Shown in pieces: positions 1 through 64,000 of a stretch of DNA of 64,000 nt; within the stretch, counting starts at the first letter, position 1, and the number at the start of each line of letters is the position of its first letter. The notes beneath the pieces are model-generated. The model did not search any database. It was given only the letters and a program-made list of their open reading frames with translations, and was not told where the DNA came from. The stretch is from positions 512,001 through 576,000 of IMG/VR virus record IMGVR_UViG_3300020045_008999. One strand, given 5' to 3'. The translations under genes were made by a program, and so were the position numbers. The DNA comes from a virus (taxonomy: Duplodnaviria > Heunggongvirae > Uroviricota > Caudoviricetes).

Positions 1-273
1 TGGAATTAAATCCTGATATAATTCATATATTTCATTTGTCAATATGGTATATCCATGTGAACTAACATTCGAATAACCCTTTTTTATTATCTTAGTGAAT
101 TTATGATACTCATCACCATATAGATTATATTTTGCCTCATATTTAAATACTAATAGAACGACTTTTATATACAAATCCCGTACTTTCTTGTGTTGTATTT
201 GTCTCCTAAACTGGTCATAAAAAGCGTAAATGGTTATTAATAATATAATTATTGGGATATAAATGTACCACAT
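1..273 (-). CDS. Hypothetical membrane-anchored protein, partial (runs off window start)
   Basis: Own translation: ATG at 273, MWYIYIPIIILLITIYAF... open to base 1; TATATTTG promoter just upstream (286-293, minus); end resembles the 9811/10221 family. Confidence 0.6.
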   Translation of the reverse strand, partial: MWYIYIPIIILLITIYAFYDQFRRQIQHKKVRDLYIKVVLLVFKYEAKYNLYGDEYHKFTKIIKKGYSNVSSHGYTILTNEIYELYQDLIP

Positions 274-318
274 ATACTTTTTTCACAAATATAGTAAAAT
301 ATTAAAACAATACTACAT

Positions 319-1179
319 TTATTTCTTATTTTCATCGTAATACTTTTGCATACATTTTTTAGCATCATCAGATACTAAGTTCATGGTTTTTTCAATTTCA
401 CGAAATAACATTTGTCCGCTTTCATACATATCATCATACATACATTCCAATACATCCAACCAACATTCTTTACCATGTAATACGCCAAATGGATCACCTT
501 TACCGATTAGTTCTGGATATTTATGAGAAGCTATGAACCAATTACCATCATATTTATGAGTATATTTGATTTTATTATATTGATCATCCTTGGGCATTAT
601 CCTAAATAGAATTGCTTGTTGATTCCAATTAGAGAAACCAGAAAAATTTTTAGAACACCAAGCAGTATTTGCAGCAGTTTCTCTTGCAGATGTAAAATTA
701 AGAGGTACATAAATGTCGATTTCATTATCGGAATATACAATGTCAAATTTTGCATTTTCCGTGTCTTGTAAATATTCATCATATAATGGCATCATCTTAT
801 TAACAAACATATGTAATGAATATTTATTGATATCTTTCTCTATTAAATTACGAATCACTCCACCAATCGCATATTGATTTTCTTTGAACTTATTTCTAAA
901 CCAATTAGTAGAGAATATGAATAAATAAGTGCTCAAATTATCAATATACTTTTCATCACCCAATAGATCATTGGTAAGTTGTGCATTTTTATACGTCTGA
1001 ATTAACCACTTTGAATATTTACCTGGTTTAGAAAAGTCTTTTTTCCTAACCGTGGTTGGATCTATGTTTATAATTTTATAAAATATCTTTTTATCAATAT
1101 TAGAATAATATTTAGAATGGATTGTTTCGGTCCCTAAAGTCGCTTCGTTGATAAAATCATAATATTTTTTAAGCCCCAT
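319..1179 (-). CDS. Hypothetical phage protein with capsid-targeting-like N-terminus and 'WC' domain
   Basis: 286 aa; MGLKKYYDFINEA; ANTAWCS motif shared with ORF 43657; TTAATATATA upstream. Confidence 0.7.
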   Translation of the reverse strand: MGLKKYYDFINEATLGTETIHSKYYSNIDKKIFYKIINIDPTTVRKKDFSKPGKYSKWLIQTYKNAQLTNDLLGDEKYIDNLSTYLFIFSTNWFRNKFKENQYAIGGVIRNLIEKDINKYSLHMFVNKMMPLYDEYLQDTENAKFDIVYSDNEIDIYVPLNFTSARETAANTAWCSKNFSGFSNWNQQAILFRIMPKDDQYNKIKYTHKYDGNWFIASHKYPELIGKGDPFGVLHGKECWLDVLECMYDDMYESGQMLFREIEKTMNLVSDDAKKCMQKYYDENKK

Positions 1180-1259
1180 GTTTAAAATTCTTTAGGGTAT
1201 ATATTAAAAAGGAAGCATGTACATTTCTATATATATATCACAAAAATAACACACCAATT

Positions 1260-1958
1260 ATGGAAATGAATATCATTGGTATTGATCCCAGTTTAATATC
1301 AACAGCAGTCGTAATAAATGGTGTATTGTATAATTATTGTAGAGAAAAAGATGCCACAATTAAAAATGGATTAGCTAAATGGTTCAGAATGTGCGAAGAA
1401 TATATGAATCTGAGATATATTAGTTACCGAACATTTGAGGGATATTCAAATGGGGAATTAATAAAATTAAAGGATTATGATGCGATAACCGATATGATTA
1501 TCCATGACATCGAAAAGGCTATAGATAAAACGAAGCCAACCAGAATTGGGATAGAGGGCTACAGTTATTCGAGTGATGCTGGGGCCATAATTGATTTGGT
1601 CACGTTTTCCACATTATTGCGTAAAAAATTATTTGATCATATCAGCGAAGACATATTAGTATTATCACCAACATCACTTAAATTGGAGTCTTGTAAACTA
1701 ACCTATCCGGTAAAAGATGTTGGTAAAAAGAAACCAAAGTTAGAGTGGCGAAATTACCAAGGTATAGCCGGTGGTAAATTTTTAAAGAATGATATGTACA
1801 TGGCCCTGGTCGAAAATCAAAATCTAAATAGTGATTGGGTAAAACACCTACGCGATATCAAAGACGAAATGTTTGAAGGGAAAACTATCAAGAAACCGTA
1901 TGAAGATATGAATGATGCATTTTTGATATACACATTAATTCATGAAAAAAAGATATAA
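1260..1958 (+). CDS. ruvC: RuvC-like Holliday junction resolvase
   Basis: IIGIDPSLISTA, IGIEGYSY and C-terminal D-x2-DA acidic catalytic residues. Confidence 0.75.
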   Translation: MEMNIIGIDPSLISTAVVINGVLYNYCREKDATIKNGLAKWFRMCEEYMNLRYISYRTFEGYSNGELIKLKDYDAITDMIIHDIEKAIDKTKPTRIGIEGYSYSSDAGAIIDLVTFSTLLRKKLFDHISEDILVLSPTSLKLESCKLTYPVKDVGKKKPKLEWRNYQGIAGGKFLKNDMYMALVENQNLNSDWVKHLRDIKDEMFEGKTIKKPYEDMNDAFLIYTLIHEKKI

Positions 1959-1981
1959 TCATTTAGATTATATCTTTTTTC
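1945..1981. terminator. Bidirectional intrinsic terminator
   Basis: AAAAAAGATATAATC-loop-GATTATATCTTTTTT between convergent genes. Confidence 0.7.
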
Positions 1982-1985
1982 ATAA

Positions 1986-4016
1986 TTAATTATAAACTCG
2001 TACCTCAACTGAGGCCGATGCTAGAACCCCATCAACAGCCCCACCAGAGTGGTTCGCTGTAGTAACCATAATCGTATTATCAGAAATTCTGGCAATTTTC
2101 ACTATATCGGCACCAATTCCAAGTCCACCCGAAATAGTGAGATACGTTTTACCATCCGTAAATGCCCCTGTTCGATTACCATAGTAATATCCAACCCCAC
2201 CATATGTCCATGTAATTGGTGCCGATAAGGTACTTTCCAATACCGTAGGTGATGGTGCTGATGTACCAGACTGACTTACCAATGCTACATAAATTTTATA
2301 AGGTCTAATAGCAGCAACATCTTCCACTAATGCAACAACACCATCTTTATCCGGAAATGAAAAAGTTTTAGGAACCGAAGTTGATATTAATTTAGTATCT
2401 AATCTAGCAAAACCAGACAATGTAGTGGAAGCAATTCCAATATGATCACCTGATCTTTTTAAAATTGGCGAACTACCACCACTAGTAAAACCATTATCTA
2501 CTGAAAATTGAATATAATCACTGAATGTTTTAGTGCCGGCTATGGACTGACCACCGGTAATTTTAACAGTTGTTGCCAAATCAGTATCATCCAGTAAAAT
2601 ACCATTTCTATTTTGTAAACTATAAACTCGGTTAGCAGTATTTACATTAGTAAAATATGATGAGAATGTATCGCCGACGTTTCTTAATAATAATTTACCA
2701 TCCAAAAATGTTTTATCACCAGTCACCGTCTGTACGGTGGCAAGTAACATATCACCAGATCCACCACCGCTAACAATATTACCAGTACCTATTACACTCT
2801 CACCATTAATGGTTTTAAAATCACTTGTGGTTGCCAGTGTATAATCACCAGCAAGCGGCATTGCCGGTACAAAAATATTTGTAAACGCAACTGGGTTTAT
2901 AAATTTAAGACGGGTGTCAAAAGTAGCATTTCCTTGTAATATATCAGTTTCGCCATTAGTTACACTGAAATATCCTTGTTTCAAAACATCACCACCACCA
3001 TCTGCCAATACACTACCAACAGTTACAAAGTTATGTCTAGCAAAAATTTCTGAATATTTAGTCTCATCTGAATTCAATATTACCGATTTAAATTCGCGAT
3101 CACCTGGTAAACCAGTAAGAATATTAAATGAATCAGTACCTAATACAACACCACCACCGGTTTCTATAACACTTTGTAAATCCTGAGGGGTGCCACCGGT
3201 TACTATAGTTATCTCACCCTGAGCATTTGCAACCTGACCATTAATCTTAATTGGTAAATTATAAACACCAGGGGATGTGGGTGCGGGGAATGAAATTGTA
3301 CCCGTCTCAACTGGTAGATTAAAATTTACAGTTGTGTCTTTATTTAAGGTTTCATTTTTTTGATAAAAATAAAAATCACCATTATTAACATTAATTCCAC
3401 CTTCTTTAAATGGACTATGATTATAAAAATTAATACTATTAGGATTAAAATATAACTCGGTATGATTAGTTCCAATAGCGTCTGCATAAACACCTACATT
3501 AAAATTCCTATAATTCACCTCCCCACCTAAAATACTAACAAATGATACACCAGCGTCTTTAGATGCAGATTGACCGTTATCCAATACACTTTGTAAATCA
3601 GGTGCACTACCATTAGATTCAACACTATTGATTAAGATTAAATCAGTACTAGTAATATTTATTAGTCCAGATGATTTTTCGCGCAATATAAATAGCTTTC
3701 GTTCATCAACTGGACCACTTACCTCAAAATAATATAATTGCCCCTTAGAAACCGTAATGAGAAGTGTGTTGATGTATTGAGCTATGATTGTAGAGGTAAG
3801 ATCTTCATAGTTTGAAACTCCGGTATCAGTATACGAAAATTGAACCAATAAATTTTCAATTTCCATTCCACCAATTTGCCAGACTATTCCATCACTATCT
3901 TTTACGCTTAATTCATTGTATTGATTGAATCCTAATGCTAATTGTCCACTTAATGGAATATCAACATCATTCCCATCCCCATTGAAAATATGTGTTCCTA
4001 ATATAACTATACTCAT
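1986..4016 (-). CDS. Tail fibre-like structural protein
   Basis: 676 aa, G/T/S/N-rich; two LQSV-x3-G repeats, FKTINGESVIGTGNI, QTVTGDKTF/QSIAGTKTF fibre motifs. Confidence 0.7.
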   Translation of the reverse strand: MSIVILGTHIFNGDGNDVDIPLSGQLALGFNQYNELSVKDSDGIVWQIGGMEIENLLVQFSYTDTGVSNYEDLTSTIIAQYINTLLITVSKGQLYYFEVSGPVDERKLFILREKSSGLINITSTDLILINSVESNGSAPDLQSVLDNGQSASKDAGVSFVSILGGEVNYRNFNVGVYADAIGTNHTELYFNPNSINFYNHSPFKEGGINVNNGDFYFYQKNETLNKDTTVNFNLPVETGTISFPAPTSPGVYNLPIKINGQVANAQGEITIVTGGTPQDLQSVIETGGGVVLGTDSFNILTGLPGDREFKSVILNSDETKYSEIFARHNFVTVGSVLADGGGDVLKQGYFSVTNGETDILQGNATFDTRLKFINPVAFTNIFVPAMPLAGDYTLATTSDFKTINGESVIGTGNIVSGGGSGDMLLATVQTVTGDKTFLDGKLLLRNVGDTFSSYFTNVNTANRVYSLQNRNGILLDDTDLATTVKITGGQSIAGTKTFSDYIQFSVDNGFTSGGSSPILKRSGDHIGIASTTLSGFARLDTKLISTSVPKTFSFPDKDGVVALVEDVAAIRPYKIYVALVSQSGTSAPSPTVLESTLSAPITWTYGGVGYYYGNRTGAFTDGKTYLTISGGLGIGADIVKIARISDNTIMVTTANHSGGAVDGVLASASVEVRVYN

Positions 4017-4060
4017 AATGTAAATTACTTTACACTATATATTAAAAACTGAATAAGATT

Positions 4061-4288
4061 TTACTTTAATATGTCTCTAATATTATTATTTCGAGTCCGC
4101 ACTTTCTCATATTCATCCGGCTCCATTATATCATCATCCGTAATTAGTTCATGTACAAATTTATTAGATTCATTATAATATGACACAACATACTTATCAT
4201 TATCTTCTCGAATTTTAACAATAGTAGCTATTTTCAAATTTTTAGATAATAAGACCCGATCACCTATATAATGATTCATCTTTTTCAT
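4061..4288 (-). CDS. Small hypothetical protein (SH3/KOW-like) with C-terminal R-x3-I-x2-IL
   Basis: 75 aa; IGDRV start, ends RNNNIRDILK. Confidence 0.6.
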   Translation of the reverse strand: MKKMNHYIGDRVLLSKNLKIATIVKIREDNDKYVVSYYNESNKFVHELITDDDIMEPDEYEKVRTRNNNIRDILK

Positions 4289-4442
4289 AATGATAATCCT
4301 AATTAATTTATTTTACTTACCAGATATATATAAATATTATAATATTATTTATATTATATATCATGATGTTGCACCTTTTTTTAAAATATAACTAACTTTT
4401 CTTACAAAAAAACCTCATTTAAATTCTTTAATAATTAAAATT

Positions 4443-4490
4443 TTATCTAGATACCCAGATTGTCCCATTATGCCATACAGGTGTCACTAC
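4443..4490 (-). pseudogene. Orphan remnant of a tail-fibre C-terminus
   Basis: Translates VVTPVWHNGTIWVSR*, similar to TVKCPVFWNGTNWIS* ending ORF 4586..6574; no in-frame ATG found. Confidence 0.55.
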
Positions 4491-4585
4491 AAGTATCACT
4501 ACAGGTGAATTAATTACCAAATACAATATTATGAATCGCTAAATTAGAAAACGCACTTAGTGAAAAGTTATCCATCTTGAAATTA

Positions 4586-6574
4586 TTATGAAATCCAATT
4601 CGTTCCATTCCAAAAAACAGGACATTTTACCGTTCCGCCTCCTGTTAATGTTCCTAAGTAAGTAGGTGCATTTGCGTCAGTTACATATAAAGTTTGTCCA
4701 AATTCTTTAGTACCAGTTGGCAATGTAGCAACTGTAAATCTATTAAATGAAATACTAGATAATATACTTAAATCATTATATTGGAAAAGATTACCTATAT
4801 TATTATAATTAAAAAAGAATCCTATATTATTATAACTAAAACCACCACCTACTGAATTTGATTGGAAATTATTATCTATTGTATTTGAAGTAAAATTATG
4901 TTTAATGTGGTTCCTTCTGAAATCATCACTTATAGTATTTAAAGCAAAGAAGTCTCCTACAGTATTAGAGTAAAAACCATTACCTATAGTATTGTCTTGG
5001 AAGTCGTTGCCTATTAAATTATCGTGACATGAATTACCTATAACTGTATTGAATAGTTGGTATGTTTTTATAAAGTTATTATAAACATTATTATAATCTT
5101 CAAATAATAAAAAATCCGTACCACTTCTATCGTACTTTACATGCCTCCAGTCTGTCCCTATATCATTATTTTGTTTAGTATCTATTCTACGATAAATTTT
5201 ACCTTTTGTAAATCCTTCACTTCCATATCCATTTCCTATATCCCCAGTAACTTCATAATAAATTATATCTTGAGGGTATAATTTAGAGTAAGATATATTA
5301 CTAATTTTATTAATATCCAATGCGGTGAGATATAAAGGTTCTATGATTTCACTAGATTTTAACACTCCTGTTTGTGGCTGAGTGTAAACGGTCATATAAT
5401 CGTTTAATAAATAAGTATCTCCTTTAACCAAACCATTATTAGCTATAAGTGTGGTTAATTCTAAATATGTTACACTTTGTAAATTTTGGGTACCTGATAA
5501 AGTAACATTACCATTGACATCAGCTTGAATACCATTAACTGATGTAGCCAAAATATAGGCTCCGGTTGTGTTAGGTGCTGGAAAATTTATTGTTGTATTT
5601 GCAACAACAGGTGTTGTAATACCTATAGTTGATGAAAACAAACCCAGTTGAGTACTAATGCCAAGTACACCATTATCTATTCTTATCTGAGAAATGTTTT
5701 CAGTTGAAAAAGGATTTAAAATATTTGAACCCTTTCCTACAATTATAACATAGCCGCTATTCAAAGTCAATTGTGTTTCTGATGAAGAATCTTCGCTATA
5801 AATTGATACATCGAATTTAGTATTAGCAGCATCACCTGATTCTACACCAAAGTAAGCATTACCACTACCAAAATCAGCATAGCTTTGGGCTCCACCAGCA
5901 TCTATTACATTTTGTAAAGTAGGTACATTAGCTTGAAACCATTCTTTAGTAGTAAGAATTTTACCTGTAACATCTTCATTAATTAATGCTGTAGTTAAAC
6001 TCGGTGCTTCTATAGACCCATTCAATCTTACAATAAGTGCATCGCTTCTTGTAAGTACATTATAATCACTATCATTATTTGCAATCGTACCGTTACCTAC
6101 CACAAATAATGGTTTATTTGTAGAGTTGAAATCTATTATACCCTCTAGTATAATATTGGATGCTTGCCCCACTACGGTAGTATTCATACTGGTAACATCG
6201 TGACCAATGCCAAATAATGAGTTAGTATAACCAGCATCTCTTAAATTTATCCCGGCATCAAAACTACCAATTCCATTGTTTATGATATCATTTCCAAATA
6301 CAATAGAACTATAATTGCCAGCTCTGACATAATTACCAACTGCGAATGAAGATGTACCCACCGCACCGAAAGTATCCCCCACGGTATCACTCCAGCTAAA
6401 ATCAACAGCATCCATACCGACATTGCCATATACCAGAGGATTTCGATCGGTTAGTATATAACCAAATCCATTACCCTCATCTATTTTTAACAGCCCCGAA
6501 CTAATTACTAGTTCAATATTACCATTTGAATCCCCTTCAATTCCATTAAAACTACGTAAAAATGATTTATTCAT
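4586..6574 (-). CDS. Tail fibre/spike protein with C-terminal beta-helix
   Basis: 662 aa; YadA-head-like segment, TLQNVIDAGG module, (N-x-IGN-x-F) repeats, YVTDANAPTYLG...WNGTNW tip. Confidence 0.7.
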   Translation of the reverse strand: MNKSFLRSFNGIEGDSNGNIELVISSGLLKIDEGNGFGYILTDRNPLVYGNVGMDAVDFSWSDTVGDTFGAVGTSSFAVGNYVRAGNYSSIVFGNDIINNGIGSFDAGINLRDAGYTNSLFGIGHDVTSMNTTVVGQASNIILEGIIDFNSTNKPLFVVGNGTIANNDSDYNVLTRSDALIVRLNGSIEAPSLTTALINEDVTGKILTTKEWFQANVPTLQNVIDAGGAQSYADFGSGNAYFGVESGDAANTKFDVSIYSEDSSSETQLTLNSGYVIIVGKGSNILNPFSTENISQIRIDNGVLGISTQLGLFSSTIGITTPVVANTTINFPAPNTTGAYILATSVNGIQADVNGNVTLSGTQNLQSVTYLELTTLIANNGLVKGDTYLLNDYMTVYTQPQTGVLKSSEIIEPLYLTALDINKISNISYSKLYPQDIIYYEVTGDIGNGYGSEGFTKGKIYRRIDTKQNNDIGTDWRHVKYDRSGTDFLLFEDYNNVYNNFIKTYQLFNTVIGNSCHDNLIGNDFQDNTIGNGFYSNTVGDFFALNTISDDFRRNHIKHNFTSNTIDNNFQSNSVGGGFSYNNIGFFFNYNNIGNLFQYNDLSILSSISFNRFTVATLPTGTKEFGQTLYVTDANAPTYLGTLTGGGTVKCPVFWNGTNWIS

Positions 6575-6591
6575 CTATTCATTATTTATTT

Positions 6592-8313
6592 TTAGTCAAG
6601 TATATCAGCAATGATTAATAAATCATTGTTATTATAATATCTTATTTTAGTTGTACCATCCGGTTTCCCATATACAGTTTTATGATAGTTGGAAAATAAT
6701 ATAGTAGCAGCCGTTATGTCACCGATGACAATACCACCCTCAAATGTGATCAAGGAAATTGTTTTTGATAATATATCTATACCAGTACCAATGGACAAAA
6801 CCCCGTCATTTAACATATTAAATTGAATAAGACTGGTAGTTAATGAATTATTTAGAATTTTACTATTGTGATTCAAAATATTCATGTAAATTTTACTAGT
6901 ATTAACAACCGTATTATTTTCTATAAATGATAAAGTGTTACATGTGTTACCCTCTATTAAAGCATCACTCATTACATTATTTAAAATAGTAGCGTTGTTC
7001 AAATTATTTTTTAAAATATTACTAAAATTAATTATATTATTGTCGGCAATGTAGCTATTGACTAATTTATTTTTTTCAATCACACTTTGTGTAGATACAC
7101 TATTCCCACTAATAACTGAATTACTTTCCAAAATGTTATTTACGATATTACCAGAATCTGATACATTTAACAGTATTTGACTGGTATGTAAAATATTGTT
7201 ATATATACCCCCTGCCGAAAATGAATTATGTGATATTTCACCACCATCATACAACTGATTGTTTGTTATGTTCGAATCCAGTAATAGGTTATGACCAATA
7301 TAGCTATTTGTCAGATTGTTATAATCAATAATACTACTACCACCCATTATTATATTGTTGAAAATAGCACTATTATTACTAAGAACATTATTAGATATTC
7401 GATTGCCCATAAAATTAATACATTCTAAATATGAATTGGATACATTATTATTGAATAAATTCGAATTTCCAAACATAAACGAAGCTATACTACTAGCCAA
7501 CCCTTCATCTTGATTGTAATCCTGAAAATTATCATAAGTATTTATCACATTATTATTGAGCAATGGATCAAATCTTCTGTATATAAAATCGTTTTCATTA
7601 TCATATTCAATAATATGGATTGATTTATTATAATCATCTAAACTATATGTATCCTTAAGCCAATCGACACTTAAATTCAAAACATCAACATTTGATCCCA
7701 AATTTCCGGATATATTAGTCCATGAGTATCCACCCCATATTATTTTTTCATCAGTATATGAAGTTTTTCTACTAATTTGAGCAATTAATAATGTTGCCCC
7801 CGAAGTGTTTCCCGTTATACTTGATACACTGCTCCAATCCCCAATCAAATTACTAAGTATGACTATGTGATTTCGATCACCTAATATAAACGGAATTCCA
7901 ATCATCGTAGCCGTGGCCCCATTATTTGAAGTTATATTTTCATTATTTGTAAAATTACCTACCGGTTGGGCGGAAATACTACTTACTAAAGTACTTTTAT
8001 CATCCCATATTGAGGTTGATCCATATAAAGGATCCCAAAATTCCCCGTATCCAATTGCGGATAATGTATCGTCACTTAATGCTTCTAAGAATATGGTAGT
8101 CCCGGATTCAGTACCATCATTATACAATGATTTATGTACTCCTGTTATTTTATATATTGTTCCGCGCACAAGACTCTTTGTTAAAATCAACGAACTTATT
8201 TGTTCTCTGGTTCTCTCAACAATTGTAGAGGTTTCGTCATTTATCAATAATAAATTTTCCGGCACTATTGAACTTATCAGACCCTTTCCTACATTTACTA
8301 TTTCGTATATCAT
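6592..8313 (-). CDS. Asn-rich beta-helix structural protein (tail spike-like)
   Basis: 573 aa; repeated I-x-NN-x-L-x-NS pattern. Confidence 0.6.
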   Translation of the reverse strand: MIYEIVNVGKGLISSIVPENLLLINDETSTIVERTREQISSLILTKSLVRGTIYKITGVHKSLYNDGTESGTTIFLEALSDDTLSAIGYGEFWDPLYGSTSIWDDKSTLVSSISAQPVGNFTNNENITSNNGATATMIGIPFILGDRNHIVILSNLIGDWSSVSSITGNTSGATLLIAQISRKTSYTDEKIIWGGYSWTNISGNLGSNVDVLNLSVDWLKDTYSLDDYNKSIHIIEYDNENDFIYRRFDPLLNNNVINTYDNFQDYNQDEGLASSIASFMFGNSNLFNNNVSNSYLECINFMGNRISNNVLSNNSAIFNNIIMGGSSIIDYNNLTNSYIGHNLLLDSNITNNQLYDGGEISHNSFSAGGIYNNILHTSQILLNVSDSGNIVNNILESNSVISGNSVSTQSVIEKNKLVNSYIADNNIINFSNILKNNLNNATILNNVMSDALIEGNTCNTLSFIENNTVVNTSKIYMNILNHNSKILNNSLTTSLIQFNMLNDGVLSIGTGIDILSKTISLITFEGGIVIGDITAATILFSNYHKTVYGKPDGTTKIRYYNNNDLLIIADILD

Positions 8314-8337
8314 ATCTTAATTGATTTTATTTTATTG

Positions 8338-9312
8338 TTATAGAACTGAACAAGTATATTCAGTAACTGCACCGTTTACGATATAAAGATTTCCGGTGTT
8401 TTTCCAATATCTACCGTTTGGTAGTAATTCAATACCCTCTGAATCTATGTAAATTAAATCACCGACCTGAAAATTGGTTGGGTCAGCACTAGTATATACG
8501 GTTTGAGTTGGGAAGAATTGTGGGGTGGGATCGCATAAAGATATTGCATTATTCACACCTATTGAAAACGATTCATATACAGTCAATGGTGAATTAGATA
8601 CAACAATATTCCACTTACTATCTGTATCCGCAATGGTTCTTTCTTCTTCTGGTAATGCTAATATGTAATTACAAATACTTTGTTCATAACTAATCACTTC
8701 GTTAAAACTCAAATCTGCTTTATTTATATACAATGTCCGCACATAATTATCTTGTTCACCACCACCGGCCCCACTTGAAATTGAAGAAATTCCATATGTA
8801 TTACCAATTACTGGGGCAGTATTTGAACCAGTACTGGTTAATCTAACGCTTATTGTAAAGGTTGGTCCATTGTCGGTAACATCTTGAATGGTGAAAAATG
8901 CAAAATTTGTAGAATTACCAACCTCTTCAATTTTTAATATAGAGGTATCTGGCGTAGTAACTGATGAATCCAGAACACTTAGCCAGTTGTAGCTATTGAC
9001 TGAATTTACGGATATAGAGTTTAGCGTCAGAGTATAAATATCACCCACATTACCCCACACCACATTACTGTAAGTAAATTGTCCATTATTAGCATTCGAA
9101 CTAAAATCCCATCGAGTAGTATTACCCCCGTCGATACCACTAATACCAGTGGCACCTGTTTCCCCAGAATCTATGTTAGAAACAATACCAAAACTATCTT
9201 TCTTTTTTAAATTTCCATCCAGACCTATTCCGATCAATACAGTACCAGTTTCCGGGATTGGTGCAATACTATTATTGTATATATCTTCCTTTTCTAACTT
9301 AATGTTACTCAT
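8338..9312 (-). CDS. Putative structural/tail fibre-associated protein
   Basis: 324 aa; short collagen-like GETGATGISGIDG; first gene of the fibre cluster; late-type motif upstream. Confidence 0.55.
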   Translation of the reverse strand: MSNIKLEKEDIYNNSIAPIPETGTVLIGIGLDGNLKKKDSFGIVSNIDSGETGATGISGIDGGNTTRWDFSSNANNGQFTYSNVVWGNVGDIYTLTLNSISVNSVNSYNWLSVLDSSVTTPDTSILKIEEVGNSTNFAFFTIQDVTDNGPTFTISVRLTSTGSNTAPVIGNTYGISSISSGAGGGEQDNYVRTLYINKADLSFNEVISYEQSICNYILALPEEERTIADTDSKWNIVVSNSPLTVYESFSIGVNNAISLCDPTPQFFPTQTVYTSADPTNFQVGDLIYIDSEGIELLPNGRYWKNTGNLYIVNGAVTEYTCSVL

Positions 9313-9364
9313 GGTAATAATTCCTTTTTAGTATATATTAAGTTCAAAAACTTATATATAATAC

Positions 9365-9811
9365 ATGGTGAAATTATTTAAATTATCATTTGTTGAAAGT
9401 ACAGAAAAAGTACATGACTTACACAACGGACTATCGGAATATGATAAAACCACAATTGCAAAACTTAGTGTAATAGCTACATATGAATATTACACAGACG
9501 GTGTATATTTAATATTTTTACTAATGAAAGAAAATGAAATAGAAACATATGAAAATATTTTGGAAGTCAATAATATTTCCTATATTTGCAAAGACATTTC
9601 AATGGATGTCATATATAATACTTTTGATATTGAGTCTTTTTTGAAAAATACATATGAATCCGTAAATTTTCGAGATTATTATATATTTATAGAAGACGTG
9701 AAACGATGGATTATATCGGAACTGAATGTTAATTTAATTCTAGATCGTATTAATCTTTATGGCATGAGTAATTTAAGAGAACTTGATTATACAATTTTAA
9801 ATAATTATTAA
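9365..9811 (+). CDS. Hypothetical protein
   Basis: 148 aa ORF, operon-coupled. Confidence 0.6.
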   Translation: MVKLFKLSFVESTEKVHDLHNGLSEYDKTTIAKLSVIATYEYYTDGVYLIFLLMKENEIETYENILEVNNISYICKDISMDVIYNTFDIESFLKNTYESVNFRDYYIFIEDVKRWIISELNVNLILDRINLYGMSNLRELDYTILNNY

Positions 9812-10221
9812 TGGAATATATTAGTTTATTCATCTATTTATTAGCAGTCGATATATCTATATTAGTCACGTACATTTTTTGGAATCGCGACCAAAGTCAA
9901 ATTACCACACATCAATTTGACTTATCTAAAGAAATGGAAAAGCTTAATTATGATAATGAGGTAATGAAAAAATTACAATTGTTGTACGTTGAAGTGGAAA
10001 AATATTACTGTAACAATTTTGCCCCAGTGGTGAAGTTTGCCGATTTTAAAAATGGCATTACCGAATTATCACTTAGTAATTATGAAGGTAGTGATTTCAT
10101 TGCTTCGTGTGTATTACAAATCGAATATATCGAAGATTTGTTTCAGGACGAAATACCTAGACTTAAATCTGAAAAATTATGTAAACATCGCAAAATGATC
10201 ATTAATCAAATTTTAAATTAA
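9811..10221 (+). CDS. Hypothetical membrane-anchored protein
   Basis: N-terminal TM; ends RKMIINQILN. Confidence 0.6.
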   Translation: MEYISLFIYLLAVDISILVTYIFWNRDQSQITTHQFDLSKEMEKLNYDNEVMKKLQLLYVEVEKYYCNNFAPVVKFADFKNGITELSLSNYEGSDFIASCVLQIEYIEDLFQDEIPRLKSEKLCKHRKMIINQILN

Positions 10222-10460
10222 TGACTGACGAACAGAGATATTCTGATTTAATTCTAGAAATTCATGAATATTACCAAAGTGTTAAACATCCAATATTCAC
10301 GTTGAGTAGTTATGTAAGGTTAAGAGCTATAATGTATAAGTCGATACCACCTAGTAATTATTTCCATAAGATAGAAATTCTTGAACATATGTTATATTCT
10401 GATTTACCTAGATTAAAACAACAACGACGAAAAGAAACAATAGATAACATTTTTAAATAA
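10221..10460 (+). CDS. Hypothetical protein, paralog of the upstream gene's C-terminal half
   Basis: DLPRLK vs DEIPRLK; ends RKETIDNIFK. Confidence 0.6.
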   Translation: MTDEQRYSDLILEIHEYYQSVKHPIFTLSSYVRLRAIMYKSIPPSNYFHKIEILEHMLYSDLPRLKQQRRKETIDNIFK

Positions 10461-10466
10461 GTAAAT

Positions 10467-10985
10467 ATGGAAATAAGTAGAGAGCGAAAATACGAAGGGT
10501 ATTTTTCAGTTGATGCACTAAAAGTGGAAACCAATAGTGGTAAAGTAGTGACCCGAGAGGTTATGAATCGTAAAGATGGTACATGTGCGATTGTATATGA
10601 CACAAGCACTAAACATTTTATCTTCGTAGAACAATACCGACCAGGGACCGGTCAGAAGTTGGTTGAAGTACCAGCCGGGACACTTGACATACCAGGGGAG
10701 GATCCATGTGATGGAATTATTCGAGAAATCGATGAAGAAATTGGCTATAGTGTCGATGAAATTGAATACATAACCGAGTGTTACATGAGCCCTGGTGGTT
10801 CTACTGAGAAGATTTTCATTTACCATGCCCAAGTATCAACTCAATTACACGAGGGTGGTGGGACTGAAAATGAAGATATTAACATTGTACGCATTCATAG
10901 AGACAATTTAGTACGCTATAACTTTGATGATGCTAAAACAATTATCGCGGTTAGATTTGTAATAGATAAATACAATTTGAAGTAA
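10467..10985 (+). CDS. NUDIX hydrolase (ADP-ribose pyrophosphatase-like)
   Basis: VEQYR, EVPAGTLD-x-GE...REIDEEIGY Nudix box, YMSPGGSTE, DAKT. Confidence 0.9.
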   Translation: MEISRERKYEGYFSVDALKVETNSGKVVTREVMNRKDGTCAIVYDTSTKHFIFVEQYRPGTGQKLVEVPAGTLDIPGEDPCDGIIREIDEEIGYSVDEIEYITECYMSPGGSTEKIFIYHAQVSTQLHEGGGTENEDINIVRIHRDNLVRYNFDDAKTIIAVRFVIDKYNLK

Positions 10986-10991
10986 TTCTAT

Positions 10992-11034
10992 AAAAAAAAA
11001 CAATACGGATTAATATAATCTGTATTGTTTTTTT
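10992..11034 (+). terminator. Intrinsic terminator
   Basis: AAAACAATACGGATT...AATCTGTATTGTTTTTTT hairpin. Confidence 0.65.
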
Positions 11035-11059
11035 ATATATAAGTAAAAATATATTTAAA

Positions 11060-12256
11060 TTGAAATTATTTGAAAAACTTGGAATCCCTGAAAACATATA
11101 CGAGGTTACCGAACATTTATTTAAAGAAATACTTATTGGAATACCTAGCATAAAAAAAGTAAATTCAACCAACCAACTAGAAATAGTGATTGATGATAAA
11201 ATAGCAGATTTGCATTTGAAAAAATGTAATATTTCTATAAAAATTAAAGCAGTTGAACTTTCTGACATAAGTGATACTACCGAACAAAAATTCAAAAATG
11301 GTGATTTAGTGCTTTATGGAATGGCAGTTAGTCATCACGCAGAAAAGGAAATTAAAAGCAATAAATACATAGTAACACCTAGTGATGTATTAGAACTATT
11401 TATAAATATTATTTCAATTGGTGGATTACCATCTAATTTAGATTTAGAATTATTTTTTTTAAATAATTCCACGGATATAATTAAATCATTGGGACATGAA
11501 ATCAAACACAAGTTTGATAATCATAAAAATCGAACAACTAAAATCATCCCACATTTACAATATAATGCATACCAAAGCATTCATATACCCATCAAAGCAG
11601 TTAGCAACTTTTTACACAATTTATATTATACCACCACTATTGAAAATTTAGTACGCACTAGTGAAGTATATTCTAAAATGAGATCTGTGAATGTTAATAA
11701 GGATAATTTTAAAGAATTTTTGTCAGCAGAATCTACCTACCAACGACTCACCCAAATTAATAATTTCACAGTAGATAAATTAAAATCCGATATTAAATTA
11801 GAAATGCAGGTAGTTAATGAGATAATTAACGAAAATTGCCCAGATGATGTTTTTATTGATGATGATGCTAAAGTCGATCGCATATTAGAATTTATATACA
11901 TAGGGTTATGTAATACTCAAATACGAGAATATCGAGATTTCTTAACTTCCAGCTACTTAGAAACAATATTTGGAATTGTAGATGGTAAAAAGAAGCAAAT
12001 GTTTGATCAAATGTCTAAGGAAATTAATAAATATGAAAATAATATTAGTAAATTTTACACTGATATAGAAAAAATGTTTATCTTTGTATCCAATAAGTAT
12101 ATGAAGAAAATTTCTAAACTTTACGACATGATAAAAAGCGATCAAAAATCAATCAACAACTGGGAATTGCACCAACGCATAAATTTGGGAAAACCCACTC
12201 GTAAAATGGAATCCAAAATCATTGATTATGAAACTTTTTTACGAAAGAAAAAATAG
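11060..12256 (+). CDS. Hypothetical protein with HExxH (zincin-like) motif
   Basis: 398 aa; LGHEIKH; TTG start; late-type motif upstream. Confidence 0.6.
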   Translation: MKLFEKLGIPENIYEVTEHLFKEILIGIPSIKKVNSTNQLEIVIDDKIADLHLKKCNISIKIKAVELSDISDTTEQKFKNGDLVLYGMAVSHHAEKEIKSNKYIVTPSDVLELFINIISIGGLPSNLDLELFFLNNSTDIIKSLGHEIKHKFDNHKNRTTKIIPHLQYNAYQSIHIPIKAVSNFLHNLYYTTTIENLVRTSEVYSKMRSVNVNKDNFKEFLSAESTYQRLTQINNFTVDKLKSDIKLEMQVVNEIINENCPDDVFIDDDAKVDRILEFIYIGLCNTQIREYRDFLTSSYLETIFGIVDGKKKQMFDQMSKEINKYENNISKFYTDIEKMFIFVSNKYMKKISKLYDMIKSDQKSINNWELHQRINLGKPTRKMESKIIDYETFLRKKK

Positions 12257-12318
12257 TACAATAAACATAAATTAGAAAGGTAAGAATTTGAATTCTTACC
12301 TTTTCGCAATATAATTAA

Positions 12319-12561
12319 TTGATGAAAACTAACATACTCTATTTAATATTGGGAATATTTATTACTACTTCCCTTGCCTTCACTGCTAATTCAACCGGTC
12401 TTATTACCTTAAAACCAGCGATGCCTATTCAAACCATTTCACATTTTTCACATGATGGTGAGAACATCAATCGGTTCATTAAGACTAATAGTAAAAAATA
12501 CACTGTACATAAAATGGAATCCTCCGAAAATGGTTATATTGTAGTCATGGTTAGATATTAA
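12319..12561 (+). CDS. Small secreted/membrane hypothetical protein
   Basis: Signal-peptide-like N-terminus. Confidence 0.55.
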   Translation: MMKTNILYLILGIFITTSLAFTANSTGLITLKPAMPIQTISHFSHDGENINRFIKTNSKKYTVHKMESSENGYIVVMVRY

Positions 12562-12569
12562 TATTTTAC

Positions 12570-12596
12570 AAACTATTTAATAAATTTTCCATATAA
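12570..12596 (+). promoter_or_regulatory. Bipartite phage promoter-like motif (A/C)AACTTT-N15-TATAA (variant)
   Basis: AAACTAT-N15-TATAA directly before thyA; same spacing at 8 other sites. Confidence 0.6.
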
Positions 12597-12601
12597 GTAA
12601 T

Positions 12602-13450
12602 ATGGAAAATAAAAATATAAGCAAAGCAGATTTTTACGTAAAAGAAAATCTTAAAAAAATTTTGGAAAATGGTAATCATGATGAAAATCCACGACCAAAA
12701 TACAAAGATGGAACTCCAGCTCATAGTATATTCGTGAATCAAATATTCGAGGAATACGATATTATGAATGGTGAATTTCCAATACCAACCCTTCGTAATA
12801 CGGCAATCAAGACCGGAATTAAAGAAATATTATGGATATACCAAGATCAGACATCTTCTCTTATAGAAGCACGTAAGAGAGGCATAAAATGGTGGGATGA
12901 ATGGTGTATAGGAAGCGATAATATCGGGATGAGATATGGTGCCACTGTTAACAAATGGGACTTGGTCAATAAATTATTGAAAGGTTTAGAAGAAAACCCG
13001 TTTGGTAGACGTCATATCATGAATTTATATCAAGAATCGGATTTACAAGAAACCGATGGATTATACCCATGTGCATATGAAACATTATGGAGTGTCTATA
13101 AAAAAAATGGGGAAACTATTTTAGATATGACATTAATTCAACGCTCAAACGATATGATCATGGCTGGTGCCATAAATAAAATACAATATGTCGCGTTAAT
13201 GATGATGATTGCATCACATTTGGGATATAAAGTTGGTAAATTTTGTCACCTTGTTCAAAACTTACACATCTATGATAGGCATGTAGCAGCAGCTCATGAA
13301 ATATTGGCAAAGGAGCCAATCTTAGACATAAACCCTAGAATTGAATTGAATGTAAAAAAGAATTTTTATGACATTCGTATCGAGGACTTCGAAATTTTTG
13401 ATATAAATGAAATCACTAAAATAACCAGCGAATTAGAAATTGCAATTTAA
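12602..13450 (+). CDS. thyA: Thymidylate synthase
   Basis: EILW, GRRHI, LYPCAY catalytic Cys, QRSND, NLHIYDRH. Confidence 0.95.
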   Translation: MENKNISKADFYVKENLKKILENGNHDENPRPKYKDGTPAHSIFVNQIFEEYDIMNGEFPIPTLRNTAIKTGIKEILWIYQDQTSSLIEARKRGIKWWDEWCIGSDNIGMRYGATVNKWDLVNKLLKGLEENPFGRRHIMNLYQESDLQETDGLYPCAYETLWSVYKKNGETILDMTLIQRSNDMIMAGAINKIQYVALMMMIASHLGYKVGKFCHLVQNLHIYDRHVAAAHEILAKEPILDINPRIELNVKKNFYDIRIEDFEIFDINEITKITSELEIAI

Positions 13451-13458
13451 ATTTTAAA

Positions 13459-13965
13459 ATGGACTTATCCAACATAAAACAACCATTCACTATTACATTA
13501 GTGGGCCCGCCTCTTGTTGGTAAGACAACATTTATAAAAACATTACATGGTGCCGAATTTGAAGTCATTTCATCAGATAGTATATTAATCGAGCTACATG
13601 GAAGTGATGATTATGGGATGGCTTTTACATCAGTGGATAAAACAACGCATGATTTAGAACTAAGTCGGAGAATTATTGAGAGTATAAAACTCAAAAAAAA
13701 CATAATTTTCGACTTAACTAATCTAAGAATTATACGACGACGAAGAAATTTAGGCCAATGTAGTAGAAAAATATATACCAATATTGCAATTATTTTTCCT
13801 AATATATCAGAAGAAACTTGCATTAAGCGTAATGAGAGTCGACGATTGACAGAATCAAAATATATAAATCCAAATTTGATTAGCCAAATGATCGCAGAAT
13901 ATCAACCAGTTGACTACTCTGAGGGCTTTTCCGAAATAATTTATTTAAAAAACACTACTAAATAG
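13459..13965 (+). CDS. P-loop kinase (polynucleotide kinase/AAA_33-like)
   Basis: LVGPPLVGKTT, ISSD, IFDLTNL, CIKRNESR. Confidence 0.8.
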   Translation: MDLSNIKQPFTITLVGPPLVGKTTFIKTLHGAEFEVISSDSILIELHGSDDYGMAFTSVDKTTHDLELSRRIIESIKLKKNIIFDLTNLRIIRRRRNLGQCSRKIYTNIAIIFPNISEETCIKRNESRRLTESKYINPNLISQMIAEYQPVDYSEGFSEIIYLKNTTK

Positions 13966-13978
13966 TAGTGTTTTTTTT
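13947..13978 (+). terminator. Intrinsic terminator
   Basis: AAAAACACTACTA-AA-TAGTAGTGTTTTTTTT; near-identical stem at 17315-17342. Confidence 0.7.
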
Positions 13979-14007
13979 GTATATTTGGGTTTTTATCGAT
14001 ATATTTG
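13977..14007 (+). promoter_or_regulatory. Bacteroidota-type promoter TTG-N20-TAnnTTTG
   Basis: TTG 13977-79 and TATATTTG 14000-07 upstream of the HD gene. Confidence 0.6.
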
Positions 14008-14028
14008 TAATACTAAAAAAATGAAATC

Positions 14029-14649
14029 ATGGGGAAGTTTGAAAAAATGAAAATATCGCTTAAATATTGGCTACTTGGGATGAGTAATTTTGATAAAAAT
14101 TATTTAAAATGTGTTGATGCTCTCGAATTTGCAGCATTACACCATACTGGTCTTCGCAAAGATGGCAAAACTCATGAATTTGAGCATCAAATTACCATAG
14201 CAATGTACATTAGATCAATTTCTCAAAATTTGATCAATCCATGGGTTGCAATTTGTGTTGCATTATTACATGATACTGCAGAAGATTATGATGTTACATA
14301 CGAAGAAATTGAATTTAAATTTGGTAGGGAAGTACGCGTATCAGTGGAAGCAATGACTAAAGAATACCGAGGGATTAAAAAAACGAACGATGTGTATTTC
14401 ACTGATATTTCACAAGACCCACATGCATCTGTAAATAAAGGGGCCGATAGAATTCATAATTTACAATCAATGGCCGGGGCTTTTACGAAAGACAAACAAA
14501 GAGAATACATCAAAGAAGCGGAAGATCATATTTTACCGGCAATTAAAAAAGCAAAACGATTATTCCCGGCTCAGGAAATGGCATATGAAAATATTAAATT
14601 GGTAATGGAATCTCAGATTCAACTAATTAAATTATCTCTAAATGAGTAA
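14029..14649 (+). CDS. HD-domain protein, RelA/SpoT hydrolase (Mesh1/small alarmone hydrolase)-like
   Basis: H-x-G-x-RKDG, H...LLHDTAED, KGADRIHNL. Confidence 0.85.
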   Translation: MGKFEKMKISLKYWLLGMSNFDKNYLKCVDALEFAALHHTGLRKDGKTHEFEHQITIAMYIRSISQNLINPWVAICVALLHDTAEDYDVTYEEIEFKFGREVRVSVEAMTKEYRGIKKTNDVYFTDISQDPHASVNKGADRIHNLQSMAGAFTKDKQREYIKEAEDHILPAIKKAKRLFPAQEMAYENIKLVMESQIQLIKLSLNE

Positions 14650-15352
14650 GACAATCATAACTAATATAACATTCGAGAGCCGAACTAAAAAAACGGTTCT
14701 CGAAATATTAAAGAAAACTAAATCCACAAATCAAGTAATTGACCTAAATAATATAATTCCAATGCCATCGGCACTAAAGGGATTTCCAATTGATACTATT
14801 TCTTATTTTCAATTAGCGTTACACAAATATGAATTGGGTGATACCAAAGATTTAATAGACTTACATTCCGAAAAAAACGACAAAATTTCAATCGATCAGT
14901 ATATTAACTACTATAATAATAAAGTAGTCGATAAATCCATTGGAAAAAGAATGTATGAAAATATATTAAATCATGGTGTGGCATCCTGGAGAGAATTTAA
15001 TAAAAAAGAGTGGGGACTTGGGAATAACTGTGTATATGGTAGTACCATGTTTAATAATACCACTGTGTCTATAAACACACTAGACCAATACCCAAAACCA
15101 ATCGTCGTGAAATTGTCTAAAATGTTCCCAGAGGACATATTATTCGTAAAATACGCAAGCGATTGTCCAGGTAAATATTCAAAATGCTTTCGAATTAAAA
15201 ATGGTATAATATTTGAAATGGTTCGTGTTAGTGATAAACGTATCACTTATTGTGAACTGTTTAAAAAAAACCCACATATTTTTAAAGATATACACCGCAA
15301 AGACACTATTAATTCTATTTTAGTATCTGCTGATATTATATCAATTCAGTAA
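14642..15352 (+). CDS. DUF1281/YubB ferredoxin-like family protein
   Basis: IDLNNIIPMP, HGVASWREF...WG, LSKMFP. Confidence 0.6.
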   Translation: MSKTIITNITFESRTKKTVLEILKKTKSTNQVIDLNNIIPMPSALKGFPIDTISYFQLALHKYELGDTKDLIDLHSEKNDKISIDQYINYYNNKVVDKSIGKRMYENILNHGVASWREFNKKEWGLGNNCVYGSTMFNNTTVSINTLDQYPKPIVVKLSKMFPEDILFVKYASDCPGKYSKCFRIKNGIIFEMVRVSDKRITYCELFKKNPHIFKDIHRKDTINSILVSADIISIQ

Positions 15353-15390
15353 ACTTTTAGTTGAAAATGCAATACAAATAGTAAATTTAA

Positions 15391-15630
15391 ATGTTTATGT
15401 TTGATCTTATTTTAAAAGAGTTGTTCAATTTGGATAACCTATCTATAATTTATTCCAATACCAAATCTACTGCAACTGTTTGGCATAATGACGAAAAACT
15501 ATACACTATATCAATAATAGATGATTTAGTAAAGTTTGAAGATAATCTATCTATACACTATTGTAACACATTAACAGACGTTCTTGATAAAATACATTTA
15601 ATATATAACGTAAAAATTTCAAAATTATGA
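15391..15630 (+). CDS. Hypothetical protein
   Basis: 79 aa; AAACTTT-N15-TACAA upstream. Confidence 0.55.
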   Translation: MFMFDLILKELFNLDNLSIIYSNTKSTATVWHNDEKLYTISIIDDLVKFEDNLSIHYCNTLTDVLDKIHLIYNVKISKL

Positions 15631-16094
15631 ATATTATTAAACGGTTAATCAAATATATCTGTGAATTATTACAAATTAGTGATGGGATTGTGACAAAAAA
15701 TAATGCGTATGAAAATATTGAAAGATACACAATAACCCATTATGATTCAACTATTGTTGAAATTATAAACGAACACCGAAAATCGATACAACTTATAGAA
15801 TTACAACTTGATGGACATTTAAGCGATGTATCTTTTACACACACCAAATATATGTGTGAAAAAATGAAAGCGAGTCATGATGGTGCCGTAAATAGGCAAA
15901 ATGAATATAGCGGTAAAATGGTTTTAGAAATTGTTGGCTTTGGGTTTTCAACACCGAATGGTGTTTTTAATGCTTGGATGGCATCTGAATTACACAAACG
16001 AGCAATTAATGACATTGGATCTAGATATATAGGGATTTCATCAACCGTTGATACCGCAGGTAAAATATACGTGACTGTATTATTCTTAAACTAA
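15627..16094 (+). CDS. CAP (SCP-like) domain protein
   Basis: INEHR, HTKYM, SHDG, EIVG, AWMASELHKRAI, YIGIS. Confidence 0.85.
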   Translation: MNIIKRLIKYICELLQISDGIVTKNNAYENIERYTITHYDSTIVEIINEHRKSIQLIELQLDGHLSDVSFTHTKYMCEKMKASHDGAVNRQNEYSGKMVLEIVGFGFSTPNGVFNAWMASELHKRAINDIGSRYIGISSTVDTAGKIYVTVLFLN

Positions 16095-16125
16095 TATTAG
16101 GAATATTGGATTTTATGATATATAT

Positions 16126-16692
16126 TTGTGTAATATAAATATAAATATTATGAAAAAAACATCTGAAATATTTGTTGAAATGGACAAAGGGATATTCAAA
16201 TGTAACATACTGAATGTACCATACACATACAATTCAATCCTCAGAAAGCTTTATACAACACAATTTAACATTGCATTACTTCGGGACAATGACATTAATT
16301 ATGAAATTGCAAACAATTATGCTTCTTTTCTAAATCGTTCAAGTTATGTAAGAAATACTTACATAACACTATCCGAGGCTATCGAAATTACACAAAATAT
16401 TCAGAAGTTGGTTGAAGTTGATAGAATAAACATGTTTAAATTTGGGATACCCGAATATCCACAAATATGTGTTCAACTTGATGCTGCTACCAAAAAAATT
16501 CATGGTGGTAATATTTCACAAATATGGGCAATTGATCTAAAAACACTAAAGCTAGTGGAAAATGAAGAACAACGTAAAGATGTGATCAATAGTGTTTTTG
16601 ATACTATTAATAAAAATAGTCTAGAACCATATGAATATTCATTAAGCGAAATGGTAATGCGCCCTAATAAAAAATGTAAAATCTGGAATTAG
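16126..16692 (+). CDS. Hypothetical protein (true start probably ATG 16150)
   Basis: TATATTTG at 16121-16128 overlaps the listed start. Confidence 0.55.
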   Translation: MCNININIMKKTSEIFVEMDKGIFKCNILNVPYTYNSILRKLYTTQFNIALLRDNDINYEIANNYASFLNRSSYVRNTYITLSEAIEITQNIQKLVEVDRINMFKFGIPEYPQICVQLDAATKKIHGGNISQIWAIDLKTLKLVENEEQRKDVINSVFDTINKNSLEPYEYSLSEMVMRPNKKCKIWN

Positions 16693-16741
16693 TAATTTTA
16701 GCGTTAAAATACTTTTTAATCATAAAAAAATTTACAAAAAT

Positions 16742-17047
16742 ATGAAAATTATTTATTTAGGAAATGAAATTGATCATACGATAGAACATGAAATATTCTC
16801 GAATTCAGAATTTGGATTTGATATCCAAATTACTCATACACCAGAGAGTTGGTATACCAATAAAAAAATTATAGCAAACAACTGTACCGAATTTCATTGG
16901 AAATATGATGACCTGAGTAGAAATACCAACTTAGGCGACCAAGTTGCATTTGAAAGTGATATCCACGGCAGCGGTTTTACCAGAAAATGTAATACAATTG
17001 AATCGGTTGTAATTGATTTAGCAACGGTAGAACATGAAGAATTCTAA
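16742..17047 (+). CDS. Hypothetical protein
   Basis: 101 aa ORF in co-directional run. Confidence 0.55.
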   Translation: MKIIYLGNEIDHTIEHEIFSNSEFGFDIQITHTPESWYTNKKIIANNCTEFHWKYDDLSRNTNLGDQVAFESDIHGSGFTRKCNTIESVVIDLATVEHEEF

Positions 17048-17062
17048 TTAAATATCACTACA

Positions 17063-17329
17063 ATGAATGATCCGTACAAAAAACACACCACTAACGGTAT
17101 GGTGCACGAGAGAATGAATATTAAGTCCGGATTTAGTTTTACCACTATAATAGCAACTGGAATTGCTGGTGAAACAACATCATTATGTATATATGATGGT
17201 AGGTGTAGGCCGGAATCAATGGATGGACAGGTACGGGAATATATCATCCCACTCAGCGTAGAGGAGTTGGAACAATTAGGTGAAATGATTAAGAAATCCA
17301 TAAACAAACGCAACAAAACACTACTATAA
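17063..17329 (+). CDS. Hypothetical protein
   Basis: 88 aa ORF followed by a terminator hairpin. Confidence 0.55.
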   Translation: MNDPYKKHTTNGMVHERMNIKSGFSFTTIIATGIAGETTSLCIYDGRCRPESMDGQVREYIIPLSVEELEQLGEMIKKSINKRNKTLL

Positions 17330-17386
17330 GTAGTGTTTTTTTATGTTAGATACACAACTTCTATCTAAAAATTCCATATACTGGGT

Positions 17387-18058
17387 ATGGAAGATAAAAA
17401 TACCCCTATTAAATTTGAGCACCTAATGCTTGATATAGAAACAATGAGTAGTCATTCTTATGCTGCAATATTATGTATTGCAGCTATTGAATTTGACATA
17501 ACGACTGGCAAAACAGGTAAAACATTTTACCAGACAATATCATTACAATCCTCTATGGATTCTGGATTATTAGTAGATCCGGACACTATAGAATGGTGGA
17601 TGACACAAACTGATCAGTCAAAATCCGATGTATTCAAAGATACTAAACCCTTGCGAGAAACATTGAATAAATTCAGCGAATTTGTTATCCAGGGTGATTA
17701 TCAAATCTGGGGCAACTCAGCTCGTTTTGATTTAGGAATTTTACAAAATGCCTATGACAAATTATTCATTAAAATTCCTTGGGATTTCCGAAAAGAGCGA
17801 TGTCTGCGTACATTAGTATCCTTTAATCCAGAAATTAAAGAAACTCACACATATGTAGGAATTCGCCACAACGCTCTATATGACTGTTATAATCAAATTT
17901 CATATGGGTCTAGGATATGGATGATATTGAATGGTTTAACAATACCAGAGGCCATAACTTCACCACGCATAAAATGTACTTGCTCATGTCATCACCAAAA
18001 TGGAATTACTCACGTATACGCCTGTTGTGATAATGGGTATATAAAAACATATATTTAA
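17387..18058 (+). CDS. DEDDh 3'-5' exonuclease (Rv2179c/DUF5051-like)
   Basis: HLMLDIETM, WGNSARFDLGIL, HNALYDC; Cys/His-rich tail. Confidence 0.85.
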   Translation: MEDKNTPIKFEHLMLDIETMSSHSYAAILCIAAIEFDITTGKTGKTFYQTISLQSSMDSGLLVDPDTIEWWMTQTDQSKSDVFKDTKPLRETLNKFSEFVIQGDYQIWGNSARFDLGILQNAYDKLFIKIPWDFRKERCLRTLVSFNPEIKETHTYVGIRHNALYDCYNQISYGSRIWMILNGLTIPEAITSPRIKCTCSCHHQNGITHVYACCDNGYIKTYI

Positions 18059-18069
18059 CACTTTTGCTA

Positions 18070-18100
18070 TTGCTTGATTAATATATTATTCCTATATTTG
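18070..18100 (+). promoter_or_regulatory. Bacteroidota-type promoter TTG-N20-TATATTTG
   Basis: Exact motif and spacing upstream of the DUF262 gene. Confidence 0.65.
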
Positions 18101-18131
18101 CATAGTAGTACTAATTTAAATCTGTCAAATA

Positions 18132-18971
18132 ATGGGAAAAATTAAAGAAGCGTTAATTAGTGATTTTTTAAAAAAACCAATTAAGATAGGTGATTCGGTA
18201 TATGTCCGTGGATTGGGAAGACAAGATAAGAATTCTATGGGTAATTCTGCCGAAGTGATTGACATCATAACAAATACCGATGGTAGTATTTCGGTATCCA
18301 TTATGGAGCACGGTAGTGTTATAAAAATTAATCCGGATGATTACGAAAGAGTCACTAATACAATTGGTGTTAATGTCTTCACCACTAAAGATATGCGTAT
18401 ACGAAATTTTTATTTTGATCTACGTGGTATAATGTCCTTTTTATCAATTGGTACTGAAAAAACTGATACTTATAATATTAAGGGTGTTGATGTGGATCCA
18501 GTGAATTGGAACCCATATGTCGTATCAAAAAATGGTACTAATGAATACTACCAACGTGAATTTGTTTGGTCTTTGAAAGATAAGCAAAATTTAATTGATA
18601 GTATCTACAATTACATAAACTGTGGTTCGATTTTGGTTAGAAAACGTTCATGGCAAGAAATTGAGAAGTTAATTGAAAATGGACAGAGCGATGTTGCGTT
18701 TATTGACATAGTAGATGGTAAACAGCGAATGAATGCGATATCCGAATTCACAACAGACCAATTTCCAGACTCATATGGAAATTTTTTCTCAGATTTATCT
18801 AAACGGTCTCATGGTATTTTTTACACATCTCAACTATTTTCATTTGGTGTTATGGATGAAGATATCGATGACCAGATGATAATAAAACAGTTTTTGAAAT
18901 TAAATTTTACCGGGGTACCACAATCAAGTGAGCATTTAGAATTTGTAAAATCAATAAATAACCGAATGTAA
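18132..18971 (+). CDS. DUF262 (ParB/Srx-like) domain protein
   Basis: YQREFVW, LIDSI, IVDGKQR, FLKLN. Confidence 0.85.
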   Translation: MGKIKEALISDFLKKPIKIGDSVYVRGLGRQDKNSMGNSAEVIDIITNTDGSISVSIMEHGSVIKINPDDYERVTNTIGVNVFTTKDMRIRNFYFDLRGIMSFLSIGTEKTDTYNIKGVDVDPVNWNPYVVSKNGTNEYYQREFVWSLKDKQNLIDSIYNYINCGSILVRKRSWQEIEKLIENGQSDVAFIDIVDGKQRMNAISEFTTDQFPDSYGNFFSDLSKRSHGIFYTSQLFSFGVMDEDIDDQMIIKQFLKLNFTGVPQSSEHLEFVKSINNRM

Positions 18972-18976
18972 TTATT

Positions 18977-19489
18977 ATGAGTAATATTAAAAAATTAGAA
19001 TACAGAATGTATGGATTAGTTGCATATCAACTGAGTCCAATTCAAAAAGGAATCCAATTTATGCATGCCGCTACCCGTTACGGTGTACGATTTGGTGGGA
19101 AAGAAACGGAATATGATGATTGGGCTTTCTTACACGAGACCGTTGTTTTATTATGTGGCGGAACAACCAATAAAAAATTTGAGAAGTTGGGCACATTGAA
19201 TAAATATGCCAATCAACTAGATCAAATGAATGTCCTGACTGCACCATTTTATGAAGAAGATTTGGGCGATCAAATGACTGCTATTGCATTTTTACTAGAT
19301 GAGCGAGTATACGATCGAAAAAAATATCCAGATTTTGAATTTGTGATAAAAAATCAACCGGATCGATTAAACCCAATATTTGTTAATGATGTCGAAAACG
19401 AAAAATGGCTAACATGGGTTGATTCAAATGGTGGAATCCAAGTTAATACTTTGAGGGAATTTATTCGTCCATTAAAACTAGCAAGATAA
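18977..19489 (+). CDS. Peptidyl-tRNA hydrolase 2-like phage protein
   Basis: MYGLV...QKGIQFMHA, TVVLLCGG, FYEEDLGDQMTAIAF. Confidence 0.55.
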   Translation: MSNIKKLEYRMYGLVAYQLSPIQKGIQFMHAATRYGVRFGGKETEYDDWAFLHETVVLLCGGTTNKKFEKLGTLNKYANQLDQMNVLTAPFYEEDLGDQMTAIAFLLDERVYDRKKYPDFEFVIKNQPDRLNPIFVNDVENEKWLTWVDSNGGIQVNTLREFIRPLKLAR

Positions 19490-19510
19490 AAATAAAAATA
19501 CCAAATAAAA

Positions 19511-19537
19511 AACTTTATAGGATCTTCTGACTATAAT
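19511..19537 (+). promoter_or_regulatory. Bipartite phage promoter-like motif AAACTTT-N15-TATAA
   Basis: Exact motif upstream of clpC. Confidence 0.65.
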
Positions 19538-19556
19538 TACTAATTAATATAAACAT

Positions 19557-21656
19557 ATGAACCCAAAGAAAATCACAACATTAACTGATCGTAAAATCGA
19601 CGCAGAACAACTGAAAATCAATAATTCTATAGGTGATGATGACGACGATAACTCACCAAAGTACAAATCTAGCTATACACCAGATCCTAAATCTAAAACA
19701 CCGGTGATTGATCAATTCTGTAGAGACTTGTCCAAAATGGCCGAAGAAAAGAAGTTAGATACTGTAGTGGGCCGAAGCGAAGAAGTACATCGCGTATCCG
19801 TTATTTTATCACGACGTAAAAAAAATAACCCACTATTGATTGGTGAACCAGGGGTTGGTAAAACAAGTATCGCTGACCAGTTAGCTATGCAAATCGCCGA
19901 AAAGAAAGTGTCGCGCACATTATATGATAAAAGAATCGTATCCGTTGATTTGGGACAAATGGTTGCCGGTACTAAATACCGCGGTCAATTTGAAGAACGA
20001 ATCAAGGCATTGGTATTGGAACTTGAAAAAAATCCGCATATTATTCTTTTTATTGACGAAATCCACACAATCATAGGTGCGGGAGGTTCTGCCGGCTCTA
20101 TGGATGCTGCTAATATGTTAAAGCCAGCATTATCGCGTGGTGATATTCAGGTTATTGGTGCGACAACATTAGAGGAATATCGCAAACATATTGAAAAAGA
20201 CGGGGCTTTAGATCGTCGATTTCAAAAAGTTACGATCAATCCACCAAGTGAGGAAGATTCAATTATTATTTTGAATAATATAAAAGGCATGTATGAGGCA
20301 CACCATAATGTTATTTATTCACCAGAAGCAATTGAAGCTTGTGTGCGTTTAACATCACGTTACATTACCGATCGAAACTTACCGGATAAAGCCATTGATG
20401 CTATGGACGAGGTCGGTTCTAATATTCGCATTGCAAACATCGTAGTCCCACAAGAAATCTTAGACATTGAAATAAAAATTGCAGAGACTATTGAAAATAA
20501 AAATTTGGTAGTGAAGCAACAAAAGTATGAAGATGCCGCTAAACTTAGGGATGTTGAGAAAAAATTAGAAGTCATCTTAGTAGATGCTACTAATAAGTGG
20601 GAGGAAGACCAAATCAATAACAAAAAGATAATCACCGAGGATAATGTTGCCGGTATTGTTTCTAGAATGAGCGGAATTCCGTTGCAAAAAATTAACCAAT
20701 CCGAAACTAAAAAATTATCTACAATGTTTGATGAATTATCAAGCAAGGTAATCGGTCAAGATTTTGCGGTTGATAAAGTCGTAAAGGCAATTCAACGTGG
20801 TAGAGTTGGTATGAAAGATCCAAACAAACCATTATTTTCTGGATTATTGATCGGTAATTCCGGAGTTGGTAAAAGTGAATTAGCTAAACAATTAGCCAGA
20901 CAGATGTTTGATAATGACAGCTCATTAATTCGCATTGATATGAGTGAATATAGTGAGAAAGTATCGGTGAATAAAATAATCGGATCACCTAGTGGGTATA
21001 TTGGTTATGACGATAGTAATATATTGGACAAAATCAAAAGAAATCCCTATAGTGTAATACTTTTCGATGAAATTGAAAAGGCACATCCTGAAGTGTTTAA
21101 TCTATTCCTACAGATGTTAGATGATGGTCACTTGACTAATTCACAAGGGGTTACGGTATCATTCAAAAATACCATAATTTTAATGACATCAAATGTTGGT
21201 ACACGAAAAGTAAAGGAATTTGGTAGTGGGTTAGGGTACGGAACATCAACCAAAGTTAATAATTCATCTGATTCAATCAGATCCATATTGGATAAAGAAC
21301 TTAAAGTAGTATTTGCCCCGGAATTCTTAAATAGAATTGATGAAATAATTTATTTCAAAGATTTGGACCGCGAAGATATTAGTAAAATTGTTATTTTAGA
21401 GACTAATAAGTCTTTGAAAAGAGCAAAAACATTAGGATTGGATGTATCAATAGATCAGAGTCTAATCGATCACATTGCTACGGTTGGATATGATAAGGAT
21501 TTTGGCGCAAGGCCCTTGAAAAGAGCTGTACAGAAATTTATCGATGATGCAATTACCGAATATATTATTAAGAACGAACCAATTAAGTGTACACTGGTGA
21601 TGAAATTGAGCGAATCACTAGAAACCGAGATCGAGGATGTTACCGAGAATATTTAA
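19557..21656 (+). CDS. clpC: ClpC-type AAA+ unfoldase lacking the N-terminal Clp-repeat domain
   Basis: GEPGVGKT/FIDEIH and GNSGVGKS/FDEIEKAH modules, UVR coil YEDAAKLRD, GLGYG loop, FGARPLKR. Confidence 0.9.
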   Translation: MNPKKITTLTDRKIDAEQLKINNSIGDDDDDNSPKYKSSYTPDPKSKTPVIDQFCRDLSKMAEEKKLDTVVGRSEEVHRVSVILSRRKKNNPLLIGEPGVGKTSIADQLAMQIAEKKVSRTLYDKRIVSVDLGQMVAGTKYRGQFEERIKALVLELEKNPHIILFIDEIHTIIGAGGSAGSMDAANMLKPALSRGDIQVIGATTLEEYRKHIEKDGALDRRFQKVTINPPSEEDSIIILNNIKGMYEAHHNVIYSPEAIEACVRLTSRYITDRNLPDKAIDAMDEVGSNIRIANIVVPQEILDIEIKIAETIENKNLVVKQQKYEDAAKLRDVEKKLEVILVDATNKWEEDQINNKKIITEDNVAGIVSRMSGIPLQKINQSETKKLSTMFDELSSKVIGQDFAVDKVVKAIQRGRVGMKDPNKPLFSGLLIGNSGVGKSELAKQLARQMFDNDSSLIRIDMSEYSEKVSVNKIIGSPSGYIGYDDSNILDKIKRNPYSVILFDEIEKAHPEVFNLFLQMLDDGHLTNSQGVTVSFKNTIILMTSNVGTRKVKEFGSGLGYGTSTKVNNSSDSIRSILDKELKVVFAPEFLNRIDEIIYFKDLDREDISKIVILETNKSLKRAKTLGLDVSIDQSLIDHIATVGYDKDFGARPLKRAVQKFIDDAITEYIIKNEPIKCTLVMKLSESLETEIEDVTENI

Positions 21657-21690
21657 AAAAAGAGGGAAGCTTAGCTTCCCTCTTTTTTTT
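21655..21690. terminator. Bidirectional intrinsic terminator
   Basis: AAAAAAAGAGGGAAGC-TTA-GCTTCCCTCTTTTTTTT between convergent genes. Confidence 0.85.
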
Positions 21691-22288
21691 AAAACTTTTG
21701 GATAATTTTTGGCACCCTACCAACCTCGAGTACTTTTGATTGATTCAACGCAAATTCGATGTCCATAAAATTAAAGCTAAATGTCATTGTAAATACTTTG
21801 GCATTTACTTTTTGACTAGCATAATCAAATGTATTATCACTCAGGTCCATCGCGATTATTTCGGTAAATTTCATTCGATAAATTTCATCACGATGAATAT
21901 CTAACACTGAAAGCATAAAAGGCTTGATGTATAAGTTTTCAACATCTAGGTAATTTTTGATAAATATATCAAGTAATAGCGTATAATTCAAATCGGAATC
22001 TACTGATCTAAAAGTAACTTGTAGATTGTGATTCGTAAATATGTCTTGTACATTGGTTGCTGGCTTATATGTACGCACTTTACCTCTCATCAATGTTTGT
22101 TCCGGACTACTAATACTAAGTCCTGGAAAAGTTATTGATTTTATAGTAGAATTTAAGTAATCTATTACATTTGAATACTGTACATGGTTTTTTTCCAATA
22201 GTGGGCTATACGTGTCTATAATTTCTGCCGGAATTAAATCACTCGGAAGATTAAATACAAATGCACTGGATTGACTGGATAATCTCAT
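21689..22288 (-). CDS. Tail tube/tail completion-like protein (T4 gp3/gp19-like fold)
   Basis: IKSITFPGLSI, LQVTF, DLSD-x2-FDY, FTMTFSF pattern. Confidence 0.5.
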   Translation of the reverse strand: MRLSSQSSAFVFNLPSDLIPAEIIDTYSPLLEKNHVQYSNVIDYLNSTIKSITFPGLSISSPEQTLMRGKVRTYKPATNVQDIFTNHNLQVTFRSVDSDLNYTLLLDIFIKNYLDVENLYIKPFMLSVLDIHRDEIYRMKFTEIIAMDLSDNTFDYASQKVNAKVFTMTFSFNFMDIEFALNQSKVLEVGRVPKIIQKF

Positions 22289-22291
22289 TTT

Positions 22292-24076
22292 TTAAATATT
22301 ATTTGTGTTATCGATAGTAGTGGTTTCTATGGTACGAATAGTAACAACCGCTGTTTCCTGAATCGCGTTAGATTCTTCGGTGATGATAGTATCCTCAGCA
22401 ATTATTTGTTGTGCATTTATATCATTTAGATTATCATTATTATCCCATATTTTGAATAACCCAGAATAAATCGAGGTTGTCAAACTATCGCTGGTTGTGG
22501 TGATATAGAATGTATTATATCCACTGTTGTACATTTTTCGAATATCATTAATTTTAGAACTGGAAATTTTAAATACAACAGCACCGATCGTTAATGAAAC
22601 TTGACCACCCTCCATGTACAATGGAAAAGCATAGGTATTTTTATCACTTTTAAATACAATATTTATGTCCCCGGCAGCAGACAAATCTAAATAATTAATT
22701 ATTGAATTATCTATTCTGTCAGCAATGATCAATTTTACAATATTATCAAAGGGGAATAACATTATTTTACACTCACCCATTCCCCAGAATGTATCTTTCC
22801 CAACCCGAACACTATTACTCTTACACACAACACTGTTTTTATCAATTAGTACCGGAAATGGTACCTTAATAGGCTCTAGCTGGATACTAGTTGATCCAAC
22901 CCCGATACCAACCTCGCCAGACAATATCCCAGCACCCAATGGATTTTTGATGTTATATATTTTGGGTTTGTTTGCAGTGGCTAGATTAATTTTCATCATC
23001 TTTAGTGAGTATTTGGATACTTCATCCTGTAACATTCCATAAGATGCTCTTCGCTGCAATTGTGATCCATCGATTATATCAATCAAATTCATTTCAACAT
23101 CTATTATCGCAGTAGTGGTGGAGTATTTAATGATTGGCCTATACTCAATTTTTTCATTGAAATTATCCGCTACGTAAATGCTTATGGTTTTACCCCTAAT
23201 ATTTTGTTCGTATATGGTAATTTTATATTCAACGTTATATTTATGTCCTTGTGAAATAGCGTTTAGAATCATGCTTTTGAAATCAAAAAGAGAATTATTG
23301 AATGTCCCATATACCTCAAAGAAATCACCATTGGTAGAATGTTCTATCTTAACACCCATGTTTTCAAATTCTGGTGCTTGTGGTACACTGACCACCGATT
23401 TAGGACCAAGTGAATATGTAGTAATTCCACTTATGACATTTTTGGAAGTTACGAAACTGAATTCTAGAAAAATTGGTGACGACGAACTAAGTCCAACACC
23501 ATTGGTTAAATTATAGTTTATCGTGTTTTCTTTTGCCATATTACCATCCCGTTGTTTAGACAACGCAAATATTGATGGTACATTGAGATCAATACACTTT
23601 CCCCATAGAGTATCCTGGTATCGAAGTGGTGGTGATGTATATCCAATGATCCCTAATGTATTGACGTCAGACATGTCAATATAAAAATTAGATATATCAT
23701 ATTTGTTTCGCATATTGTTATCATATGTATATGCTTTAATATGAAAACCGATATAATTACCAAATGTATAGTTTATTGGCATGTGAACCTTGATAGTATC
23801 ATGGCGCACTGGCATGGAATTGATATAGTCTTTAGTTTGTAAAAAAAGGTAATTTGAAGTATCCACTTTCCCCCACTTTCCCCCAACGGCATCAATGGTG
23901 AACAATGTGTTTGATAACTTATTTATAGTTGATGATGAAGACCCAGCTGCATATGATTGCGTTGATTCTTTAGAATTTAGTATTATTGAATATGGATCAG
24001 ATATTAAATTACCATCATCATACACATATTGTAACATTATGTCTTTATCAACCTTAATAAATTTAGAAACTTTCAT
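22292..24076 (-). CDS. Putative virion structural protein
   Basis: 594 aa, beta-rich; coupled to the tail-tube-like gene; late-type motif upstream. Confidence 0.5.
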   Translation of the reverse strand: MKVSKFIKVDKDIMLQYVYDDGNLISDPYSIILNSKESTQSYAAGSSSSTINKLSNTLFTIDAVGGKWGKVDTSNYLFLQTKDYINSMPVRHDTIKVHMPINYTFGNYIGFHIKAYTYDNNMRNKYDISNFYIDMSDVNTLGIIGYTSPPLRYQDTLWGKCIDLNVPSIFALSKQRDGNMAKENTINYNLTNGVGLSSSSPIFLEFSFVTSKNVISGITTYSLGPKSVVSVPQAPEFENMGVKIEHSTNGDFFEVYGTFNNSLFDFKSMILNAISQGHKYNVEYKITIYEQNIRGKTISIYVADNFNEKIEYRPIIKYSTTTAIIDVEMNLIDIIDGSQLQRRASYGMLQDEVSKYSLKMMKINLATANKPKIYNIKNPLGAGILSGEVGIGVGSTSIQLEPIKVPFPVLIDKNSVVCKSNSVRVGKDTFWGMGECKIMLFPFDNIVKLIIADRIDNSIINYLDLSAAGDINIVFKSDKNTYAFPLYMEGGQVSLTIGAVVFKISSSKINDIRKMYNSGYNTFYITTTSDSLTTSIYSGLFKIWDNNDNLNDINAQQIIAEDTIITEESNAIQETAVVTIRTIETTTIDNTNNI

Positions 24077-24102
24077 CCAAAATATATATTTTTTTTATAT
24101 AT

Positions 24103-24133
24103 AAAAAAACCGATACTATGTATCGGTTTTTTT
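24103..24133 (-). terminator. Intrinsic terminator
   Basis: AAAAAAACCGATAC-TAT-GTATCGGTTTTTTT. Confidence 0.75.
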
Positions 24134-24514
24134 CATTTTATCAAACAATGTTGAACGAATTTCATCATCACTCGAATTTGGATTGTGTTTTTTTATTTCT
24201 AGATAAAGTTCCTCTTCATCCCGCTTTAATCGTTCTATACTTACATTAATTGGATCTATTAATTTCGAAATTCGATCACTTTCAGTTTCCATTTCGGTCA
24301 TTTTATCCAGAATGTGTTTAGTTGCTTCGTTTATACTACTCACTTGTTTAATAGGTCCGGATATGTATTGCTCTAATTCACCGGTTATTTTTAATAAATA
24401 TTCCGTTAATAACTTCGCTTCCGATTCATAATTACCTAAATTTTGCTTAAGAATATTAAATTCATTTTTTATGCTGATTGCGCTATCAACCAAGGTGTCA
24501 TCAATATAAACCAT
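24116..24514 (-). CDS. Coiled-coil hypothetical protein
   Basis: 132 aa, heptad-rich. Confidence 0.6.
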   Translation of the reverse strand: MVYIDDTLVDSAISIKNEFNILKQNLGNYESEAKLLTEYLLKITGELEQYISGPIKQVSSINEATKHILDKMTEMETESDRISKLIDPINVSIERLKRDEEELYLEIKKHNPNSSDDEIRSTLFDKMKKTDT

Positions 24515-25371
24515 TATTGAGTTAATTTTTTTGTTGGTGTTGTTTTACTATTTGATCTAGGGGTTCTAGGTTTTTTATTTACCACAACAGTACTTTCAAC
24601 AATAGTTGGGTTTACAACCCCACCAAGTTTATTTTCAGAAACAATTTTATTAATCTCATCAATGATCAACTGTTTAATTGCGTTAGGATCTGCTAATAAT
24701 TTATTAGTAAACTCATCGGCAAGGTATTCGATAATAGACGTGTTATACGAATCTTCCATCATTTCTATAAAATCGATTCTTGGTATCATGCCAGCAATCT
24801 TGACATCTACACTAAACTCTTTACTACGTTTAACCCCTTTAAACATTACATAAATAGGATCCTCGGTGACCACTGCCGCAAAGGACGGTACGTTAGTGCT
24901 AATTGGTTGATGTACTTCAACCACACCGGAGTCGTCAATTATGGACTGCAACATATCGCTTTGTATTCTGGCTTGTTCTAATGAAGACGAACCATTGCTC
25001 ATTTGTGAAACTCGATCTTCTAACAGTCTACGCTCTTCCGAAGGATCAACATCAATGATTAATGATTCACCACCCGGATTAAAATTATTATACCCAGTAC
25101 TCAGTTCCACAATTCCAGCATCTTGTTGCATTTGTTCTAATACTTCATCCGGAACGGCTTTTATTTTCTCACTCAATAAATTATAAGCAGATTTTGTTAA
25201 AAATTCGGCCGGATCTATAAAATCATCATACGCGCTTTTATCCAATAGTTTTATTATTGAAACATTCATATTATCATCCAACAATGCAACATCACCATCC
25301 TGACTGATCACTGAACTAGTGACATTATTGGATAAATTAACATATTTCTTACCTACTAAATTTGGATACAT
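24514..25371 (-). CDS. Hypothetical protein
   Basis: 285 aa; CAACTTT-N15-TATAA upstream (25390-25416, minus). Confidence 0.65.
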   Translation of the reverse strand: MYPNLVGKKYVNLSNNVTSSVISQDGDVALLDDNMNVSIIKLLDKSAYDDFIDPAEFLTKSAYNLLSEKIKAVPDEVLEQMQQDAGIVELSTGYNNFNPGGESLIIDVDPSEERRLLEDRVSQMSNGSSSLEQARIQSDMLQSIIDDSGVVEVHQPISTNVPSFAAVVTEDPIYVMFKGVKRSKEFSVDVKIAGMIPRIDFIEMMEDSYNTSIIEYLADEFTNKLLADPNAIKQLIIDEINKIVSENKLGGVVNPTIVESTVVVNKKPRTPRSNSKTTPTKKLTQ

Positions 25372-25442
25372 ACTAACTATTTTTTATTTTTATACTCATT
25401 ATATAGTAAAAAGTTGTATATTTGTTTGTAAATATTTAATAC

Positions 25443-25847
25443 TTGGAAAATATGAAAGCATTTTTAAATAAAGATAACCGAATTAAACGCGATGAAAATT
25501 ATGGTTTAATGAGCTCAATACGAACTATCATAGCCAATCGAATAAGGGATGAATATAATTCCGAGTTATCCGCACTGGCCACGGAGCAAGATAAGCTATT
25601 GAAAACTGAGTTTGCATTTTATGATTCGGTATGGGAAATTCTCAAAACAATTACACCAACAACCAAAGTGAAAATTATTACTCAGGTTGGTCCAGGTTCA
25701 TCAATTTCAAACGAACATATTGGCACAGTTACTGATTTCCCATTAGTTTGGAGTGGTCAGAAGCATTTCAACTTTATTTCTCACAATTTAGATAACGAGA
25801 AACGCACAATAGGTTTCAGTTGTCTTCAATCAATTGAAATTATTTAA
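25443..25847 (+). CDS. Hypothetical protein
   Basis: TATATTTG at 25417 upstream; start may be ATG 25452. Confidence 0.55.
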   Translation: MENMKAFLNKDNRIKRDENYGLMSSIRTIIANRIRDEYNSELSALATEQDKLLKTEFAFYDSVWEILKTITPTTKVKIITQVGPGSSISNEHIGTVTDFPLVWSGQKHFNFISHNLDNEKRTIGFSCLQSIEII

Positions 25848-26103
25848 TATGGTAAAGTATATAAGACTACTGAGTTACACCGGCGCGTTGACGGTTATCG
25901 ATTTCGTGGATAGTACCCAATCAAGTGATAATTATGCGAATATAACCCCTGGTGGGTTATGTGTGAATGTTAATGAAAAGGATTGGGAATTAGTACTCAA
26001 TTTTATTCAATCACTAAATACTAGATTTGAAGTGACTGATGAACATCCCATGGCGGTAGAGTCTCGCATCGTGAAAGACTATAAATTGAATAATTTGATA
26101 TAA
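25834..26103 (+). CDS. Hypothetical protein (start probably ATG 25849)
   Basis: Co-directional run. Confidence 0.5.
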   Translation: MKLFNMVKYIRLLSYTGALTVIDFVDSTQSSDNYANITPGGLCVNVNEKDWELVLNFIQSLNTRFEVTDEHPMAVESRIVKDYKLNNLI

Positions 26104-26134
26104 TCGTCTAAAAAATATAATTTACAAAAGAAGT

Positions 26135-26767
26135 ATGAAATATGGTGATTTACCAGTACCTATATGCGAATATCGCATAAAATGTGACGAGATGATGTTT
26201 TATCAATACTTACCAATCAAAATGGTATTATCTGATGAAATAAAATATGAGCCTAGATTAAACTGTTTTGATGCAATTATATCTAAAATCTGTGATGATT
26301 TTATAGAATTATTTGGAGAAAGTGCTTATCACAATCACTACATTTACCTAACCGCAAAACACCAATATCAAGTCGCCAACACCTCTTTTAATCGTTTAGG
26401 GTACCATTCCGATGGATTTATGACCGATGACATTAATTATATTTGGAGTGATGCAAACCCAACGATTTTCAATAATTCCGACTTTACTATAACACAAGAT
26501 GATCGAATTTCATTGAGTGAGATGGAAACACAAGCCCGTGCTGAAAATCAAATAGTATATAGAGATAACAACATACTTCGATTAAATCAATTTAATATTC
26601 ATAAAGTTAACGAGTGTGATTTCAGTGGCATGCGGACTTTTTTAAAAATATCATTCAGTGTTGATAAATATGACTTGATTGGAAATTCTCATAATTATTC
26701 ACTCGATTATAATTGGGAAATGAAATTGAGACAAACCGAGCGAAATATACCACAATCTAATAAATAA
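26135..26767 (+). CDS. 2OG-Fe(II) dioxygenase-like phage protein
   Basis: GYHSDG (HxD), distal H, RTFLKISFS. Confidence 0.55.
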   Translation: MKYGDLPVPICEYRIKCDEMMFYQYLPIKMVLSDEIKYEPRLNCFDAIISKICDDFIELFGESAYHNHYIYLTAKHQYQVANTSFNRLGYHSDGFMTDDINYIWSDANPTIFNNSDFTITQDDRISLSEMETQARAENQIVYRDNNILRLNQFNIHKVNECDFSGMRTFLKISFSVDKYDLIGNSHNYSLDYNWEMKLRQTERNIPQSNK

Positions 26768-26775
26768 TATACATT

Positions 26776-26985
26776 ATGTGTAAAAATAAAGGGGAATATA
26801 ATGGTAAGTGTAATATTACTAGTTGCTCGACCGGCATACCAGCGTTATGGTTTAATCATAGCACTGAATTATATTATTGCGCTTCATGTGCCAATCGTTT
26901 AAATAGTGACCCATATAATAAACAGGATGCGCAGCGATTATTTGGTCATGATTTGTGTACTAAAACAATCCACTTAAATGAATAA
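26776..26985 (+). CDS. Small Cys-rich (Zn-binding) protein
   Basis: C-x4-C...YYCASCA. Confidence 0.55.
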   Translation: MCKNKGEYNGKCNITSCSTGIPALWFNHSTELYYCASCANRLNSDPYNKQDAQRLFGHDLCTKTIHLNE

Positions 26986-27331
26986 TGAATTGATCATATT
27001 GAAAAATATACTCAATGAATTCCTAACTATTAATACCGAACGGGCCTCAGTGGAGGTTGTTAATCAGGCAATGGGAATTATCGGGTTTATATCATTACCA
27101 TATCTTGAATATCTTGAGTGTTGGTATATTAGTACAGCACACACTATTTGTATTGACTTTACTGATGGACCGGCCACACTGTTTTTAGAAATTGGTAAAA
27201 CTAAATTGGGATATTTTACAGATGGTGAGTATAAAACATATCAGGATAAATTAGACATAGATTCTGTTGACAACACCCGGCTCGCAATTACACTTTTGAA
27301 TAATGATTTCAGTAAAGCATTTAAATCATAA
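26978..27331 (+). CDS. Hypothetical protein
   Basis: 117 aa, overlap-coupled. Confidence 0.55.
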   Translation: MNNELIILKNILNEFLTINTERASVEVVNQAMGIIGFISLPYLEYLECWYISTAHTICIDFTDGPATLFLEIGKTKLGYFTDGEYKTYQDKLDIDSVDNTRLAITLLNNDFSKAFKS

Positions 27332-27755
27332 TAATATGAATAGACCATTATTCCGGGCAATTGCCAGTAAGACAGCAGCCAGCAGCATTTTTTGGGACGA
27401 AAAATTTGTCAATGGATGTGTGATACACAGTCCCGATAAAATAACATCACGCATAATAAATGATGAAACAGACGTTGAAGTGGATAGTGATACAATTGGC
27501 AGATTTACTAATCTCGAAAATAAAGATGGGCATGAATTATGTGCGGGTGATTTAATATTTCTATACGGTAAACTATACACAATTGTAGATCATGTTTGGA
27601 AATTTTCATTTGAACGCAATTTGGTTTATTTTGGTGAGAATAAGGAAATTGACTTAGACGAAGATACTGCATACGAAGCAGTCTTAGTGGGTAACATACA
27701 CCAAAACATTGATCTAGTAAAAAGTGAAAAAATAAAATATGAACAAATGTTATAA
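27303..27755 (+). CDS. YopX family protein (start probably ATG 27337)
   Basis: RPLFRA, VDSDTIGRFT-x3-KDG-x-E...GDLI, VGNIHQN. Confidence 0.8.
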   Translation: MISVKHLNHNNMNRPLFRAIASKTAASSIFWDEKFVNGCVIHSPDKITSRIINDETDVEVDSDTIGRFTNLENKDGHELCAGDLIFLYGKLYTIVDHVWKFSFERNLVYFGENKEIDLDEDTAYEAVLVGNIHQNIDLVKSEKIKYEQML

Positions 27756-27780
27756 AAATCAAATTATTAACATTTTAGGT

Positions 27781-27815
27781 AAAAAAACCCCCCATTATAA
27801 ATAATGGGGGGTTTT
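27781..27815. terminator. Bidirectional intrinsic terminator
   Basis: AAAACCCCCCATTAT-AA-ATAATGGGGGGTTTT. Confidence 0.85.
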
Positions 27816-27830
27816 GTATATATAACTTAG

Positions 27831-28811
27831 TTACATATTTGCAAAGAAGTCTTCATCGCTGGTATCGGATACCGTTTGAAAAGAATTTTCTTCTGGTACC
27901 AAAGTTTCTTCTAAGTCAAAATCATTTGCGGATGGTTTAGTATTACCAAATCCACTTGGAACTGATCCTGTAAGAAATGCTTTAATTTCAATAATTTTGG
28001 TATTTTGCTCCGGTGTTAATTTTTTAGGTGCATAATCAGCCAATTCATGATCTCTGTCCAAAAGGAAATCTTTAACAATTTGGTGAAATTTAGGATTTAT
28101 CTTTTTCACAAATTTACCATCCACTTCAACCTCAGATAATGGAACGTTTCCAAAAACTGCCTTTTCTTTGTTATAAATTGGTAATGAAGAAGACTCTTGT
28201 CTAAACATAGCATTTTTATAATCTGGGTAAGTAATTTCGCCCGTTTGGATTTCTTTTGCGATTAATACGAAATCTTTACCATCAATCCAGTCAAAAACAT
28301 TGCATTCAACACCTGAAATCTCACCAGTTTTTTCTTGGATGATTTTGTCTTGGATGATTTTACCATATTGAAAAATCATAATTTTCCCAACTAATTCCGG
28401 TTGTTGCTCATCTTCCATGATCAATACATATGAATAGTATTTTCTTGAATATTGTAAGCATTTTGCTTTTTCCACCTGAACCGCATTTCCTGACTTTGTC
28501 ATTGTGTAGTACAAGCTACTTAATTCACAATCTTCATTGAAGTTTTTTGGTGAGTCAAAAAATCCAGATAATTCTTTAACGTTTTTGATGTTTACGTAAT
28601 GAGAAATTTTCTCAATTGCGGATTGACCAAATGTCAATTCTTTTGTCAAGTTTGGCAAAAATCTGATTACCGAACGGTAACCCCTTTTTTTGTCTTTTAC
28701 CTTACTCAAGTCAACTCTATACATTCCGTCCGAGTTTACTGTTTTCTTATCTTCTAAGAAATCCATTTTTGTGTTTAGATCTACGCTAAACAAGTCATCT
28801 AATTCTGCCAT
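27831..28811 (-). CDS. T4 gp32-like single-stranded DNA-binding protein
   Basis: VIRFLP, YYSYVLIMED-x2-PELVGKIMIFQYGK, FD-x2-DGKDF, acidic tail DEDFFANM. Confidence 0.85.
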   Translation of the reverse strand: MAELDDLFSVDLNTKMDFLEDKKTVNSDGMYRVDLSKVKDKKRGYRSVIRFLPNLTKELTFGQSAIEKISHYVNIKNVKELSGFFDSPKNFNEDCELSSLYYTMTKSGNAVQVEKAKCLQYSRKYYSYVLIMEDEQQPELVGKIMIFQYGKIIQDKIIQEKTGEISGVECNVFDWIDGKDFVLIAKEIQTGEITYPDYKNAMFRQESSSLPIYNKEKAVFGNVPLSEVEVDGKFVKKINPKFHQIVKDFLLDRDHELADYAPKKLTPEQNTKIIEIKAFLTGSVPSGFGNTKPSANDFDLEETLVPEENSFQTVSDTSDEDFFANM

Positions 28812-28850
28812 AATTGCCGTTTTTAATTTTTTAATTGTTTTTATTTTAAG

Positions 28851-28877
28851 TTATACTCAGTTTTAATGAAAAAGTTT
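28851..28877 (-). promoter_or_regulatory. Bipartite phage promoter-like motif AAACTTT-N15-TATAA
   Basis: Exact motif upstream of the SSB gene. Confidence 0.65.
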
Positions 28878-28980
28878 AGATTATTTGAATAATTTTATTT
28901 ATCTTTGTTCATTGAAACAATTGTTATACACACATTATATGTATAAGTTGTTTAAAATATCAAAATAAAAATATTAGCAT

Positions 28981-29169
28981 ATGAATGAATTCGTAAAGAA
29001 TATGGTCATATCAATGATTTCGTTGGGTTTGACACTGTATATACTATTTTGCATACCATGTAAAGTGGGTGATGTTATATGGTTATGCAGCCTCGTCCCA
29101 AACTTCGTATTCGGGATATATCTATCCAAAGCAATATACCCAATCCGTTCTAAGATCACACGTAATTAA
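28981..29169 (+). CDS. Small membrane protein
   Basis: 62 aa, two hydrophobic segments. Confidence 0.45.
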   Translation: MNEFVKNMVISMISLGLTLYILFCIPCKVGDVIWLCSLVPNFVFGIYLSKAIYPIRSKITRN

Positions 29170-29181
29170 ATTCGAAAAAAC

Positions 29182-29322
29182 ATGAAGGCAATAAAACAAT
29201 GGATATTGGATTTTTTAAATAAACAAGAGGAAAGACGCAACCGGGAACCAAACGCTAAAAGGGATCAGGCCAGTATATCTTCGGAGCTCTCTAATTTATC
29301 AAATATATTTAAACATAAATGA
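29182..29322 (+). CDS. Small hypothetical protein (46 aa, below ORF-track cutoff)
   Basis: MKAIKQWILDFLNKQEERR...; ATGA overlap with the next gene. Confidence 0.45.
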   Translation: MKAIKQWILDFLNKQEERRNREPNAKRDQASISSELSNLSNIFKHK

Positions 29323-29549
29323 ACATGAGCGAAATGAGCATGGATGAAACCTTGGCGTATATAATTAGTGATTTGAAAATTAAAAATCGCGTTATAGTAA
29401 TTGATAACATATTGAACAATCTAGATGCACCATTATTAACTATAAGAGATCATCCTAAATATATTCAAAAAATAAATTCTTTTAATAATTGTAGTAAATC
29501 TTACTTTAGTAGCAGTTCCGGACTTAGAAGGTTGCTTAAAAAATATTAA
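29319..29549 (+). CDS. Hypothetical protein, paralog of 29968
   Basis: DLKIKNRVIVIDNILNN...PLLTIRDHP. Confidence 0.6.
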   Translation: MNMSEMSMDETLAYIISDLKIKNRVIVIDNILNNLDAPLLTIRDHPKYIQKINSFNNCSKSYFSSSSGLRRLLKKY

Positions 29550-29569
29550 ATTTATAAAACTATGCCAAA

Positions 29570-29965
29570 ATGAGTGATCAGTCAATTTATGTTACCAAAC
29601 GACATACTATAGATCTAGTGAGTGAAAACTTGATTTATGTATTACAAGAAAAATTCAATTTTGACTATCAGGTGAATAGTGCATTTATTGAAATACAAAC
29701 TGTTTTCGGACAAGCTGATCTAGGTGGTCCAATACTAATTGAAGATTTGATCACTTTGTTGAAGAATTTGAAGGAAATGGGTAGCACCCATGTTGAAATT
29801 GACTACCATATTGATCACGGTGAGTACCTACTTAGTGGATACATTATAGAAGAGTCATCCGAAGAAGAAATAGCAAAGTGGAAAGTTAATAAAACCCAAA
29901 TGGATTTGAGGAACCTGAGAATTCGGGAACTACAAGAAGAAATAAATGAATTAAGACGTATATAA
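29570..29965 (+). CDS. Hypothetical protein
   Basis: 131 aa; GSTHVEIDYHIDH. Confidence 0.6.
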   Translation: MSDQSIYVTKRHTIDLVSENLIYVLQEKFNFDYQVNSAFIEIQTVFGQADLGGPILIEDLITLLKNLKEMGSTHVEIDYHIDHGEYLLSGYIIEESSEEEIAKWKVNKTQMDLRNLRIRELQEEINELRRI

Positions 29966-29967
29966 AA

Positions 29968-30192
29968 ATGGAAAATGATACAACAATCACTCTGACTGAT
30001 GATAAAATCGCAGAGATTACCAGGGATATAAAAGCTAAAAATAGAATAATTACTACTTCCAACATCATAGATAATACGGATAAACCATTACTTAGTATAA
30101 TGGACCACCCCACATTCGCGGTCAAGTATCATTATGGACACATCGATGCCAATGGTGTGGATGTTCACTATTTAATTGAGTATTATAAATAG
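29968..30192 (+). CDS. Hypothetical protein, paralog of 29319
   Basis: DIKAKNRIITTSNIIDN...PLLSIMDHP. Confidence 0.6.
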   Translation: MENDTTITLTDDKIAEITRDIKAKNRIITTSNIIDNTDKPLLSIMDHPTFAVKYHYGHIDANGVDVHYLIEYYK

Positions 30193-30236
30193 CAAATCAC
30201 CATTTAATATATACTGCAAATAAAAAAATATTAGAA

Positions 30237-30479
30237 ATGGAAAATATTAAAAAATATGAAGACTTTGGTGCTGACGATAAGTATTCTGATAAACAATTTA
30301 GATTAGAAGATCGCCGTGGCAAGGGGCAGCGAGTTGTGCTTCCGCAAAAACACTTTTTAGACACATGGGATTTATACCAATTGAGCTACGATGAAGTTTC
30401 CTTACTCGATTTCCTTACCGAGAGTAATATAGGTGATTCGTGGGAGGATTCTAGTTATAAAATAACCTGTATTGGGTAA
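30237..30479 (+). CDS. Small protein with capsid-targeting-like N-terminus
   Basis: MENIKKYEDF; TTAATATATA at 30204. Confidence 0.55.
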   Translation: MENIKKYEDFGADDKYSDKQFRLEDRRGKGQRVVLPQKHFLDTWDLYQLSYDEVSLLDFLTESNIGDSWEDSSYKITCIG

Positions 30480-30483
30480 AACC

Positions 30484-30515
30484 AAAAAGCAATGATTTAT
30501 ATCATTGCTTTTTTT
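30484..30515. terminator. Bidirectional intrinsic terminator
   Basis: AAAAAGCAATGAT...ATCATTGCTTTTTTT. Confidence 0.8.
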
Positions 30516-30519
30516 ATTT

Positions 30520-30816
30520 CTATCCCATTGCATCAGACGAAAATGGATGATCATCATCTGAATTCCATGAATCTATATTGACTTTTCCATGAAATGCTTT
30601 CCACCTAGCATTGGCAGGGGAAATTCGAGTTGTGTTGTTGCGTTTGTTTGGAGTGACTGAATTCCAATACGCGTCTTTACACACCGTCCCCGGTTTGTTC
30701 TTACAAAATGCTTGTTGATGTTGCGTTTTGACAAAACACTCATTGCAGCTTGGACAAAAACATTTATCACCGATTACTAATTCCTTATTTAACTTATATC
30801 TTTCTACTTTTTTCAT
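30520..30816 (-). CDS. Small Zn-finger protein
   Basis: CPSC...FC...CKD. Confidence 0.6.
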   Translation of the reverse strand: MKKVERYKLNKELVIGDKCFCPSCNECFVKTQHQQAFCKNKPGTVCKDAYWNSVTPNKRNNTTRISPANARWKAFHGKVNIDSWNSDDDHPFSSDAMG

Positions 30817-31467
30817 TTAGTTTAAATTCCATTTATATTCATAATCATCTCCTAAGTTTTCTTGCAAAGACCGTTCTACTAGCAACCGTAAATTATCCCA
30901 GAAACAATTATTATTTTTCAATATTGCTAAAATATCATCTCGGTTTATAACCCGTGCTTTATCCAATAATACTTCTTTCAATGTGTACCAATTTACCCCT
31001 GCACAATTCGTAACAATCACCATATTCCCCTTTACATCTTTATTAACACCATATTTAACGATTGATTGTCCCCAAAATTGTTTAATGTCTTTTGATATTA
31101 ATTCTGTTTCTATTTTCGACCTAAATTTAACCTGAACTGTCAATGGGTTACTTTTCAAACACAATCCAATTCCATCTACTCCATTATCATTCCCACTAAC
31201 AATTGGTTTGTATGTGGATATACACACACTACTGTGCGAACCACACAGATGGATCAATGCTTCGGTAAATATTTCAAATAAATCCCCTTTCATTTTATTA
31301 GTGCCACTTTTACCGGGATCATAACCAAAGTATTCAGCATGTTTTTTACTAATTTTCTGAATGCGATACTCCAGTGATCCGAATGAATTATTACCACTGA
31401 AAAGGGTTCTGTAAATATTTTCATCTTTAGAAAATAATGATATGAATTGCTCGTGTCTTATACGCAT
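30817..31467 (-). CDS. Mrr-like PD-(D/E)xK restriction endonuclease
   Basis: KGDLFEIF, DNGVDGIG, VQVKFR. Confidence 0.75.
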   Translation of the reverse strand: MRIRHEQFISLFSKDENIYRTLFSGNNSFGSLEYRIQKISKKHAEYFGYDPGKSGTNKMKGDLFEIFTEALIHLCGSHSSVCISTYKPIVSGNDNGVDGIGLCLKSNPLTVQVKFRSKIETELISKDIKQFWGQSIVKYGVNKDVKGNMVIVTNCAGVNWYTLKEVLLDKARVINRDDILAILKNNNCFWDNLRLLVERSLQENLGDDYEYKWNLN

Positions 31468-31549
31468 AAATTTTAATAAGATGTATTGATTCTAAGCAAT
31501 ACAAATGTTTATTTTTACAATTCTATTCCGATGTAAATAGGAATAGAAT

Positions 31550-33058
31550 TTAACCAATATTATTCACAATATTTTCTATGTATCGGATTTCAGCATTATT
31601 GAAATTAAAATATTTATATAGCTTATTATCGTCAAAATTGACATCAAGTGGAATTGCTGGAATATATTGATTAAACATTTTTTTAGATAATTCCTCAAAT
31701 GTATTATACTTTATAAAAACATATCTAAACCATGTAGATCTCCCAATATACCAAGCCAGCTTTTCATACTCTTCCCGATTAGTAACATACATATACATTA
31801 TTGACCGAGAAACTGCGATGTCACTGTCCATAAAATTACTATATATAAAATCTCGATCAAGCCTACGGTGGTTCTTCATACTATTGAAATTACCACTCGC
31901 CCTAGGCATCACAATCTTACATCCAGTTAATCCTTTATCATTATTGATGTAATGAAACTCTATTTTTTTACCACCACCCAAACGACTAAGCATTTTCACT
32001 CGATGTTTATAATCCGGTTCGAATTTAATACTGGGTGTAGCTTCTACACTACCATATCTCAACGTTTCATTTCTACCCCGGTGTAATTCTAATTTATCAA
32101 GATTTGCTATTTTTGACATAATTGAATATTCTATCCTATTTTCATAGTTATGTATTGGATCATTAGGTTCAATTTCAACGACATCGTTTATCATAATACT
32201 TTGAGTTTCATTCGTTCTATTCAAAATGAAGTATAAAGTTGATAAATGAACATCAAATTTTCCATAACCTAAAAATTTAACACAAGTCAGACCATTTTTC
32301 TTCAACAGTGGGATATATCGAACCTCATTCAAATTTAATGTAATTTTGGATGGGATTATAAATGCCATGTGGTCACACCAGGGCATGAATTTGTTTATAA
32401 ATGGTAAGTAACTGGTGTAGTTATATGGTGGCATACCTACTACCACATCGAATTTATCAATGCCCCATACATCTAACGCATGTTTATTGAATTCTGGATC
32501 TATACTGCTTCCCGAAAAGATATTCATCTGATAGCCCCCAAATGGATTCAAAATACATTGAAATATGAATGTATGAATTGGTTGAATTTCGGCCACGTAA
32601 ATCATATTTTCAATAATATGACGGCACCTAATTTGTGCATTGGGTTCCCATTCTTTTAATCCATTCATCAACCTAATAAGTATTAATATTGGAAAAGTAC
32701 CAATACCGTTCGCCGGATCTATCCATTTTAAAGTAGGATTATCCCATAAATTATGGGGGAGTTTATCTAATACGTCACAAGCCAATTCGATATTAGTTTG
32801 TGTATCACCATATTTTTTCCGGGAAGATAATGGTATTGGGCAATATGAAGATAGTTTATCTAATAATATAGATAAATGATTTATATCACAAACTTCATTT
32901 GAGTTTATTATAGATAATATCTCAGTGAATAATAATCTATTTTCATTGATAAATGCAAGAATTGCCAAACGTTTTCTAGGCAACAGGTTTACTTTATCAA
33001 TAATGTCAGATGGTACATATTGATTTGCAATAAAATCATCTATAAAATTGGTAAACAT
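31550..33058 (-). CDS. Eco57I-like DNA methyltransferase-fold protein with altered motif IV (MPPY)
   Basis: WIDPANGIGTF SAM motif; FDVVVGMPPY; FIIPS; TRD-like C-terminus. Confidence 0.75.
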   Translation of the reverse strand: MFTNFIDDFIANQYVPSDIIDKVNLLPRKRLAILAFINENRLLFTEILSIINSNEVCDINHLSILLDKLSSYCPIPLSSRKKYGDTQTNIELACDVLDKLPHNLWDNPTLKWIDPANGIGTFPILILIRLMNGLKEWEPNAQIRCRHIIENMIYVAEIQPIHTFIFQCILNPFGGYQMNIFSGSSIDPEFNKHALDVWGIDKFDVVVGMPPYNYTSYLPFINKFMPWCDHMAFIIPSKITLNLNEVRYIPLLKKNGLTCVKFLGYGKFDVHLSTLYFILNRTNETQSIMINDVVEIEPNDPIHNYENRIEYSIMSKIANLDKLELHRGRNETLRYGSVEATPSIKFEPDYKHRVKMLSRLGGGKKIEFHYINNDKGLTGCKIVMPRASGNFNSMKNHRRLDRDFIYSNFMDSDIAVSRSIMYMYVTNREEYEKLAWYIGRSTWFRYVFIKYNTFEELSKKMFNQYIPAIPLDVNFDDNKLYKYFNFNNAEIRYIENIVNNIG

Positions 33059-33089
33059 ATTGACTACTTTAGTCGTTATACCATTTTAT

Positions 33090-34790
33090 CTACCCAAAGT
33101 TGTGTTTAAGCCACTCTTCTGGGGACAATTTATCTAGATTGTCGGATTTTTGTTTATTCTTAACGTCAATGTATAAATCTTCTATGATTTGTTCCAGGTC
33201 ATTATCACATAAATCTATTTTACCGTCTTTGTAGTATTTGGTGACATTTAGTCGATCGTCGGTGGTTCGCTCAGATCCTTTACCTAAAGCATTACCCAAT
33301 CCATGATCAGTACCGGATTTGAAACCATATTCTTCGCGTAGATTAATTATTACTTCTGCAATGGTTTGCTTTACCCTGTCGCCAGCACTGGTCCAATAGG
33401 GTATGATGATTGCACAATGTGGCTTAACCCAAGTTCCATATTCGCGTACCTTTATCAATCCAGCTCGCAATCCAGCTCGATCTTTCGGATGTAAGCGAGT
33501 TCCCCTTCCGGCATTCTGAAGTAATTTAGGTTTACTCGGTAGATTGTCAGTTAAAAACATAATTCCTGTAAAACCAGATACATTAATGCCTTCTGAAAGT
33601 GTATCAAAATGTAAAACTATCGCATTCTCAGTACTTCCTAAATTTTGTAATCGATCTAAATATTCTTCACGTTTGCTAATATAATAGTTATCAATTCGAT
33701 GGGTGCTACCAATTGGGGTATTGTCTATATCATATTCAGTATCTGATGCACCACAACAAATAGTAACATCCGGCATGATACCAACTAATTCTTTGGCGAT
33801 TCGCCACATCATTTTAACTGATTCACATTTTATGAGTAGCTTAGCACCTATATCATCCGGACTCACGGAAACATCCTTAACCCAATCATGATGACTTTGG
33901 TATACATCACATACAAATTTAGAAACACTCTTTAGGTTGATTAATTTATCAACAAGTCCATCCACCGGTGTGGCGGTATGTATAACTGGTAGAACTACGT
34001 ACCCATCTTCGATCGCTTCTTTGAATGACATACCAAATCGTTCGCCATATATTGATATGTTGTTCATCAAGGCGGATTGTGCGGCCACACTTTCATCATC
34101 ACAATCCTTAGGGGTTGCTGTTAAGAAAATATACTTATGTGATTTTATTTTATTGAAGCTAGTATAGAAATTGATATCCTCACCAAAGTAATCAGTTGCA
34201 AGTGTATGGGCCTCATCACAATAAACAACATCGATCGGTACGTCCAGTGACGCAAAAATATTTGCGGAATGATAGGTGCTTATGATTACAATTTTGCGAT
34301 TGGCAATTCGATGCCTATCAATTGCTATTTTAAGATCGTTTGAGTTTAGTGTATTAGTGAATAACTCAGACATATTTATGCGATTTAATAAACAAAGCTT
34401 ATTAAACTTTATTTTTAAAGCAATTTCAGTATTATTTAATAATATGTTATCAGTATTATTAAGCTTCTCATATATGTTTATATATTTACTACTACCAACG
34501 AAAATAAATCCAATGTTACCTAGCATTGGATCTAATGATTCAACTATATCGTTAAGGTGTTGGGTATTGAGTGTAAGACGGTGTGATAGGGTTAGGAATA
34601 TGTCTTCTTTCGAATTTATAATTCGATCCATTAAATGCGTAATCATAATATAACCTTTACCCGCACCGGTTGGGATACACAGGGTCATTCTGATTTTAGT
34701 TAGCATCAACTCAAAATAACCTCTTTGACGATCATTCAGTGATGATATTCGATTTATTATGTGATTGACATGTGATGCTAATACCTTCAT
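33090..34790 (-). CDS. SF2 DEAH helicase (type III Res/type ISP-like)
   Basis: IPTGAGKG, STYHS, CDEAH, LTATP, LSEGINV, QNAGRGTR. Confidence 0.85.
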   Translation of the reverse strand: MKVLASHVNHIINRISSLNDRQRGYFELMLTKIRMTLCIPTGAGKGYIMITHLMDRIINSKEDIFLTLSHRLTLNTQHLNDIVESLDPMLGNIGFIFVGSSKYINIYEKLNNTDNILLNNTEIALKIKFNKLCLLNRINMSELFTNTLNSNDLKIAIDRHRIANRKIVIISTYHSANIFASLDVPIDVVYCDEAHTLATDYFGEDINFYTSFNKIKSHKYIFLTATPKDCDDESVAAQSALMNNISIYGERFGMSFKEAIEDGYVVLPVIHTATPVDGLVDKLINLKSVSKFVCDVYQSHHDWVKDVSVSPDDIGAKLLIKCESVKMMWRIAKELVGIMPDVTICCGASDTEYDIDNTPIGSTHRIDNYYISKREEYLDRLQNLGSTENAIVLHFDTLSEGINVSGFTGIMFLTDNLPSKPKLLQNAGRGTRLHPKDRAGLRAGLIKVREYGTWVKPHCAIIIPYWTSAGDRVKQTIAEVIINLREEYGFKSGTDHGLGNALGKGSERTTDDRLNVTKYYKDGKIDLCDNDLEQIIEDLYIDVKNKQKSDNLDKLSPEEWLKHNFG

Positions 34791-35188
34791 TAATCTACAA
34801 TTTTTGAAATTGCATCCGTGCGATTATAAATCTTTTTTTTATCTTCACTAACTTTGAAATAACCATCAAATTTTTCAAATTGTTTTGCTATTCTAGTAAT
34901 ATCGGTAATAAGAGATTTTTTATATTCCTTAATTATACTATCACAATCATTTTCTATATAATATAGTGAATTTGATGCATAGTTTGATAGAAAAGAACTT
35001 TTCCTACCTGGTAAACACTTATAATAACGATATGTGAATTGTTTGCGAAATATTTTAAATGTAATCGTAGTAAACTTATATACTTTTAAATTACACTTAA
35101 CACCATTACTGGCCACATATAAGTTGAATCGGTACGATTCTCCATCTTCATATATAAAATCAACGTTTGATAAAATTTTATTGTTCAT
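34790..35188 (-). CDS. Hypothetical protein
   Basis: 132 aa; ends RTDAISKIVD; TACATTTG promoter at 35216-35223 (minus). Confidence 0.55.
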   Translation of the reverse strand: MNNKILSNVDFIYEDGESYRFNLYVASNGVKCNLKVYKFTTITFKIFRKQFTYRYYKCLPGRKSSFLSNYASNSLYYIENDCDSIIKEYKKSLITDITRIAKQFEKFDGYFKVSEDKKKIYNRTDAISKIVD

Positions 35189-35241
35189 AACTTTTCAACT
35201 ATTAGATAATTTTCACAAATGTAATTATTTTTTATTACATA

Positions 35242-35499
35242 TTAACAAACTGCTCCACCTAATTTAGTCGAATCATATGGAATTATTTTTTTATTATTTT
35301 CATCATAATCTTCCCTCGATTCGATATCAGTATCAAGTACATTTTTAATATTGATAATATTTGCTCCCTCAGTATTCATATCACTGATTCTATCACCAAT
35401 ATCAGTTCCTTTAGACGCTTTACGCACCTTAACAAGTTGTTCAATTGATTTATCATTCGAAACTGACTCATTATATTCTTTGAAATTTAAAACTTTCAT
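35242..35499 (-). CDS. Small protein with capsid-targeting-like N-terminus
   Basis: MKVLNFKEYNES; TTAATATATA upstream. Confidence 0.65.
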   Translation of the reverse strand: MKVLNFKEYNESVSNDKSIEQLVKVRKASKGTDIGDRISDMNTEGANIINIKNVLDTDIESREDYDENNKKIIPYDSTKLGGAVC

Positions 35500-35523
35500 A
35501 TAATAGTTATGTTTTTTTATATA

Positions 35524-35766
35524 TTAATCATTTAAAATCATATTTAAGTAATACAATCGAGTACTAGTAATATACTTAACATCAATGTCGTATATTTTAC
35601 TTTTAGAATTTAATTCATCAAAAATAAAAAAAAGCCACCGCCCTGCCCGAGTTCTACCAGTATCCCATGGTATATCCAATTGGTATACATTACTGTTAAT
35701 CAATAAACACTCCCCTGCGGAATTGAATATAGTTGGTCCAGTATATTGAAATTCTTTTATAATCAT
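35524..35766 (-). CDS. Hypothetical protein
   Basis: Ends RLYYLNMILND. Confidence 0.5.
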   Translation of the reverse strand: MIIKEFQYTGPTIFNSAGECLLINSNVYQLDIPWDTGRTRAGRWLFFIFDELNSKSKIYDIDVKYITSTRLYYLNMILND

Positions 35767-35816
35767 TATGATTTATTTATACTATTATATTGTTTTTATA
35801 GTATAATGTTTTATAT

Positions 35817-36110
35817 TTGTATTATTATAACGCAAATATATTTAGAAAAATGATAATAAACAAATTAGAATCCATACAAACTTTAGTTGTTGAAAATATT
35901 TCTTGTGATTGTTGTGGGAAGAGTTGTAAAGTGGGAAATAATGATGATGGACAATTCGAATATATGGAAATGAACGCGTGTTGGGGGTTTGAGAGTGGTA
36001 AAGACCTAGAAACGTGGACCGCTCATATATGTGAAACATGCGTTGATGAAAAATTCACCTTTGTGAATTTCCATAAAAAAGGATTCGGAATTAATACAAA
36101 CCATAAATAA
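35817..36110 (+). CDS. Zn-finger hypothetical protein (start probably ATG 35850)
   Basis: CDCCGK...ICETC; TTG-N19-TATATTTG upstream. Confidence 0.6.
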   Translation: MYYYNANIFRKMIINKLESIQTLVVENISCDCCGKSCKVGNNDDGQFEYMEMNACWGFESGKDLETWTAHICETCVDEKFTFVNFHKKGFGINTNHK

Positions 36111-36111
36111 C

Positions 36112-36429
36112 ATGGACGAGTATAAACAAAAAATATTTGACGCAAAGTGTATTGCGTACACTCAGAAAGATGCAAGAACAGCATTTCAATTCAAAACACC
36201 ATATTCAGAATTACCAATCATGTTTACTTATGGTAGTTCATCATGCCATCCAGATAACAACAGGTCTCTGCGGACTGCGGACTTGGTATTATGGGTTAAG
36301 TTTATAAATACGGAATGGTTTCGACCATGTGGTGGATTTACAGAATCTCAGATTGCTAAAATGCTAGAAATATGTATGAATGATTTACAAATTGATTCAC
36401 TTATTAATATGTTATGTAATACAAATTGA
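36112..36429 (+). CDS. Hypothetical protein
   Basis: 105 aa. Confidence 0.55.
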   Translation: MDEYKQKIFDAKCIAYTQKDARTAFQFKTPYSELPIMFTYGSSSCHPDNNRSLRTADLVLWVKFINTEWFRPCGGFTESQIAKMLEICMNDLQIDSLINMLCNTN

Positions 36430-36484
36430 AAAGAGTAAACTTTATCAACAAGGATCAGTATAAATAATAAATATTTATCATTAT

Positions 36485-36793
36485 ATGACTACACCAACCC
36501 CAGAGACAAACACAAGTATTGACTTATCTCATATTATTAACACAACAGGTGCTGCCAGGACCCCTGATTTATATAACAATAACATTAAATTGATACATAC
36601 CGTTGAATTTGCAGAATCTATTGAGCTTATTTACATATATACATCGATGAATACGTTGGCAGTCTATCCACCATATACGGAACGCACTGTTTTCAAAGTA
36701 GTATTTAGCTGTATTGATGGAAAATGGAATAAATCCGAACCAATATATGGTAGAATCAACGAACGTCAAGAAGAAACATACGAATTCAATTAA
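36485..36793 (+). CDS. Hypothetical protein
   Basis: AAACTTT-N15-TATAA at 36437. Confidence 0.55.
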   Translation: MTTPTPETNTSIDLSHIINTTGAARTPDLYNNNIKLIHTVEFAESIELIYIYTSMNTLAVYPPYTERTVFKVVFSCIDGKWNKSEPIYGRINERQEETYEFN

Positions 36794-36810
36794 CCTAAAA
36801 AATAAAGATT

Positions 36811-37104
36811 ATGAACATTTTTCCAATGATTGCTATAATTGCCCTTACGTATATATTCCTCGGAATTGCAGGGATAATTTCAATTAGCAAAACTAGAAAA
36901 CAAATTAGATTAGTTATTACCACATTTTCGAAGAAAATTAAAGATGCAACAACTATCAGTGAGTTGATCAATATTAATATTGAACTCTCTAAAATAATAT
37001 GTAAGCGTAATAGTACCAAATTAAAATCATTTTTGTATTTAGATGCTAAACCATTACTAACCGCGATTAATTCAAAGCTAGAACTTCTAAATAAGTTAAA
37101 ATAG
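36811..37104 (+). CDS. Hypothetical membrane-anchored protein
   Basis: N-terminal TM. Confidence 0.5.
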   Translation: MNIFPMIAIIALTYIFLGIAGIISISKTRKQIRLVITTFSKKIKDATTISELININIELSKIICKRNSTKLKSFLYLDAKPLLTAINSKLELLNKLK

Positions 37105-37285
37105 TACCAATGAATATTTGATAATACCATCGAGGAATGTGGATTTCATTTACCTCATAATTGGCGGTGATCTCTATCAATAGTATGATATTCAGTGAAT
37201 TCAAATATTCTCACAACTAGATTAGTGTATTTAGTAAACTAAAAGAGTAATTCCGGATATAATTACAAATATAAGAAATATAATT

Positions 37286-37558
37286 ATGAGTTTTTTTACA
37301 GAATTTTTCACAATGTTGAAAACAAACCATGTGTTTTTTATAAGCACTTCGCTAAGATATGTAGGTATAGAATCTAAAAAATTTGTAAAAATATTCAAAT
37401 ATATACCATGGCCTAAAGCATGGTGTGCTAGTCTATCACACACCACTCTATATTACTATAGTTTGGATGATTTGTTCCGATACCCATTTGCCTACCTACA
37501 TTTTATGTACCTTTCCATAGGTGATTGGTATTTGAAATACCGCTCTGAAAATAATTAG
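37286..37558 (+). CDS. Hypothetical protein
   Basis: 90 aa. Confidence 0.45.
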   Translation: MSFFTEFFTMLKTNHVFFISTSLRYVGIESKKFVKIFKYIPWPKAWCASLSHTTLYYYSLDDLFRYPFAYLHFMYLSIGDWYLKYRSENN

Positions 37559-37582
37559 ACATAAATTTTTATAAAACCACGG

Positions 37583-38032
37583 ATGATATCTAAAAATAAA
37601 CATGGTGATGATGTAAATATTATCATCAATAAAAATGATCTCATTGATTTAATTAATGAGATCCCAAATTTCCAAGATTTCCATTTATCAAATAAATTGA
37701 TGAAATTAATTAGACCTGGGTATAGCATTGATTTAGATTCTGATGGGTGTGTCATTTCATTAAATTTAGATGGATTTCCATGTGCATGGGATTCTGGTGA
37801 TGTTGAAATTATACGACATATGATAAATAGCGGATCCCTTGATAATTATGAAGATTTAATCGGGATCCCGATTGCACCAAATTCTAATAATGGTGGGATT
37901 AAACAGCGACCACATGCACACAATCAATTAGTAAACTCTACCGATAGTGAATCTATAATACCGTGGGACACTGTTTCACTTTCATATATCAATCTATTTC
38001 TGAGAAGGAAAAATCTTAAATTAAGTATGTAA
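37583..38032 (+). CDS. Hypothetical protein
   Basis: 149 aa, followed by a terminator hairpin. Confidence 0.55.
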   Translation: MISKNKHGDDVNIIINKNDLIDLINEIPNFQDFHLSNKLMKLIRPGYSIDLDSDGCVISLNLDGFPCAWDSGDVEIIRHMINSGSLDNYEDLIGIPIAPNSNNGGIKQRPHAHNQLVNSTDSESIIPWDTVSLSYINLFLRRKNLKLSM

Positions 38033-38047
38033 AAATAACCAGATAAA

Positions 38048-38485
38048 TTGTTGTCTGGTTATTTATTTTTGATTATATTTGCGAAACGTATATTATACAA
38101 GTTAAAAATGAATTGGATAAAACGATTATTTAAATCATCGGTTATAAACGATATGCCACGTGGCAACAATACTGGATATCCTTATCGAAATTCATATGAT
38201 TTTTCGACTAAAGAGTTTGAAGTGTTGCGAATTACATATTCTTGGTTCAAGTATGATAGAGTTTTAAATAATATCCCGACTTGGAATCATTATAAATATT
38301 ATAAAAATGCCGCGGCTGCATATGATGCCGTCCGAGATTTTCGTAGAAGTTGGTACGATAAAGCGTATTATGATTATCCAGCATTGAACAATGGAGTTGA
38401 AAATGAAATTAAATACCCACATATTAAACCTACAATTACCATATTTCGCTATAAAGTAGTTCGTAGAATTAAAATTAACAACTAA
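38048..38485 (+). CDS. Hypothetical protein (start probably ATG 38108)
   Basis: TTG-N20-TATATTTG at 38051-38081. Confidence 0.55.
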   Translation: MLSGYLFLIIFAKRILYKLKMNWIKRLFKSSVINDMPRGNNTGYPYRNSYDFSTKEFEVLRITYSWFKYDRVLNNIPTWNHYKYYKNAAAAYDAVRDFRRSWYDKAYYDYPALNNGVENEIKYPHIKPTITIFRYKVVRRIKINN

Positions 38486-38497
38486 AAATTCACAAAT

Positions 38498-38821
38498 ATG
38501 AAAACAGAAATTAACATTACGGCACTAGGGTATGGATTCTTTTGCCATATCAATTTTGAAAAAACTGTAGTAGCAGTTGATTTTAGTATAAACTCTGATG
38601 ACACTTTAGATTTTTCACTATTAAATTATGTGCATAAAGTAGATGAAGTATCATTGGCACAAGTGCGTACATTATTATTGGATAATTTAGCATACTTTAA
38701 AAATTTTCGAAGAAAATACAATGATTTTAATTACGAACCTACCGAGATTGATTTCAACTGTACTGGGTATTTAGAGTTTTTGGAATCAAAGTTGAAATTA
38801 AATTCCACACACCAATGCTAA
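38498..38821 (+). CDS. Hypothetical protein
   Basis: 107 aa. Confidence 0.5.
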   Translation: MKTEINITALGYGFFCHINFEKTVVAVDFSINSDDTLDFSLLNYVHKVDEVSLAQVRTLLLDNLAYFKNFRRKYNDFNYEPTEIDFNCTGYLEFLESKLKLNSTHQC

Positions 38822-39066
38822 TAAATTTTATAGATATAGACGATAATGAAATTGAGTCAATATCCTTACCACACAACGTTTTCAAAATAGGTGACAAACT
38901 CGATTTAAGAGTTGCTAATCGTGATATGGTAGCTTGGCCAAATATTAAAGAAATTAATAGGCGGTTTGAAGTACTTGACGTTGAGACATTCATAAGAATA
39001 GTATACCATGCAAATCGGACTACTGATCAGTATATACAAACCTCAGTTACTATCAAAGCTTTGTAA
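38815..39066 (+). CDS. Hypothetical protein
   Basis: 83 aa, overlap-coupled. Confidence 0.5.
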   Translation: MLINFIDIDDNEIESISLPHNVFKIGDKLDLRVANRDMVAWPNIKEINRRFEVLDVETFIRIVYHANRTTDQYIQTSVTIKAL

Positions 39067-39102
39067 ACTTGATTCAAAAACATAACCATTTAAATATTAA
39101 AC

Positions 39103-39384
39103 ATGAGCATTAAAAAAGGAATTGGGTATTCGCCCTTGAGCGATACCGTTTATATTGGTAAACAAAACTCAGTGAAACGAATGTGGGTTGGTCCTAAGGA
39201 AGACATCACTAATGAATTTTTAGCAGTGGCTTTTGAATATTTTCCAGAAAATACCGTACGTGAAATTAGTACTGGCACCAACTTAAATCTTATTATCAAC
39301 ATAAGAAAAAATCCGAAAAGTATTCAAAAGATTATCGATCTTTTGAACAAAGATTTAGCTGAGTTAACTGCGACTCAAAAGTAA
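39103..39384 (+). CDS. Hypothetical phage protein
   Basis: IGYSPLSDTVYIGK...WVG-x-KEDITNEF. Confidence 0.6.
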   Translation: MSIKKGIGYSPLSDTVYIGKQNSVKRMWVGPKEDITNEFLAVAFEYFPENTVREISTGTNLNLIINIRKNPKSIQKIIDLLNKDLAELTATQK

Positions 39385-39400
39385 ACCATATATTTAAAAC

Positions 39401-39676
39401 TTGACAGTTATGAAAATACTTTCGAATACCGATAATTTACTACGACATACTTTATTCACTGGCATCTGGCTTATCATATTTTCAATCATCAGTATGTTTT
39501 GTGCGAGAATATACATGGATATAACGGGAAAACACCCCATTGACTTAAACATTTTTGGGTATATAATAATGTTTGTCGGTGGGGCTGGTTGCGGTCTTTT
39601 TTCATATGCACTTTTAATTAAGTTTATCGAGCGAATAACGATTGATATGAAAATAATAAAAGAAAAATACAAATGA
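39401..39676 (+). CDS. Small two-TM membrane protein
   Basis: Two hydrophobic helices. Confidence 0.5.
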   Translation: MTVMKILSNTDNLLRHTLFTGIWLIIFSIISMFCARIYMDITGKHPIDLNIFGYIIMFVGGAGCGLFSYALLIKFIERITIDMKIIKEKYK

Positions 39677-40098
39677 TAGAAATCCCAGTTGAGGCGGCAA
39701 AACAATTTTGTGAGGAATATGACAAAGACCAATGTATTATTTTATCTTGGGATGAAGTGTCTAAATCTACCTGGGTGACCACCTATGGTGTTGGTGATAC
39801 AAACAGTAAAGAAGCATGTAATGCTGGAAATGCACTCAAAGATTATCTAAAACTAAAGCGTGATAATGACGAAATCCCATCACAGTTTAAAGAATGGGCC
39901 ATTGAAAAAGTTGATCGCTATTGGTACTTCAGTTCTAGGAATGGGCGTAAGTTTGTAGAAACCACTTTTTGGTATGAGAAACATACATTAGAGCGAAAAG
40001 AGTCTACCCGATCGATAAACGATATTTACGACGATTATAATTTACCAGAGTGGGCAAAATCTATTATTGATTATCGAAAGAATATGAATGTAAATTAA
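39673..40098 (+). CDS. Hypothetical protein
   Basis: IPVEAAK...WVTTYG. Confidence 0.55.
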   Translation: MIEIPVEAAKQFCEEYDKDQCIILSWDEVSKSTWVTTYGVGDTNSKEACNAGNALKDYLKLKRDNDEIPSQFKEWAIEKVDRYWYFSSRNGRKFVETTFWYEKHTLERKESTRSINDIYDDYNLPEWAKSIIDYRKNMNVN

Positions 40099-40105
40099 AA
40101 TTTCA

Positions 40106-40750
40106 ATGATTAAATTAAAACCAAATAGGGAATATAATTTTCGTTTAATGCCCGGTAATTGTAACAACCATATACAAATGGTTAAAGTGTGTGTAGAATC
40201 CAATCATAGGCCATTTATTTTACATAAATACTTCACAGTCGTATTAACTAACGATGATAAGTTAGATGTATTGGTATTTGGAAAACAAATCAATAATTTT
40301 ATACAATCAGTGTATAACGGTTATTGTGGCACATCAGAGGGTTACTTTTTATTATCGCATACATCAACCGAAATAGATCATTACTATGGGACTAGCGATA
40401 AATCATACTTGAATATTTATGAATCTGAAGACTACCTTCAATATACAGACGTTGTATTGTATGAACCATGTATACTACATGACCTTAGTTCGGAAAGAAT
40501 ATTATCATTTAGAACGCGCACGACACAAAACTTACTGGACATATATAATGTAGGTACAATCAATTCAGAACCTTTAATCAATAGTGTAAAGTATAATGAA
40601 TTAATAAATTCATGTCTAACAGATGATTTAATACAAAATGCCATTACCGAATTTAAACAAATGTACTTGGATTTGGCAGCACCTCACATAGTACATTTTG
40701 ATGATGCAGCAGTTAAGTATTATCAAGAATCATTATTAATAAAGCTATAG
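40106..40750 (+). CDS. Hypothetical protein (weak gp32-like motifs)
   Basis: FRLMP, KYFTVV, VFGKQI. Confidence 0.5.
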   Translation: MIKLKPNREYNFRLMPGNCNNHIQMVKVCVESNHRPFILHKYFTVVLTNDDKLDVLVFGKQINNFIQSVYNGYCGTSEGYFLLSHTSTEIDHYYGTSDKSYLNIYESEDYLQYTDVVLYEPCILHDLSSERILSFRTRTTQNLLDIYNVGTINSEPLINSVKYNELINSCLTDDLIQNAITEFKQMYLDLAAPHIVHFDDAAVKYYQESLLIKL

Positions 40751-40833
40751 AACAAGTATTGTGTTTCTATTTAATTGGTGATTTAAAGCATATTCGGTAT
40801 ATTTGTTGAATATTAACTTAAGCATACACTACC

Positions 40834-41760
40834 ATGAATCAAAATATAAACAAAATACAAATTGGCGATTCGATAAATGATTTAGTTGTTTCTTCATTTA
40901 GTGAAAAAAGTTGCAAATTCACAAACACTTTAGACAATTCAGTAAAGACCATGAGGTGGACAACCGTTAATAAAATGTTATTAACTGATTGGAAATCATT
41001 AAAGAGCCGTACTAATAAAGACATTTTTGTTGATTTTACAAATAAAAAAACTGTTTTGGATTATTTTAACAGTTTTAATAAATGGGCCATCGCATTGCGA
41101 ATGATTAATATAGGCACCCAGATCATAGTTGATGTGTGTGATAATGTTTTATTATATAATGGGATTTATTACGTAGCCGGTCCAAAAGGATATGGTGATA
41201 AACAAGAAATACCGAATGGACTTTATTGTGTGCGGGTATATGAACTGAAATCACAAACATATAATGCTATAAATAACGTATATGTTTTTGAGGTCATTGA
41301 AAAAGTTACCCTAGAACAAATTAAAGATGCGAACTATCGCAACACAAGATCATATAGAGATATGTCCGATGGGGAATTATTTGAATATTTTAATTCAATT
41401 GACTTATTTAAAGTATCTGGGAGGGAACTTGATTTCATTAAATCTAATATGATTTTATTTTTTGATAAATATTTACCATATACCGCTAAAAATGGTGTGG
41501 TTATAAATAAATGGTTGAATTTCAAATCCCCATTGGTATGTAATCGGTCCGGTTTAATATACATTGATAATACCGGTGGGCCAAGTAAATGGAGTGAATT
41601 GCAGTATGGTCTTACCATCCGATTCAATCCTAGTTTTTCGAACGAATCGTGTTATTCACAATCAATTTCAATAAACAGTTTAGGCCCCGAAGCACTGGAA
41701 GCTGCTGCAAATGTGATACAAAAATCTTGTGATTTATATAAAGCTAAAGCATTATCTTAA
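40834..41760 (+). CDS. Hypothetical protein
   Basis: 308 aa; TTG-N20-TATATTTG at 40775-40805. Confidence 0.6.
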   Translation: MNQNINKIQIGDSINDLVVSSFSEKSCKFTNTLDNSVKTMRWTTVNKMLLTDWKSLKSRTNKDIFVDFTNKKTVLDYFNSFNKWAIALRMINIGTQIIVDVCDNVLLYNGIYYVAGPKGYGDKQEIPNGLYCVRVYELKSQTYNAINNVYVFEVIEKVTLEQIKDANYRNTRSYRDMSDGELFEYFNSIDLFKVSGRELDFIKSNMILFFDKYLPYTAKNGVVINKWLNFKSPLVCNRSGLIYIDNTGGPSKWSELQYGLTIRFNPSFSNESCYSQSISINSLGPEALEAAANVIQKSCDLYKAKALS

Positions 41761-41765
41761 AAATT

Positions 41766-42386
41766 ATGGACACTAGCACTGAGGTATTTTACCAACACCA
41801 TCTAGTTGATGTAGAACCGGTTAGGGTAAAAATTATCCAATCATATAAACACCGCGTTGAAATTTGTAGAGATTTTAATAGCAACAGTGGGTTCTTTGTG
41901 GATAAAACGGAATTAATTTATATTACTAAAAAAAATATGACACTTAAAAAAGGCAATCCAATATTATTGGAATCTAACAAACCCACATTTAAATTAGTGA
42001 TTTGGTTTGATGTAAATGACCACCCAGTCAGTGAGACCATTTTAATTGATGAATTTTTATATAATTCAGATACTAAATTCAGAAGCTCGGTCGATCTGCT
42101 ATTGATTAATTTACGATTCGCTATTGAATTAGATGCAAAGGGTCGTCGAGGATATGACGAGATATGGAGAATGCTGCATTATCACTATGGCGAAACCACC
42201 ATTGGATGTTATCTAAAATCAATTTCTGATGAAGATGACAAATTACATGAAGATGCAACTGAATACCCGGTATTGCGTTTCGAAATTCCAAAAGAATCCG
42301 ATAGTGGTTTTTATGGATATTTTACTAGATGCGAACTTACTTATTTTGATGAAACGGGACGAGAGCACACTGCATCATTTGAATAA
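41766..42386 (+). CDS. Hypothetical protein
   Basis: 206 aa. Confidence 0.55.
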   Translation: MDTSTEVFYQHHLVDVEPVRVKIIQSYKHRVEICRDFNSNSGFFVDKTELIYITKKNMTLKKGNPILLESNKPTFKLVIWFDVNDHPVSETILIDEFLYNSDTKFRSSVDLLLINLRFAIELDAKGRRGYDEIWRMLHYHYGETTIGCYLKSISDEDDKLHEDATEYPVLRFEIPKESDSGFYGYFTRCELTYFDETGREHTASFE

Positions 42387-42453
42387 TAACTAATCGAGTA
42401 AAATTATTAACACGCAGCAAGACTATACAAGTCACTGTTATAAAACATCTATT

Positions 42454-42726
42454 ATGTATAATGCAAAAGACATCAAATTTACTGGCAAGCACGATTATGA
42501 TAAAGAAAATTCATTGAGTGAAGCTGGGTGGAATAAAACATTTTCAGTTGGTATTTTTAAATGGGAATTAAAAAGCAATGGGAAATCAATGAAGAAAGGG
42601 AAAATTGTTGTCCGGGTATCTGGGCTAGTTGAGCATAAAGAAAGAGTTTTTGACTATGCTGAAAAAGTAGTAAAGGATCTAGATTCGGATTCATGGGATG
42701 GTAGAAAGACCGTTTCTGTAAAATAG
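42454..42726 (+). CDS. Hypothetical protein
   Basis: 90 aa; flanked by imperfect inverted ends. Confidence 0.6.
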   Translation: MYNAKDIKFTGKHDYDKENSLSEAGWNKTFSVGIFKWELKSNGKSMKKGKIVVRVSGLVEHKERVFDYAEKVVKDLDSDSWDGRKTVSVK

Positions 42727-42752
42727 TTTATAAACTGGATCATAATTTATAT

Positions 42753-42791
42753 AAAAAACCCCCCCCGAGGCATCGGGGGGGTTTTGTTTTT
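42753..42791. terminator. Bidirectional intrinsic terminator
   Basis: AAAACCCCCCCCGA-GGCA-TCGGGGGGTTTT. Confidence 0.75.
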
Positions 42792-43551
42792 ATTTTTTGA
42801 CCATGTAGAAAAATGCTACTTGGCTCATGTTTTTTATTTCTTCTTCGACTTCTTTCATTTCTTCACCACCTTGACTAACCATATCTGATGAATTATAAGT
42901 TACACCACCAGGTAAAGTGAATGAGTACCTACCCATTAAGTTACCGGCTTGTTTTTTGGCCCATCCAATAACATACTTCTGGAACAAATCATCCGCATAT
43001 AGAAATTCAGGTTGAATGTTTGCATATACCTCTAATATCAAATCATATTTAACCCTAGTCAATACATTCAATTGACTATTCATTTCATTAAAATGAAATT
43101 TGGTAGTGTATAAATTCATCTGATTCAACATATCTGACATCGATGTTAATATGGTTTTATACACCCCGAGCTCGCCTATGGTACTAATATAACTACTCAG
43201 GTAGGGAGTATTGTTGCTCGAACCCATGTTAACTGATAGGTTAGGTGAGTTCATTCCCAACTGAAATAAAGACTCACTTCGCATCTGGTAAATGTAGCTA
43301 ATCGATTGAATTTCGCACGGTAGTGTAAGGTAACTGAATTTTGTATATTCCTCAGTTTCGAACGCTTGTTTTGAAACATAGTAATACATTTTACTCAGTG
43401 CATATTGATAATTACGATAAAACCATTTTGCTGCCCTTGTTTCTACAAATAATCGAATCGAATTATCCGGAAGTGTTTTTGGTAAAGTACAACCAAATGT
43501 AATATCCATTTGTACAATATCAATAAGCTCTTCGATAGTAAGTGAATTCAT
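42790..43551 (-). CDS. Neck/head-completion protein (T4 gp13-like)
   Basis: KYVIGWAKKQAG...TLPGGVTYN...EEMKEVEEEIK. Confidence 0.8.
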   Translation of the reverse strand: MNSLTIEELIDIVQMDITFGCTLPKTLPDNSIRLFVETRAAKWFYRNYQYALSKMYYYVSKQAFETEEYTKFSYLTLPCEIQSISYIYQMRSESLFQLGMNSPNLSVNMGSSNNTPYLSSYISTIGELGVYKTILTSMSDMLNQMNLYTTKFHFNEMNSQLNVLTRVKYDLILEVYANIQPEFLYADDLFQKYVIGWAKKQAGNLMGRYSFTLPGGVTYNSSDMVSQGGEEMKEVEEEIKNMSQVAFFYMVKK

Positions 43552-43656
43552 GATCAGTAATAATTTTTATAATCTATATATTAAAATCTGAAACTAGATA
43601 CATCGCCTAGATCTAATCCAATATTTTTATATATAGGTGTAAACTATATTTTACCA

Positions 43657-44682
43657 ATGTTATTACATATTAAAAATTTCAAATCATTCTTAAATGAAAA
43701 TTTACAACTTGCTAATAAGGTGTTTTTCAATACCGGTGAATTAGATGAAGATGAAAAGGAAGCTGTGTTGAGAATTACCAATGGTGATAGTTACACCAAT
43801 GTTATGTCCGGCATATTACATCTTTTCAAAAAAGGGGAATATAAATGGAATGGGGTTGATGATTTGGGATTTTATTATAAGTGTTTGAAAAAATATGACA
43901 AAATGGTATTCCCTATTGTAGATTTTAATAGTGTGGACACGGTTAACGTTGATTCGGATTTCATAGGTTCATTACTGATAAGAGACAAAATTATCAAAGA
44001 AATGGAAAAGATACCATCCGTTGGTATTAGAAATTTAAAATACGAAATACGAACACCAAGAGCTTATCAAGATCTCTCTAGGTATTTCGATTTGTTGGAA
44101 TACTTCATTCCACATCTCAGTTATTTATCGAACCGCCCACTGGAAGTTCGTAATAAGATATGTGACAAAATGTTCCGTAACAACACATCAATGGATAAAT
44201 TAATTGATTTCGTTGAGACCAAGGAAAATTTGATCGGTGGCATACCAATTACCAGAGAAGATATTTTAGAAATGGTAGATGAATATAGTTATGATCTAAG
44301 TATTATACACAATGATGGAAATTATATGGTGGTAGCGGTTGAGTCGCTTGACGGTATCAACCAAATAGGGGCCAATTCGTTATGGTGTTTTACATATGGA
44401 CATTCAAACTACACAGACTGGAACCGATATTCATATAATGACACCGTTTATGTAATAATTGACTTTAGTGTGTCTAGCGAAGACTCATCTTTCATGCACG
44501 TTATAATTAAACCCATTCAGTTTGATGTAAACGATGAAGAAGATCAGAATGGTGAAGATGACGAAATCAATGCGGAAACTATTTTTGATATGGCTAACAA
44601 TTCATTATATAGACCATTAAATTTTTTAGGACAAAGCATTGGTTTGGAAAAGGCAGAAGAATTACTGACATTCAATTATTAA
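43657..44682 (+). CDS. Hypothetical protein with capsid-targeting-like N-terminus and 'WC' domain
   Basis: HIKNFKSFLNEN; GANSLWCF. Confidence 0.65.
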   Translation: MLLHIKNFKSFLNENLQLANKVFFNTGELDEDEKEAVLRITNGDSYTNVMSGILHLFKKGEYKWNGVDDLGFYYKCLKKYDKMVFPIVDFNSVDTVNVDSDFIGSLLIRDKIIKEMEKIPSVGIRNLKYEIRTPRAYQDLSRYFDLLEYFIPHLSYLSNRPLEVRNKICDKMFRNNTSMDKLIDFVETKENLIGGIPITREDILEMVDEYSYDLSIIHNDGNYMVVAVESLDGINQIGANSLWCFTYGHSNYTDWNRYSYNDTVYVIIDFSVSSEDSSFMHVIIKPIQFDVNDEEDQNGEDDEINAETIFDMANNSLYRPLNFLGQSIGLEKAEELLTFNY

Positions 44683-44987
44683 CCATGCCGAATTAACCCA
44701 AACGCATTGATGTTTAATTCATCTCGTACCTTGATACACTGATCTAGTATTTTTTGGTTGTGTTTGCTACCAGTTGGCACCCTGTGTTTAAATATAAATA
44801 TGGTTTGTAGACTTTTAATATTTATAAATGGTATTTTCTGTTTATTATATTTGAATGCCATGGCCAATGCGATAAATCCCATTGTAATTTCATCCGCAAT
44901 AATACCAGAACGTTCAAAAATTATTTTATCTTTGTATCTTGATCGGAATCCGGTATCGAATATTTCTATATACATTCCATTATTCAT
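44679..44987 (-). CDS. Hypothetical protein
   Basis: 102 aa. Confidence 0.45.
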   Translation of the reverse strand: MNNGMYIEIFDTGFRSRYKDKIIFERSGIIADEITMGFIALAMAFKYNKQKIPFINIKSLQTIFIFKHRVPTGSKHNQKILDQCIKVRDELNINAFGLIRHG

Positions 44988-45030
44988 ATTAGTTTTACTA
45001 ATATATAACTAAAAAGTTTATTCTTTCAAT

Positions 45031-45396
45031 ATGTCCAAACACACAATGCAAAAGCTTTCAGATTATCATAAAAATTGGTCAACTTTATTTGGGGAGATAG
45101 TTTCAAATAAGAAAAATGAATATAGAGAATTCATTATTAAATTTACTATCGAAATAAATAATACTAAAGAGGCCAGAGAAGTATTGATAAAATACGCGAA
45201 AGGACTTCCGGTATCTGAACAAGAAATTGTTTTTTTCAAAAAACAGGTAGTTGAAGTAGCTAAAGGAATTGGACTAGGTATTCCAGTTGTGTTACTACCT
45301 GGTGGTATAATCCTATTAGCATTTATTGTGTGGTTATCAAACAAATTCGGGATAGACATATTACCATCATATTTAAAACAAAAAAAGGAAGAATAA
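45031..45396 (+). CDS. Hypothetical membrane protein
   Basis: LLPGGIILLAFIVW hydrophobic segment. Confidence 0.55.
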   Translation: MSKHTMQKLSDYHKNWSTLFGEIVSNKKNEYREFIIKFTIEINNTKEAREVLIKYAKGLPVSEQEIVFFKKQVVEVAKGIGLGIPVVLLPGGIILLAFIVWLSNKFGIDILPSYLKQKKEE

Positions 45397-45411
45397 ATCT
45401 TCCTTTTTCTA

Positions 45412-45882
45412 TTATTTGAACATTTCAAATACTTTGAAAAACTCGGTTTTGTCATAATCTGATATTTTGGTACCCGTTATTTTTTTATATGGCGTGAAAA
45501 AAAGATCACCAAATACGGTCAAACCAATAAATCTGGACCAGGTTGAATAAACCGATCCACCCATACGTTCCATTTCTAATGCATATATCATATCTGCATA
45601 CCATTTAACTTTGATATCTACCGCCACTTTATAGGTCAAGTATATATAATCGTGTATCATTGCATGAATATCCAGCCCTGGTAAAATAGTTAAGTCTTTG
45701 ACAATGGTTGCACCATCATATTTACCGGGATTGATAACGAAAAAATCAAAGGCTGTTAAATAGAATTTCACCACACTTTCATCGCGTTGCCAAATATCTT
45801 TTAATAAGAATTCCAATTGATATCTCTTCAAATCCAAGATTTCTTTTCCTTGTATAAAGAAATAGTTTTTACTTCCAAACAT
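45412..45882 (-). CDS. DUF1353-like protein
   Basis: YDGATI, AMIHDYIY, ADMIY. Confidence 0.6.
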   Translation of the reverse strand: MFGSKNYFFIQGKEILDLKRYQLEFLLKDIWQRDESVVKFYLTAFDFFVINPGKYDGATIVKDLTILPGLDIHAMIHDYIYLTYKVAVDIKVKWYADMIYALEMERMGGSVYSTWSRFIGLTVFGDLFFTPYKKITGTKISDYDKTEFFKVFEMFK

Positions 45883-45975
45883 ATATTTAAATTACTTTTA
45901 CCTATATATTAAATCTGCCAAATACAAAACAGTATACTACTTTTTATATATACTACAAATAACATAATTCTATCA

Positions 45976-46524
45976 ATGCATATCAATAATTTTATTCAAT
46001 TTTTAAACGAAAATAATTCCAATCTGGACGAACAAATTAAGGAACTGATGATGGGTGGTAACGATCTCGAACACTTCATGGAAGCACTTGAGTTAAAGTA
46101 CGGTGATACAATATCTTTATATCATGCCACCACATTAGAAAATGCTGAAATTATCGATCAACAGGGCTTCAAATTGACATACGGAAAGAATTATAAATCA
46201 TTTGCGCACGAAGAAATAATCTATTTTCAAATAGCCAAGAGTGATTATGTCGCTACTAATAGACCAGTGTTGTACCGACTAGACGTGCCTATTGACTTTA
46301 TTGGATCATATGCTGAGGCAGACATGGACAATGTAAGTGATGTTGATACACTGATAGAATCACTTGGGGTGAATACGGATGACATGTATTCCGAATTCCG
46401 AGATTACTTCAAATATTATGTTTGGAATGATATGAGCTTTGATGGCATGGAATTATTGATAACGGATCGAAGTGGTGAAGAAATTGACATTTTCGAAGGT
46501 TTGGTACCAATTAAAGTTTCATAA
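45976..46524 (+). CDS. ADP-ribosyltransferase-fold-like protein
   Basis: LYHATT-x3-A-x2-I-x3-GF, IYF; CTS-like N-terminus. Confidence 0.5.
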   Translation: MHINNFIQFLNENNSNLDEQIKELMMGGNDLEHFMEALELKYGDTISLYHATTLENAEIIDQQGFKLTYGKNYKSFAHEEIIYFQIAKSDYVATNRPVLYRLDVPIDFIGSYAEADMDNVSDVDTLIESLGVNTDDMYSEFRDYFKYYVWNDMSFDGMELLITDRSGEEIDIFEGLVPIKVS

Positions 46525-46539
46525 TTTTATGATATAACT

Positions 46540-46566
46540 AAACTTTTATTATACATTTTAGTATAA
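46540..46566 (+). promoter_or_regulatory. Bipartite phage promoter-like motif AAACTTT-N15-TATAA
   Basis: Exact motif heading the 46580-grpE pair. Confidence 0.65.
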
Positions 46567-46579
46567 TAAAAAAAGTAAA

Positions 46580-47074
46580 TTGTATATGACAGTAAGTGTG
46601 AAACCAAGTGACTTGGTAAAAAGATGTTTATGGGACATGTATGTATATTATGTTGTTGGATCAGAAAAAATAGCGGAAGAAATTCTCAAAGAAGATATCG
46701 AGTTCGAAATATCCGAAACGGATGCTATAGTTATTGGGTTATTGAAATGTATTGAAACTAATAATCTTATACATAAATTCAATGAACATATGATACACAT
46801 GTTGAGTGTTAAATCATCTAAAAATGAAAATAGTTTGTTCATTAGAAAGAAAACCGTAGAAACCACTATCGAAAAATTTATTGGAAAGTTTCCAGACTAT
46901 TGGAATATGCCATTGGATTATAAAGTAGGCTTTTCAGATCTTCTAGTATATGTTACCGACTTACAGGCGAGTATAGAAAATTTAGAAGTTCATAAAATGA
47001 CTTTCCAGAATTGTGTATATGAGTCCTATTCGAGTGCAGCTGTTAAGAAAATATTAAACTTTATACATTATTAA
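46580..47074 (+). CDS. Hypothetical protein
   Basis: 164 aa, coupled to grpE. Confidence 0.6.
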   Translation: MYMTVSVKPSDLVKRCLWDMYVYYVVGSEKIAEEILKEDIEFEISETDAIVIGLLKCIETNNLIHKFNEHMIHMLSVKSSKNENSLFIRKKTVETTIEKFIGKFPDYWNMPLDYKVGFSDLLVYVTDLQASIENLEVHKMTFQNCVYESYSSAAVKKILNFIHY

Positions 47075-47076
47075 CT

Positions 47077-47547
47077 ATGGAAGAAATCATTAATATCATA
47101 TTAAATACCCCAAATGATACTGAGTTAGGTACCGCTATTCGAAATTTATATTACGAATCACCGGAACTTTTTGATCAAAATGATAAATATCTAAGATTGT
47201 TTGCAGAGTTTGACAACTTCAAAAAACGTTCCTATAAAGAGCGTGGGGATATTGAGAACCGGGCTAAGATGGATGCAATTGATCCGTTGCTGGAATTATA
47301 TGATGATTTATATTATTCGCTTAAAAACAGCCCAGTGGACAATGACGGCATACAAATAGTGTATGATAAATTGGGGAGAAAATTATTGACGATCGGTATT
47401 GTTGAAGTGTCCACTGAAATTTATGATTCCGAAGTACATGAAGTGATTAGTGTAATTGGAACCGGGAAAGAAATTATTGATGTTGTATCAAAGGGATATA
47501 GCATTAATGGGGTTATATATCGCTATCCGAAAGTAGTTCTAGGGTAA
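47077..47547 (+). CDS. grpE: GrpE nucleotide exchange factor
   Basis: DKYLRLFAEFDNFKKR, HEVI, VVSKGY...RYPKVV. Confidence 0.9.
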   Translation: MEEIINIILNTPNDTELGTAIRNLYYESPELFDQNDKYLRLFAEFDNFKKRSYKERGDIENRAKMDAIDPLLELYDDLYYSLKNSPVDNDGIQIVYDKLGRKLLTIGIVEVSTEIYDSEVHEVISVIGTGKEIIDVVSKGYSINGVIYRYPKVVLG

Positions 47548-47554
47548 GTATTTT

Positions 47555-47601
47555 AATACGCAAAAAAAATTTATTATTAATTTCTTTTTGCGTATTTTTT
47601 T
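47555..47601 (+). terminator. Intrinsic terminator between grpE and cas3
   Basis: AATACGCAAAAA...TTTTTGCGTATTTTTTT. Confidence 0.7.
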
Positions 47602-47650
47602 ATTAAATTAAGATCGTAATTTAGCCAACTTAAAAATTAAAGAAACATAA

Positions 47651-50026
47651 ATGAACGAACAAATAATAGATTTAAAGGAAAATAATAAAAAAATATTAGG
47701 CAAAAGAACAAACAACACGGAAGTTCCATTAATAGACCACATGAACCAGGTAAAGGATAAGGCAGAAATGATAAAGGGTAAATTTTACTATGATAGATAC
47801 AACGGGCCCAAACGTCATTATAGTGATGCTCTGTTAACCGCTGCACAATTTCATGATATAGGCAAAGCTAATCCGGTATTCCAACTAAAAGTAATGATGA
47901 CCAAACAAGACTTTGAAGATACCGAACTCATGACAGATGTAAAATATAAAAATGGTATTATACTAACTAATAAATTCAGACATAATGAGATCGGTGCGGC
48001 ATTTATGTATATTTGGACCAACGTAGAATATGAAGTAGTTAAATTGATATATTGGCACCATGGGATTTCGAAAAATAACCAGATCAATAAGACTGGGTTT
48101 AGTGAGATATTGAAAGGGGTTGATGTTGAACAAATGAAGAATATTGTCCGTGAATTAAACCCTGATATATTACTAACGGAACCCAAAGACAGTATTAACT
48201 GCCCTACCTTTTACACTACTAACATGAACATAGCTAATATCGCACTACATGAAGATGATAGTGATTTCATGACTACATTAAGTTACTTAATAAGTGCGGA
48301 CAGAATGGTATCTGGTTCATCGATTAACATTTCGAATGTAATTAATAAACAACCAGTGACTACATATACTAATCCATACAACAATGACCGATTTGCTGAT
48401 CAAGAAAGAATTGCAATGGATGCTACTCATGTAGAAGGCGGCGAAGATAAGCGAGTTACACAAATCAATGCGCCTGGTGGATTTGGCAAAACCATGGTTG
48501 GGTTATTGTGGAGTTTGAAGTCTGATAAAAGGCTAATTTGGGTTTGTCCAAGAAATTTTATTACTGAAAATATTTACGAATCGATAAAAAAAGAACTCAA
48601 GCTTCTTAATGTCAAATACAAGGTATCGTGTATTATTGCCGGTGAAGTCACTCGATCTAATTATGAAGAACTTGGTATTGTCAACGAACCAAACATCTAT
48701 GAATCGGATATAGTTGTAACTAATATAGATTCATATTTACGCCCAAATTACGAACTAAACAATGTACATGCTTCATTGAATATTCTAAATGCTGATGTGA
48801 TTTTTGACGAGTATCACGAATTGATATCTAAGAGTGGTGGAATATTTGCACTATTTTCTAAAATACTGAAAGCTAGAAATTCCTATTCTAAACATGGCAA
48901 AACTCTTTTATTGTCCGCAACACCCATCGATTTTTCAAGTCGTTGGCATGTAAAATATGGTGGTGGTTCCTATATATTACCCTCAAACGACGGACATTAT
49001 CCACCAATACATGATAAGAAATACAAAGTAACGGTGACCATTGATCAGAAGATTGTCAAAATTAATGACTTGACACTATATGTAAAAAATACAATAAAGA
49101 GTGCTCAAGAATTGGCCATTTACTATAAACATTCTAATTTATTACATCACAAGTTCCAAGAAGTCGACAAAGAAAGAATATTTGGTGAAATGATACGTTC
49201 GTATGGTGCCGGCGGCAAATATAAGAAACAACATAATTTACCTGGGTTTATAGGAACCCATGTAATACAATCATCATTAGATATATCGTTCAAACATATG
49301 GTTGAAGACGTTATATCACCATCAGCCAGTATGCAACGTTTTTCTAGATGTGATCGAGCAGGGGATTACGATAGTGTTCAATTCGGACAATCTGAGGTGA
49401 CATTCAATTTAAACACGGATAAAAGTAGTGAGACAATTTCTGAAATATTATATGAATCAGATTTAACAATTCTTTGGCACGGATATTTACGAATACATCA
49501 TCAGCCTCAAATGACAATTGCCGAACTTTATACGCTATACCGTGATTTTAATAGAGTTTATAGTTCTTCAATTACTAATTGGGTAAGTGACTGCTATAAT
49601 GATTCTAATAATAATCTATTAGCGATATACCCAATAAAGTATTTCAAGCAGAAAGCCAACAAAAATAAAAATAGCGTTCCAAATAATATAATGCGGTCAG
49701 ATAGTAACCATGTAGCATACACATGTCTTCTAGATGATGGATCTGGAAATTATATGCTCCCATTATCACAAGGTTTGTATAAAAATAGTTACCCACAAAC
49801 TTTTAAAGAGCCAGGTGATTGGAGGGAATGTATGGTTAATTTTATAGAAGAACAAAATAAATTACCAAACTCAATATTTGATTTTAGTAAATATAAAAAT
49901 AAAGGAAATAAGGTTCTAGTATGGACTGATGATAATATGCGAAAAAGCTTTAGAAATTACGACACACCATATTTATCGGTAAATGATGTATATTCGCCAA
50001 TATATGGTGTAATACGTAATAAATAA
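47651..50026 (+). CDS. cas3: CRISPR-associated HD nuclease-helicase Cas3
   Basis: LIDH, FHDIGKANPVFQ, RHNEIG, WHHG, ADRMVS; APGGFGKT, IFDEYH, LSATP, LHHKF, THVIQSSLDI, QRFSRCDR. Confidence 0.95.
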   Translation: MNEQIIDLKENNKKILGKRTNNTEVPLIDHMNQVKDKAEMIKGKFYYDRYNGPKRHYSDALLTAAQFHDIGKANPVFQLKVMMTKQDFEDTELMTDVKYKNGIILTNKFRHNEIGAAFMYIWTNVEYEVVKLIYWHHGISKNNQINKTGFSEILKGVDVEQMKNIVRELNPDILLTEPKDSINCPTFYTTNMNIANIALHEDDSDFMTTLSYLISADRMVSGSSINISNVINKQPVTTYTNPYNNDRFADQERIAMDATHVEGGEDKRVTQINAPGGFGKTMVGLLWSLKSDKRLIWVCPRNFITENIYESIKKELKLLNVKYKVSCIIAGEVTRSNYEELGIVNEPNIYESDIVVTNIDSYLRPNYELNNVHASLNILNADVIFDEYHELISKSGGIFALFSKILKARNSYSKHGKTLLLSATPIDFSSRWHVKYGGGSYILPSNDGHYPPIHDKKYKVTVTIDQKIVKINDLTLYVKNTIKSAQELAIYYKHSNLLHHKFQEVDKERIFGEMIRSYGAGGKYKKQHNLPGFIGTHVIQSSLDISFKHMVEDVISPSASMQRFSRCDRAGDYDSVQFGQSEVTFNLNTDKSSETISEILYESDLTILWHGYLRIHHQPQMTIAELYTLYRDFNRVYSSSITNWVSDCYNDSNNNLLAIYPIKYFKQKANKNKNSVPNNIMRSDSNHVAYTCLLDDGSGNYMLPLSQGLYKNSYPQTFKEPGDWRECMVNFIEEQNKLPNSIFDFSKYKNKGNKVLVWTDDNMRKSFRNYDTPYLSVNDVYSPIYGVIRNK

Positions 50027-50059
50027 TTTTTTATTAGCCAGTATGTCAAATATAACTAT

Positions 50060-50067
50060 TATATTTG
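50060..50067 (+). promoter_or_regulatory. Bacteroidota -7 element TATATTTG ahead of the Cascade genes
   Basis: In the 72-nt cas3-cas7 gap. Confidence 0.55.
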
Positions 50068-50098
50068 CTTCATTAATAAATAATCTTAGTAAAACATT

Positions 50099-51190
50099 AT
50101 GAAAAACAACGTACAGAACATTCTTTTTAGAGTGAAATTGAAGGGAAATGGTATTGTGAATTTTGATTCGGATAATCAAAAATGGGATTTAGTTAAACAT
50201 GGTATAAAACATTTGGTTCCCACCGATGATAATAATCAAATGGTGAGTAATACGAAATATGCCAAGAAACGTTTTTTCAAAGATGCTGATGGCAATCCAT
50301 CTTACAAAATCGCGATATCGTCAACGTGTTTAGGTAAGGCTATATATGCAGACCACCTTGAAATTACTACGCCGATGATCGGAGTGAATGACATTTTATT
50401 TATGGGATGTGTGGCTAGTCCCGCGTCATTATTGCGTGGCTATGTACAAACTCGTGGTAAGAATTCTGTATCATATAATCGAAAGGGCACAGTGACACTA
50501 AGTGATGCAGTCCAGTCAAACGGTGCTATATCTTCAGTAGAAACTATGACCAAAGCCGGATCCAGAAGTGCAACTTCATTATATAACCAAGAAAATGTAA
50601 GTGATATAGAGTATGAAGCAACTGGTATAATGAATTTACAAGAAATGCAATTCTATTCGGTGGATACATTACATTCCCGAGCTATGTTTTCTGATGATTT
50701 ATTTCCAATGTTTTCCAAATTAATTAAGTCGCGTATGCCGGAATTTGATTCAGAAATAGGGTATTATACTTTGAAGACTTGCGAAGCTAAGATACCAGAA
50801 AAGGGATTTGTCATTAACGATGAATGTATGTTACATTTGGTTAAGTTTTATTTCTCTAATTTGATCAGAGCTAAAATAACAAGAGCTCATGGACATGCTG
50901 CTGTACACGAAGTTGAATATAAACTGGTAACTGATACGGTTTATGGTGGCATGAATGATACAAGTGATTGGATAAAAATCAAATCACAATCATGCATTGA
51001 TTCAATGTCTTTTGGTACAAAAGAATGGTACCAAGAATATAGTGATTCTGAAAGTGATTCAATTAGAAGTCTAATTGATGTAGTTGAAGTAACTACTAAA
51101 GAAAATAAAAAGAAAAAAAACGAAGAAGCATCTGCTAGAAAGGCAGCGGCCGCTGAGACACGTCTTAAAAATAAAGATGATGGGAAATAA
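50099..51190 (+). CDS. cas7fv: Cas7fv-like backbone subunit (type I-F2/I-Fv)
   Basis: FRVKLKGNGIVNFD, ISSTC, ASPASLLRGYV, GSRSATSLY...EY...QEMQFYSVD...RAM, EKGFVIND, ITRAHGHAAV align colinearly with Shewanella Cas7fv as recalled. Confidence 0.85.
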   Translation: MKNNVQNILFRVKLKGNGIVNFDSDNQKWDLVKHGIKHLVPTDDNNQMVSNTKYAKKRFFKDADGNPSYKIAISSTCLGKAIYADHLEITTPMIGVNDILFMGCVASPASLLRGYVQTRGKNSVSYNRKGTVTLSDAVQSNGAISSVETMTKAGSRSATSLYNQENVSDIEYEATGIMNLQEMQFYSVDTLHSRAMFSDDLFPMFSKLIKSRMPEFDSEIGYYTLKTCEAKIPEKGFVINDECMLHLVKFYFSNLIRAKITRAHGHAAVHEVEYKLVTDTVYGGMNDTSDWIKIKSQSCIDSMSFGTKEWYQEYSDSESDSIRSLIDVVEVTTKENKKKKNEEASARKAAAAETRLKNKDDGK

Positions 51191-52190
51191 TTTAGGATAC
51201 ATAAAATTAGTCTTTGATTCTGCAAAATTATTTAGGGTTGCAAAAGACGAGAAAATTGGATCACTTTCACCCAAAGCTGGTTTATTAAAATCACAAGAAT
51301 CAATTGATGGAAAATCTCTTACCAAGCGTAAGAGATTTGGCTTTGTGAATCCAATTACTTATTATCAAATCAGTAATGTATTATGTGCACTTACTGGTAA
51401 TCGTCCAGTTAATTCAGTCAGGTTTACTAGATTCGAGCACAATAACGACTATATCGATTGGGCAAAACAGTGTTACTTAAAGTACACAAATTTACTCACA
51501 TATGATGAAGATGGGCTTATTTTGCCAACTCGAAGTGTTGTCACAACTTCTAAGGCTATGGATAATTCTAATGTAACCCAAGTGTTATTAACCTGGAGTG
51601 ATATTAAATATTTCGTAGGCGAATATATCAAAGATGCATTAAGCATGTCCGCTTTCGACCAGTTGCTATCCCACTATAATGTAAACATGTGCGATGCCAC
51701 TTTTGAAGATTTTTTAGAAGTGGTAGCTAAAAGTGGTGATACTAAAACATTATATACTTGGCTGTATGGTTTGAATAAAAATGGAACCCCTTCAAAAACA
51801 CTGCTGAATGATATTACTTATTATTACATTTCTAAGGGACATATTGATAAGTCGCTTCCGGGATTTAATATAAAAGGACATGTATTTGGTAATTACACAA
51901 TTCCTATGACTCAGAATATGCCTAGTTCTGGGAATATGCGAGCTACCGATGATTGGCGAATTGGTGCCAGAATAAAAAGTGGCATCAATCACCATGAATT
52001 ATTTTGTGGTGAAATTTTGGTACCAATTAGAAAAGTGGGGGATCTTCAAAAATTTCTAGTCGGGTCCGGAGTTTGTACTATATTGGATGGGGGTGTAGTG
52101 ACCATACATGGCGAGGCTAATCCGGAAATTGACCACCTATCAGAATTTGAATTAGTAGGAAATATATCAGACGAACGTCTAATCAATTAA
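51177..52190 (+). CDS. cas5fv: Cas5fv-like subunit
   Basis: 337 aa, large for a Cas5 and like Cas5fv; ITYYQISNVLCALTG helix; CGEILVP and GSGVCTILDGG Gly-loop; lies between cas7 and cas6. Confidence 0.7.
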   Translation: MMGNNLGYIKLVFDSAKLFRVAKDEKIGSLSPKAGLLKSQESIDGKSLTKRKRFGFVNPITYYQISNVLCALTGNRPVNSVRFTRFEHNNDYIDWAKQCYLKYTNLLTYDEDGLILPTRSVVTTSKAMDNSNVTQVLLTWSDIKYFVGEYIKDALSMSAFDQLLSHYNVNMCDATFEDFLEVVAKSGDTKTLYTWLYGLNKNGTPSKTLLNDITYYYISKGHIDKSLPGFNIKGHVFGNYTIPMTQNMPSSGNMRATDDWRIGARIKSGINHHELFCGEILVPIRKVGDLQKFLVGSGVCTILDGGVVTIHGEANPEIDHLSEFELVGNISDERLIN

Positions 52191-52202
52191 AAAATATCAT
52201 AT

Positions 52203-52967
52203 ATGCGTATTAAAATATCATTTACTGAAAACAATAAACCAGTCCCAGTAGACAATCAGTATCATTTAAATTCCTATATACATAAATGTTTAGGAAATAA
52301 CAATAAATACCACAATGCCAAAAGTGATTACTCAATTTCACATCTATACGGTGGTACTCTAAATAAGTCCAATAACACATTAAATTTTGAAAAGGGTGGC
52401 TATATTATAATATCATCGATGGATAAAGAGTTTATGGGTGCTTTATTTGCGGGAATATATGCTAATCAACTATTTGGATTTGGCATGCAGTTCAAATCAG
52501 TTGATAATGTAGCCGCTGAATATTTCTATGCCGGATGGAATCACTTTGCAACACTATCACCATTTATTATTAAAGAATATCAGGATAAAAAAAACTATAC
52601 ATTCTTAACGCTAGATGATCCTAATTTTGAATACAAAGTGAAGCAATATTTAATTCGCAAAATTCGCAAAATCAATCCTAGATTGGATTTGTCTGATTTT
52701 GATATAAATATCAAAACTCACGAAAAGCACAAAATTAAAAAAATATTGATAAAGAATGTTATCAATCATGCGAATCAATGTCAGATTTCAATTTATACAA
52801 ATCCTAAAGTTGCTAAACTATTGTACCACATAGGAATAGGACAATCAACCGGTTCTGGTCTTGGTACAATATATCCTACATCTAAACATAGCTTTTATCG
52901 TGAGGTGAAAATACATTCAGGTAATGTTACTAAAGTAGATAGGATCGAAAAAATGCAAATGTATTAA
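52203..52967 (+). CDS. cas6: CRISPR endoribonuclease Cas6 (I-A/I-B/III style)
   Basis: MRIKISF...PVDNQY-x-L-x-SYI, YSISHL, TLSPFII, GIGQSTGSGLG loop. Confidence 0.92.
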   Translation: MRIKISFTENNKPVPVDNQYHLNSYIHKCLGNNNKYHNAKSDYSISHLYGGTLNKSNNTLNFEKGGYIIISSMDKEFMGALFAGIYANQLFGFGMQFKSVDNVAAEYFYAGWNHFATLSPFIIKEYQDKKNYTFLTLDDPNFEYKVKQYLIRKIRKINPRLDLSDFDINIKTHEKHKIKKILIKNVINHANQCQISIYTNPKVAKLLYHIGIGQSTGSGLGTIYPTSKHSFYREVKIHSGNVTKVDRIEKMQMY

Positions 52968-53059
52968 TAATAGTGTGTATAAAATGTGTCGAAATCAGAA
53001 TATTAACACCCAAAAATCCAGTACAAACTACTACACTTCAATAAGTTATACTGTGGTAT
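52968..53059 (+). promoter_or_regulatory. Putative CRISPR leader
   Basis: Short AT-rich non-coding gap adjoining the eight identical repeats. Confidence 0.55.
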
Positions 53060-53649
53060 AGTAGTACTTATAGTAATCCGTAAGGGAATCACAACCATTC
53101 AGAAGGAGCAAATCCTAAATTATTAAGTAGTACTTATAGTAATCCGTAAGGGAATCACAACAACGGTATAACTCTTATAATCACCGCGGTCAGTAGTACT
53201 TATAGTAATCCGTAAGGGAATCACAACACGGAAAAGACGAAAGTTTAATATATAGGAGTAGTACTTATAGTAATCCGTAAGGGAATCACAACCGGATCTA
53301 GGTTTATTAAAATTTTAGTTAAGTAGTACTTATAGTAATCCGTAAGGGAATCACAACACTTATTAATTCCTGCGACTGGCGAGTAACAGTAGTACTTATA
53401 GTAATCCGTAAGGGAATCACAACTAGTAATCGAAAAAACGGTTAGTGATTACAGTAGTACTTATAGTAATCCGTAAGGGAATCACAACATGATGAGAAGA
53501 AATAAAAATGTGGATCAAAGTAGTACTTATAGTAATCCGTAAGGGAATCACAACACTCTATAGATTATTTAATAACTCTAAGAAAGTAGTACTTATAGTA
53601 ATCCGTAAGGGAAATATAATAGAATTAATTGGGATCTAATTTTATGAAT

Positions 53650-53744
53650 GGGAATTATATCGGTCCGTGTGGAAAACACATCATAATATGTTTAAGTTCT
53701 TTGAAATCTTTGGTAGTTATAGTGATCTGAAAGGGAATCACAAC
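53650..53744 (+). repeat. 95-nt block inside the array, copy 1
   Basis: 93/95 identical to 54500-54594. Confidence 0.95.
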
Positions 53745-54499
53745 AAAGTGTAAAAATTGGTTTCCATATACTATGGTAGTACTTATAGCAATCCGTAAGG
53801 GAATCACGACCACGCTATAGATTATGCTGGTAGAAATACAGTTAATAATTATATCAATCCGTAAGGGAATCACAACAGGCGTTCTCATGGAGGCGGCTTT
53901 GAATAAAGTAGTACTTATGACAATCCGTAAGGGAATCACAACAAGTGACACTTCAATGCCAAAAAAAGTAATAGTAGTACTTATGACAATCCGAAAGGGA
54001 ATCACAACATAAACGGATTACACACCACACGGCTAGAAAGTAGTACTTATGACAATCCGAAAGGGAATCACAACTAGTTATGGACGTAGAGAGAGATCCC
54101 TTTAAGTAGTACTTATGACAATCTGAGAGGGAATCACAACACATAAATAATTTTACCACAATCCGAAAGGGAATCACAACGTGATAAACGCAATTTGGTC
54201 GTTTGGGTCCAGTAGTACTTATGACAATCCGAAAGGGAATCACAATGTCGGATGTCATGTTAATACATCTCAGATGAGTAGTACTTATGACAACCCGAAA
54301 GGGAATCACAACTATAGTGGCCTCTAGCTCCACTTTTGTTACAGTAGTACTTATAGCAATCCGTAAGGGAATCACAACGGAAATCTTCTTGAGGCACAAC
54401 AGGAAAATAGTAGTACTTATAGCAATCCGTAAGGGAATCACAACAGGACCGATAGCGTGGTGTATAATAGATTTGAGTAGTACTTATGTTAATCCATAA

Positions 54500-54594
54500 G
54501 GGAATTATATCGGTCCGTGTGAAAAACACATCATAATATGTTTAAGTTCTTTGAAATCTTTGGTAGTTAAAGTGATCTGAAAGGGAATCACAAC
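54500..54594 (+). repeat. 95-nt block inside the array, copy 2
   Basis: 93/95 identical to 53650-53744. Confidence 0.95.
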
Positions 54595-55023
54595 AAGCGT
54601 AAGCAACACCAATATTTTAAAGAGTTGCCACTTATAGCAATCCGTAAGGGAATCACAACAGTGCTGCGGGTAATTATCCAAATAAAATTAGTAGTACTTA
54701 TAGTAATCCGAAAGGGAATCAGAACAAACTGTATTGGGGTAGTCATTTTATTTTTGGTAGTACTTATAGCATTCCGTAAGGGAATCACAACATCATTGAA
54801 TTTGAGCTAGGTGTTCAAGCAGTTGGTACTTATAGCAATCCGAAAGGGAATCACAACAATCAGTGCATCAAAAATTGAATAATCATTAGTAGTACTTATA
54901 GCAATCCGAAAAGGAATCACAACAAATGAACAGAATTAAATTAGAATTAGAAAAGTAGTATTTATAGTAATCCGTAAGGGAATCATCGCAAATAACCTGG
55001 TGAAAATTTAAAGAAAAATAATT

Positions 55024-55335
55024 ATGGAAAGAAAACGAATTTTAAGTCAAATACCCATCAATACTGATATGTTTATGACTTCTTTTGAAAAAGCAGCTAT
55101 TCTTTTGTTGGTGCAGAAAGAAAACTTGGAAAATGATGGGTGGACTAACATTCATTTGAAGATGGATTATTATAATGATGGTGCAGATTTGATCGTAATG
55201 GGTATGCGATTAGAAAACGATACTGAATATAATAATCGATTAGCTACTGAGCAAAAGAAGACAATTGTTGCCGAAAAGAAAGCAAAAAGAGAACGTGAAA
55301 AATATGAGCAATTTAAACGAAAATTTGAATCATAA
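55024..55335 (+). CDS. Hypothetical protein
   Basis: 103 aa; GMRLENDTEY and charged C-terminal helix. Confidence 0.6.
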   Translation: MERKRILSQIPINTDMFMTSFEKAAILLLVQKENLENDGWTNIHLKMDYYNDGADLIVMGMRLENDTEYNNRLATEQKKTIVAEKKAKREREKYEQFKRKFES

Positions 55336-55424
55336 GTTAATACAGTTTCATACTATATTATAAATGTTTGAAAATATGTTAATGCTATATTTTATTTTGT
55401 ATATTTGTATAAAAATACACAACC

Positions 55425-55829
55425 ATGAAGGATATCGCAATTGTTCGAAATATGTCAATTGACTTATTATTAGGTATAGATAATCCAATAATTACGTGGT
55501 TTGGTTATTTGTGGGATAAAATAAAATGTATAGAAACTGATGTACATCACTCGAATGGTGGTGAGTTTATTTATTATACAACAAGTGGAATTGACAATAA
55601 AATTATATTTTATCAAGACAATTCACATAACGTATTCTGGTGCCATCATACCAACTTCTGGTCAGTATTGCAAAACATTTGTAATTATTCAGATACTGAT
55701 GTTCAATCAATTATTAAATTCTTGGTAGAGAGCAAAATAGAAAAGTCAATCAGCCTTCCAAGATATGGTGTGCGTGATTATGGACCCTACCAGGACGAAG
55801 CGTTACAACGTACTTTATCAAAACTTTAA
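55425..55829 (+). CDS. Hypothetical protein
   Basis: TATATTTG at 55400 upstream. Confidence 0.6.
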   Translation: MKDIAIVRNMSIDLLLGIDNPIITWFGYLWDKIKCIETDVHHSNGGEFIYYTTSGIDNKIIFYQDNSHNVFWCHHTNFWSVLQNICNYSDTDVQSIIKFLVESKIEKSISLPRYGVRDYGPYQDEALQRTLSKL

Positions 55830-56376
55830 ATATTTAAAAATGGATAAAATTAAAAAAACAATACGTGACATAAAAAAACATGTTAACTCATTGGATAGTG
55901 ATCTATATCAAGAAAATAAATTGATCATAGACACATGTTTTGCATCAGCCATTGATATTATAGAAAAAAATAATATCAAGACGGACTTAGTGGCAGAACC
56001 AAGATTTCCAATTGATTTTTTCGAATTTTCGTTTTTGGTAGAGGCGTGCATTCCACCTAGGCCAATCGCCAGAGCGATGTTTTGGAAAAATGTAATAGAT
56101 ATCCACTTCCATAAAATGACACCGGTTGAACGGGATAACCTATTTGAATGGGTAAATCGATGCAATTCAATGATAGATGGTATTGAAAATGGCAATGAAG
56201 ATTGTTTATTATTCAATGCGCGTTTTGATAAGGAAAATCAATATATAGTGACAACAAAATACAACGGTGAAATAGCTAACCATACCTGCTTTAAATGGTT
56301 AGATAAATATCATACAACAATATCCCGTTCGGTATTCGAAGAATACATAATAGCGATTAATAAACTTAATTTCTAA
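55765..56376 (+). CDS. Hypothetical protein (start probably ATG 55840)
   Basis: EACIPPRPIAR. Confidence 0.6.
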   Translation: MVCVIMDPTRTKRYNVLYQNFKYLKMDKIKKTIRDIKKHVNSLDSDLYQENKLIIDTCFASAIDIIEKNNIKTDLVAEPRFPIDFFEFSFLVEACIPPRPIARAMFWKNVIDIHFHKMTPVERDNLFEWVNRCNSMIDGIENGNEDCLLFNARFDKENQYIVTTKYNGEIANHTCFKWLDKYHTTISRSVFEEYIIAINKLNF

Positions 56377-56380
56377 TAGT

Positions 56381-56704
56381 ATGTGTTGGTTTATTAATAT
56401 ATTTACTCGCAATAAAAAAATAAAATGTGATATACATGGCGATAATTCCTGTATGGGTGATTGTCACTGGGCAACCGATTGGGATAAGGCAACATATAAA
56501 ATAAGGAAGACTAGTAATGATAATGATGAGGTGCGATTTACCGTATACCGAACACTATTTGGTGTTACCAAAATGGTAAGTCATTGGATTGGACATCCTA
56601 CTATTAAAGAAGCAATGAAACAAGTTAAATCTGATAAATTATTTTACCAAGAAGAGTGGATTCGAGAAAATACAAAAAAGGAAGAGTGGATTGAAGTGGT
56701 ATAG
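56381..56704 (+). CDS. Hypothetical protein
   Basis: 107 aa. Confidence 0.55.
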   Translation: MCWFINIFTRNKKIKCDIHGDNSCMGDCHWATDWDKATYKIRKTSNDNDEVRFTVYRTLFGVTKMVSHWIGHPTIKEAMKQVKSDKLFYQEEWIRENTKKEEWIEVV

Positions 56705-56722
56705 ATATTTAATATATAGGAC

Positions 56723-57127
56723 ATGAAATATATTAAGTACATCAATAAATTTATCTTAATTAAAGAGTCCGTTGATGTTTATGATTATGGTCGAAAAAAT
56801 GGCAACTTGGAAATGTATTTTCGGGAAACACAAAAACTAAGTATAAAATTCACCAGTGAAGAAATCAGTGAAATTCAAACAAGATTACCCAATTTTAAAT
56901 TTATCCCACAAGAATGCGATGGTTATCATTATTTATATGCAGAGTTTGTCGGGTTTTTTACTAGTTACTGGGTGATACATTATTATGGCGATTACTGCTA
57001 TGGCGTATTTCAGTGGGATACCAATATGGCATTCCATCAGGAATTAACATGGGTGGAATTTTGCGACACTTTAGAGCCGGTCATCAAACGTATGTTACGC
57101 AATCAGAAACTAATATCTGGTGAATAG
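56723..57127 (+). CDS. Protein with capsid-targeting-like N-terminus
   Basis: MKYIKYINKFILIKES; TTAATATATA at 56709. Confidence 0.6.
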   Translation: MKYIKYINKFILIKESVDVYDYGRKNGNLEMYFRETQKLSIKFTSEEISEIQTRLPNFKFIPQECDGYHYLYAEFVGFFTSYWVIHYYGDYCYGVFQWDTNMAFHQELTWVEFCDTLEPVIKRMLRNQKLISGE

Positions 57128-57129
57128 CA

Positions 57130-57852
57130 TTGCTCATAATAAAAATCATTCATAATATGGAACCAATAAAATTTATAACAACTACATTCGAACAATACAT
57201 ATCGGAAGCGCATACTACAGCAAACACTAAATGGTATCACGGGACCCCAGATGGTAGAAAAGTTGACCAGGATGGTGGATTTCACACAAACAAAACCACC
57301 GTCGATTATGTAACAGACCCCGTAAAATTTAGTAATTTACAGGACCAGTTAACAAAAACTAGGGAATCAAATGATATGGTTGCCTATCATAAAATATTGA
57401 ATACCGTCAGTGCTTATAAAAGTAATTTTGAATACAATAAGCCATTATTTTTATCAAACAATTATACTGTTGCCAAAACCTACGCGGACCCAAGGAGAGC
57501 ATTTGATTATCAAAATTCATTAGAAAAGGTATATAGTGTAGCCACGAGCTGTGAAAATATTGTACAAATTTATGCACCGGGTGAACGGTTCAGATTCATA
57601 GCAATACATAATGTTCGCGATGGCTTTATTAAAGCTGGAGTATCACCGGGTGAAATTGATCGGTTAATTACAATGTTTAATTATTATGTAAAGGATAGCG
57701 CGGGAATTAAAACGGATCTGATTGCAGCAATAGGTAGTTGGTTGAAATTCGATTGTATTGATGTTATTGGGGTTTTAGATTCGCATAACGGGGGGAATAT
57801 TAGATCAACTGTTAGAATGTTACTGGATCCTTCTGATGCCAAAATAATTTAA
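57130..57852 (+). CDS. ADP-ribosyltransferase-fold-like protein (start probably ATG 57157)
   Basis: WYHGTP, LFLSNNYTVAKTYA; N-terminus TFEQYISEA. Confidence 0.55.
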   Translation: MLIIKIIHNMEPIKFITTTFEQYISEAHTTANTKWYHGTPDGRKVDQDGGFHTNKTTVDYVTDPVKFSNLQDQLTKTRESNDMVAYHKILNTVSAYKSNFEYNKPLFLSNNYTVAKTYADPRRAFDYQNSLEKVYSVATSCENIVQIYAPGERFRFIAIHNVRDGFIKAGVSPGEIDRLITMFNYYVKDSAGIKTDLIAAIGSWLKFDCIDVIGVLDSHNGGNIRSTVRMLLDPSDAKII

Positions 57853-57920
57853 TTAAATCATTAGGTTATTATTGAATTAGTTATTATATTTGTCATTATA
57901 TTAATTTATAAAATTATTAA

Positions 57921-58454
57921 ATGAAAAGTCCACTCAATGGCAAGGAAATGTCTAAAATCTCAGAAGAATCTTCAATTAATTATAAAGGAAGAATCGTAAA
58001 ATATGCACATGTCTGTTTTCTATGTGATAGTAGTGGTAATAAATTTACTACCACTGAATTAGATGAAGGAAATCTACGAACAATTCATGAAAATTACAAT
58101 AAATTGAATCATGTAATCTATGTCGGTAGTCCATATTCTAATTCAGATGATTCAATTCGTATAAAAAACTTCGAGATTGTATCAAGGTACACTGCTAAAT
58201 TAATTGCAGCTGGACATACTGTGTTTAGTCCGATTTCATATGGTCATACAATGCTTGATTTTTGTGATATGCCAACAGATTTTAATTTTTGGAATAATTT
58301 CTGCTTAGCATTTTTATCAAAATGTGATGAATTGATTGTTTTAATGATTCCAGGCTGGGAAAAGTCAATTGGACTTACCGCTGAAATTAATTACTGTAAT
58401 GTGAATAACATACCGATAACATACATCAGCGTTGATGATGTACATAAATTATAA
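57921..58454 (+). CDS. DUF1937/nucleoside deoxyribosyltransferase-like protein with N-terminal Zn-ribbon-like domain
   Basis: IYVGSPYS, VFSPISYGH, CDELIVL-x2-PGWEKS-x-G-x2-AEI; N-terminus MKSPLNGKEM...CFLCDSSG-x2-FTT. Confidence 0.75.
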   Translation: MKSPLNGKEMSKISEESSINYKGRIVKYAHVCFLCDSSGNKFTTTELDEGNLRTIHENYNKLNHVIYVGSPYSNSDDSIRIKNFEIVSRYTAKLIAAGHTVFSPISYGHTMLDFCDMPTDFNFWNNFCLAFLSKCDELIVLMIPGWEKSIGLTAEINYCNVNNIPITYISVDDVHKL

Positions 58455-58457
58455 ACC

Positions 58458-58715
58458 ATGGACTACTCATTAATACTTATTATCATTCATTTTACATTTA
58501 CCATCATTTCAGTCATATTGAGCATCAATGAGGCACATAAGGGTTATTCTGTGAAAGATCTAATTTTGGACATCCTACTTTCAATGATTCCAATTATAAA
58601 TATTGTATACCCAATTTCCGTCTTTTATAAAAAATATATGGTGGATACGATCAATAAAATAAAAAGATTAATCGGTAATAAAAGTAAGATTTTTTTAAAT
58701 AAACCTATAAAATGA
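58458..58715 (+). CDS. Small membrane protein
   Basis: Two TM segments, IPIINI. Confidence 0.55.
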   Translation: MDYSLILIIIHFTFTIISVILSINEAHKGYSVKDLILDILLSMIPIINIVYPISVFYKKYMVDTINKIKRLIGNKSKIFLNKPIK

Positions 58716-58900
58716 ACACCATACTAACTAGATGGATCGTACTTGGTTAACTCGAGTGTAGTTTGGTATTGCTACCATATAGTATTTCTCCAATAATAAA
58801 GCTATATTTGCACAATAAACCTGTTCACTTTATTATACAAATAAAGGTTTATTATATTGATAACTAGTACATTATTATATAATTTATAACAATAATAAAA

Positions 58901-59266
58901 ATGGTCAACCGTATAACTAAAATAGAAATGTTGGAATCCGATAAACTTATTCTAGAATTCGGGACATACATTGTTTCTAATAATGACATAACTACGATTG
59001 AAAATTACTTTGTTCGCAATACTAAATTTAAAATAATTGACATTGTTCACCAAAAATACAATGGATATTCAAAAGTACATGATGCGTTTGTTGAGGATGA
59101 ATTAATAATAAAATTATCAGGACCAAATGGTGAATTATGGATTACTTACGAATCTAATTCCTTTTGGGAAAAATTTCATTTATTGAAACATGGTAATAAG
59201 CGAATTACATTGTTTGGATATACTATTGATATTTATAAATCAAACCCATTAAATAAATCAAATTAA
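58901..59266 (+). CDS. Hypothetical protein
   Basis: 121 aa. Confidence 0.55.
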   Translation: MVNRITKIEMLESDKLILEFGTYIVSNNDITTIENYFVRNTKFKIIDIVHQKYNGYSKVHDAFVEDELIIKLSGPNGELWITYESNSFWEKFHLLKHGNKRITLFGYTIDIYKSNPLNKSN

Positions 59267-59268
59267 AC

Positions 59269-59481
59269 ATGACAGATCGAATTAAAGGATTTACCGTAAT
59301 TTTAGAACATGATATACGAGTTGACGACGTCCAGGGGCTAATGGAAGCAATGTGTATGTTAAAAGGGGTGTCAGAGGTGATTCCTAGTACAGCAACACCC
59401 GATGATCACATGAATCGTGCCAGGGTAAGAGGTGAGTTCAGAAATAAACTTATCGATTTCCTAAATGATCAAATTACCTAA
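59269..59481 (+). CDS. Hypothetical phage protein
   Basis: MTDRIKGFTVILEHDIR-x-DD. Confidence 0.6.
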   Translation: MTDRIKGFTVILEHDIRVDDVQGLMEAMCMLKGVSEVIPSTATPDDHMNRARVRGEFRNKLIDFLNDQIT

Positions 59482-59499
59482 ACCAACATTCTTTCTATA

Positions 59500-59991
59500 A
59501 TGATTATATTATTAGACATCGATGGTGTTTTGGTAACTACCCCACCTTGGAAAAAAGTTAATTTATTGGATGATGGGTTTATGGAATTTAATCACATCTC
59601 AACGCAACTATTATTAAAATTGTATGAAAAAACAAATGCTGAAATAGTACTAACCACATCGCACCGTATCAATTATTCAGTTGATCAATGGGAAAAGATA
59701 TTTCGGTATAGGGGTTTGCCATTTAAGACTATTTCTAAAATAAATGAAGTGGTCGATGTTCAAAAAATTGGCAGACGTAGTTGTGAAATTAATGAGTGGG
59801 TAACAAAGTATGGATTCGATAAAAATTATGTCATAATTGATGATGATTTATCGATTAATTCATTATCGCTAAGCATAACAAGTCGCACTGTACATACATC
59901 ACTAATGGTTGGATTTGATGAGGCAGCATATGATAAAGCATTTAAAATATTAAATTATGAAATTATGGAATCGTCCCCTACCAAAATTTAA
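59500..59991 (+). CDS. HAD-superfamily domain protein (Swiss-Army-Knife RNA-repair HAD-like)
   Basis: LLDIDGVL, IVLTTSHR, YVIIDDD. Confidence 0.8.
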   Translation: MIILLDIDGVLVTTPPWKKVNLLDDGFMEFNHISTQLLLKLYEKTNAEIVLTTSHRINYSVDQWEKIFRYRGLPFKTISKINEVVDVQKIGRRSCEINEWVTKYGFDKNYVIIDDDLSINSLSLSITSRTVHTSLMVGFDEAAYDKAFKILNYEIMESSPTKI

Positions 59992-60184
59992 TCTACGAAG
60001 ATTTGTATCAGATTCATTATACGAATGGATGCTGGACCACCTACCTCGCCGATTAATGTTCTATAAAAAATCTATTGATAGTCAACACACTATGTGGTTT
60101 CCTAGATATGGTCTAACCAAGGGTCAGATTGATGCGGCCAAGTTAGAAGCGGATAGAAAATACAATCAAATAAAATTCAAATAG
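59957..60184 (+). CDS. Hypothetical protein
   Basis: 75 aa, overlaps the upstream gene. Confidence 0.45.
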   Translation: MKLWNRPLPKFNLRRFVSDSLYEWMLDHLPRRLMFYKKSIDSQHTMWFPRYGLTKGQIDAAKLEADRKYNQIKFK

Positions 60185-60322
60185 TTGGTTCTGCTATGGT
60201 AAGTAGCGGAAAAATAAAAACAATCTTTCGGTTATGACCGAAAATAACAAGTACAAACAAATTATTGAATTTAACCCAATGATCGGTTTTATTATAACAG
60301 TTGTTAACAAATCGTTTTTATT

Positions 60323-60616
60323 ATGAAGTTAAAAGTAGAAAACAAAACAATATTTAAAGTTGATTACAATGACTTTGATGAATTTGTAACAGAAATTTAC
60401 GGTGGCAACTTTGAATTTGTTGCTGGCCACGAAGCAAATAATTATACACAATTCGAGTTTTCAGCTCCAAATATGAATATGGATTTTCGTGGAGAATATG
60501 AGGCAAAAATAAGAAATGGAAATTTTAATGACGTACCAGTTCACGCTCTATTTAATGTACTGTTTAAAGACGGACATATTGAAAAAGGAGATTACTTAAT
60601 AGATGTTTCTTGGTAA
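60323..60616 (+). CDS. Hypothetical protein
   Basis: 97 aa ending GDYLIDVSW; imperfect inverted flanks. Confidence 0.65.
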   Translation: MKLKVENKTIFKVDYNDFDEFVTEIYGGNFEFVAGHEANNYTQFEFSAPNMNMDFRGEYEAKIRNGNFNDVPVHALFNVLFKDGHIEKGDYLIDVSW

Positions 60617-60633
60617 AATGTTTGCTAATAACC

Positions 60634-61491
60634 TTATTTGCGCAACTGTTCGATTAACATATCTATCATATCACGATCGCGTCTTTCTGATTTGTGTTTT
60701 TTTGCAATATCTGAAATCAATAGTAATACCACCACACTAAACACCACCATTATTATAATGGTGCCCATTATATAATTTATCAAATTTTCTTGAATGGTTT
60801 TTGATATTTTTTGATATTCTATAAAATTTGCTTCAAATTTCTCAACCGAGTATATGTTTAAAATTGCATTTATTTCTAGATTTAATTCATTGTTCTCTTT
60901 AATCAATGAATTTAAACTGGATGAATTTTTTAATATAACTCGATTGTATTCATTATTAAATAATTTTATACTTATATCATCATATTTTTTAGTGATGGTA
61001 TCATATTCAATCTTAGTTTTGAATATTCCTTTTTTAACGGTTTTACCCACTACTTGTATTGTTTTATTATACATCACACCGTCCAAGTTCATCAGTGCAC
61101 CATTGAAGTTTGCAATTTTAGTAAATACTATAATTTTACGACCCAACAGAGAATCAATTTTAGCGGAACGCAAACTGTCGATGTCTAACTTAGCCTTCAG
61201 TATCGCAATGGAATCAACATCCTGTGAGAGAGTGCGGTATTTATTGCGTTTATCCAAACATTTTGATAAGATTTTATTGTTCAGTTCAACGATGTTGTAA
61301 TTAATATTTGAAATTTCTACCATTTCCCGCTCATTTTGGGTTATACTATCAATCAATTGTGTATTTCTATCCATAGAAGATGTTACATATGTCGATCCAT
61401 ACACGGTAATACACACTAATAGGATGGATAATATAATGACTTTCGCATTCATAAAAGTGACCACGCTTAATATAGATAATATTTTTTTCAT
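60634..61491 (-). CDS. Two-TM membrane protein with helical extracytoplasmic domain
   Basis: TM, about 200 aa helical region, TM, short tail. Confidence 0.6.
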   Translation of the reverse strand: MKKILSILSVVTFMNAKVIILSILLVCITVYGSTYVTSSMDRNTQLIDSITQNEREMVEISNINYNIVELNNKILSKCLDKRNKYRTLSQDVDSIAILKAKLDIDSLRSAKIDSLLGRKIIVFTKIANFNGALMNLDGVMYNKTIQVVGKTVKKGIFKTKIEYDTITKKYDDISIKLFNNEYNRVILKNSSSLNSLIKENNELNLEINAILNIYSVEKFEANFIEYQKISKTIQENLINYIMGTIIIMVVFSVVVLLLISDIAKKHKSERRDRDMIDMLIEQLRK

Positions 61492-61576
61492 ATGTTATAT
61501 ATTAAATAACTGAAAACTAATTTATACGTTTTTAATATTGTCCGAGATTAGTATAGTGAAATATTATTAAAAAAAT

Positions 61577-62341
61577 TTATTTCAATATCGGCATTGCTAC
61601 TTTTTCTACAAAATCTTTCATATCCTGAATGTTTATAGTACTTAATGTATCATTCTTGGTATGGCAATAATATAACATCTTAGTGGATAACACATTCCCG
61701 TTGTATATTAATAGGTTTTTGTCTAATAAATCCCCCGGGGATGCTTCTCTTAAAATTGGGGCCGGGTTAATCACTACGGAATCAATATTATTACTTCTGA
61801 AAATAATACTATCATTAAAGGGGGTTTGTAATACTGGACAATTAAACATGGTTTTAATATGGTCCATTAGTGGTCCGGGATAATTACCGATGAAAAAATT
61901 CTCACCCCCACATCCGGTTAGTTCTAAATTCAAAACCCACTTTATGGTCCCAAATTTACCATCGTTAATGTGATCGGATAATTGTTGTGACCCAAACCCA
62001 CCAAGTTCTTCACCGTCTAACAATCCCACATTAATCTCGGGCATTAATTTCTTTAGCATAATAGCGTTTATGATAGAGGCAGAATTGTCATTTGCATTAT
62101 CTGTGGTCGGATTCATCACATCATGATGGGCTACTACAAATTTATCAGAGCTTCCAATTAAATAAATATTAAAATACTTACTATTCGGATTTCTAGAATC
62201 AAATATGTCTAGTTCATATGGAATGTTTTCAGATTTTAATAAATCAATTATGAATAGAACTCGTTCAGTTGGAGCCAATGTGTTATAGAAACAGTTTCCG
62301 CTATTGCGAACTTTACAAAATTCATTTATCTTGGAATACAT
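61577..62341 (-). CDS. M28 family metallopeptidase
   Basis: VAHHD, NANDNSAS, DGEELGGFGS, LNLE, YCHT-x2-D. Confidence 0.85.
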   Translation of the reverse strand: MYSKINEFCKVRNSGNCFYNTLAPTERVLFIIDLLKSENIPYELDIFDSRNPNSKYFNIYLIGSSDKFVVAHHDVMNPTTDNANDNSASIINAIMLKKLMPEINVGLLDGEELGGFGSQQLSDHINDGKFGTIKWVLNLELTGCGGENFFIGNYPGPLMDHIKTMFNCPVLQTPFNDSIIFRSNNIDSVVINPAPILREASPGDLLDKNLLIYNGNVLSTKMLYYCHTKNDTLSTINIQDMKDFVEKVAMPILK

Positions 62342-62369
62342 AATGATCTTTTTTTTTTACAAATAAATA

Positions 62370-62396
62370 AAACTTTACACAATATTTATGTTATAA
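62370..62396 (+). promoter_or_regulatory. Bipartite phage promoter-like motif AAACTTT-N15-TATAA
   Basis: Exact motif upstream of dnaJ. Confidence 0.65.
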
Positions 62397-62425
62397 TATA
62401 TATTAAAAAATGTAACCCATAAAAA

Positions 62426-63451
62426 ATGAATTACTACGAAATACTAGAAGTTGATAAAAATGCATCAACTGATGAAATTAAAAAGGCATATCGTAAAATG
62501 GCAAAATTGCACCATCCGGACAAAGGTGGTGATGAATTTCTATTTAAGCAAATAAATGAGGCATATAATGTGTTATCGGATCCTGGTGAGAAAGCTAAAT
62601 ATGATCGATATGGATCAGTTGGTGATCAAAGCCATGGATTTGACATGAACGATATGTTTGGAAATTTTAATGAAATGTTTACTAATTTTTCAGGATTTGG
62701 TAACCAACGACAAACTAGAAAGGTCGGCAGAAATGTCCAGGTAAATATTCCAGTTGAAATCAATGACGTGATATTTGGTAAATCACAAACTATCAAATAT
62801 ACAAGACAAGAAAAATGTGGAGGCTGTTCTGGGGCGGGTGGCACTAATAAACAAACCTGTACTAGTTGCAGAGGATCTGGTATGGGTATTAAACGCAAAC
62901 AGACTCCGTTCGGAATACTTGACATACAAACAACCTGTGATTTGTGTGACGGGAGTGGTGACCAGGTACTAGACATTTGTGGGACATGTTCCGGAACAGG
63001 TGCAATTGCTAACGAAGTAAGTGTTGACATTGAGATACCCGGTGGTGTGGGTACTGGTAGTGTTATGAGTGTCCCATTAAAAGGGGATTATGTCAGAAAT
63101 GGGGAATATGGAAGTTTATTAATAAATATTGAGGAAATTCCGTCTCCTAATGTCATACGAGATACATTTGATATTTTAATCAAACTAAACATATCAATTG
63201 CAACTGCTGTTCTAGGTGGGGATGTATCAATTGATACACCACACGGTGATATCGCAATATATGTTGAACCTGGAACCGGTGGAGGCCATCATTATGAATA
63301 TACTGGCAAGGGAATACCCCAAATTGATAATAATGGGAATGTATATGGATATGGTGACATGTTGATAATTTCAGAAATAACAATACCAACCAAATTATCT
63401 ACCGCTGAAAATGAATTATTTATAAAATTAAAAAACCTAGAAAATGGATAA
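62426..63451 (+). CDS. dnaJ: DnaJ chaperone
   Basis: J-domain HPD, G/F linker, four CxxCxGxG repeats, C-terminal domain. Confidence 0.95.
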   Translation: MNYYEILEVDKNASTDEIKKAYRKMAKLHHPDKGGDEFLFKQINEAYNVLSDPGEKAKYDRYGSVGDQSHGFDMNDMFGNFNEMFTNFSGFGNQRQTRKVGRNVQVNIPVEINDVIFGKSQTIKYTRQEKCGGCSGAGGTNKQTCTSCRGSGMGIKRKQTPFGILDIQTTCDLCDGSGDQVLDICGTCSGTGAIANEVSVDIEIPGGVGTGSVMSVPLKGDYVRNGEYGSLLINIEEIPSPNVIRDTFDILIKLNISIATAVLGGDVSIDTPHGDIAIYVEPGTGGGHHYEYTGKGIPQIDNNGNVYGYGDMLIISEITIPTKLSTAENELFIKLKNLENG

Positions 63452-64000
63452 ATTGTTTATGTTAGAAGTTGGAGTGATAAGTAGAACTCTAAGTTCACTA
63501 TCGGCAACAGATATAATTGAAATGCTTAAAAGTAATCCAATTAGAACATTGCAACAATATCATTTTAGCGATTCTGATTTGTTTAAGTATCGAAAAAATA
63601 TACCGTTGGATGTTATGATAGATCAGAATATGACAGAGGAATTGTTCTGTAATTTGTTGGATGATTGTTACTTATCTCCTGATGATATAAAGAACTTGAA
63701 TATGACGACATATTCTAATTTAAAAGAAAGTACCATTGATCAATACATCGATTATATAAATTTTGAGAAACTTGGGTTTTATTTAATAGCTGATGATAAT
63801 TTCAACGTAATTAAATATGAAAAACAGTTAAATTCCGATCGTTCGTTGGAATTTTGGGAAATATTTTCCACAATAAATTTACCAATTGAACTTTTGGAAA
63901 AATATAAAGAATTTATCATTTGGGATTTATTTTTTACAACTAATCCAATTACAAATGATATACAGAATAAGTTTGCTGATATTGTAGAAGAACATTACCT
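63444..64000 (+). CDS. Hypothetical helical-repeat protein, partial
   Basis: Own translation: ATG at 63444, MDKLFMLEV... open to window end; LLEKYKEFIIWD-type repeats. Confidence 0.6.
   Translation, partial: MDKLFMLEVGVISRTLSSLSATDIIEMLKSNPIRTLQQYHFSDSDLFKYRKNIPLDVMIDQNMTEELFCNLLDDCYLSPDDIKNLNMTTYSNLKESTIDQYIDYINFEKLGFYLIADDNFNVIKYEKQLNSDRSLEFWEIFSTINLPIELLEKYKEFIIWDLFFTTNPITNDIQNKFADIVEEHY

What the first reader, a model, noticed from the sequence alone, without database searches (positions are those of the whole stretch)
47651..54989. Phage-encoded minimal hybrid type I CRISPR-Cas: Cas3 + Cas7fv + Cas5fv + Cas6, with no Cas8/Cas11/Cas1/Cas2
Seen: four genes and an array, bounded by grpE plus a terminator on one side and an unrelated small ORF on the other, in a T4-like jumbo-phage context. 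Known: the characterised type I Cascade lacking large and small subunits is I-F2 (I-Fv, Shewanella putrefaciens CN-32), which uses a roughly 336-aa Cas5fv, Cas7fv, Cas6f, a Cas2-Cas3 fusion, Cas1, 28-nt repeats and 32-nt spacers. Here Cas7 aligns colinearly with Cas7fv as I recall it and Cas5 is 337 aa, but Cas3 has no Cas2 fusion, Cas6 is not Cas6f-like, and the repeat/spacer geometry is 36/30. Inference: a chimeric four-protein interference system of about 5.3 kb that fits no subtype I know. The Cas3 HD and helicase motifs look intact, so it is probably active, most plausibly against competing phages/MGEs or host DNA.
Basis: partly seen in the sequence, partly recalled or inferred. Interest (0 to 1): 0.93.

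Follow-up and report, generated by a model that had tools for sequence, protein, structure and literature searches.

The report
Megaphage Cas8-less minimal CRISPR-Cas3 system
A 597-kb bacteriophage carries an intact four-gene, DNA-shredding CRISPR system with no large subunit and no spacer-capture genes. It is a distant, rebuilt relative of the smallest known type I system (I-F2) and belongs to a family seen here only on huge phages.

Summary
At 47651-52967 (+) lie cas3 (HD plus helicase, no Cas2), a Cas7fv-like gene, a 337-aa gene and a generic Cas6. About 25 spacers follow (36-nt repeats, 29-31-nt spacers), and a 15-repeat array lies 29 kb downstream, outside the window.

The record is a 596,785-bp virus contig with a T4-type capsid gene and a terminase. 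Cas1, Cas2, Cas4 and Cas8f profiles found nothing in it.

The 337-aa protein has no sequence-family match. Its model is closest, of 48,161 solved chains, to Cas5fv (Z 6.8), followed by other Cas5 proteins. It is also predicted to dock on Cas7.

The same cassette and repeat 3' half recur in more than 25 huge-phage contigs, always without adaptation genes. One distant viral locus pairs the same core with a Cas6e-type Cas6 and a 32-nt repeat.

It fails most defining features of I-F2: Cas6f, the Cas2-3 fusion, Cas1, and 27/28-nt repeats with 32-nt spacers. I therefore class it as a new variant of a known kind.

No protospacer was found, so targets and PAM are unknown. The 36/30 geometry and repeat ends match Bacteroidota type II-C arrays, which hints at spacer capture by host enzymes; this is untested.

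This scan has already reported the same family on other phage DNA. One relevant paper (Al-Shayeb 2022, Cell) could not be read.

The parts
47556..47605 (+). Terminator-like hairpin plus T-run between grpE and cas3; upstream boundary of the module
   Evidence: Sequence read: 11-bp inverted repeat ATACGCAAAAA/TTTTTGCGTAT followed by a T-run. Not called by the consensus scan, probably because of its long loop.
47651..50026 (+). cas3: HD nuclease plus SF2 helicase plus C-terminal domain, with no Cas2 domain
   Evidence: Pfam Cas3_HD, DEAD and Cas3-like_C_2. PADLOC Cas3fv 8e-57. PDB 9G44_A 3.4e-33. HD motifs H30, H68-D69, H111, H136-H137, Walker A GFGKT, DEYH and motif VI are present and conserved in relatives.
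50099..51190 (+). cas7, Cas7fv-like backbone subunit
   Evidence: NCBIfam NF040577 Cas7fv 2.3e-14 (53.5 bits, below the 200-bit cut-off). PADLOC Cas7fv 1.7e-12. Profile A2 against 5O6U_C and 9G44_F, 4e-29. Precomputed Pfam PF28157 Cas7fv-like.
51177..52190 (+). Cas5-like subunit (Cas5fv-like RAMP core with a helical insertion at about residues 140-220); predicted 5'-handle binder and PAM reader
   Evidence: No Pfam, NCBIfam, PADLOC or PDB sequence hit. AF2 model pLDDT 84. Best structural match of 48,161 chains is Cas5fv 5O6U_F (Z 6.8, rmsd 4.1, 124 aligned), followed by Cas5 of I-B, I-A, I-E and I-C. Foldseek top hits are 9G44_B and 5O6U_F. Predicted docking on Cas7: 0.88 against 0.02 for the best control.
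52203..52967 (+). cas6, generic (I-B-type) crRNA endoribonuclease
   Evidence: TIGR01877 8.6e-23 (above cut-off), Pfam Cas_Cas6_C, PADLOC Cas6b 7e-41. 50-60% identical in phage relatives, at most 32% in 401 sampled Bacteroidota genomes, apart from the misbinned phage contig of G006 (51%).
52968..53059 (+). Leader of array 1 (inferred)
   Evidence: A/T-rich stretch between the cas6 stop and the first repeat. Polarity is inferred from degenerate last repeats at the 3' end of all four arrays.
53060..53620 (+). CRISPR array 1: 9 repeats (8 identical, the last degenerate) and 8 spacers of 29-30 nt
53650..53746 (+). Junction element, copy 1: degenerate repeat tail, 47-nt spacer-less stretch, and the diverged first repeat of array 2
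   Evidence: Family D5, 98% identical to 54500-54596.
53709..54511 (+). CRISPR array 2: 13 diverged repeats (one truncated at 54145) and 11 spacers
54500..54596 (+). Junction element, copy 2
   Evidence: D5.
54559..54989 (+). CRISPR array 3: 7 repeats and 6 spacers, with the last repeat degenerate

Best explanation
This is a working, interference-only type I CRISPR-Cas module carried by a 597-kb tailed phage. It is a phage-borne relative of the Cas8-less type I-F2 system in which the crRNA-processing part has been exchanged.

Proposed mechanism:
1. The arrays are transcribed on the + strand from the cas6-proximal leader.
2. Cas6 cuts each repeat at the 3' base of a conserved 3-bp mini-hairpin. 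This leaves an 8-nt 5' handle (ATCACAAC) and a 28-nt 3' repeat tag.
3. One Cas5-like subunit caps the handle, about five Cas7 subunits cover the 30-nt spacer, and Cas6 stays on the 3' tag.
4. With no Cas8 or Cas11, the helical insertion of the Cas5-like protein reads the PAM and wedges the duplex open, as in I-F2.
5. The Cas7/Cas5 surface recruits the stand-alone Cas3, whose HD nuclease and helicase shred the target DNA.
6. The phage encodes no Cas1, Cas2 or Cas4, so its ~39 spacers must have been added in trans by a host integrase or gained by recombination between phages.

The likely use is against rival phages or other mobile elements in the same host, probably a member of the Bacteroidota.

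What is shown: gene identities, intact motifs, family-wide conservation, repeat conservation, and absence of adaptation genes. What is inferred: cleavage site, stoichiometry, PAM reading by Cas5, the targets and the route of spacer gain.
For: Components:
- Cas3, Cas7fv-like and Cas6 are identified by profile searches.
- The Cas3 catalytic motifs are intact and conserved in 15 relatives.

Cas5 assignment:
- AF2 model with pLDDT 84.
- Rank 1 of 48,161 PDB representatives is Cas5fv 5O6U_F (Z 6.8, rmsd 4.1, 124 aligned). Cas5 subunits of I-B, I-A, I-E, I-C and I-F fill many of the next ranks.
- The Foldseek top two are the two I-F2 Cas5 chains.
- Gene order and length (337 aa against 336 aa) match Cas5fv.

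Predicted Cas7-Cas5 binding:
- Score 0.88; the best of 3 controls scored 0.02.
- In calibration, the pass mark was reached by 58 of 80 solved complexes and 2 of 110 mismatched pairs.
- The runs agree in at least 50% of contacts, and the partner's pLDDT is at least 61.
- A like complex (5O6U, 9G44) is solved, so the pass may reflect likeness to it.
- The interface uses the RAMP core, not the helical insertion.

Selection for function:
- The Cas3-Cas7-Cas5-Cas6-array order, with all ORFs intact, appears in 22 of the first 24 related loci and in further metagenome contigs up to 494 kb.
- The Cas5-like family has 167 clusters at 50% identity.

Repeat:
- The 3' half is conserved across relatives while the 5' half varies (alignment A3).
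- The 3-bp stem is paired in 100% of cells, with a CG-to-UA double change in 3 of 12 repeats.
- Degenerate last repeats lie at the 3' end of all four arrays.

No adaptation or large-subunit genes:
- None found in this genome.
- No Cas1 in five related records, four of them rated 100% complete.

Arrays change in nature: strains with the identical Cas7 protein carry largely different spacer sets.

Phage context: gp23-type capsid gene, terminase, CheckV completeness 98%.
Against: - No protospacer was found for any spacer tried, so neither the targets nor the PAM is known.
- The Cas5 assignment rests on structure at a middling Z (6.8, only 1.3 above the next hit) and on synteny. No sequence profile links it to Cas5fv.
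- The mini-hairpin is only 3 bp. Sliding the partner by one column still gives 94% pairing, and the repeat as a whole folds no better than shuffles.
- This copy has Ser where 13 of 15 aligned relatives have Gly (the other two Ala, Arg) in helicase motif VI.
- Arrays 2 and 3 have diverged repeats and one truncated unit, so part of the locus may be decaying.
Confidence: 0.8

Rival explanations
1. It is simply an ordinary member of subtype I-F2 (I-Fv) that happens to sit on a phage.
For: The Cas8/Cas11-less four-gene layout is shared. Cas7 and Cas3 both score best against the I-F2 models. The Cas5-like protein is nearest to Cas5fv.
Against: - Cas7 scores 53.5 bits against a 200-bit equivalog cut-off.
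- No Cas5fv model hits the 337-aa protein or any of 90 relatives.
- Cas6 is a generic, I-B-type Cas6 and not Cas6f.
- Cas3 has no Cas2 domain, and there is no Cas1.
- Repeats and spacers are 36/30, against 27/28-nt repeats and 32-nt spacers (PMC12956352).
Confidence: 0.07
2. The module is a decaying relic or a repressor-type (non-cutting) system that no longer degrades DNA.
For: There are no adaptation genes. Arrays 2 and 3 have diverged or truncated repeats. No targets were found. This copy has a Gly-to-Ser change in motif VI. Huge phages are known to carry interference-deficient systems (PMC7162821).
Against: All four ORFs are intact here and in more than 20 relatives at 25-60% identity, which indicates long-term purifying selection. 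The HD and Walker A residues are invariant. Array 1 has eight identical repeats. Spacer sets differ between near-identical strains.
Confidence: 0.08
3. The 337-aa protein is a divergent large subunit (Cas8-like), or an unrelated accessory protein, rather than Cas5. The system would then be a reduced I-B-like Cascade.
For: No sequence family is assigned. One of 90 relatives gave weak PADLOC Cas8b hits (E 5e-4 to 4e-3). Cas6 and the repeat style are I-B-like.
Against: The best structural matches are Cas5 subunits across the whole length, with Cas5fv first. The fold is a RAMP/RRM core with an inserted helical domain. No other Cas5 candidate exists in the cassette, and Cas7 is Cas7fv-like and not Cas7b. 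Predicted docking onto Cas7 goes through the RAMP core.
Confidence: 0.05

Closest known systems
Type I-F2 (formerly I-Fv) CRISPR-Cas of Shewanella putrefaciens CN-32 (PDB 5O6U, 5O7H, 9G44; PMC4937334, PMC12956352)
   Same: No Cas8 and no Cas11. The effector is built from Cas7, an enlarged Cas5 with a helical domain, and a Cas6. Cas3 is of the same lineage (9G44_A 3e-33). Cas7 is homologous (4e-29). Cas5 lengths are 337 and 336 aa.
   Different: Here Cas3 is not fused to Cas2, and there is no Cas1. Cas6 is a generic, I-B-type Cas6 instead of Cas6f. The repeat is 36 nt with 30-nt spacers, against 27/28 and 32. Cas7 falls far below the family cut-off, and Cas5 is related only by fold. The system is carried by huge phages rather than plasmids or genomic islands.
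Vibrio phage ICP1 type I-F1 CRISPR-Cas (PMC10161043)
   Same: A phage-encoded type I-F-lineage system that uses Cas3 to destroy DNA during infection.
   Different: ICP1 keeps Cas8f (Csy1), Cas1 and a Cas2/3 fusion, and acquires its own spacers. The system here has none of these.
Huge-phage type I-C variant lacking Cas1/Cas2 (Al-Shayeb 2020, PMC7162821)
   Same: Huge-phage type I systems stripped of adaptation genes. [quoted passage not shown]
   Different: That variant lacks Cas6 (Cas5d-like processing) and has a different helicase in place of Cas3. It is not of the I-F2 lineage.
Adaptation-less arrays fed in trans: F. columnare VI-B using II-C Cas1 (PMC8092290); plasmid IV-A3 using host I-E (cited in PMC11656645)
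   Same: Arrays without their own Cas1/2 whose repeat length and ends resemble those of a co-resident system. Here the match is 36-nt repeats, 30-nt spacers and the terminal GAATCACAAC, as in Flavobacteriaceae, Schleiferiaceae and Rikenella II-C arrays.
   Different: In-trans acquisition is not shown here. The leaders show no obvious similarity, and no host genome with the exact repeat core was found.

Membership tests
Type I CRISPR-Cas (general) | Cas3 with an HD nuclease and an SF2 helicase next to Cas5/Cas7/Cas6 genes and a CRISPR array | tested here: met
Type I-F2 (I-Fv) | [quoted passage not shown] | tested here: met
   The four genes abut (intergenic gaps of -14 to 72 bp). No Csy1 in the genome. 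The same four-gene set appears in all relatives. Divergent Cas8 genes elsewhere cannot be fully excluded.
Type I-F2 (I-Fv) | Cas7f2/Cas7fv signature protein | tested here: not met
   NF040577 scores 53.5 bits against a 200-bit cut-off. Homology itself is clear (profile against 5O6U_C, 4e-29). It is a relative, not an equivalog.
Type I-F2 (I-Fv) | Cas5f2/Cas5fv with a PAM-reading alpha-helical domain | tested here: inconclusive
   The fold is nearest to 5O6U_F (Z 6.8) and 9G44_B (Z 5.9), with a helical insertion. There is no sequence-level match.
Type I-F2 (I-Fv) | Cas6f endoribonuclease | tested here: not met
   Best matches are PADLOC Cas6b (138 bits) and TIGR01877 generic Cas6. No Cas6f model is listed.
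Type I-F2 (I-Fv) | Cas2-Cas3 fusion and Cas1 (adaptation module) | tested here: not met
   The HD domain starts at residue ~22, aligned to residue 18 of the Cas2-truncated 9G44_A. No Cas2 or Cas1 in the 597-kb record.
Type I-F2 (I-Fv) | 27/28-nt repeats with 32-nt spacers | tested here: not met
   36-nt repeats with 29-31-nt spacers. Reference values from PMC12956352.
Type I-B | Cas8b with Cas7b/Cas5b, plus Cas6b | tested here: not met
   Only Cas6 is I-B-like. Cas7 scores as Cas7fv/Cas7f and Cas3 as Cas3fv. There is no Cas8b gene in the cassette.

The most novel reading that the evidence does not exclude
The phage arrays are built by the host's type II-C Cas1-Cas2(-Cas9) integrase. The 36-nt repeat, 30-nt spacer, GTTG...GAATCACAAC ends and leader-side orientation copy Bacteroidota Cas9 arrays. 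A phage type I interference machine would then be loaded with spacers by a host type II system. The fast-evolving helical domain of the Cas5-like subunit would have to read whatever PAM the host Cas9 selects. In addition, the Cas3/Cas7/Cas5 core is a portable cassette that phages re-plug onto different Cas6-and-repeat sets (Cas6b-type here, Cas6e-type in L024) to match the host they infect.
Probability: 0.22. Interest if true: 0.8.

Novelty: new variant of a known kind. Interest (0 to 1): 0.6.

Why it matters
- At 5.3 kb and four proteins, with an unfused Cas3, this is among the most compact complete type I interference systems. That makes it a natural candidate scaffold for long-range genome deletion tools.
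- It shows that the Cas8-less solution known from I-F2 is not a rare bacterial oddity. It is the standard design of a family that recurs on huge-phage contigs.
- The effector core can be recombined with different Cas6 and repeat modules.
- It offers a tractable case for two open questions: how Cascade reads PAMs and recruits Cas3 without a large subunit, and how adaptation-less arrays on mobile elements gain spacers.

Tried and rejected
Protospacer searches, all negative:
- All 39 spacers against the phage's own genome with arrays masked: longest match 17 nt.
- The in-window arrays by blastn against 50,697 GenBank phages: nothing above chance.
- Six spacers, with every sixth base free, against IMG/VR, and one against the metagenome collection.
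- 114 spacers from relatives against this genome, and this phage's spacers against all held loci.
- The in-window arrays against five related complete phage records: only repeat-to-repeat matches.
- The in-window arrays against 401 Bacteroidota genomes: only one borderline 32/35 match. It involves the last spacer of array 3, which reads like the N-terminus MNRIKLELEK of small ORFs. I did not rely on it.

Host and repeat searches:
- The exact repeat core was absent from 185,579 species genomes.
- The looser periodic search found type II-C arrays and one relative of this cassette, on a contig placed in a Bacteroidetes MAG. That contig shares further genes with this megaphage and has 30% GC, so it is a misbinned phage fragment and not a cellular instance.
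- That MAG's own Cas1 sits beside an unrelated array with a 73-nt period.
- Leaders of the phage arrays and of II-C arrays show no obvious shared motif.
- The Bacteroidota promoter motif TTTG-N18-21-TAnnTTTG is not enriched in the window: 6 found against 3.6 expected.

Other:
- DNA-level similarity of the cas region to GenBank phages: none.
- Sequence links between the 337-aa family and Cas5fv: none, by Pfam, NCBIfam, PADLOC or PDB profiles.
- Literature: no held paper mentions I-F2 or I-Fv together with huge, jumbo or megaphages. Al-Shayeb et al. 2022 (Cell) is not held, so prior description there cannot be excluded.

Full report
WHAT IS THERE

The window is bases 512001-576000 of a single 596,785-bp IMG/VR virus record. 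Its GC content is 31.9% and CheckV rates it 98% complete. Elsewhere the record encodes a T4 gp23-type major capsid protein (PF07068, 85 bits) and a large terminase. It is therefore a tailed megaphage. Most large ORFs of the window match no PHROG family. The exceptions are a ClpB-like ATPase, a helicase and an ssDNA-binding protein.

On the + strand, after grpE (47077-47547; Pfam GrpE, 5e-17) and an A/T-rich hairpin with a T-run, lie four tightly packed ORFs: 47651-50026 (791 aa), 50099-51190 (363 aa), 51177-52190 (337 aa) and 52203-52967 (254 aa). CRISPR repeats then run from 53060 to 54989.

THE ARRAYS

The repeat is 36 nt and the spacers are 29-31 nt. The in-window array is composite.
- Array 1 (53060-53620) has eight identical repeats and a degenerate ninth.
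- Arrays 2 (53709-54511, 13 repeats, one truncated) and 3 (54559-54989, 7 repeats) have diverged repeats.
- Arrays 2 and 3 each begin with the same 97-nt junction element, whose two copies are 98% identical (family D5).
- A fourth array of 15 repeats lies 29 kb downstream, at genome 595592-596549, outside the window.

In total there are 39 spacers, with 33% GC.

In all four arrays the last repeat is degenerate in its final ~8 nt. This places the leader on the cas6 side and implies + strand transcription.

THE PROTEINS

Cas3 carries Cas3_HD, DEAD and Cas3-like_C_2 domains.
- It scores far better against the PADLOC Cas3fv model (191 bits) than against any other Cas3 family (the next is Cas3b at 96 bits).
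- Its only solved relative by sequence is the I-F2 Cas3 of 9G44 (3.4e-33).
- That chain is a Cas2-truncated construct (PMC12956352), and its HD domain aligns from residue 18 to residue 22 here. The phage protein therefore has no Cas2 domain.
- The HD histidines and aspartate, Walker A (GFGKT), DEYH, SAT and motif VI are present.
- The HD, Walker A and motif VI positions are conserved in 15 relatives. This copy has Ser where 13 of the 15 relatives have Gly in motif VI.

Cas7 matches NCBIfam Cas7fv (2.3e-14, 53.5 bits, well under the 200-bit cut-off) and PADLOC Cas7fv/Cas7f. A profile of 21 relatives hits the Cas7fv chains of 5O6U and 9G44 at 4e-29 over nearly the full length.

Cas6 passes TIGR01877 and is closest to a PADLOC Cas6b model (7e-41).

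THE 337-AA PROTEIN

No Pfam, NCBIfam, PADLOC or PDB sequence search matches it. This holds even for a 90-member family profile, and for its more distant homologues.

An exhaustive HMMER search found 167 clusters of relatives. With these, AlphaFold gave a confident model (pLDDT 84, pTM 0.78): a RAMP/RRM core formed by the N- and C-terminal parts, with a five-helix insertion at about residues 140-220.

Structure comparisons:
- Foldseek's two best PDB hits are the I-F2 Cas5 chains 9G44_B and 5O6U_F (E 1e-3 and 9e-3).
- Aligning the model to all 48,161 PDB cluster representatives puts Cas5fv 5O6U_F first (Z 6.8, rmsd 4.1 Å, 124 residues aligned).
- Cas5 subunits of I-B CAST, I-A, I-E, I-C and I-F take many of the following ranks, mixed with generic RRM domains.

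The Z-score is middling. The assignment therefore rests on the combination of best fold match, the helical insertion, the gene position between cas7 and cas6, the length (337 aa against 336 aa) and the lack of any other Cas5 candidate.

A co-folding test of Cas7 with this protein scored 0.88 against 0.02 for the best of three controls.
- In calibration, the pass mark was reached by 58 of 80 solved complexes and 2 of 110 mismatched pairs.
- The runs agree in at least 50% of contacts, and the partner's pLDDT is at least 61.
- The contacts lie on the RAMP core.
- I-F2 Cascade structures are solved, so this pass may show likeness rather than independent proof of binding.

A FAMILY, NOT A ONE-OFF

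- Cas7 relatives (21 clusters, all from metagenomes) sit in the same Cas3-Cas7-X-Cas6-array order on contigs of up to 83 kb. Those contigs also carry sigma factors, SmpB, IF3, NAMPT and PRPP synthetase, which are typical huge-phage cargo.
- IMG/VR holds 17 loci, including complete 310-389-kb phage genomes.
- tblastn finds all four proteins in order in 22 of the first 24 loci.
- Three distant Cas5-like proteins chosen again sit in the same cassette, one of them on a 494-kb contig.
- Identity to the window's proteins is about 50-60% for Cas6, 35% for Cas7, 31% for Cas3 and 25% for the Cas5-like protein. The presumed PAM reader thus evolves fastest.
- None of five related records has Cas1; four of them are rated 100% complete.
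- The only 'bacterial' instance found lies on a 44-kb contig in a Bacteroidetes MAG. That contig shares other genes with this megaphage and has 30% GC, so it is a misbinned phage fragment.
- Cellular Bacteroidota Cas6 proteins are at most 32% identical.

MODULARITY

Two distant viral loci carry the same core.
- L023 has the order Cas6b-like, Cas7fv-like, X, Cas3.
- L024 has Cas3 (Cas3fv model from position 106, so again without Cas2), a Cas7 closer to canonical Cas7fv (134 bits), an X homologue, and a Cas6e-type Cas6 with 32-nt repeats ending GTTGAAAG.
- Both X proteins are homologous to the 337-aa family (hhalign probability 99.6-99.7%).

So the Cas3/Cas7/Cas5 core recurs with different Cas6-and-repeat modules, while bacterial I-F2 uses Cas6f.

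THE REPEAT

Across relatives the 5' half of the repeat varies, while the 3' half (AATCCGTAAGGGAATCACAAC here) is conserved and the last nine bases are invariant.

A 3-bp stem (positions 18-20 with 26-28) is paired in all 12 distinct repeats, with a CG-to-UA double change in three of them. Cutting at its 3' base would give the canonical 8-nt handle, ATCACAAC.

This evidence is modest. A one-column slide of the pairing partner still pairs 94% of cells, and the whole repeat folds no better than shuffled sequence.

SPACER GAIN AND TARGETS

Strains with the identical Cas7 protein carry largely different spacer sets. L001 and L003 share only one spacer with L002, L005 has two extra spacers, and L015 has a different first spacer. 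The arrays therefore turn over in nature without phage-encoded Cas1/2.

No protospacer was found in any search. Targets and PAM are unknown.

The exact repeat core is absent from 185,579 species genomes. However, arrays with the same 36/30 geometry, the same GAATCACAAC end and the same leader-side orientation occur in Flavobacteriaceae, Schleiferiaceae and Rikenella MAGs. In those whose flanks I scanned (L025, L029, L044, L058) they belong to type II-C Cas9-Cas1-Cas2 loci.

In Flavobacterium columnare, a Cas1-less VI-B array with 36-nt repeats acquires spacers through the II-C machinery (PMC8092290). In-trans loading by a Bacteroidota II-C integrase is therefore a reasonable but untested idea. 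The leaders show no obvious similarity.

COMPARISON WITH KNOWN SYSTEMS

The module works like I-F2 (Cas8-less Cascade plus Cas3), and its Cas3 and Cas7 belong to that lineage. It fails most membership features:
- the Cas7fv cut-off;
- Cas6f;
- the Cas2-3 fusion;
- Cas1;
- 27/28-nt repeats with 32-nt spacers (PMC12956352).

It differs from phage ICP1's I-F1, which keeps Cas8f, Cas1 and Cas2/3 (PMC10161043). It also differs from the huge-phage I-C variant of Al-Shayeb 2020, which has no Cas6 and a different helicase (PMC7162821).

I found no held paper that links I-F2 with huge phages. Al-Shayeb 2022 (Cell) could not be read. A Pfam family named Cas7fv-like (PF28157) already covers the Cas7.

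Earlier notes of this scan describe the same family on at least five other phage genomes, with matching conclusions. This is therefore a repeat sighting on new DNA.

VERDICT

This is a new variant of a known kind, and interest is moderate to high. It is an intact member of an unnamed huge-phage family of minimal type I systems, but it is not unique, and its targets, PAM and route of spacer gain remain open.

Noticed in passing
outside the window: G000:C1:595592-596549 (would be window 83592-84549): A fourth CRISPR array of 15 repeats and 14 spacers with the same repeat (starting GTTGGTAC...), about 240 bp from the contig end and 29 kb from the cas genes.
   Followed up: partly
window 53650-53746 and 54500-54596: A 97-nt element duplicated at 98% identity forms the start of sub-arrays 2 and 3. 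It holds a degenerate repeat tail, a 47-nt stretch with a small GTGTG..CACAC hairpin, and a diverged first repeat. It may be a secondary leader or a recombination scar.
   Followed up: partly
L024:7672-14066 (IMGVR_UViG_3300005976_000005): A distant viral variant with the same Cas3 (no Cas2), Cas7fv-like and X core. It carries a 172-aa Cas6e-type Cas6, 32-nt repeats ending GTTGAAAG, and 32-38-nt spacers.
   Followed up: partly
L023:5931-5958 and L023:12672-12701: In another distant variant (gene order Cas6, Cas7, X, array, Cas3), one spacer matches the same contig 6.7 kb away at 26 of 28 aligned bases of the 30-nt spacer. This is a possible self-target or regulatory target.
   Followed up: no
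window 54924-54953: The last spacer of array 3 reads as ATG AAC AGA ATT AAA TTA GAA TTA GAA A (MNRIKLELEK). It gives 32/35 matches to a small ORF start in two sampled Bacteroidota genomes, G250 and G050. It is borderline and low in complexity.
   Followed up: partly
window 19557-21656 and 47077-47547: The phage encodes its own chaperone set: a ClpB-like ATPase (phrog_4871, 2e-222) and GrpE.
   Followed up: no
L001/L003 versus L002; L004/L006 versus L005; L010 versus L015: Phage strains with identical Cas7 proteins differ in spacer content, including at the leader-proximal position. This shows ongoing gain or loss without phage cas1/2.
   Followed up: partly
G006:C207 (L035, L091-L093): A 44-kb contig binned into a Bacteroidetes MAG is a fragment of a related huge phage. 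Its gene order is cas7, X, cas6, array, cas3.
   Followed up: yes

Follow-up and report, generated by a model that had tools for sequence, protein, structure and literature searches.

The locus described here is a minimal type I CRISPR-Cas system in a 597-kb phage (CheckV completeness 98%), and the array in the window, the 64,000-nucleotide stretch of the phage record that was analysed, is its main crRNA array. Since no adaptation genes were found and the size and ends of the repeats resembled those of Cas13b and Cas9 arrays of Bacteroidota, the phage appears to depend on its host for updating its memory, and such host-mediated adaptation is plausible as judged from sequence. The proposal that this Cas6-processed array is extended in trans by the Cas1-Cas2 of the cell, most likely by the module that feeds VI-B and II-C arrays, has in our estimation about even weight for and against it. 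A further-reaching version is tentative and somewhat doubtful: a huge-phage lineage, probably infecting Bacteroidota, would have kept its class 1 effector and swapped its Cas6-plus-repeat module to fit the II-C Cas1-Cas2 of the host, leaving its memory to be written by the host.

Profile searches identified the components of the effector upstream of the array, all on the plus strand. The cas3 gene (47651-50026) encoded a stand-alone protein of 791 aa with an HD nuclease and a DEAD-box helicase and without a Cas2 fusion. The Pfam profiles Cas3_HD, DEAD, and Cas3-like_C_2 and the NCBIfam profile cas3_HD (TIGR01596) were all matched above their cut-offs, and a Cas3 combining an HD nuclease with a superfamily 2 helicase is the hallmark of type I. 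The backbone subunit (50099-51190, 363 aa) was Cas7fv-like. It matched NCBIfam Cas7fv with an E value of 2e-14, under the cut-off (NF040577, 53.5 bits versus a cut-off of 200), the profile of its family matched Cas7fv in PDB 5O6U chain C (E 1.3e-27), and its homologues carried a precomputed assignment to PF28157 (Cas7fv-like). By these sequence matches the protein is a homologue of Cas7fv, not an equivalog. The product of cas6 (52203-52967) was a generic endoribonuclease and not a Cas6f. It scored 81.8 bits against TIGR01877 (cut-off 58.65) and matched Pfam Cas_Cas6_C; it had more than 200 homologues, the best listed being 50-64% identical. The class 1 effector proposed in an earlier note on this DNA was thus confirmed for Cas3, the Cas7fv-like protein, and Cas6. 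Between cas7 and cas6 was a gene for 337 aa (51177-52190, plus strand), which always occupied this interval in relatives and is a candidate for the Cas5 position. The 337-aa protein had no sequence match in Pfam, NCBIfam, or PDB, and its assignment as Cas5 through a structure search was abandoned with an AlphaFold model (pLDDT 53) too poor for searching.

No match to Cas1, Cas2, or Cas4 was found in profile searches anywhere in the 98%-complete phage record, and Cas1 was also missing from nine related huge-phage records, four of which were rated 100% complete, so the earlier premise of a phage without its own adaptation genes held for this record and for its relatives. Cas13b was absent from the record in a search with NF038190, and Cas9 was absent as well, the only signal being an 18.9-bit match to the HNH region in a 162-aa frame. 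The same cassette without adaptation genes was found on contigs up to 389 kb long, and the Cas6 cluster P0113 had, by its listing alone, a longest contig of 711 kb. A Bacteroidetes MAG locus (L014), whose Cas3 was 30% identical to the phage Cas3, was rejected as a bacterial member of the family, with 9 of its 10 neighbour proteins matching phage families. The phage-type Cas7 was found in none of 400 other Bacteroidota genomes.

The main array (53060-54989, plus strand) lay downstream of cas3, the Cas7fv-like gene, the 337-aa gene, and cas6. It comprised 28 copies of a 36-nt repeat (consensus AGTAGTACTTATAGTAATCCGTAAGGGAATCACAAC) that recurred every 65-66 nt. The repeats were regular and the spacers unique, none of them having a second copy in the phage genome, as in a true CRISPR array; the 36-nt repeats with spacers of about 30 nt reported earlier at this site were therefore real. 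Among the spacers of the family, 143 of 184 were 30 nt long and 29 of 184 were 29 nt long, and A was mildly enriched at the first position (48% versus 35% overall). The locus consisted of three stacked sub-arrays split by two remnants of an older leader, 98% identical to each other. The leader of the youngest sub-array (52968-53059, plus strand) contained the 13-mer ACAAACTACTACA at 53023, which occurred twice in the 597-kb genome, each time inside an array leader. Sub-array 1 (53060-53620) comprised eight identical AGTAG...CACAAC repeats and one degenerate repeat (53585-53620). It was followed by the first leader remnant (53650-53708, with GTTCTTTGAAAT at 53696), by sub-array 2 (53709-54511; 12 variant repeats and, at 54153-54180, a truncated unit), by the second remnant (54500-54558, with GTTCTTTGAAAT at 54546), and by sub-array 3 (54559-54989; seven variant repeats including those at 54624 and 54822, with a degenerate terminal repeat at 54954-54989), all on the plus strand. 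Relatives, and also two bacterial arrays, had the motif GTTCTTTGAAAT in their CRISPR leaders. The same phage contained a second, free-standing array with 15 repeats, 29 kb past the main array and outside the window (595592-596549 of the record), and its consensus GTTGGTACTTATAGTAATCCGTAAGGGAATCACAAC had the GTTG...CAAC form. A scan of the main array for sigma-70 promoters and terminators gave a site count not above that of shuffled sequences.

Comparison of 13 lineages revealed which parts of the repeat were conserved. The last 19 nt, made up of a 3-bp mini-stem and AUCACAAC, were nearly constant (0-4 changes), and the 8-nt 3' tail was identical in all 13. The stem pairs U18-A28, C19-G27, and C20-G26 were kept in 39 of 39 cells, and twice both bases had changed together, C-G being replaced by U-A. 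The folding energy of the phage repeat was -2.7 kcal/mol (z = 0.19 against shuffled sequences), compared with -11.2 kcal/mol (z = -3.4) for the Bergeyella VI-B repeat. The small Cas6 hairpin leaving an 8-nt handle that had been proposed was supported to the extent that a 3-bp stem precedes a 3' tail of exactly AUCACAAC, but its stability was that of a shuffled sequence. The first 15 nt, GTTG included, varied among lineages. The GTTG start, which had been noted earlier in two repeats, was the least conserved part of the repeat, with AGTAG in the youngest and most uniform sub-array and ATTGT or ACTGT in relatives. Three GTT-starting repeats stood where they had been placed (GTTAA at 53841, GTTGC at 54624, and GTTGG at 54822), and two had GTTG...CAAC ends, but as a description of the leader-distal repeats the GTT start applied to only 3 of 19, the majority beginning with AGTAG, GGTAG, or TTTGG. 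Nor was the repeat a mimic devised by one phage; an entire lineage of huge-phage systems has it as its family repeat. Neither the phage repeats nor those of VI-B matched a CRISPR-DR family in Rfam.

These features suggest how guides could be made and used. The main array would be transcribed on the plus strand from the leader downstream of cas6, and Cas6 would cut each repeat after the mini-stem. With the cut at this predicted site, each crRNA would be about 66 nt long, with AUCACAAC as its 8-nt 5' tag and the 30-nt guide directly after it. The Cas7fv-type backbone would hold the crRNA and Cas3 would degrade the target DNA, most likely that of competing phages.

The likeness of the repeats to class 2 arrays was examined in a scan of 185,579 species genomes, in which true arrays with the repeat end ...GG(G/T)AATCACAAC were confined to Bacteroidota, and Cas13b (NF038190) adjoined five of them (L017, L018, L021, L036, and L040). 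The 36/30 geometry and the 3' end together matched solely Bacteroidota arrays, as expected from the claim that this geometry is typical of Bacteroidota VI-B. Similarity extended beyond the search motif, with a mean identity of 12.0 and a maximum of 17/24 over positions 1-24, versus 6.7 +/- 2.2 for shuffles. The Bergeyella Cas13b repeat that had been cited earlier proved real (GTTGGAACTGCTCTCATTTTGGAGGGTAATCACAAC, adjoining Cas13b in L017), and the GTTG...CAAC ends attributed to II-C arrays agreed with the II-C repeats of Bergeyella zoohelcum and Capnocytophaga cynodegmi, which read GTTGT...GTTACAAC, had GTTG...ACAAC ends, and were separated by 30-nt spacers. In the phage, the VI-B end pattern GTTG...CAAC was present in the second array and in two window repeats and absent from the youngest sub-array. 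The leader-repeat junction was not common to phage and VI-B arrays; VI-B leaders mostly ended in TTGAG|G, and the phage leader ends differed from this and had various sequences. Three findings named beforehand as contrary to in-trans adaptation were looked for, namely nearest repeats from type I or III loci with cas1, a phage cas1-cas2, and crRNA from the minus strand, and none was obtained. Among the arrays with this repeat end whose neighbours were profiled (all but L025 and L032-L034), none adjoined a type I or III locus with cas1. The crRNA strand was judged indirectly: the order of the genes, the position of the leader, and the degeneracy of the distal repeat point to the plus strand.

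Among the relatives, the spacer content of the leader end varies between close strains. The sister phages L073 and L078 differed solely in the leader-proximal spacer, and L054 had three additional spacers on the leader side. In one array of L056, two spacers overlapped by 15 nt and came from one target, and L056 and L057 differed by an internal indel of two spacers. The arrays of L055 and L060 switched repeat variants in blocks and had just one spacer in common with L054, with an identical Cas7 protein (P0009) in all three. Because the arrays were mosaic, with stacked leaders in the window and variant blocks in L055 and L060, part of the variation was due to recombination. The family had about 200 distinct spacers, 38-41 of them in this phage and roughly 160 in its relatives, with little overlap between lineages. 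In a distant relative (L087), the chassis was the same but was combined with a Cas6e-like protein and a 32-nt repeat of the classical hairpin kind, which showed that Cas6 and repeat were exchanged as a module.

The targets of the spacers were sought in several collections. BLAST of the array against 50,697 GenBank phages gave one 36-nt match at chance level and no protospacer. When the roughly 200 family spacers were compared with the phage genome and all fetched loci, only array-to-array matches were obtained, together with a 27/30 self-match in L086. Exact scans of IMG/VR gave no match to the target that two L056 spacers have in common, to one merged pair of the phage's own spacers, to the alternative newest spacers of L073 and L078, or to the newest spacer of each of the phage's own arrays. 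Two JGI metagenome scans yielded no acceptable protospacer; a metagenome match of 24/29 was rejected as chimeric and AT-rich. As no protospacer was found, there was no PAM or flank motif by which to identify the integrase. The spacers of the fetched bacterial loci did not match the phage, and no genome holding both a matching Cas1-Cas2 and this phage was found. Shine-Dalgarno motifs were found upstream of phage genes at 1.0%, versus 4.8% in a control window, and the upstream regions were A-rich as in Bacteroidota, so the host phylum is, on sequence grounds, probably Bacteroidota.

For adaptation itself, the Cas1-Cas2 of the infected cell would add new spacers at the leader end, and its likeliest supplier would be the Bacteroidota module that also extends Cas13b and II-C arrays, on the basis that the phage repeat matched the 36-nt length, the 30-nt spacers, and the leader-distal ...ACAAC end. 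The unconserved GTTG and the phage leader ends unlike those of VI-B count against this supplier. The II-C-type acquisition motif of Flavobacterium columnare is TTTANNNNN, offset several bases from the protospacer, and this also counts against it, since such a motif alone gives no type I PAM at positions -3 to -1. It is conceivable but unlikely that no integrase acts during infection and that the arrays change only when array blocks are recombined, duplicated, or captured between co-infecting phages, the Cas13b likeness being a matter of ancestry or convergence with no role in adaptation. The stacked sub-arrays with their duplicated leader remnants, the variant switches of L055 and L060, and the internal indel between L056 and L057 would all follow from such exchange. 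However, the eight perfectly identical leader-proximal repeats fit copying at integration, and the confinement of the L073/L078 difference to the first spacer, the overlapping spacers from one target, and the scant sharing among so many distinct spacers also argue for acquisition.

If spacers are acquired in trans, the donor could instead be an I-B-like class 1 Cas1-Cas2-Cas4 module encoded by the host or by another mobile element, in which case the repeat would be essentially a class 1 Cas6 repeat; we consider this quite improbable. The phage encodes a generic class 1 Cas6, and a cas1-bearing Bergeyella array has a repeat ending in ...CACCATAAGGAATTGAAAC with the same 3' layout (CC, a short loop, GG, and an 8-nt tag), matching the phage repeat at 13/21 positions in a hand alignment. 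The ...ATTGAAAC end of that Bergeyella repeat is like those of class 1 repeats, AUCACAAC agrees with the common AUUGAAAC tag at 5/8 positions, and the leader motif GTTCTTTGAMAT is common to the leaders of both arrays. In the same stretch, however, the VI-B repeats were closer (17/21 by hand count) and agreed also in length and 5' end, whereas in the Bergeyella array repeats measured about 30 nt and spacers about 35 nt. That genome encodes its Cas6 on contig C2, which also has the duplicate Cas1 copy, and this protein was only 24% identical (E 0.004) to the Cas6 of the phage; in the genome scan, no locus of type I or III with cas1 adjoined any profiled array with this repeat end. Sharing of guides might also explain the likeness, with the phage Cas6 and Cascade loading transcripts of host Cas13b arrays, or phage crRNAs feeding or jamming host Cas13b. 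On direct reading of the sequences, the L083 repeat agreed over its final 23 nt with the VI-B repeats of L025 at 22/23 positions, with one further difference in L021, and the isolated second array had GTTG...CAAC ends. Nevertheless, the phage repeat lacked the long, far more stable Cas13b stem, and loading host guides would risk self-targeting; we regard this explanation as very improbable.

Phage CRISPR systems without adaptation genes are already known, as is in-trans adaptation in the VI-B/II-C and IV-A3/I-E pairs. For the upkeep of long, changing arrays in huge phages, the lineage offers a testable case, with a defined cassette, a class 2-like repeat, an exchangeable Cas6-plus-repeat module, and natural polymorphism at the leader end. 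If the preferred reading of adaptation by host Cas1-Cas2 is true, integrase compatibility rather than effector type would decide which repeat a mobile element carries, and adaptation in trans would reach across both CRISPR classes and the virus-host boundary. If confirmed, a compact Cas3-Cas7-Cas5-Cas6 system (Cas5 being a candidate) with 30-nt guides would be available for study.

Among known effectors, the phage system was compared with I-F2 (I-Fv) of Shewanella putrefaciens CN-32 (PDB 5O6U, 5O7H). Both have a backbone homologous to Cas7fv, both lack the large (Cas8) and small (Cas11) subunits, and both have the order cas7, Cas5-position gene, cas6. The repeats of I-Fv are 28-nt hairpins with 32-nt spacers between them, whereas the phage repeats were 36 nt long and nearly unstructured, had 30-nt spacers, and were borne by huge phages. 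The phage Cas3 had no Cas2 fusion, its Cas6 was of the TIGR01877 type instead of Cas6f, and neither a Cas7fv equivalog nor cas1 was present; as far as profile matches tell, the system is not an I-F2 system. Al-Shayeb et al. 2020 (PMC7162821) described huge-phage CRISPR systems without Cas1, Cas2, and Cas4 and proposed reliance on host Cas proteins where the repeats were alike. Their type I variant lacks Cas6, has a Cas5d-like protein, and replaces Cas3 with a helicase, whereas a Cas7fv-like protein, Cas6, and Cas3 were all present in our phage. No description of a huge-phage cassette of these three proteins was found in the literature searched.

VI-B arrays such as that of Bergeyella zoohelcum share with the phage the 36-nt repeats, the 30-nt spacers, the GTTG start in some copies, the ...GG(G/T)AATCACAAC end, and a locus without cas1-cas2. 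They differ in that the phage has neither Cas13b nor a long central stem and its effector would degrade DNA; processing in the phage would presumably proceed through Cas6 to leave a 5' tag, whereas Cas13b crRNAs retain the repeat at the 3' end. In Flavobacterium columnare, VI-B arrays gain spacers through the II-C Cas1, and the common repeat motif is leader-distal (PMC8092290); plasmid IV-A3 arrays are extended through the host I-E system (cited in PMC11656645). The phage resembles these systems in having an array and an effector without adaptation genes and, in its lineage, leader-end spacers that vary between strains. The repeats of the known borrowers are like those of a co-resident Cas1-Cas2 system, whereas those of the phage appear, by sequence comparison, to be like arrays of the probable host phylum. 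The phage case would also differ in that a virus would be borrowing from its host, with the loan crossing two CRISPR classes.

Four genes lay immediately 5' of the array on the same strand, encoding Cas3, a Cas7fv-like protein, a protein of 337 aa and Cas6. Cas3 contained HD and helicase domains without a Cas2 fusion, the cas6 product was of the generic Cas6 type, and the Cas7 family profile matched Cas7fv in the solved structure of the Shewanella I-Fv complex with an E value of 1.3e-27. The 337-aa protein was conserved and occupied the Cas5 position; no sequence match to anything was found, its predicted fold was poor, and the gene is a putative Cas5 by position only. Cas3, Cas7fv-like and generic Cas6 upstream of the array bore out the class 1 effector described in an earlier note. 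Profile searches of the whole phage record revealed no matches to Cas1, Cas2, Cas4, Cas13b or Cas9; the absence of adaptation genes fits the interpretation proposed in that note. The Cas1, Cas2 and Cas4 profiles detected their positive controls in reference genomes, and the Cas13b model detected Cas13b in five bacterial loci. Two further genes immediately preceded cas3 in the same orientation (window 46580-47547), one HD-domain-like with a weak match to HDOD and the other GrpE-like; in relatives this position held other genes, such as those for a sigma factor, SmpB and PRPP synthetase.

In the array, a 36-nt repeat recurred every 65-66 nt, giving 28 copies (window 53060-54989, + strand), and the GTT-starting repeats at 53841, 54624 and 54822 were located as first described. 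The locus was a composite of sub-arrays and leader remnants rather than one simple array. Sub-array 1 (53060-53620, +) contained eight identical repeats and a degenerate ninth. The older sub-arrays 2 (53709-54511, +) and 3 (54559-54989, +) were preceded by leader remnants at 53650-53708 and 54500-54558, respectively, which were 98% identical to each other. A truncated repeat unit was found at 54153-54180 (+) and a degenerate terminal repeat at 54954-54989 (+). Three minus-strand open frames across the array (89-162 aa, 53655-54529) were rejected as genes, being products of the repeat periodicity. The phage record (596,785 bp, 98% complete by CheckV) carried a second array of 15 repeats outside the window, at 595592-596549 of the record, 29 kb downstream and 240 bp from the record end. 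It had its own leader and a consensus of GTTG...CAAC form, and it stood alone, with no cas genes found nearby.

Many metagenomic contigs carried this cassette with a 36/30 array behind it, those inspected being at most 389 kb; for one Cas6 protein cluster (P0113), the longest listed contig was 711 kb, whereas the contig examined was 326 kb. The cassettes of relatives were surrounded by typical huge-phage genes (SmpB, sigma factor, IF3, PRPP synthetase and tRNA clusters), and Cas1 was found in none of nine related IMG/VR records, four of which were rated complete. In a 389-kb relative labelled as a provirus in IMG/VR (L083), at least 12 tRNA genes were clustered after the array (11858-14977). 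One Bacteroidetes MAG (L014) held a homologous locus. It was rejected as a bacterial member, and the family was treated as phage-borne, because nine of its ten neighbour proteins matched phage protein families and this Cas7 was found in none of 400 other Bacteroidota genomes. Shine-Dalgarno motifs preceded 1.0% of the phage genes, compared with 4.8% in a control window, and the regions upstream of the start codons were A-rich and G-poor. Both features are typical of Bacteroidota, which is therefore the likely host phylum. Of 605 long ORFs in the whole record, 470 ended in TAA.

Comparison of 13 lineages revealed that the 8-nt repeat tail ATCACAAC was unchanged and that the 11 nt ahead of it (TCC-GTAAG-GGA) had 0-4 changes, whereas the first 15 nt were variable (GTTGG, GTTGT, GTTAG, ATTGT, ACTGT or AGTAG). 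Pairing at positions 18-28, 19-27 and 20-26 was retained in 39 of 39 cells, with C-G replaced by U-A at 19-27 in two lineages, although a register shifted by one position paired nearly as well (38 of 39). The fold was weak (-2.7 kcal/mol) and not better than shuffles. If the repeat were cleaved at the 3' base of this mini-stem, the remaining tail would be exactly AUCACAAC, in keeping with the 8-nt tag rule for class 1 repeats processed by Cas6. In the most distant family member, a 149-kb phage contig (L087), the sister cassette (7672-14151) contained Cas3, Cas7fv (NCBIfam E value 8e-39) and the Cas5-position gene. Their partners here were a Cas6e-like protein and a 32-nt stem-loop repeat, present in 22 copies, which ended in GTTGAAAG and was separated by spacers of about 34 nt. 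Therefore, the 36/30 repeat is not bound to the effector, and the Cas6-plus-repeat module has been exchanged in the history of the family. This exchange agreed with the suggestion that the repeat had been adopted, but placed the event at the base of a lineage and not in this phage. In another distant member (L086, 12114-12882), the last 15 nt of the repeats were tandemly duplicated (TAAGGTAATCACAAC twice), and one spacer may target its own contig, which it matched at 5931-5958 in 27 of 30 positions.

Across seven samples of a single phage (L073-L079), the arrays were identical except for the leader-proximal spacer of L078, and the relative L054 had three extra leader-side spacers ahead of the single spacer that it has in common with L055 and L060. 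Spacers 2 and 4 of L056 (12778-12807 and 12910-12939) overlapped by 15 nt on the same strand and therefore both came from one 45-nt stretch of one target. Together with the eight identical leader-proximal repeats of the window array, these features are consistent with polarised integration. Recombination has acted on the arrays as well, as seen in the stacked leaders of the window, in the variant-repeat blocks of L055 and L060, and in an indel inside the array that distinguishes L056 from L057. The 13-mer ACAAACTACTACA occurred only twice in the phage genome (window 53023-53035 and record 595533-595545), in both cases within an array leader, 37 and 59 nt ahead of the first repeat. The 12-mer GTTCTTTGAMAT, which includes TTGACA, was located at window 53696-53707 and 54546-54557 and at L054 9189, L058 10727, L071 12612, L073 10925, L021 4609-4620 (minus strand), L089 2264 and L091 2847. 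The leaders that contained it belonged to phage type I arrays, a Sphingobacterium Cas13b array and a Bergeyella array accompanied by its own cas1. Only three copies were counted in the 597-kb phage, where 0.6 would be expected, and the 12-mer may be a leader promoter or factor-binding site in Bacteroidota.

In 185,579 species genomes, a scan for pairs of successive ...GG(G/T)AATCACAAC ends 60-74 nt apart yielded true arrays in Bacteroidota only. Cas13b adjoined five of them, including that of Bergeyella zoohelcum, whose repeat was the one cited in the earlier note. No cas1-bearing type I/III locus was found beside the checked arrays, L014 excepted; this check left out the surroundings of L025 and L032-L034, and L004 and L023 had their arrays at contig ends. 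At positions 1-24, which the scan did not use, the repeats of the phages and of VI-B systems shared a mean of 12.0 of 24 identities (maximum 17) compared with 6.7 ± 2.2 for shuffled repeats, which serves as support and not as a probability since the pairs are non-independent. The L083 repeat and the VI-B repeat of L025 agreed, read by eye, in 22 of the last 23 positions, and L021 had one further difference. The phage repeats thus bear a genuine resemblance to class 2 repeats.

No protospacers were found in GenBank phages, IMG/VR, JGI metagenomes, the phage genome or the loci compared here. Addition of spacers by the host II-C Cas1-Cas2 specifically is a reasonable reading, which we consider possible rather than probable; for any host Cas1-Cas2 module, the balance is about even. 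The simple II-C model is opposed by the variable 5' repeat end, by phage leader-repeat junctions that differ from the TTGAG|G of most VI-B leaders examined, and by the requirement of a type I effector for a PAM immediately beside the protospacer. A class 1 module lending the integrase instead gains some support, since the 3' layout of the phage repeat resembles that of the Bergeyella array with its own cas1, whose ...ATTGAAAC end is like that of class 1 repeats and whose leader shares GTTCTTTGAMAT with one VI-B leader and the phage leaders, but the 30/35 geometry of that array does not fit 36/30. Overall, the observation in the earlier note was confirmed and its interpretation was partly supported: the class 1 effector, the lack of adaptation genes and the VI-B/II-C-like geometry and ends of the repeats are shown, whereas the hijack of host II-C Cas1-Cas2 would be a further step.

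In its general form, the concept has been published before (PMC7162821, PMC8092290, PMC11656645); the papers searched yielded no account of this particular cassette, of its repeat family or of the cross-class fit. A VI-B array gains spacers via II-C Cas1 (Hoikkala et al., PMC8092290), and the repeat motif common to II-C and VI-B is the leader-distal one (PMC8092290). In crRNA orientation this motif corresponds to the ...ACAAC end. The phage repeats have kept that end, and their geometry and ends were VI-B/II-C-like as originally proposed. The II-C repeats of Bergeyella and Capnocytophaga are 47 nt long, with a GTTGT start, a GTTACAAC end and 30-nt spacers.

Follow-up and report, generated by a model that had tools for sequence, protein, structure and literature searches.

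A duplicated 97-nt element in a phage CRISPR array probably marks the joins between stacked arrays

Results

A CRISPR locus in a 597-kb phage genome

The stretch of phage DNA analysed here (the window; 64,000 nt) comprises bases 512001-576000 of a record of 596,785 bp that is rated 98% complete. Its + strand carries cas3 (47651..50026), whose product combines an HD nuclease with a helicase and has Cas3fv as its best model, and a cas6 gene of the Cas6b type (52203..52967), both of which were identified with Pfam, NCBIfam and PADLOC. Between them lie a gene for a Cas7fv-like backbone subunit (50099..51190), which matched Cas7fv in PADLOC and also in NCBIfam, there at 2e-14 and below the curated cut-off, and an ORF of 337 aa (51177..52190) that had no match in Pfam, NCBIfam or PADLOC and that, going by its position only, possibly encodes a Cas5-like subunit. 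With the gene order cas3-cas7-?-cas6, the locus is classified from its sequence as type I.

The C-terminus of the Cas6 protein extends about 21 aa beyond those of its relatives (~232 aa, covering 92% of the query). By eye, the coding sequence of this extension (52905-52967) matches the poly-A box found past the cas6 stop codon of relatives, as though this gene had lost its original stop. Using the Cas6 protein as query, we found no match among GenBank phages, and a single-sequence scan of IMG/VR was also empty. Cas1 had no match in the 597-kb genome (98% complete), nor in five related phage records. The absence of Cas1 from this phage and its relatives fits reports on huge phages, which describe type I variant loci that lack Cas1, Cas2 and Cas4 and compact arrays with a median of six repeats (PMC7162821).

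The array extends from 53061 to 54989 on the + strand and, as parsed, has 35/36-nt repeats, 30-31-nt spacers and a period of 66 nt. It is split into three blocks (53061-53620, 53709-54511 and 54559-54989). Upstream of block 1 lies leader 1 (52968..53060), which includes a 12-nt box at 53024-53035 that has two copies in the 597-kb genome, each upstream of an array: one here and one in the leader of a second array. Block 1 (53061..53620) contains eight identical repeats, followed by a degenerate terminal repeat (53586-53620). A stretch of 29 nt that is not repeat sequence (53621..53649) separates it from the duplicated element described below; we considered this stretch as a decayed repeat and rejected the idea, since it does not align with the terminal repeat (p=0.77). 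The repeats of blocks 2 and 3 are heterogeneous, with a degenerate repeat closing each block. Block 2 (53709..54511) is a mixture of repeat variants and has its terminal repeat at 54477-54511; block 3 (54559..54989) has seven repeats, with the degenerate terminal repeat at 54955-54989. One unit of block 2 is shortened (54141-54180; period 40), consisting of a 12-nt spacer and a 5'-truncated repeat (54153-54180) without its first ~8 nt, and looks like an internal deletion.

The uniform repeats lie toward cas6 and the degenerate ones at the far side, which indicates that the + strand is transcribed and that the cas6 side is the leader side. Across relatives, the conserved part of the repeat is its 3' half, which forms a small hairpin with a four-base loop followed by 8-9 nt. 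In a type I crRNA processed by Cas6, a repeat hairpin followed by an 8-nt 5' handle is the expected layout, and the repeat therefore has the form expected of such a crRNA. We detected no terminator-like site in 52800-55500, and transcripts reading through from leader 1 could therefore cover blocks 1 to 3. No spacer is common to two blocks or to the array and any related locus that we fetched, and no protospacer for any part of the array was found in GenBank phages. The 21-nt 3' part of the repeat had no exact match in 185,579 reference genomes.

The second array is located close to the record's end (G000 595593-596520; L005 1501-2450) and has ~15 repeats, the 5' end of which is slightly different. 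It contains no copy of the 47-nt insert described below. Despite the genome-unique 12-mer that they have in common, the overall similarity of its leader to leader 1 is not significant (p=0.2), and we rejected a wider relationship between the two leaders.

Two near-identical 97-nt copies split the array

A repeat search returned a two-copy family, 53650-53746 and 54500-54596, whose members are identical at 95 of 97 positions (97.9%), as against a mean of 87% for the repeats of block 2 versus those of block 3. A sequence-only reading of the window had singled out this near-identical block and had stated that all neighbouring spacers differ; both statements hold, every flanking spacer being distinct. 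The array parse also reproduced the three-part anatomy given there, namely an altered repeat end of 12 nt, an insert of 47 nt and a 36-nt repeat that is altered in its 5' half. In copy 1, all on the + strand, these parts are the end of a terminal repeat with an altered 8-nt handle (53650..53661); the insert, which resembles a leader stub (53662..53708) and includes a weak hairpin (53667-53681) and a 12-nt element, the GTTC box (53696-53707); and a variant first repeat of block 2 (53709..53744), in which the 5' half is altered and the hairpin and handle are intact. Copy 2, on the same strand, comprises the altered end of the block 2 terminal repeat (54500..54511), the 47-nt insert (54512..54558) with its GTTC box (54546-54557), and the variant first repeat of block 3 (54559..54594).

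The borders of the duplication are GGGAAT within one repeat and the end of a repeat. One of the two differences between the copies (G at 53672, A at 54522) concerns the base that opens the loop of the small hairpin; the other (T at 53720, A at 54570) falls in the 5' half of the next repeat; because of these two distinguishing bases, the longest stretch common to both copies is 47 nt. That the insert is not an acquired spacer, as had been argued before, is borne out by its length of 47 nt among spacers of 30-31 nt, by the lack of any protospacer match and by its presence in two places.

The left part resembles the terminal repeats of related arrays

For comparison we collected 27 related loci from a scan of metagenome contigs with the 3' half of the repeat, and 24 more from a scan of IMG/VR with a Cas6 profile. 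[quoted passage not shown] The first 12 nt of the duplication end in the same style, with three of the eight handle positions changed. Since they diverge after GGGAAT as the related array ends do, we regard the left part of the duplication as an ordinary terminal repeat; it is present in full only at copy 2 (54477-54511), copy 1 retaining no more than the final 12 nt. In class 1 arrays the last repeat would give rise to an unwanted, "extraneous" crRNA, and the idea that arrays disable this crRNA there has been put forward (PMC13187072); loss of the handle from the terminal repeat is consistent with avoidance of such a crRNA.

The array ends of three relatives (L012, L026 and L019) have a different organisation: a run of decayed repeats surrounds a conserved segment of 26-28 nt with a GTGTG...CAC hairpin, after which comes a repeat whose 3' half is intact. 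The segment may be another kind of internal module.

The insert ends in a box that is found in the leaders of related arrays

When the 47-nt insert was compared with all related loci by BLAST, only its last 12 nt, the GTTC box (GTTCTTTGAAAT), matched. In the lineages of L009, L011/27, L014/28/29, L036-42, L043 and L053, the box is on the array strand, 9-37 nt downstream of the cas6 stop codon; it is also present in the leader of L018, where no cas6 end was found, so that at least seven other lineages have it in total. In both copies of the duplication it lies on the same strand as in relatives, 1 nt before the repeat, and it matches the L009 lineage at 12 of 12 positions and six other lineages at 11 of 12, position 10 being A or C. 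The exact box occurs three times in the 597-kb genome, twice in the duplication, which leaves a background of one other copy in 1.19 Mb with both strands counted.

A full-length variant first repeat, with the box as its 5' half, lies 13 nt after cas6 in the L009 lineage. The layout is thus the same as in the window, where the box adjoins a repeat with an altered 5' half and an intact hairpin and handle. The idea that the box was once the beginning of an old pseudo-repeat is plainly borne out in the L009 lineage, has suggestive support in L014 (p=0.0007) and L036 (p=0.03), and fails in L011, L018 and L043.

As in the leaders of relatives, the box of the duplication is on the array strand upstream of a first repeat. 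Many full leaders of related phage Cas6 arrays have poly-A and poly-T tracts that are visible by eye, and lie directly after the cas6 stop; the duplicated copies sit within the array, and neither tract is present in the 47 nt. For the other 35 nt of the insert, none of the related loci has a homologue. A 30-mer of the insert had no exact match in IMG/VR, and the whole 47-mer had only two matches in GenBank phages, both attributable to chance, one of them in a part of a 635-kb phage that has no array. Since these 35 nt are without a homologue, it is by the box and the architecture only that the whole insert can be called a leader stub. The relation to a leader that the sequence-only reading had proposed holds for the last 12 nt, which are the leader box of at least seven lineages, but conservation elsewhere is limited to these 12 of the 47 nt. 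Two sources for the remaining 35 nt were considered and rejected: a profile built from 14 cas6 3' ends recovered the genuine end of cas6 (E=0.006) and not the duplicated copies, and pairwise alignments with cas6 ends or sequence upstream in leaders were at most marginal (p=0.04-0.8).

In a related phage of 310 kb (L064; G002 ~302578, minus strand), a GTTC box precedes by 14 nt a gene that by eye looks like a tRNA gene. A conserved 12-nt box in the leaders of many huge-phage Cas6 arrays would be of modest interest to CRISPR specialists.

Internal boxes recur in other lineages

Boxes within arrays are also found in two relatives. L044, from a 362-kb genome that is rated 100% complete, has a fragment of a 3'-altered repeat end, to which the box and then a shortened repeat are directly joined. 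The order in L034 is an altered-end repeat, 18 nt that resemble, by eye, the leader of L053, the box, and a 5'-altered repeat. In the window, L044 and L034 alike, the box is internal to the array and the cas6-proximal leader is without it. A search of IMG/VR with the box joined to the repeat end returned the L044 genome as the only real match, the other three matches being due to chance.

Spacers are common to L009, L015, L017, L020, L021, L023, L024, L030 and L031, which belong to one lineage, with their order shuffled and the repeat variants mixed. Units near the variant first repeat of this lineage carry differing repeat variants. The shuffled order suggests frequent recombination between arrays, or else assembly chimeras. 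Together with the mixed variants it fits exchange by recombination better than stepwise insertion, the spacer-order data in relatives being compatible with insertion as well as with recombination.

Discussion

Stacked arrays as the best explanation

We propose, with a probability of roughly 0.6, that the 97-nt copies are seams, each joining two complete arrays in tandem and made up of the end of one array, a leader stub and the start of the next array. Recombination as the means of stacking is suggested by the lack of a Cas1 match in the phage and by the spacer mosaics of related arrays. Most likely, the stacking of the three blocks came about by homologous or short-homology recombination: crossing over at repeats would have joined entire arrays, leader stubs included. 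The partners would probably have been related co-infecting phages with the same stub and different spacers, and the near identity of the two seams would reflect a recent common origin. In the variant first repeat, the 5' half may have drifted or been replaced, with the hairpin and handle left intact.

As for expression, the locus would be transcribed straight through from the cas6-proximal leader, and Cas6 would cut both hairpins of a seam. The 47-nt piece would then receive a faulty handle and presumably go unused as a guide, and the variant repeat would supply a proper handle to the first crRNA of the next block. Stacked arrays with internal leader stubs in phages that have no Cas1 match, together with the spacer mosaics of their relatives, suggest that arrays are renewed mainly by recombination.

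The stub itself may retain leader activity, as a promoter or an integration site; we predict this as a real possibility, albeit not the likelier outcome. More speculatively, the GTTC box and a variant first repeat that does not duplicate may form a minimal, self-contained leader that serves as a portable boundary of array cassettes in Cas1-less huge phages. We consider this quite unlikely; if it were true, whole arrays could be swapped and stacked between co-infecting phages and still be expressed and correctly processed, which would amount to a recombination-based substitute for spacer acquisition.

Alternative readings of the duplication

The strongest alternative is that the seam has been selected as a working internal leader, which restarts transcription of the distal blocks, marks a site of insertion by a host Cas1-Cas2, or both. 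The box is conserved across lineages in which the rest of each leader has diverged, and internal boxes recur in the window, L044 and L034, whose cas6-proximal leaders are without one. The 98% identity of the two copies amid differing neighbour repeats could likewise mean selection for function. In most lineages the box contains a -35-like hexamer, and in the related 310-kb phage it precedes the tRNA-like gene by 14 nt. A short leader piece placed beside an internal repeat was moreover found to induce adaptation there in S. thermophilus (PMC4330368). However, a scan for sigma-70-like hexamer pairs yielded none inside either copy of the seam, and the poly-A and poly-T leader tracts are missing from the seam. 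Both common upstream motifs of this phage, derived as those most enriched before its ORFs, are missing as well. Across the whole genome (G000), for example at 55395-55420 of the window, these are a late-like TAATATATA class, ~22 nt before start codons, and a TAnnTTTG-type -7 box, ~27 nt before start codons; the latter is typical of Bacteroidota promoters and so points to a Bacteroidota host. With three copies in the whole genome, the box does not act as a general promoter of this phage either. The box and the first repeat of L043 are separated by a strong terminator-like hairpin (z -5.2), which speaks against a role of the box in transcription. Downstream of the seams, the repeats are a heterogeneous set that differs from the variant repeat, and hence show no sign of recent insertion. 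We therefore rate a selected internal leader as unlikely, though deserving of serious consideration.

Two further features of these genomes were noted in passing. An almost invariant element of ~35 nt, centred on CTGGAATGA, has at least 14 copies upstream of ORFs across the whole genome (G000). Strong hairpins lie just before the first repeat in L043 (6770-6798), L044 (6766-6795), L052 (6763-6793) and L011 (920-947), with z of -5.2, -3.1, -3.4 and -1.8, respectively; they differ in sequence, and that of L043 is followed by a U run, as in a terminator.

The sequence-only reading had also raised the possibility of a regulatory or scaffold RNA, with crRNA-like RNAs of the CreA/CreR type as the model. 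An RNA of this or the mini-array kind would load into Cascade and repress a partly matching target. Regulatory mini-arrays are defined by a spacer that is partly complementary to a promoter (bioRxiv 10.1101/2023.03.03.530964). The longest match of the segment, searched as a 48-mer, elsewhere in the genome is 13 nt, which is within the range of shuffled controls (11-17); matches in the cas locus are 9 nt or shorter, and the sole intergenic one is an 8-mer outside the 5' seed of the spacer. Complementarity thus does not rise above chance. The general arrangement does recall mini-arrays, in that a spacer-like segment lies between two repeat-like sequences (bioRxiv 10.1101/2023.03.03.530964), and two nearly identical copies of it are present. 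Against this, the segment is 47 nt long rather than 30-31 nt, its 5' handle is altered at three of eight positions in the manner of a terminal repeat, and copy 1 has no Cas6 hairpin upstream. The small hairpins that had been pointed out in the insert do exist, but the 48-nt segment and the whole block fold no better than shuffled sequences (z +0.4 to +0.9), and Rfam returned no match at E<=1. Given chance-level complementarity, an altered handle and a deviating length, a regulatory RNA is very unlikely.

We regard an assembly artefact as more improbable still. The record is derived from a metagenome and CRISPR arrays vary between strains, so that arrays of different strains could in principle have been chained via a common seam. 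Each copy, however, has unique sequence on either side, and the left join of copy 2 ties a unique repeat variant to the seam sequence. The unique flanks and the two distinguishing bases make a simple collapse or duplication artefact unlikely, and comparable internal seams are present in independent assemblies.

The least credible reading is the analogy with a type VI-B long repeat, in which one repeat interrupted by a fixed insert would be processed as a unit: the 36-nt repeat and 30-nt spacer format and the repeat 3' end, which we take to resemble Bacteroidota class 2 repeats, speak for it, but the adjacent effector genes (cas3, cas7fv-like and cas6) are those of type I, and the insert lies not between the halves of one repeat but between two separate full-length repeats, one 3'-altered and one 5'-altered; the left of these two ends like the terminal repeats of related phage arrays.

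With these more exotic readings removed, the seam between stacked arrays appears as an ordinary product of recombination, assembled from known parts, and not as a new kind of RNA.

Comparison with known systems

The type VI-B "long direct repeat", which Smargon et al. are said to have described in 2017, reportedly has a fixed insert within the repeat. The window has in common with it a fixed insert tied to repeat sequence and the 36/30-nt format; it differs in being a putative type I locus with Cas6, in having two full repeats and in that the insert carries a leader box. With CreA/CreR mini-arrays (bioRxiv 10.1101/2023.03.03.530964), the seam shares a spacer-like segment between diverged repeats at a CRISPR-cas locus, whereas it matches no cas or cargo promoter even in part, its handle is altered, its segment measures 47 nt and it is internal to an array.

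The left part of the seam is closer to the degenerate terminal repeat of class 1 arrays (PMC13187072): like the terminal repeats of related phage arrays, it keeps the processing hairpin and has a changed handle where a run of repeats ends distally. In the window, however, what comes next is another array, not a trailer, and copy 1 consists of the last 12 nt only. The locus as a whole resembles those reported from huge phages (PMC7162821), being a Cas1-less type I variant, as far as can be judged from its genes, in a phage of >200 kb with a Bacteroidota bacterium as its probable host. It departs from them in its ~30 repeats, its three stacked blocks and the presence of a second array.

In the type II-A system of S. 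thermophilus, a leader piece engineered into an internal position suffices to direct adaptation to the adjoining repeat (PMC4330368). Here, too, a short piece that appears to derive from a leader lies directly upstream of an internal repeat. In contrast to the engineered case (PMC4330368), this arrangement is natural and belongs to a phage locus that is apparently of type I and Cas1-less, and its tie to leaders is the 12-nt box only. An active stub would be the natural equivalent of the engineered internal-leader experiments.
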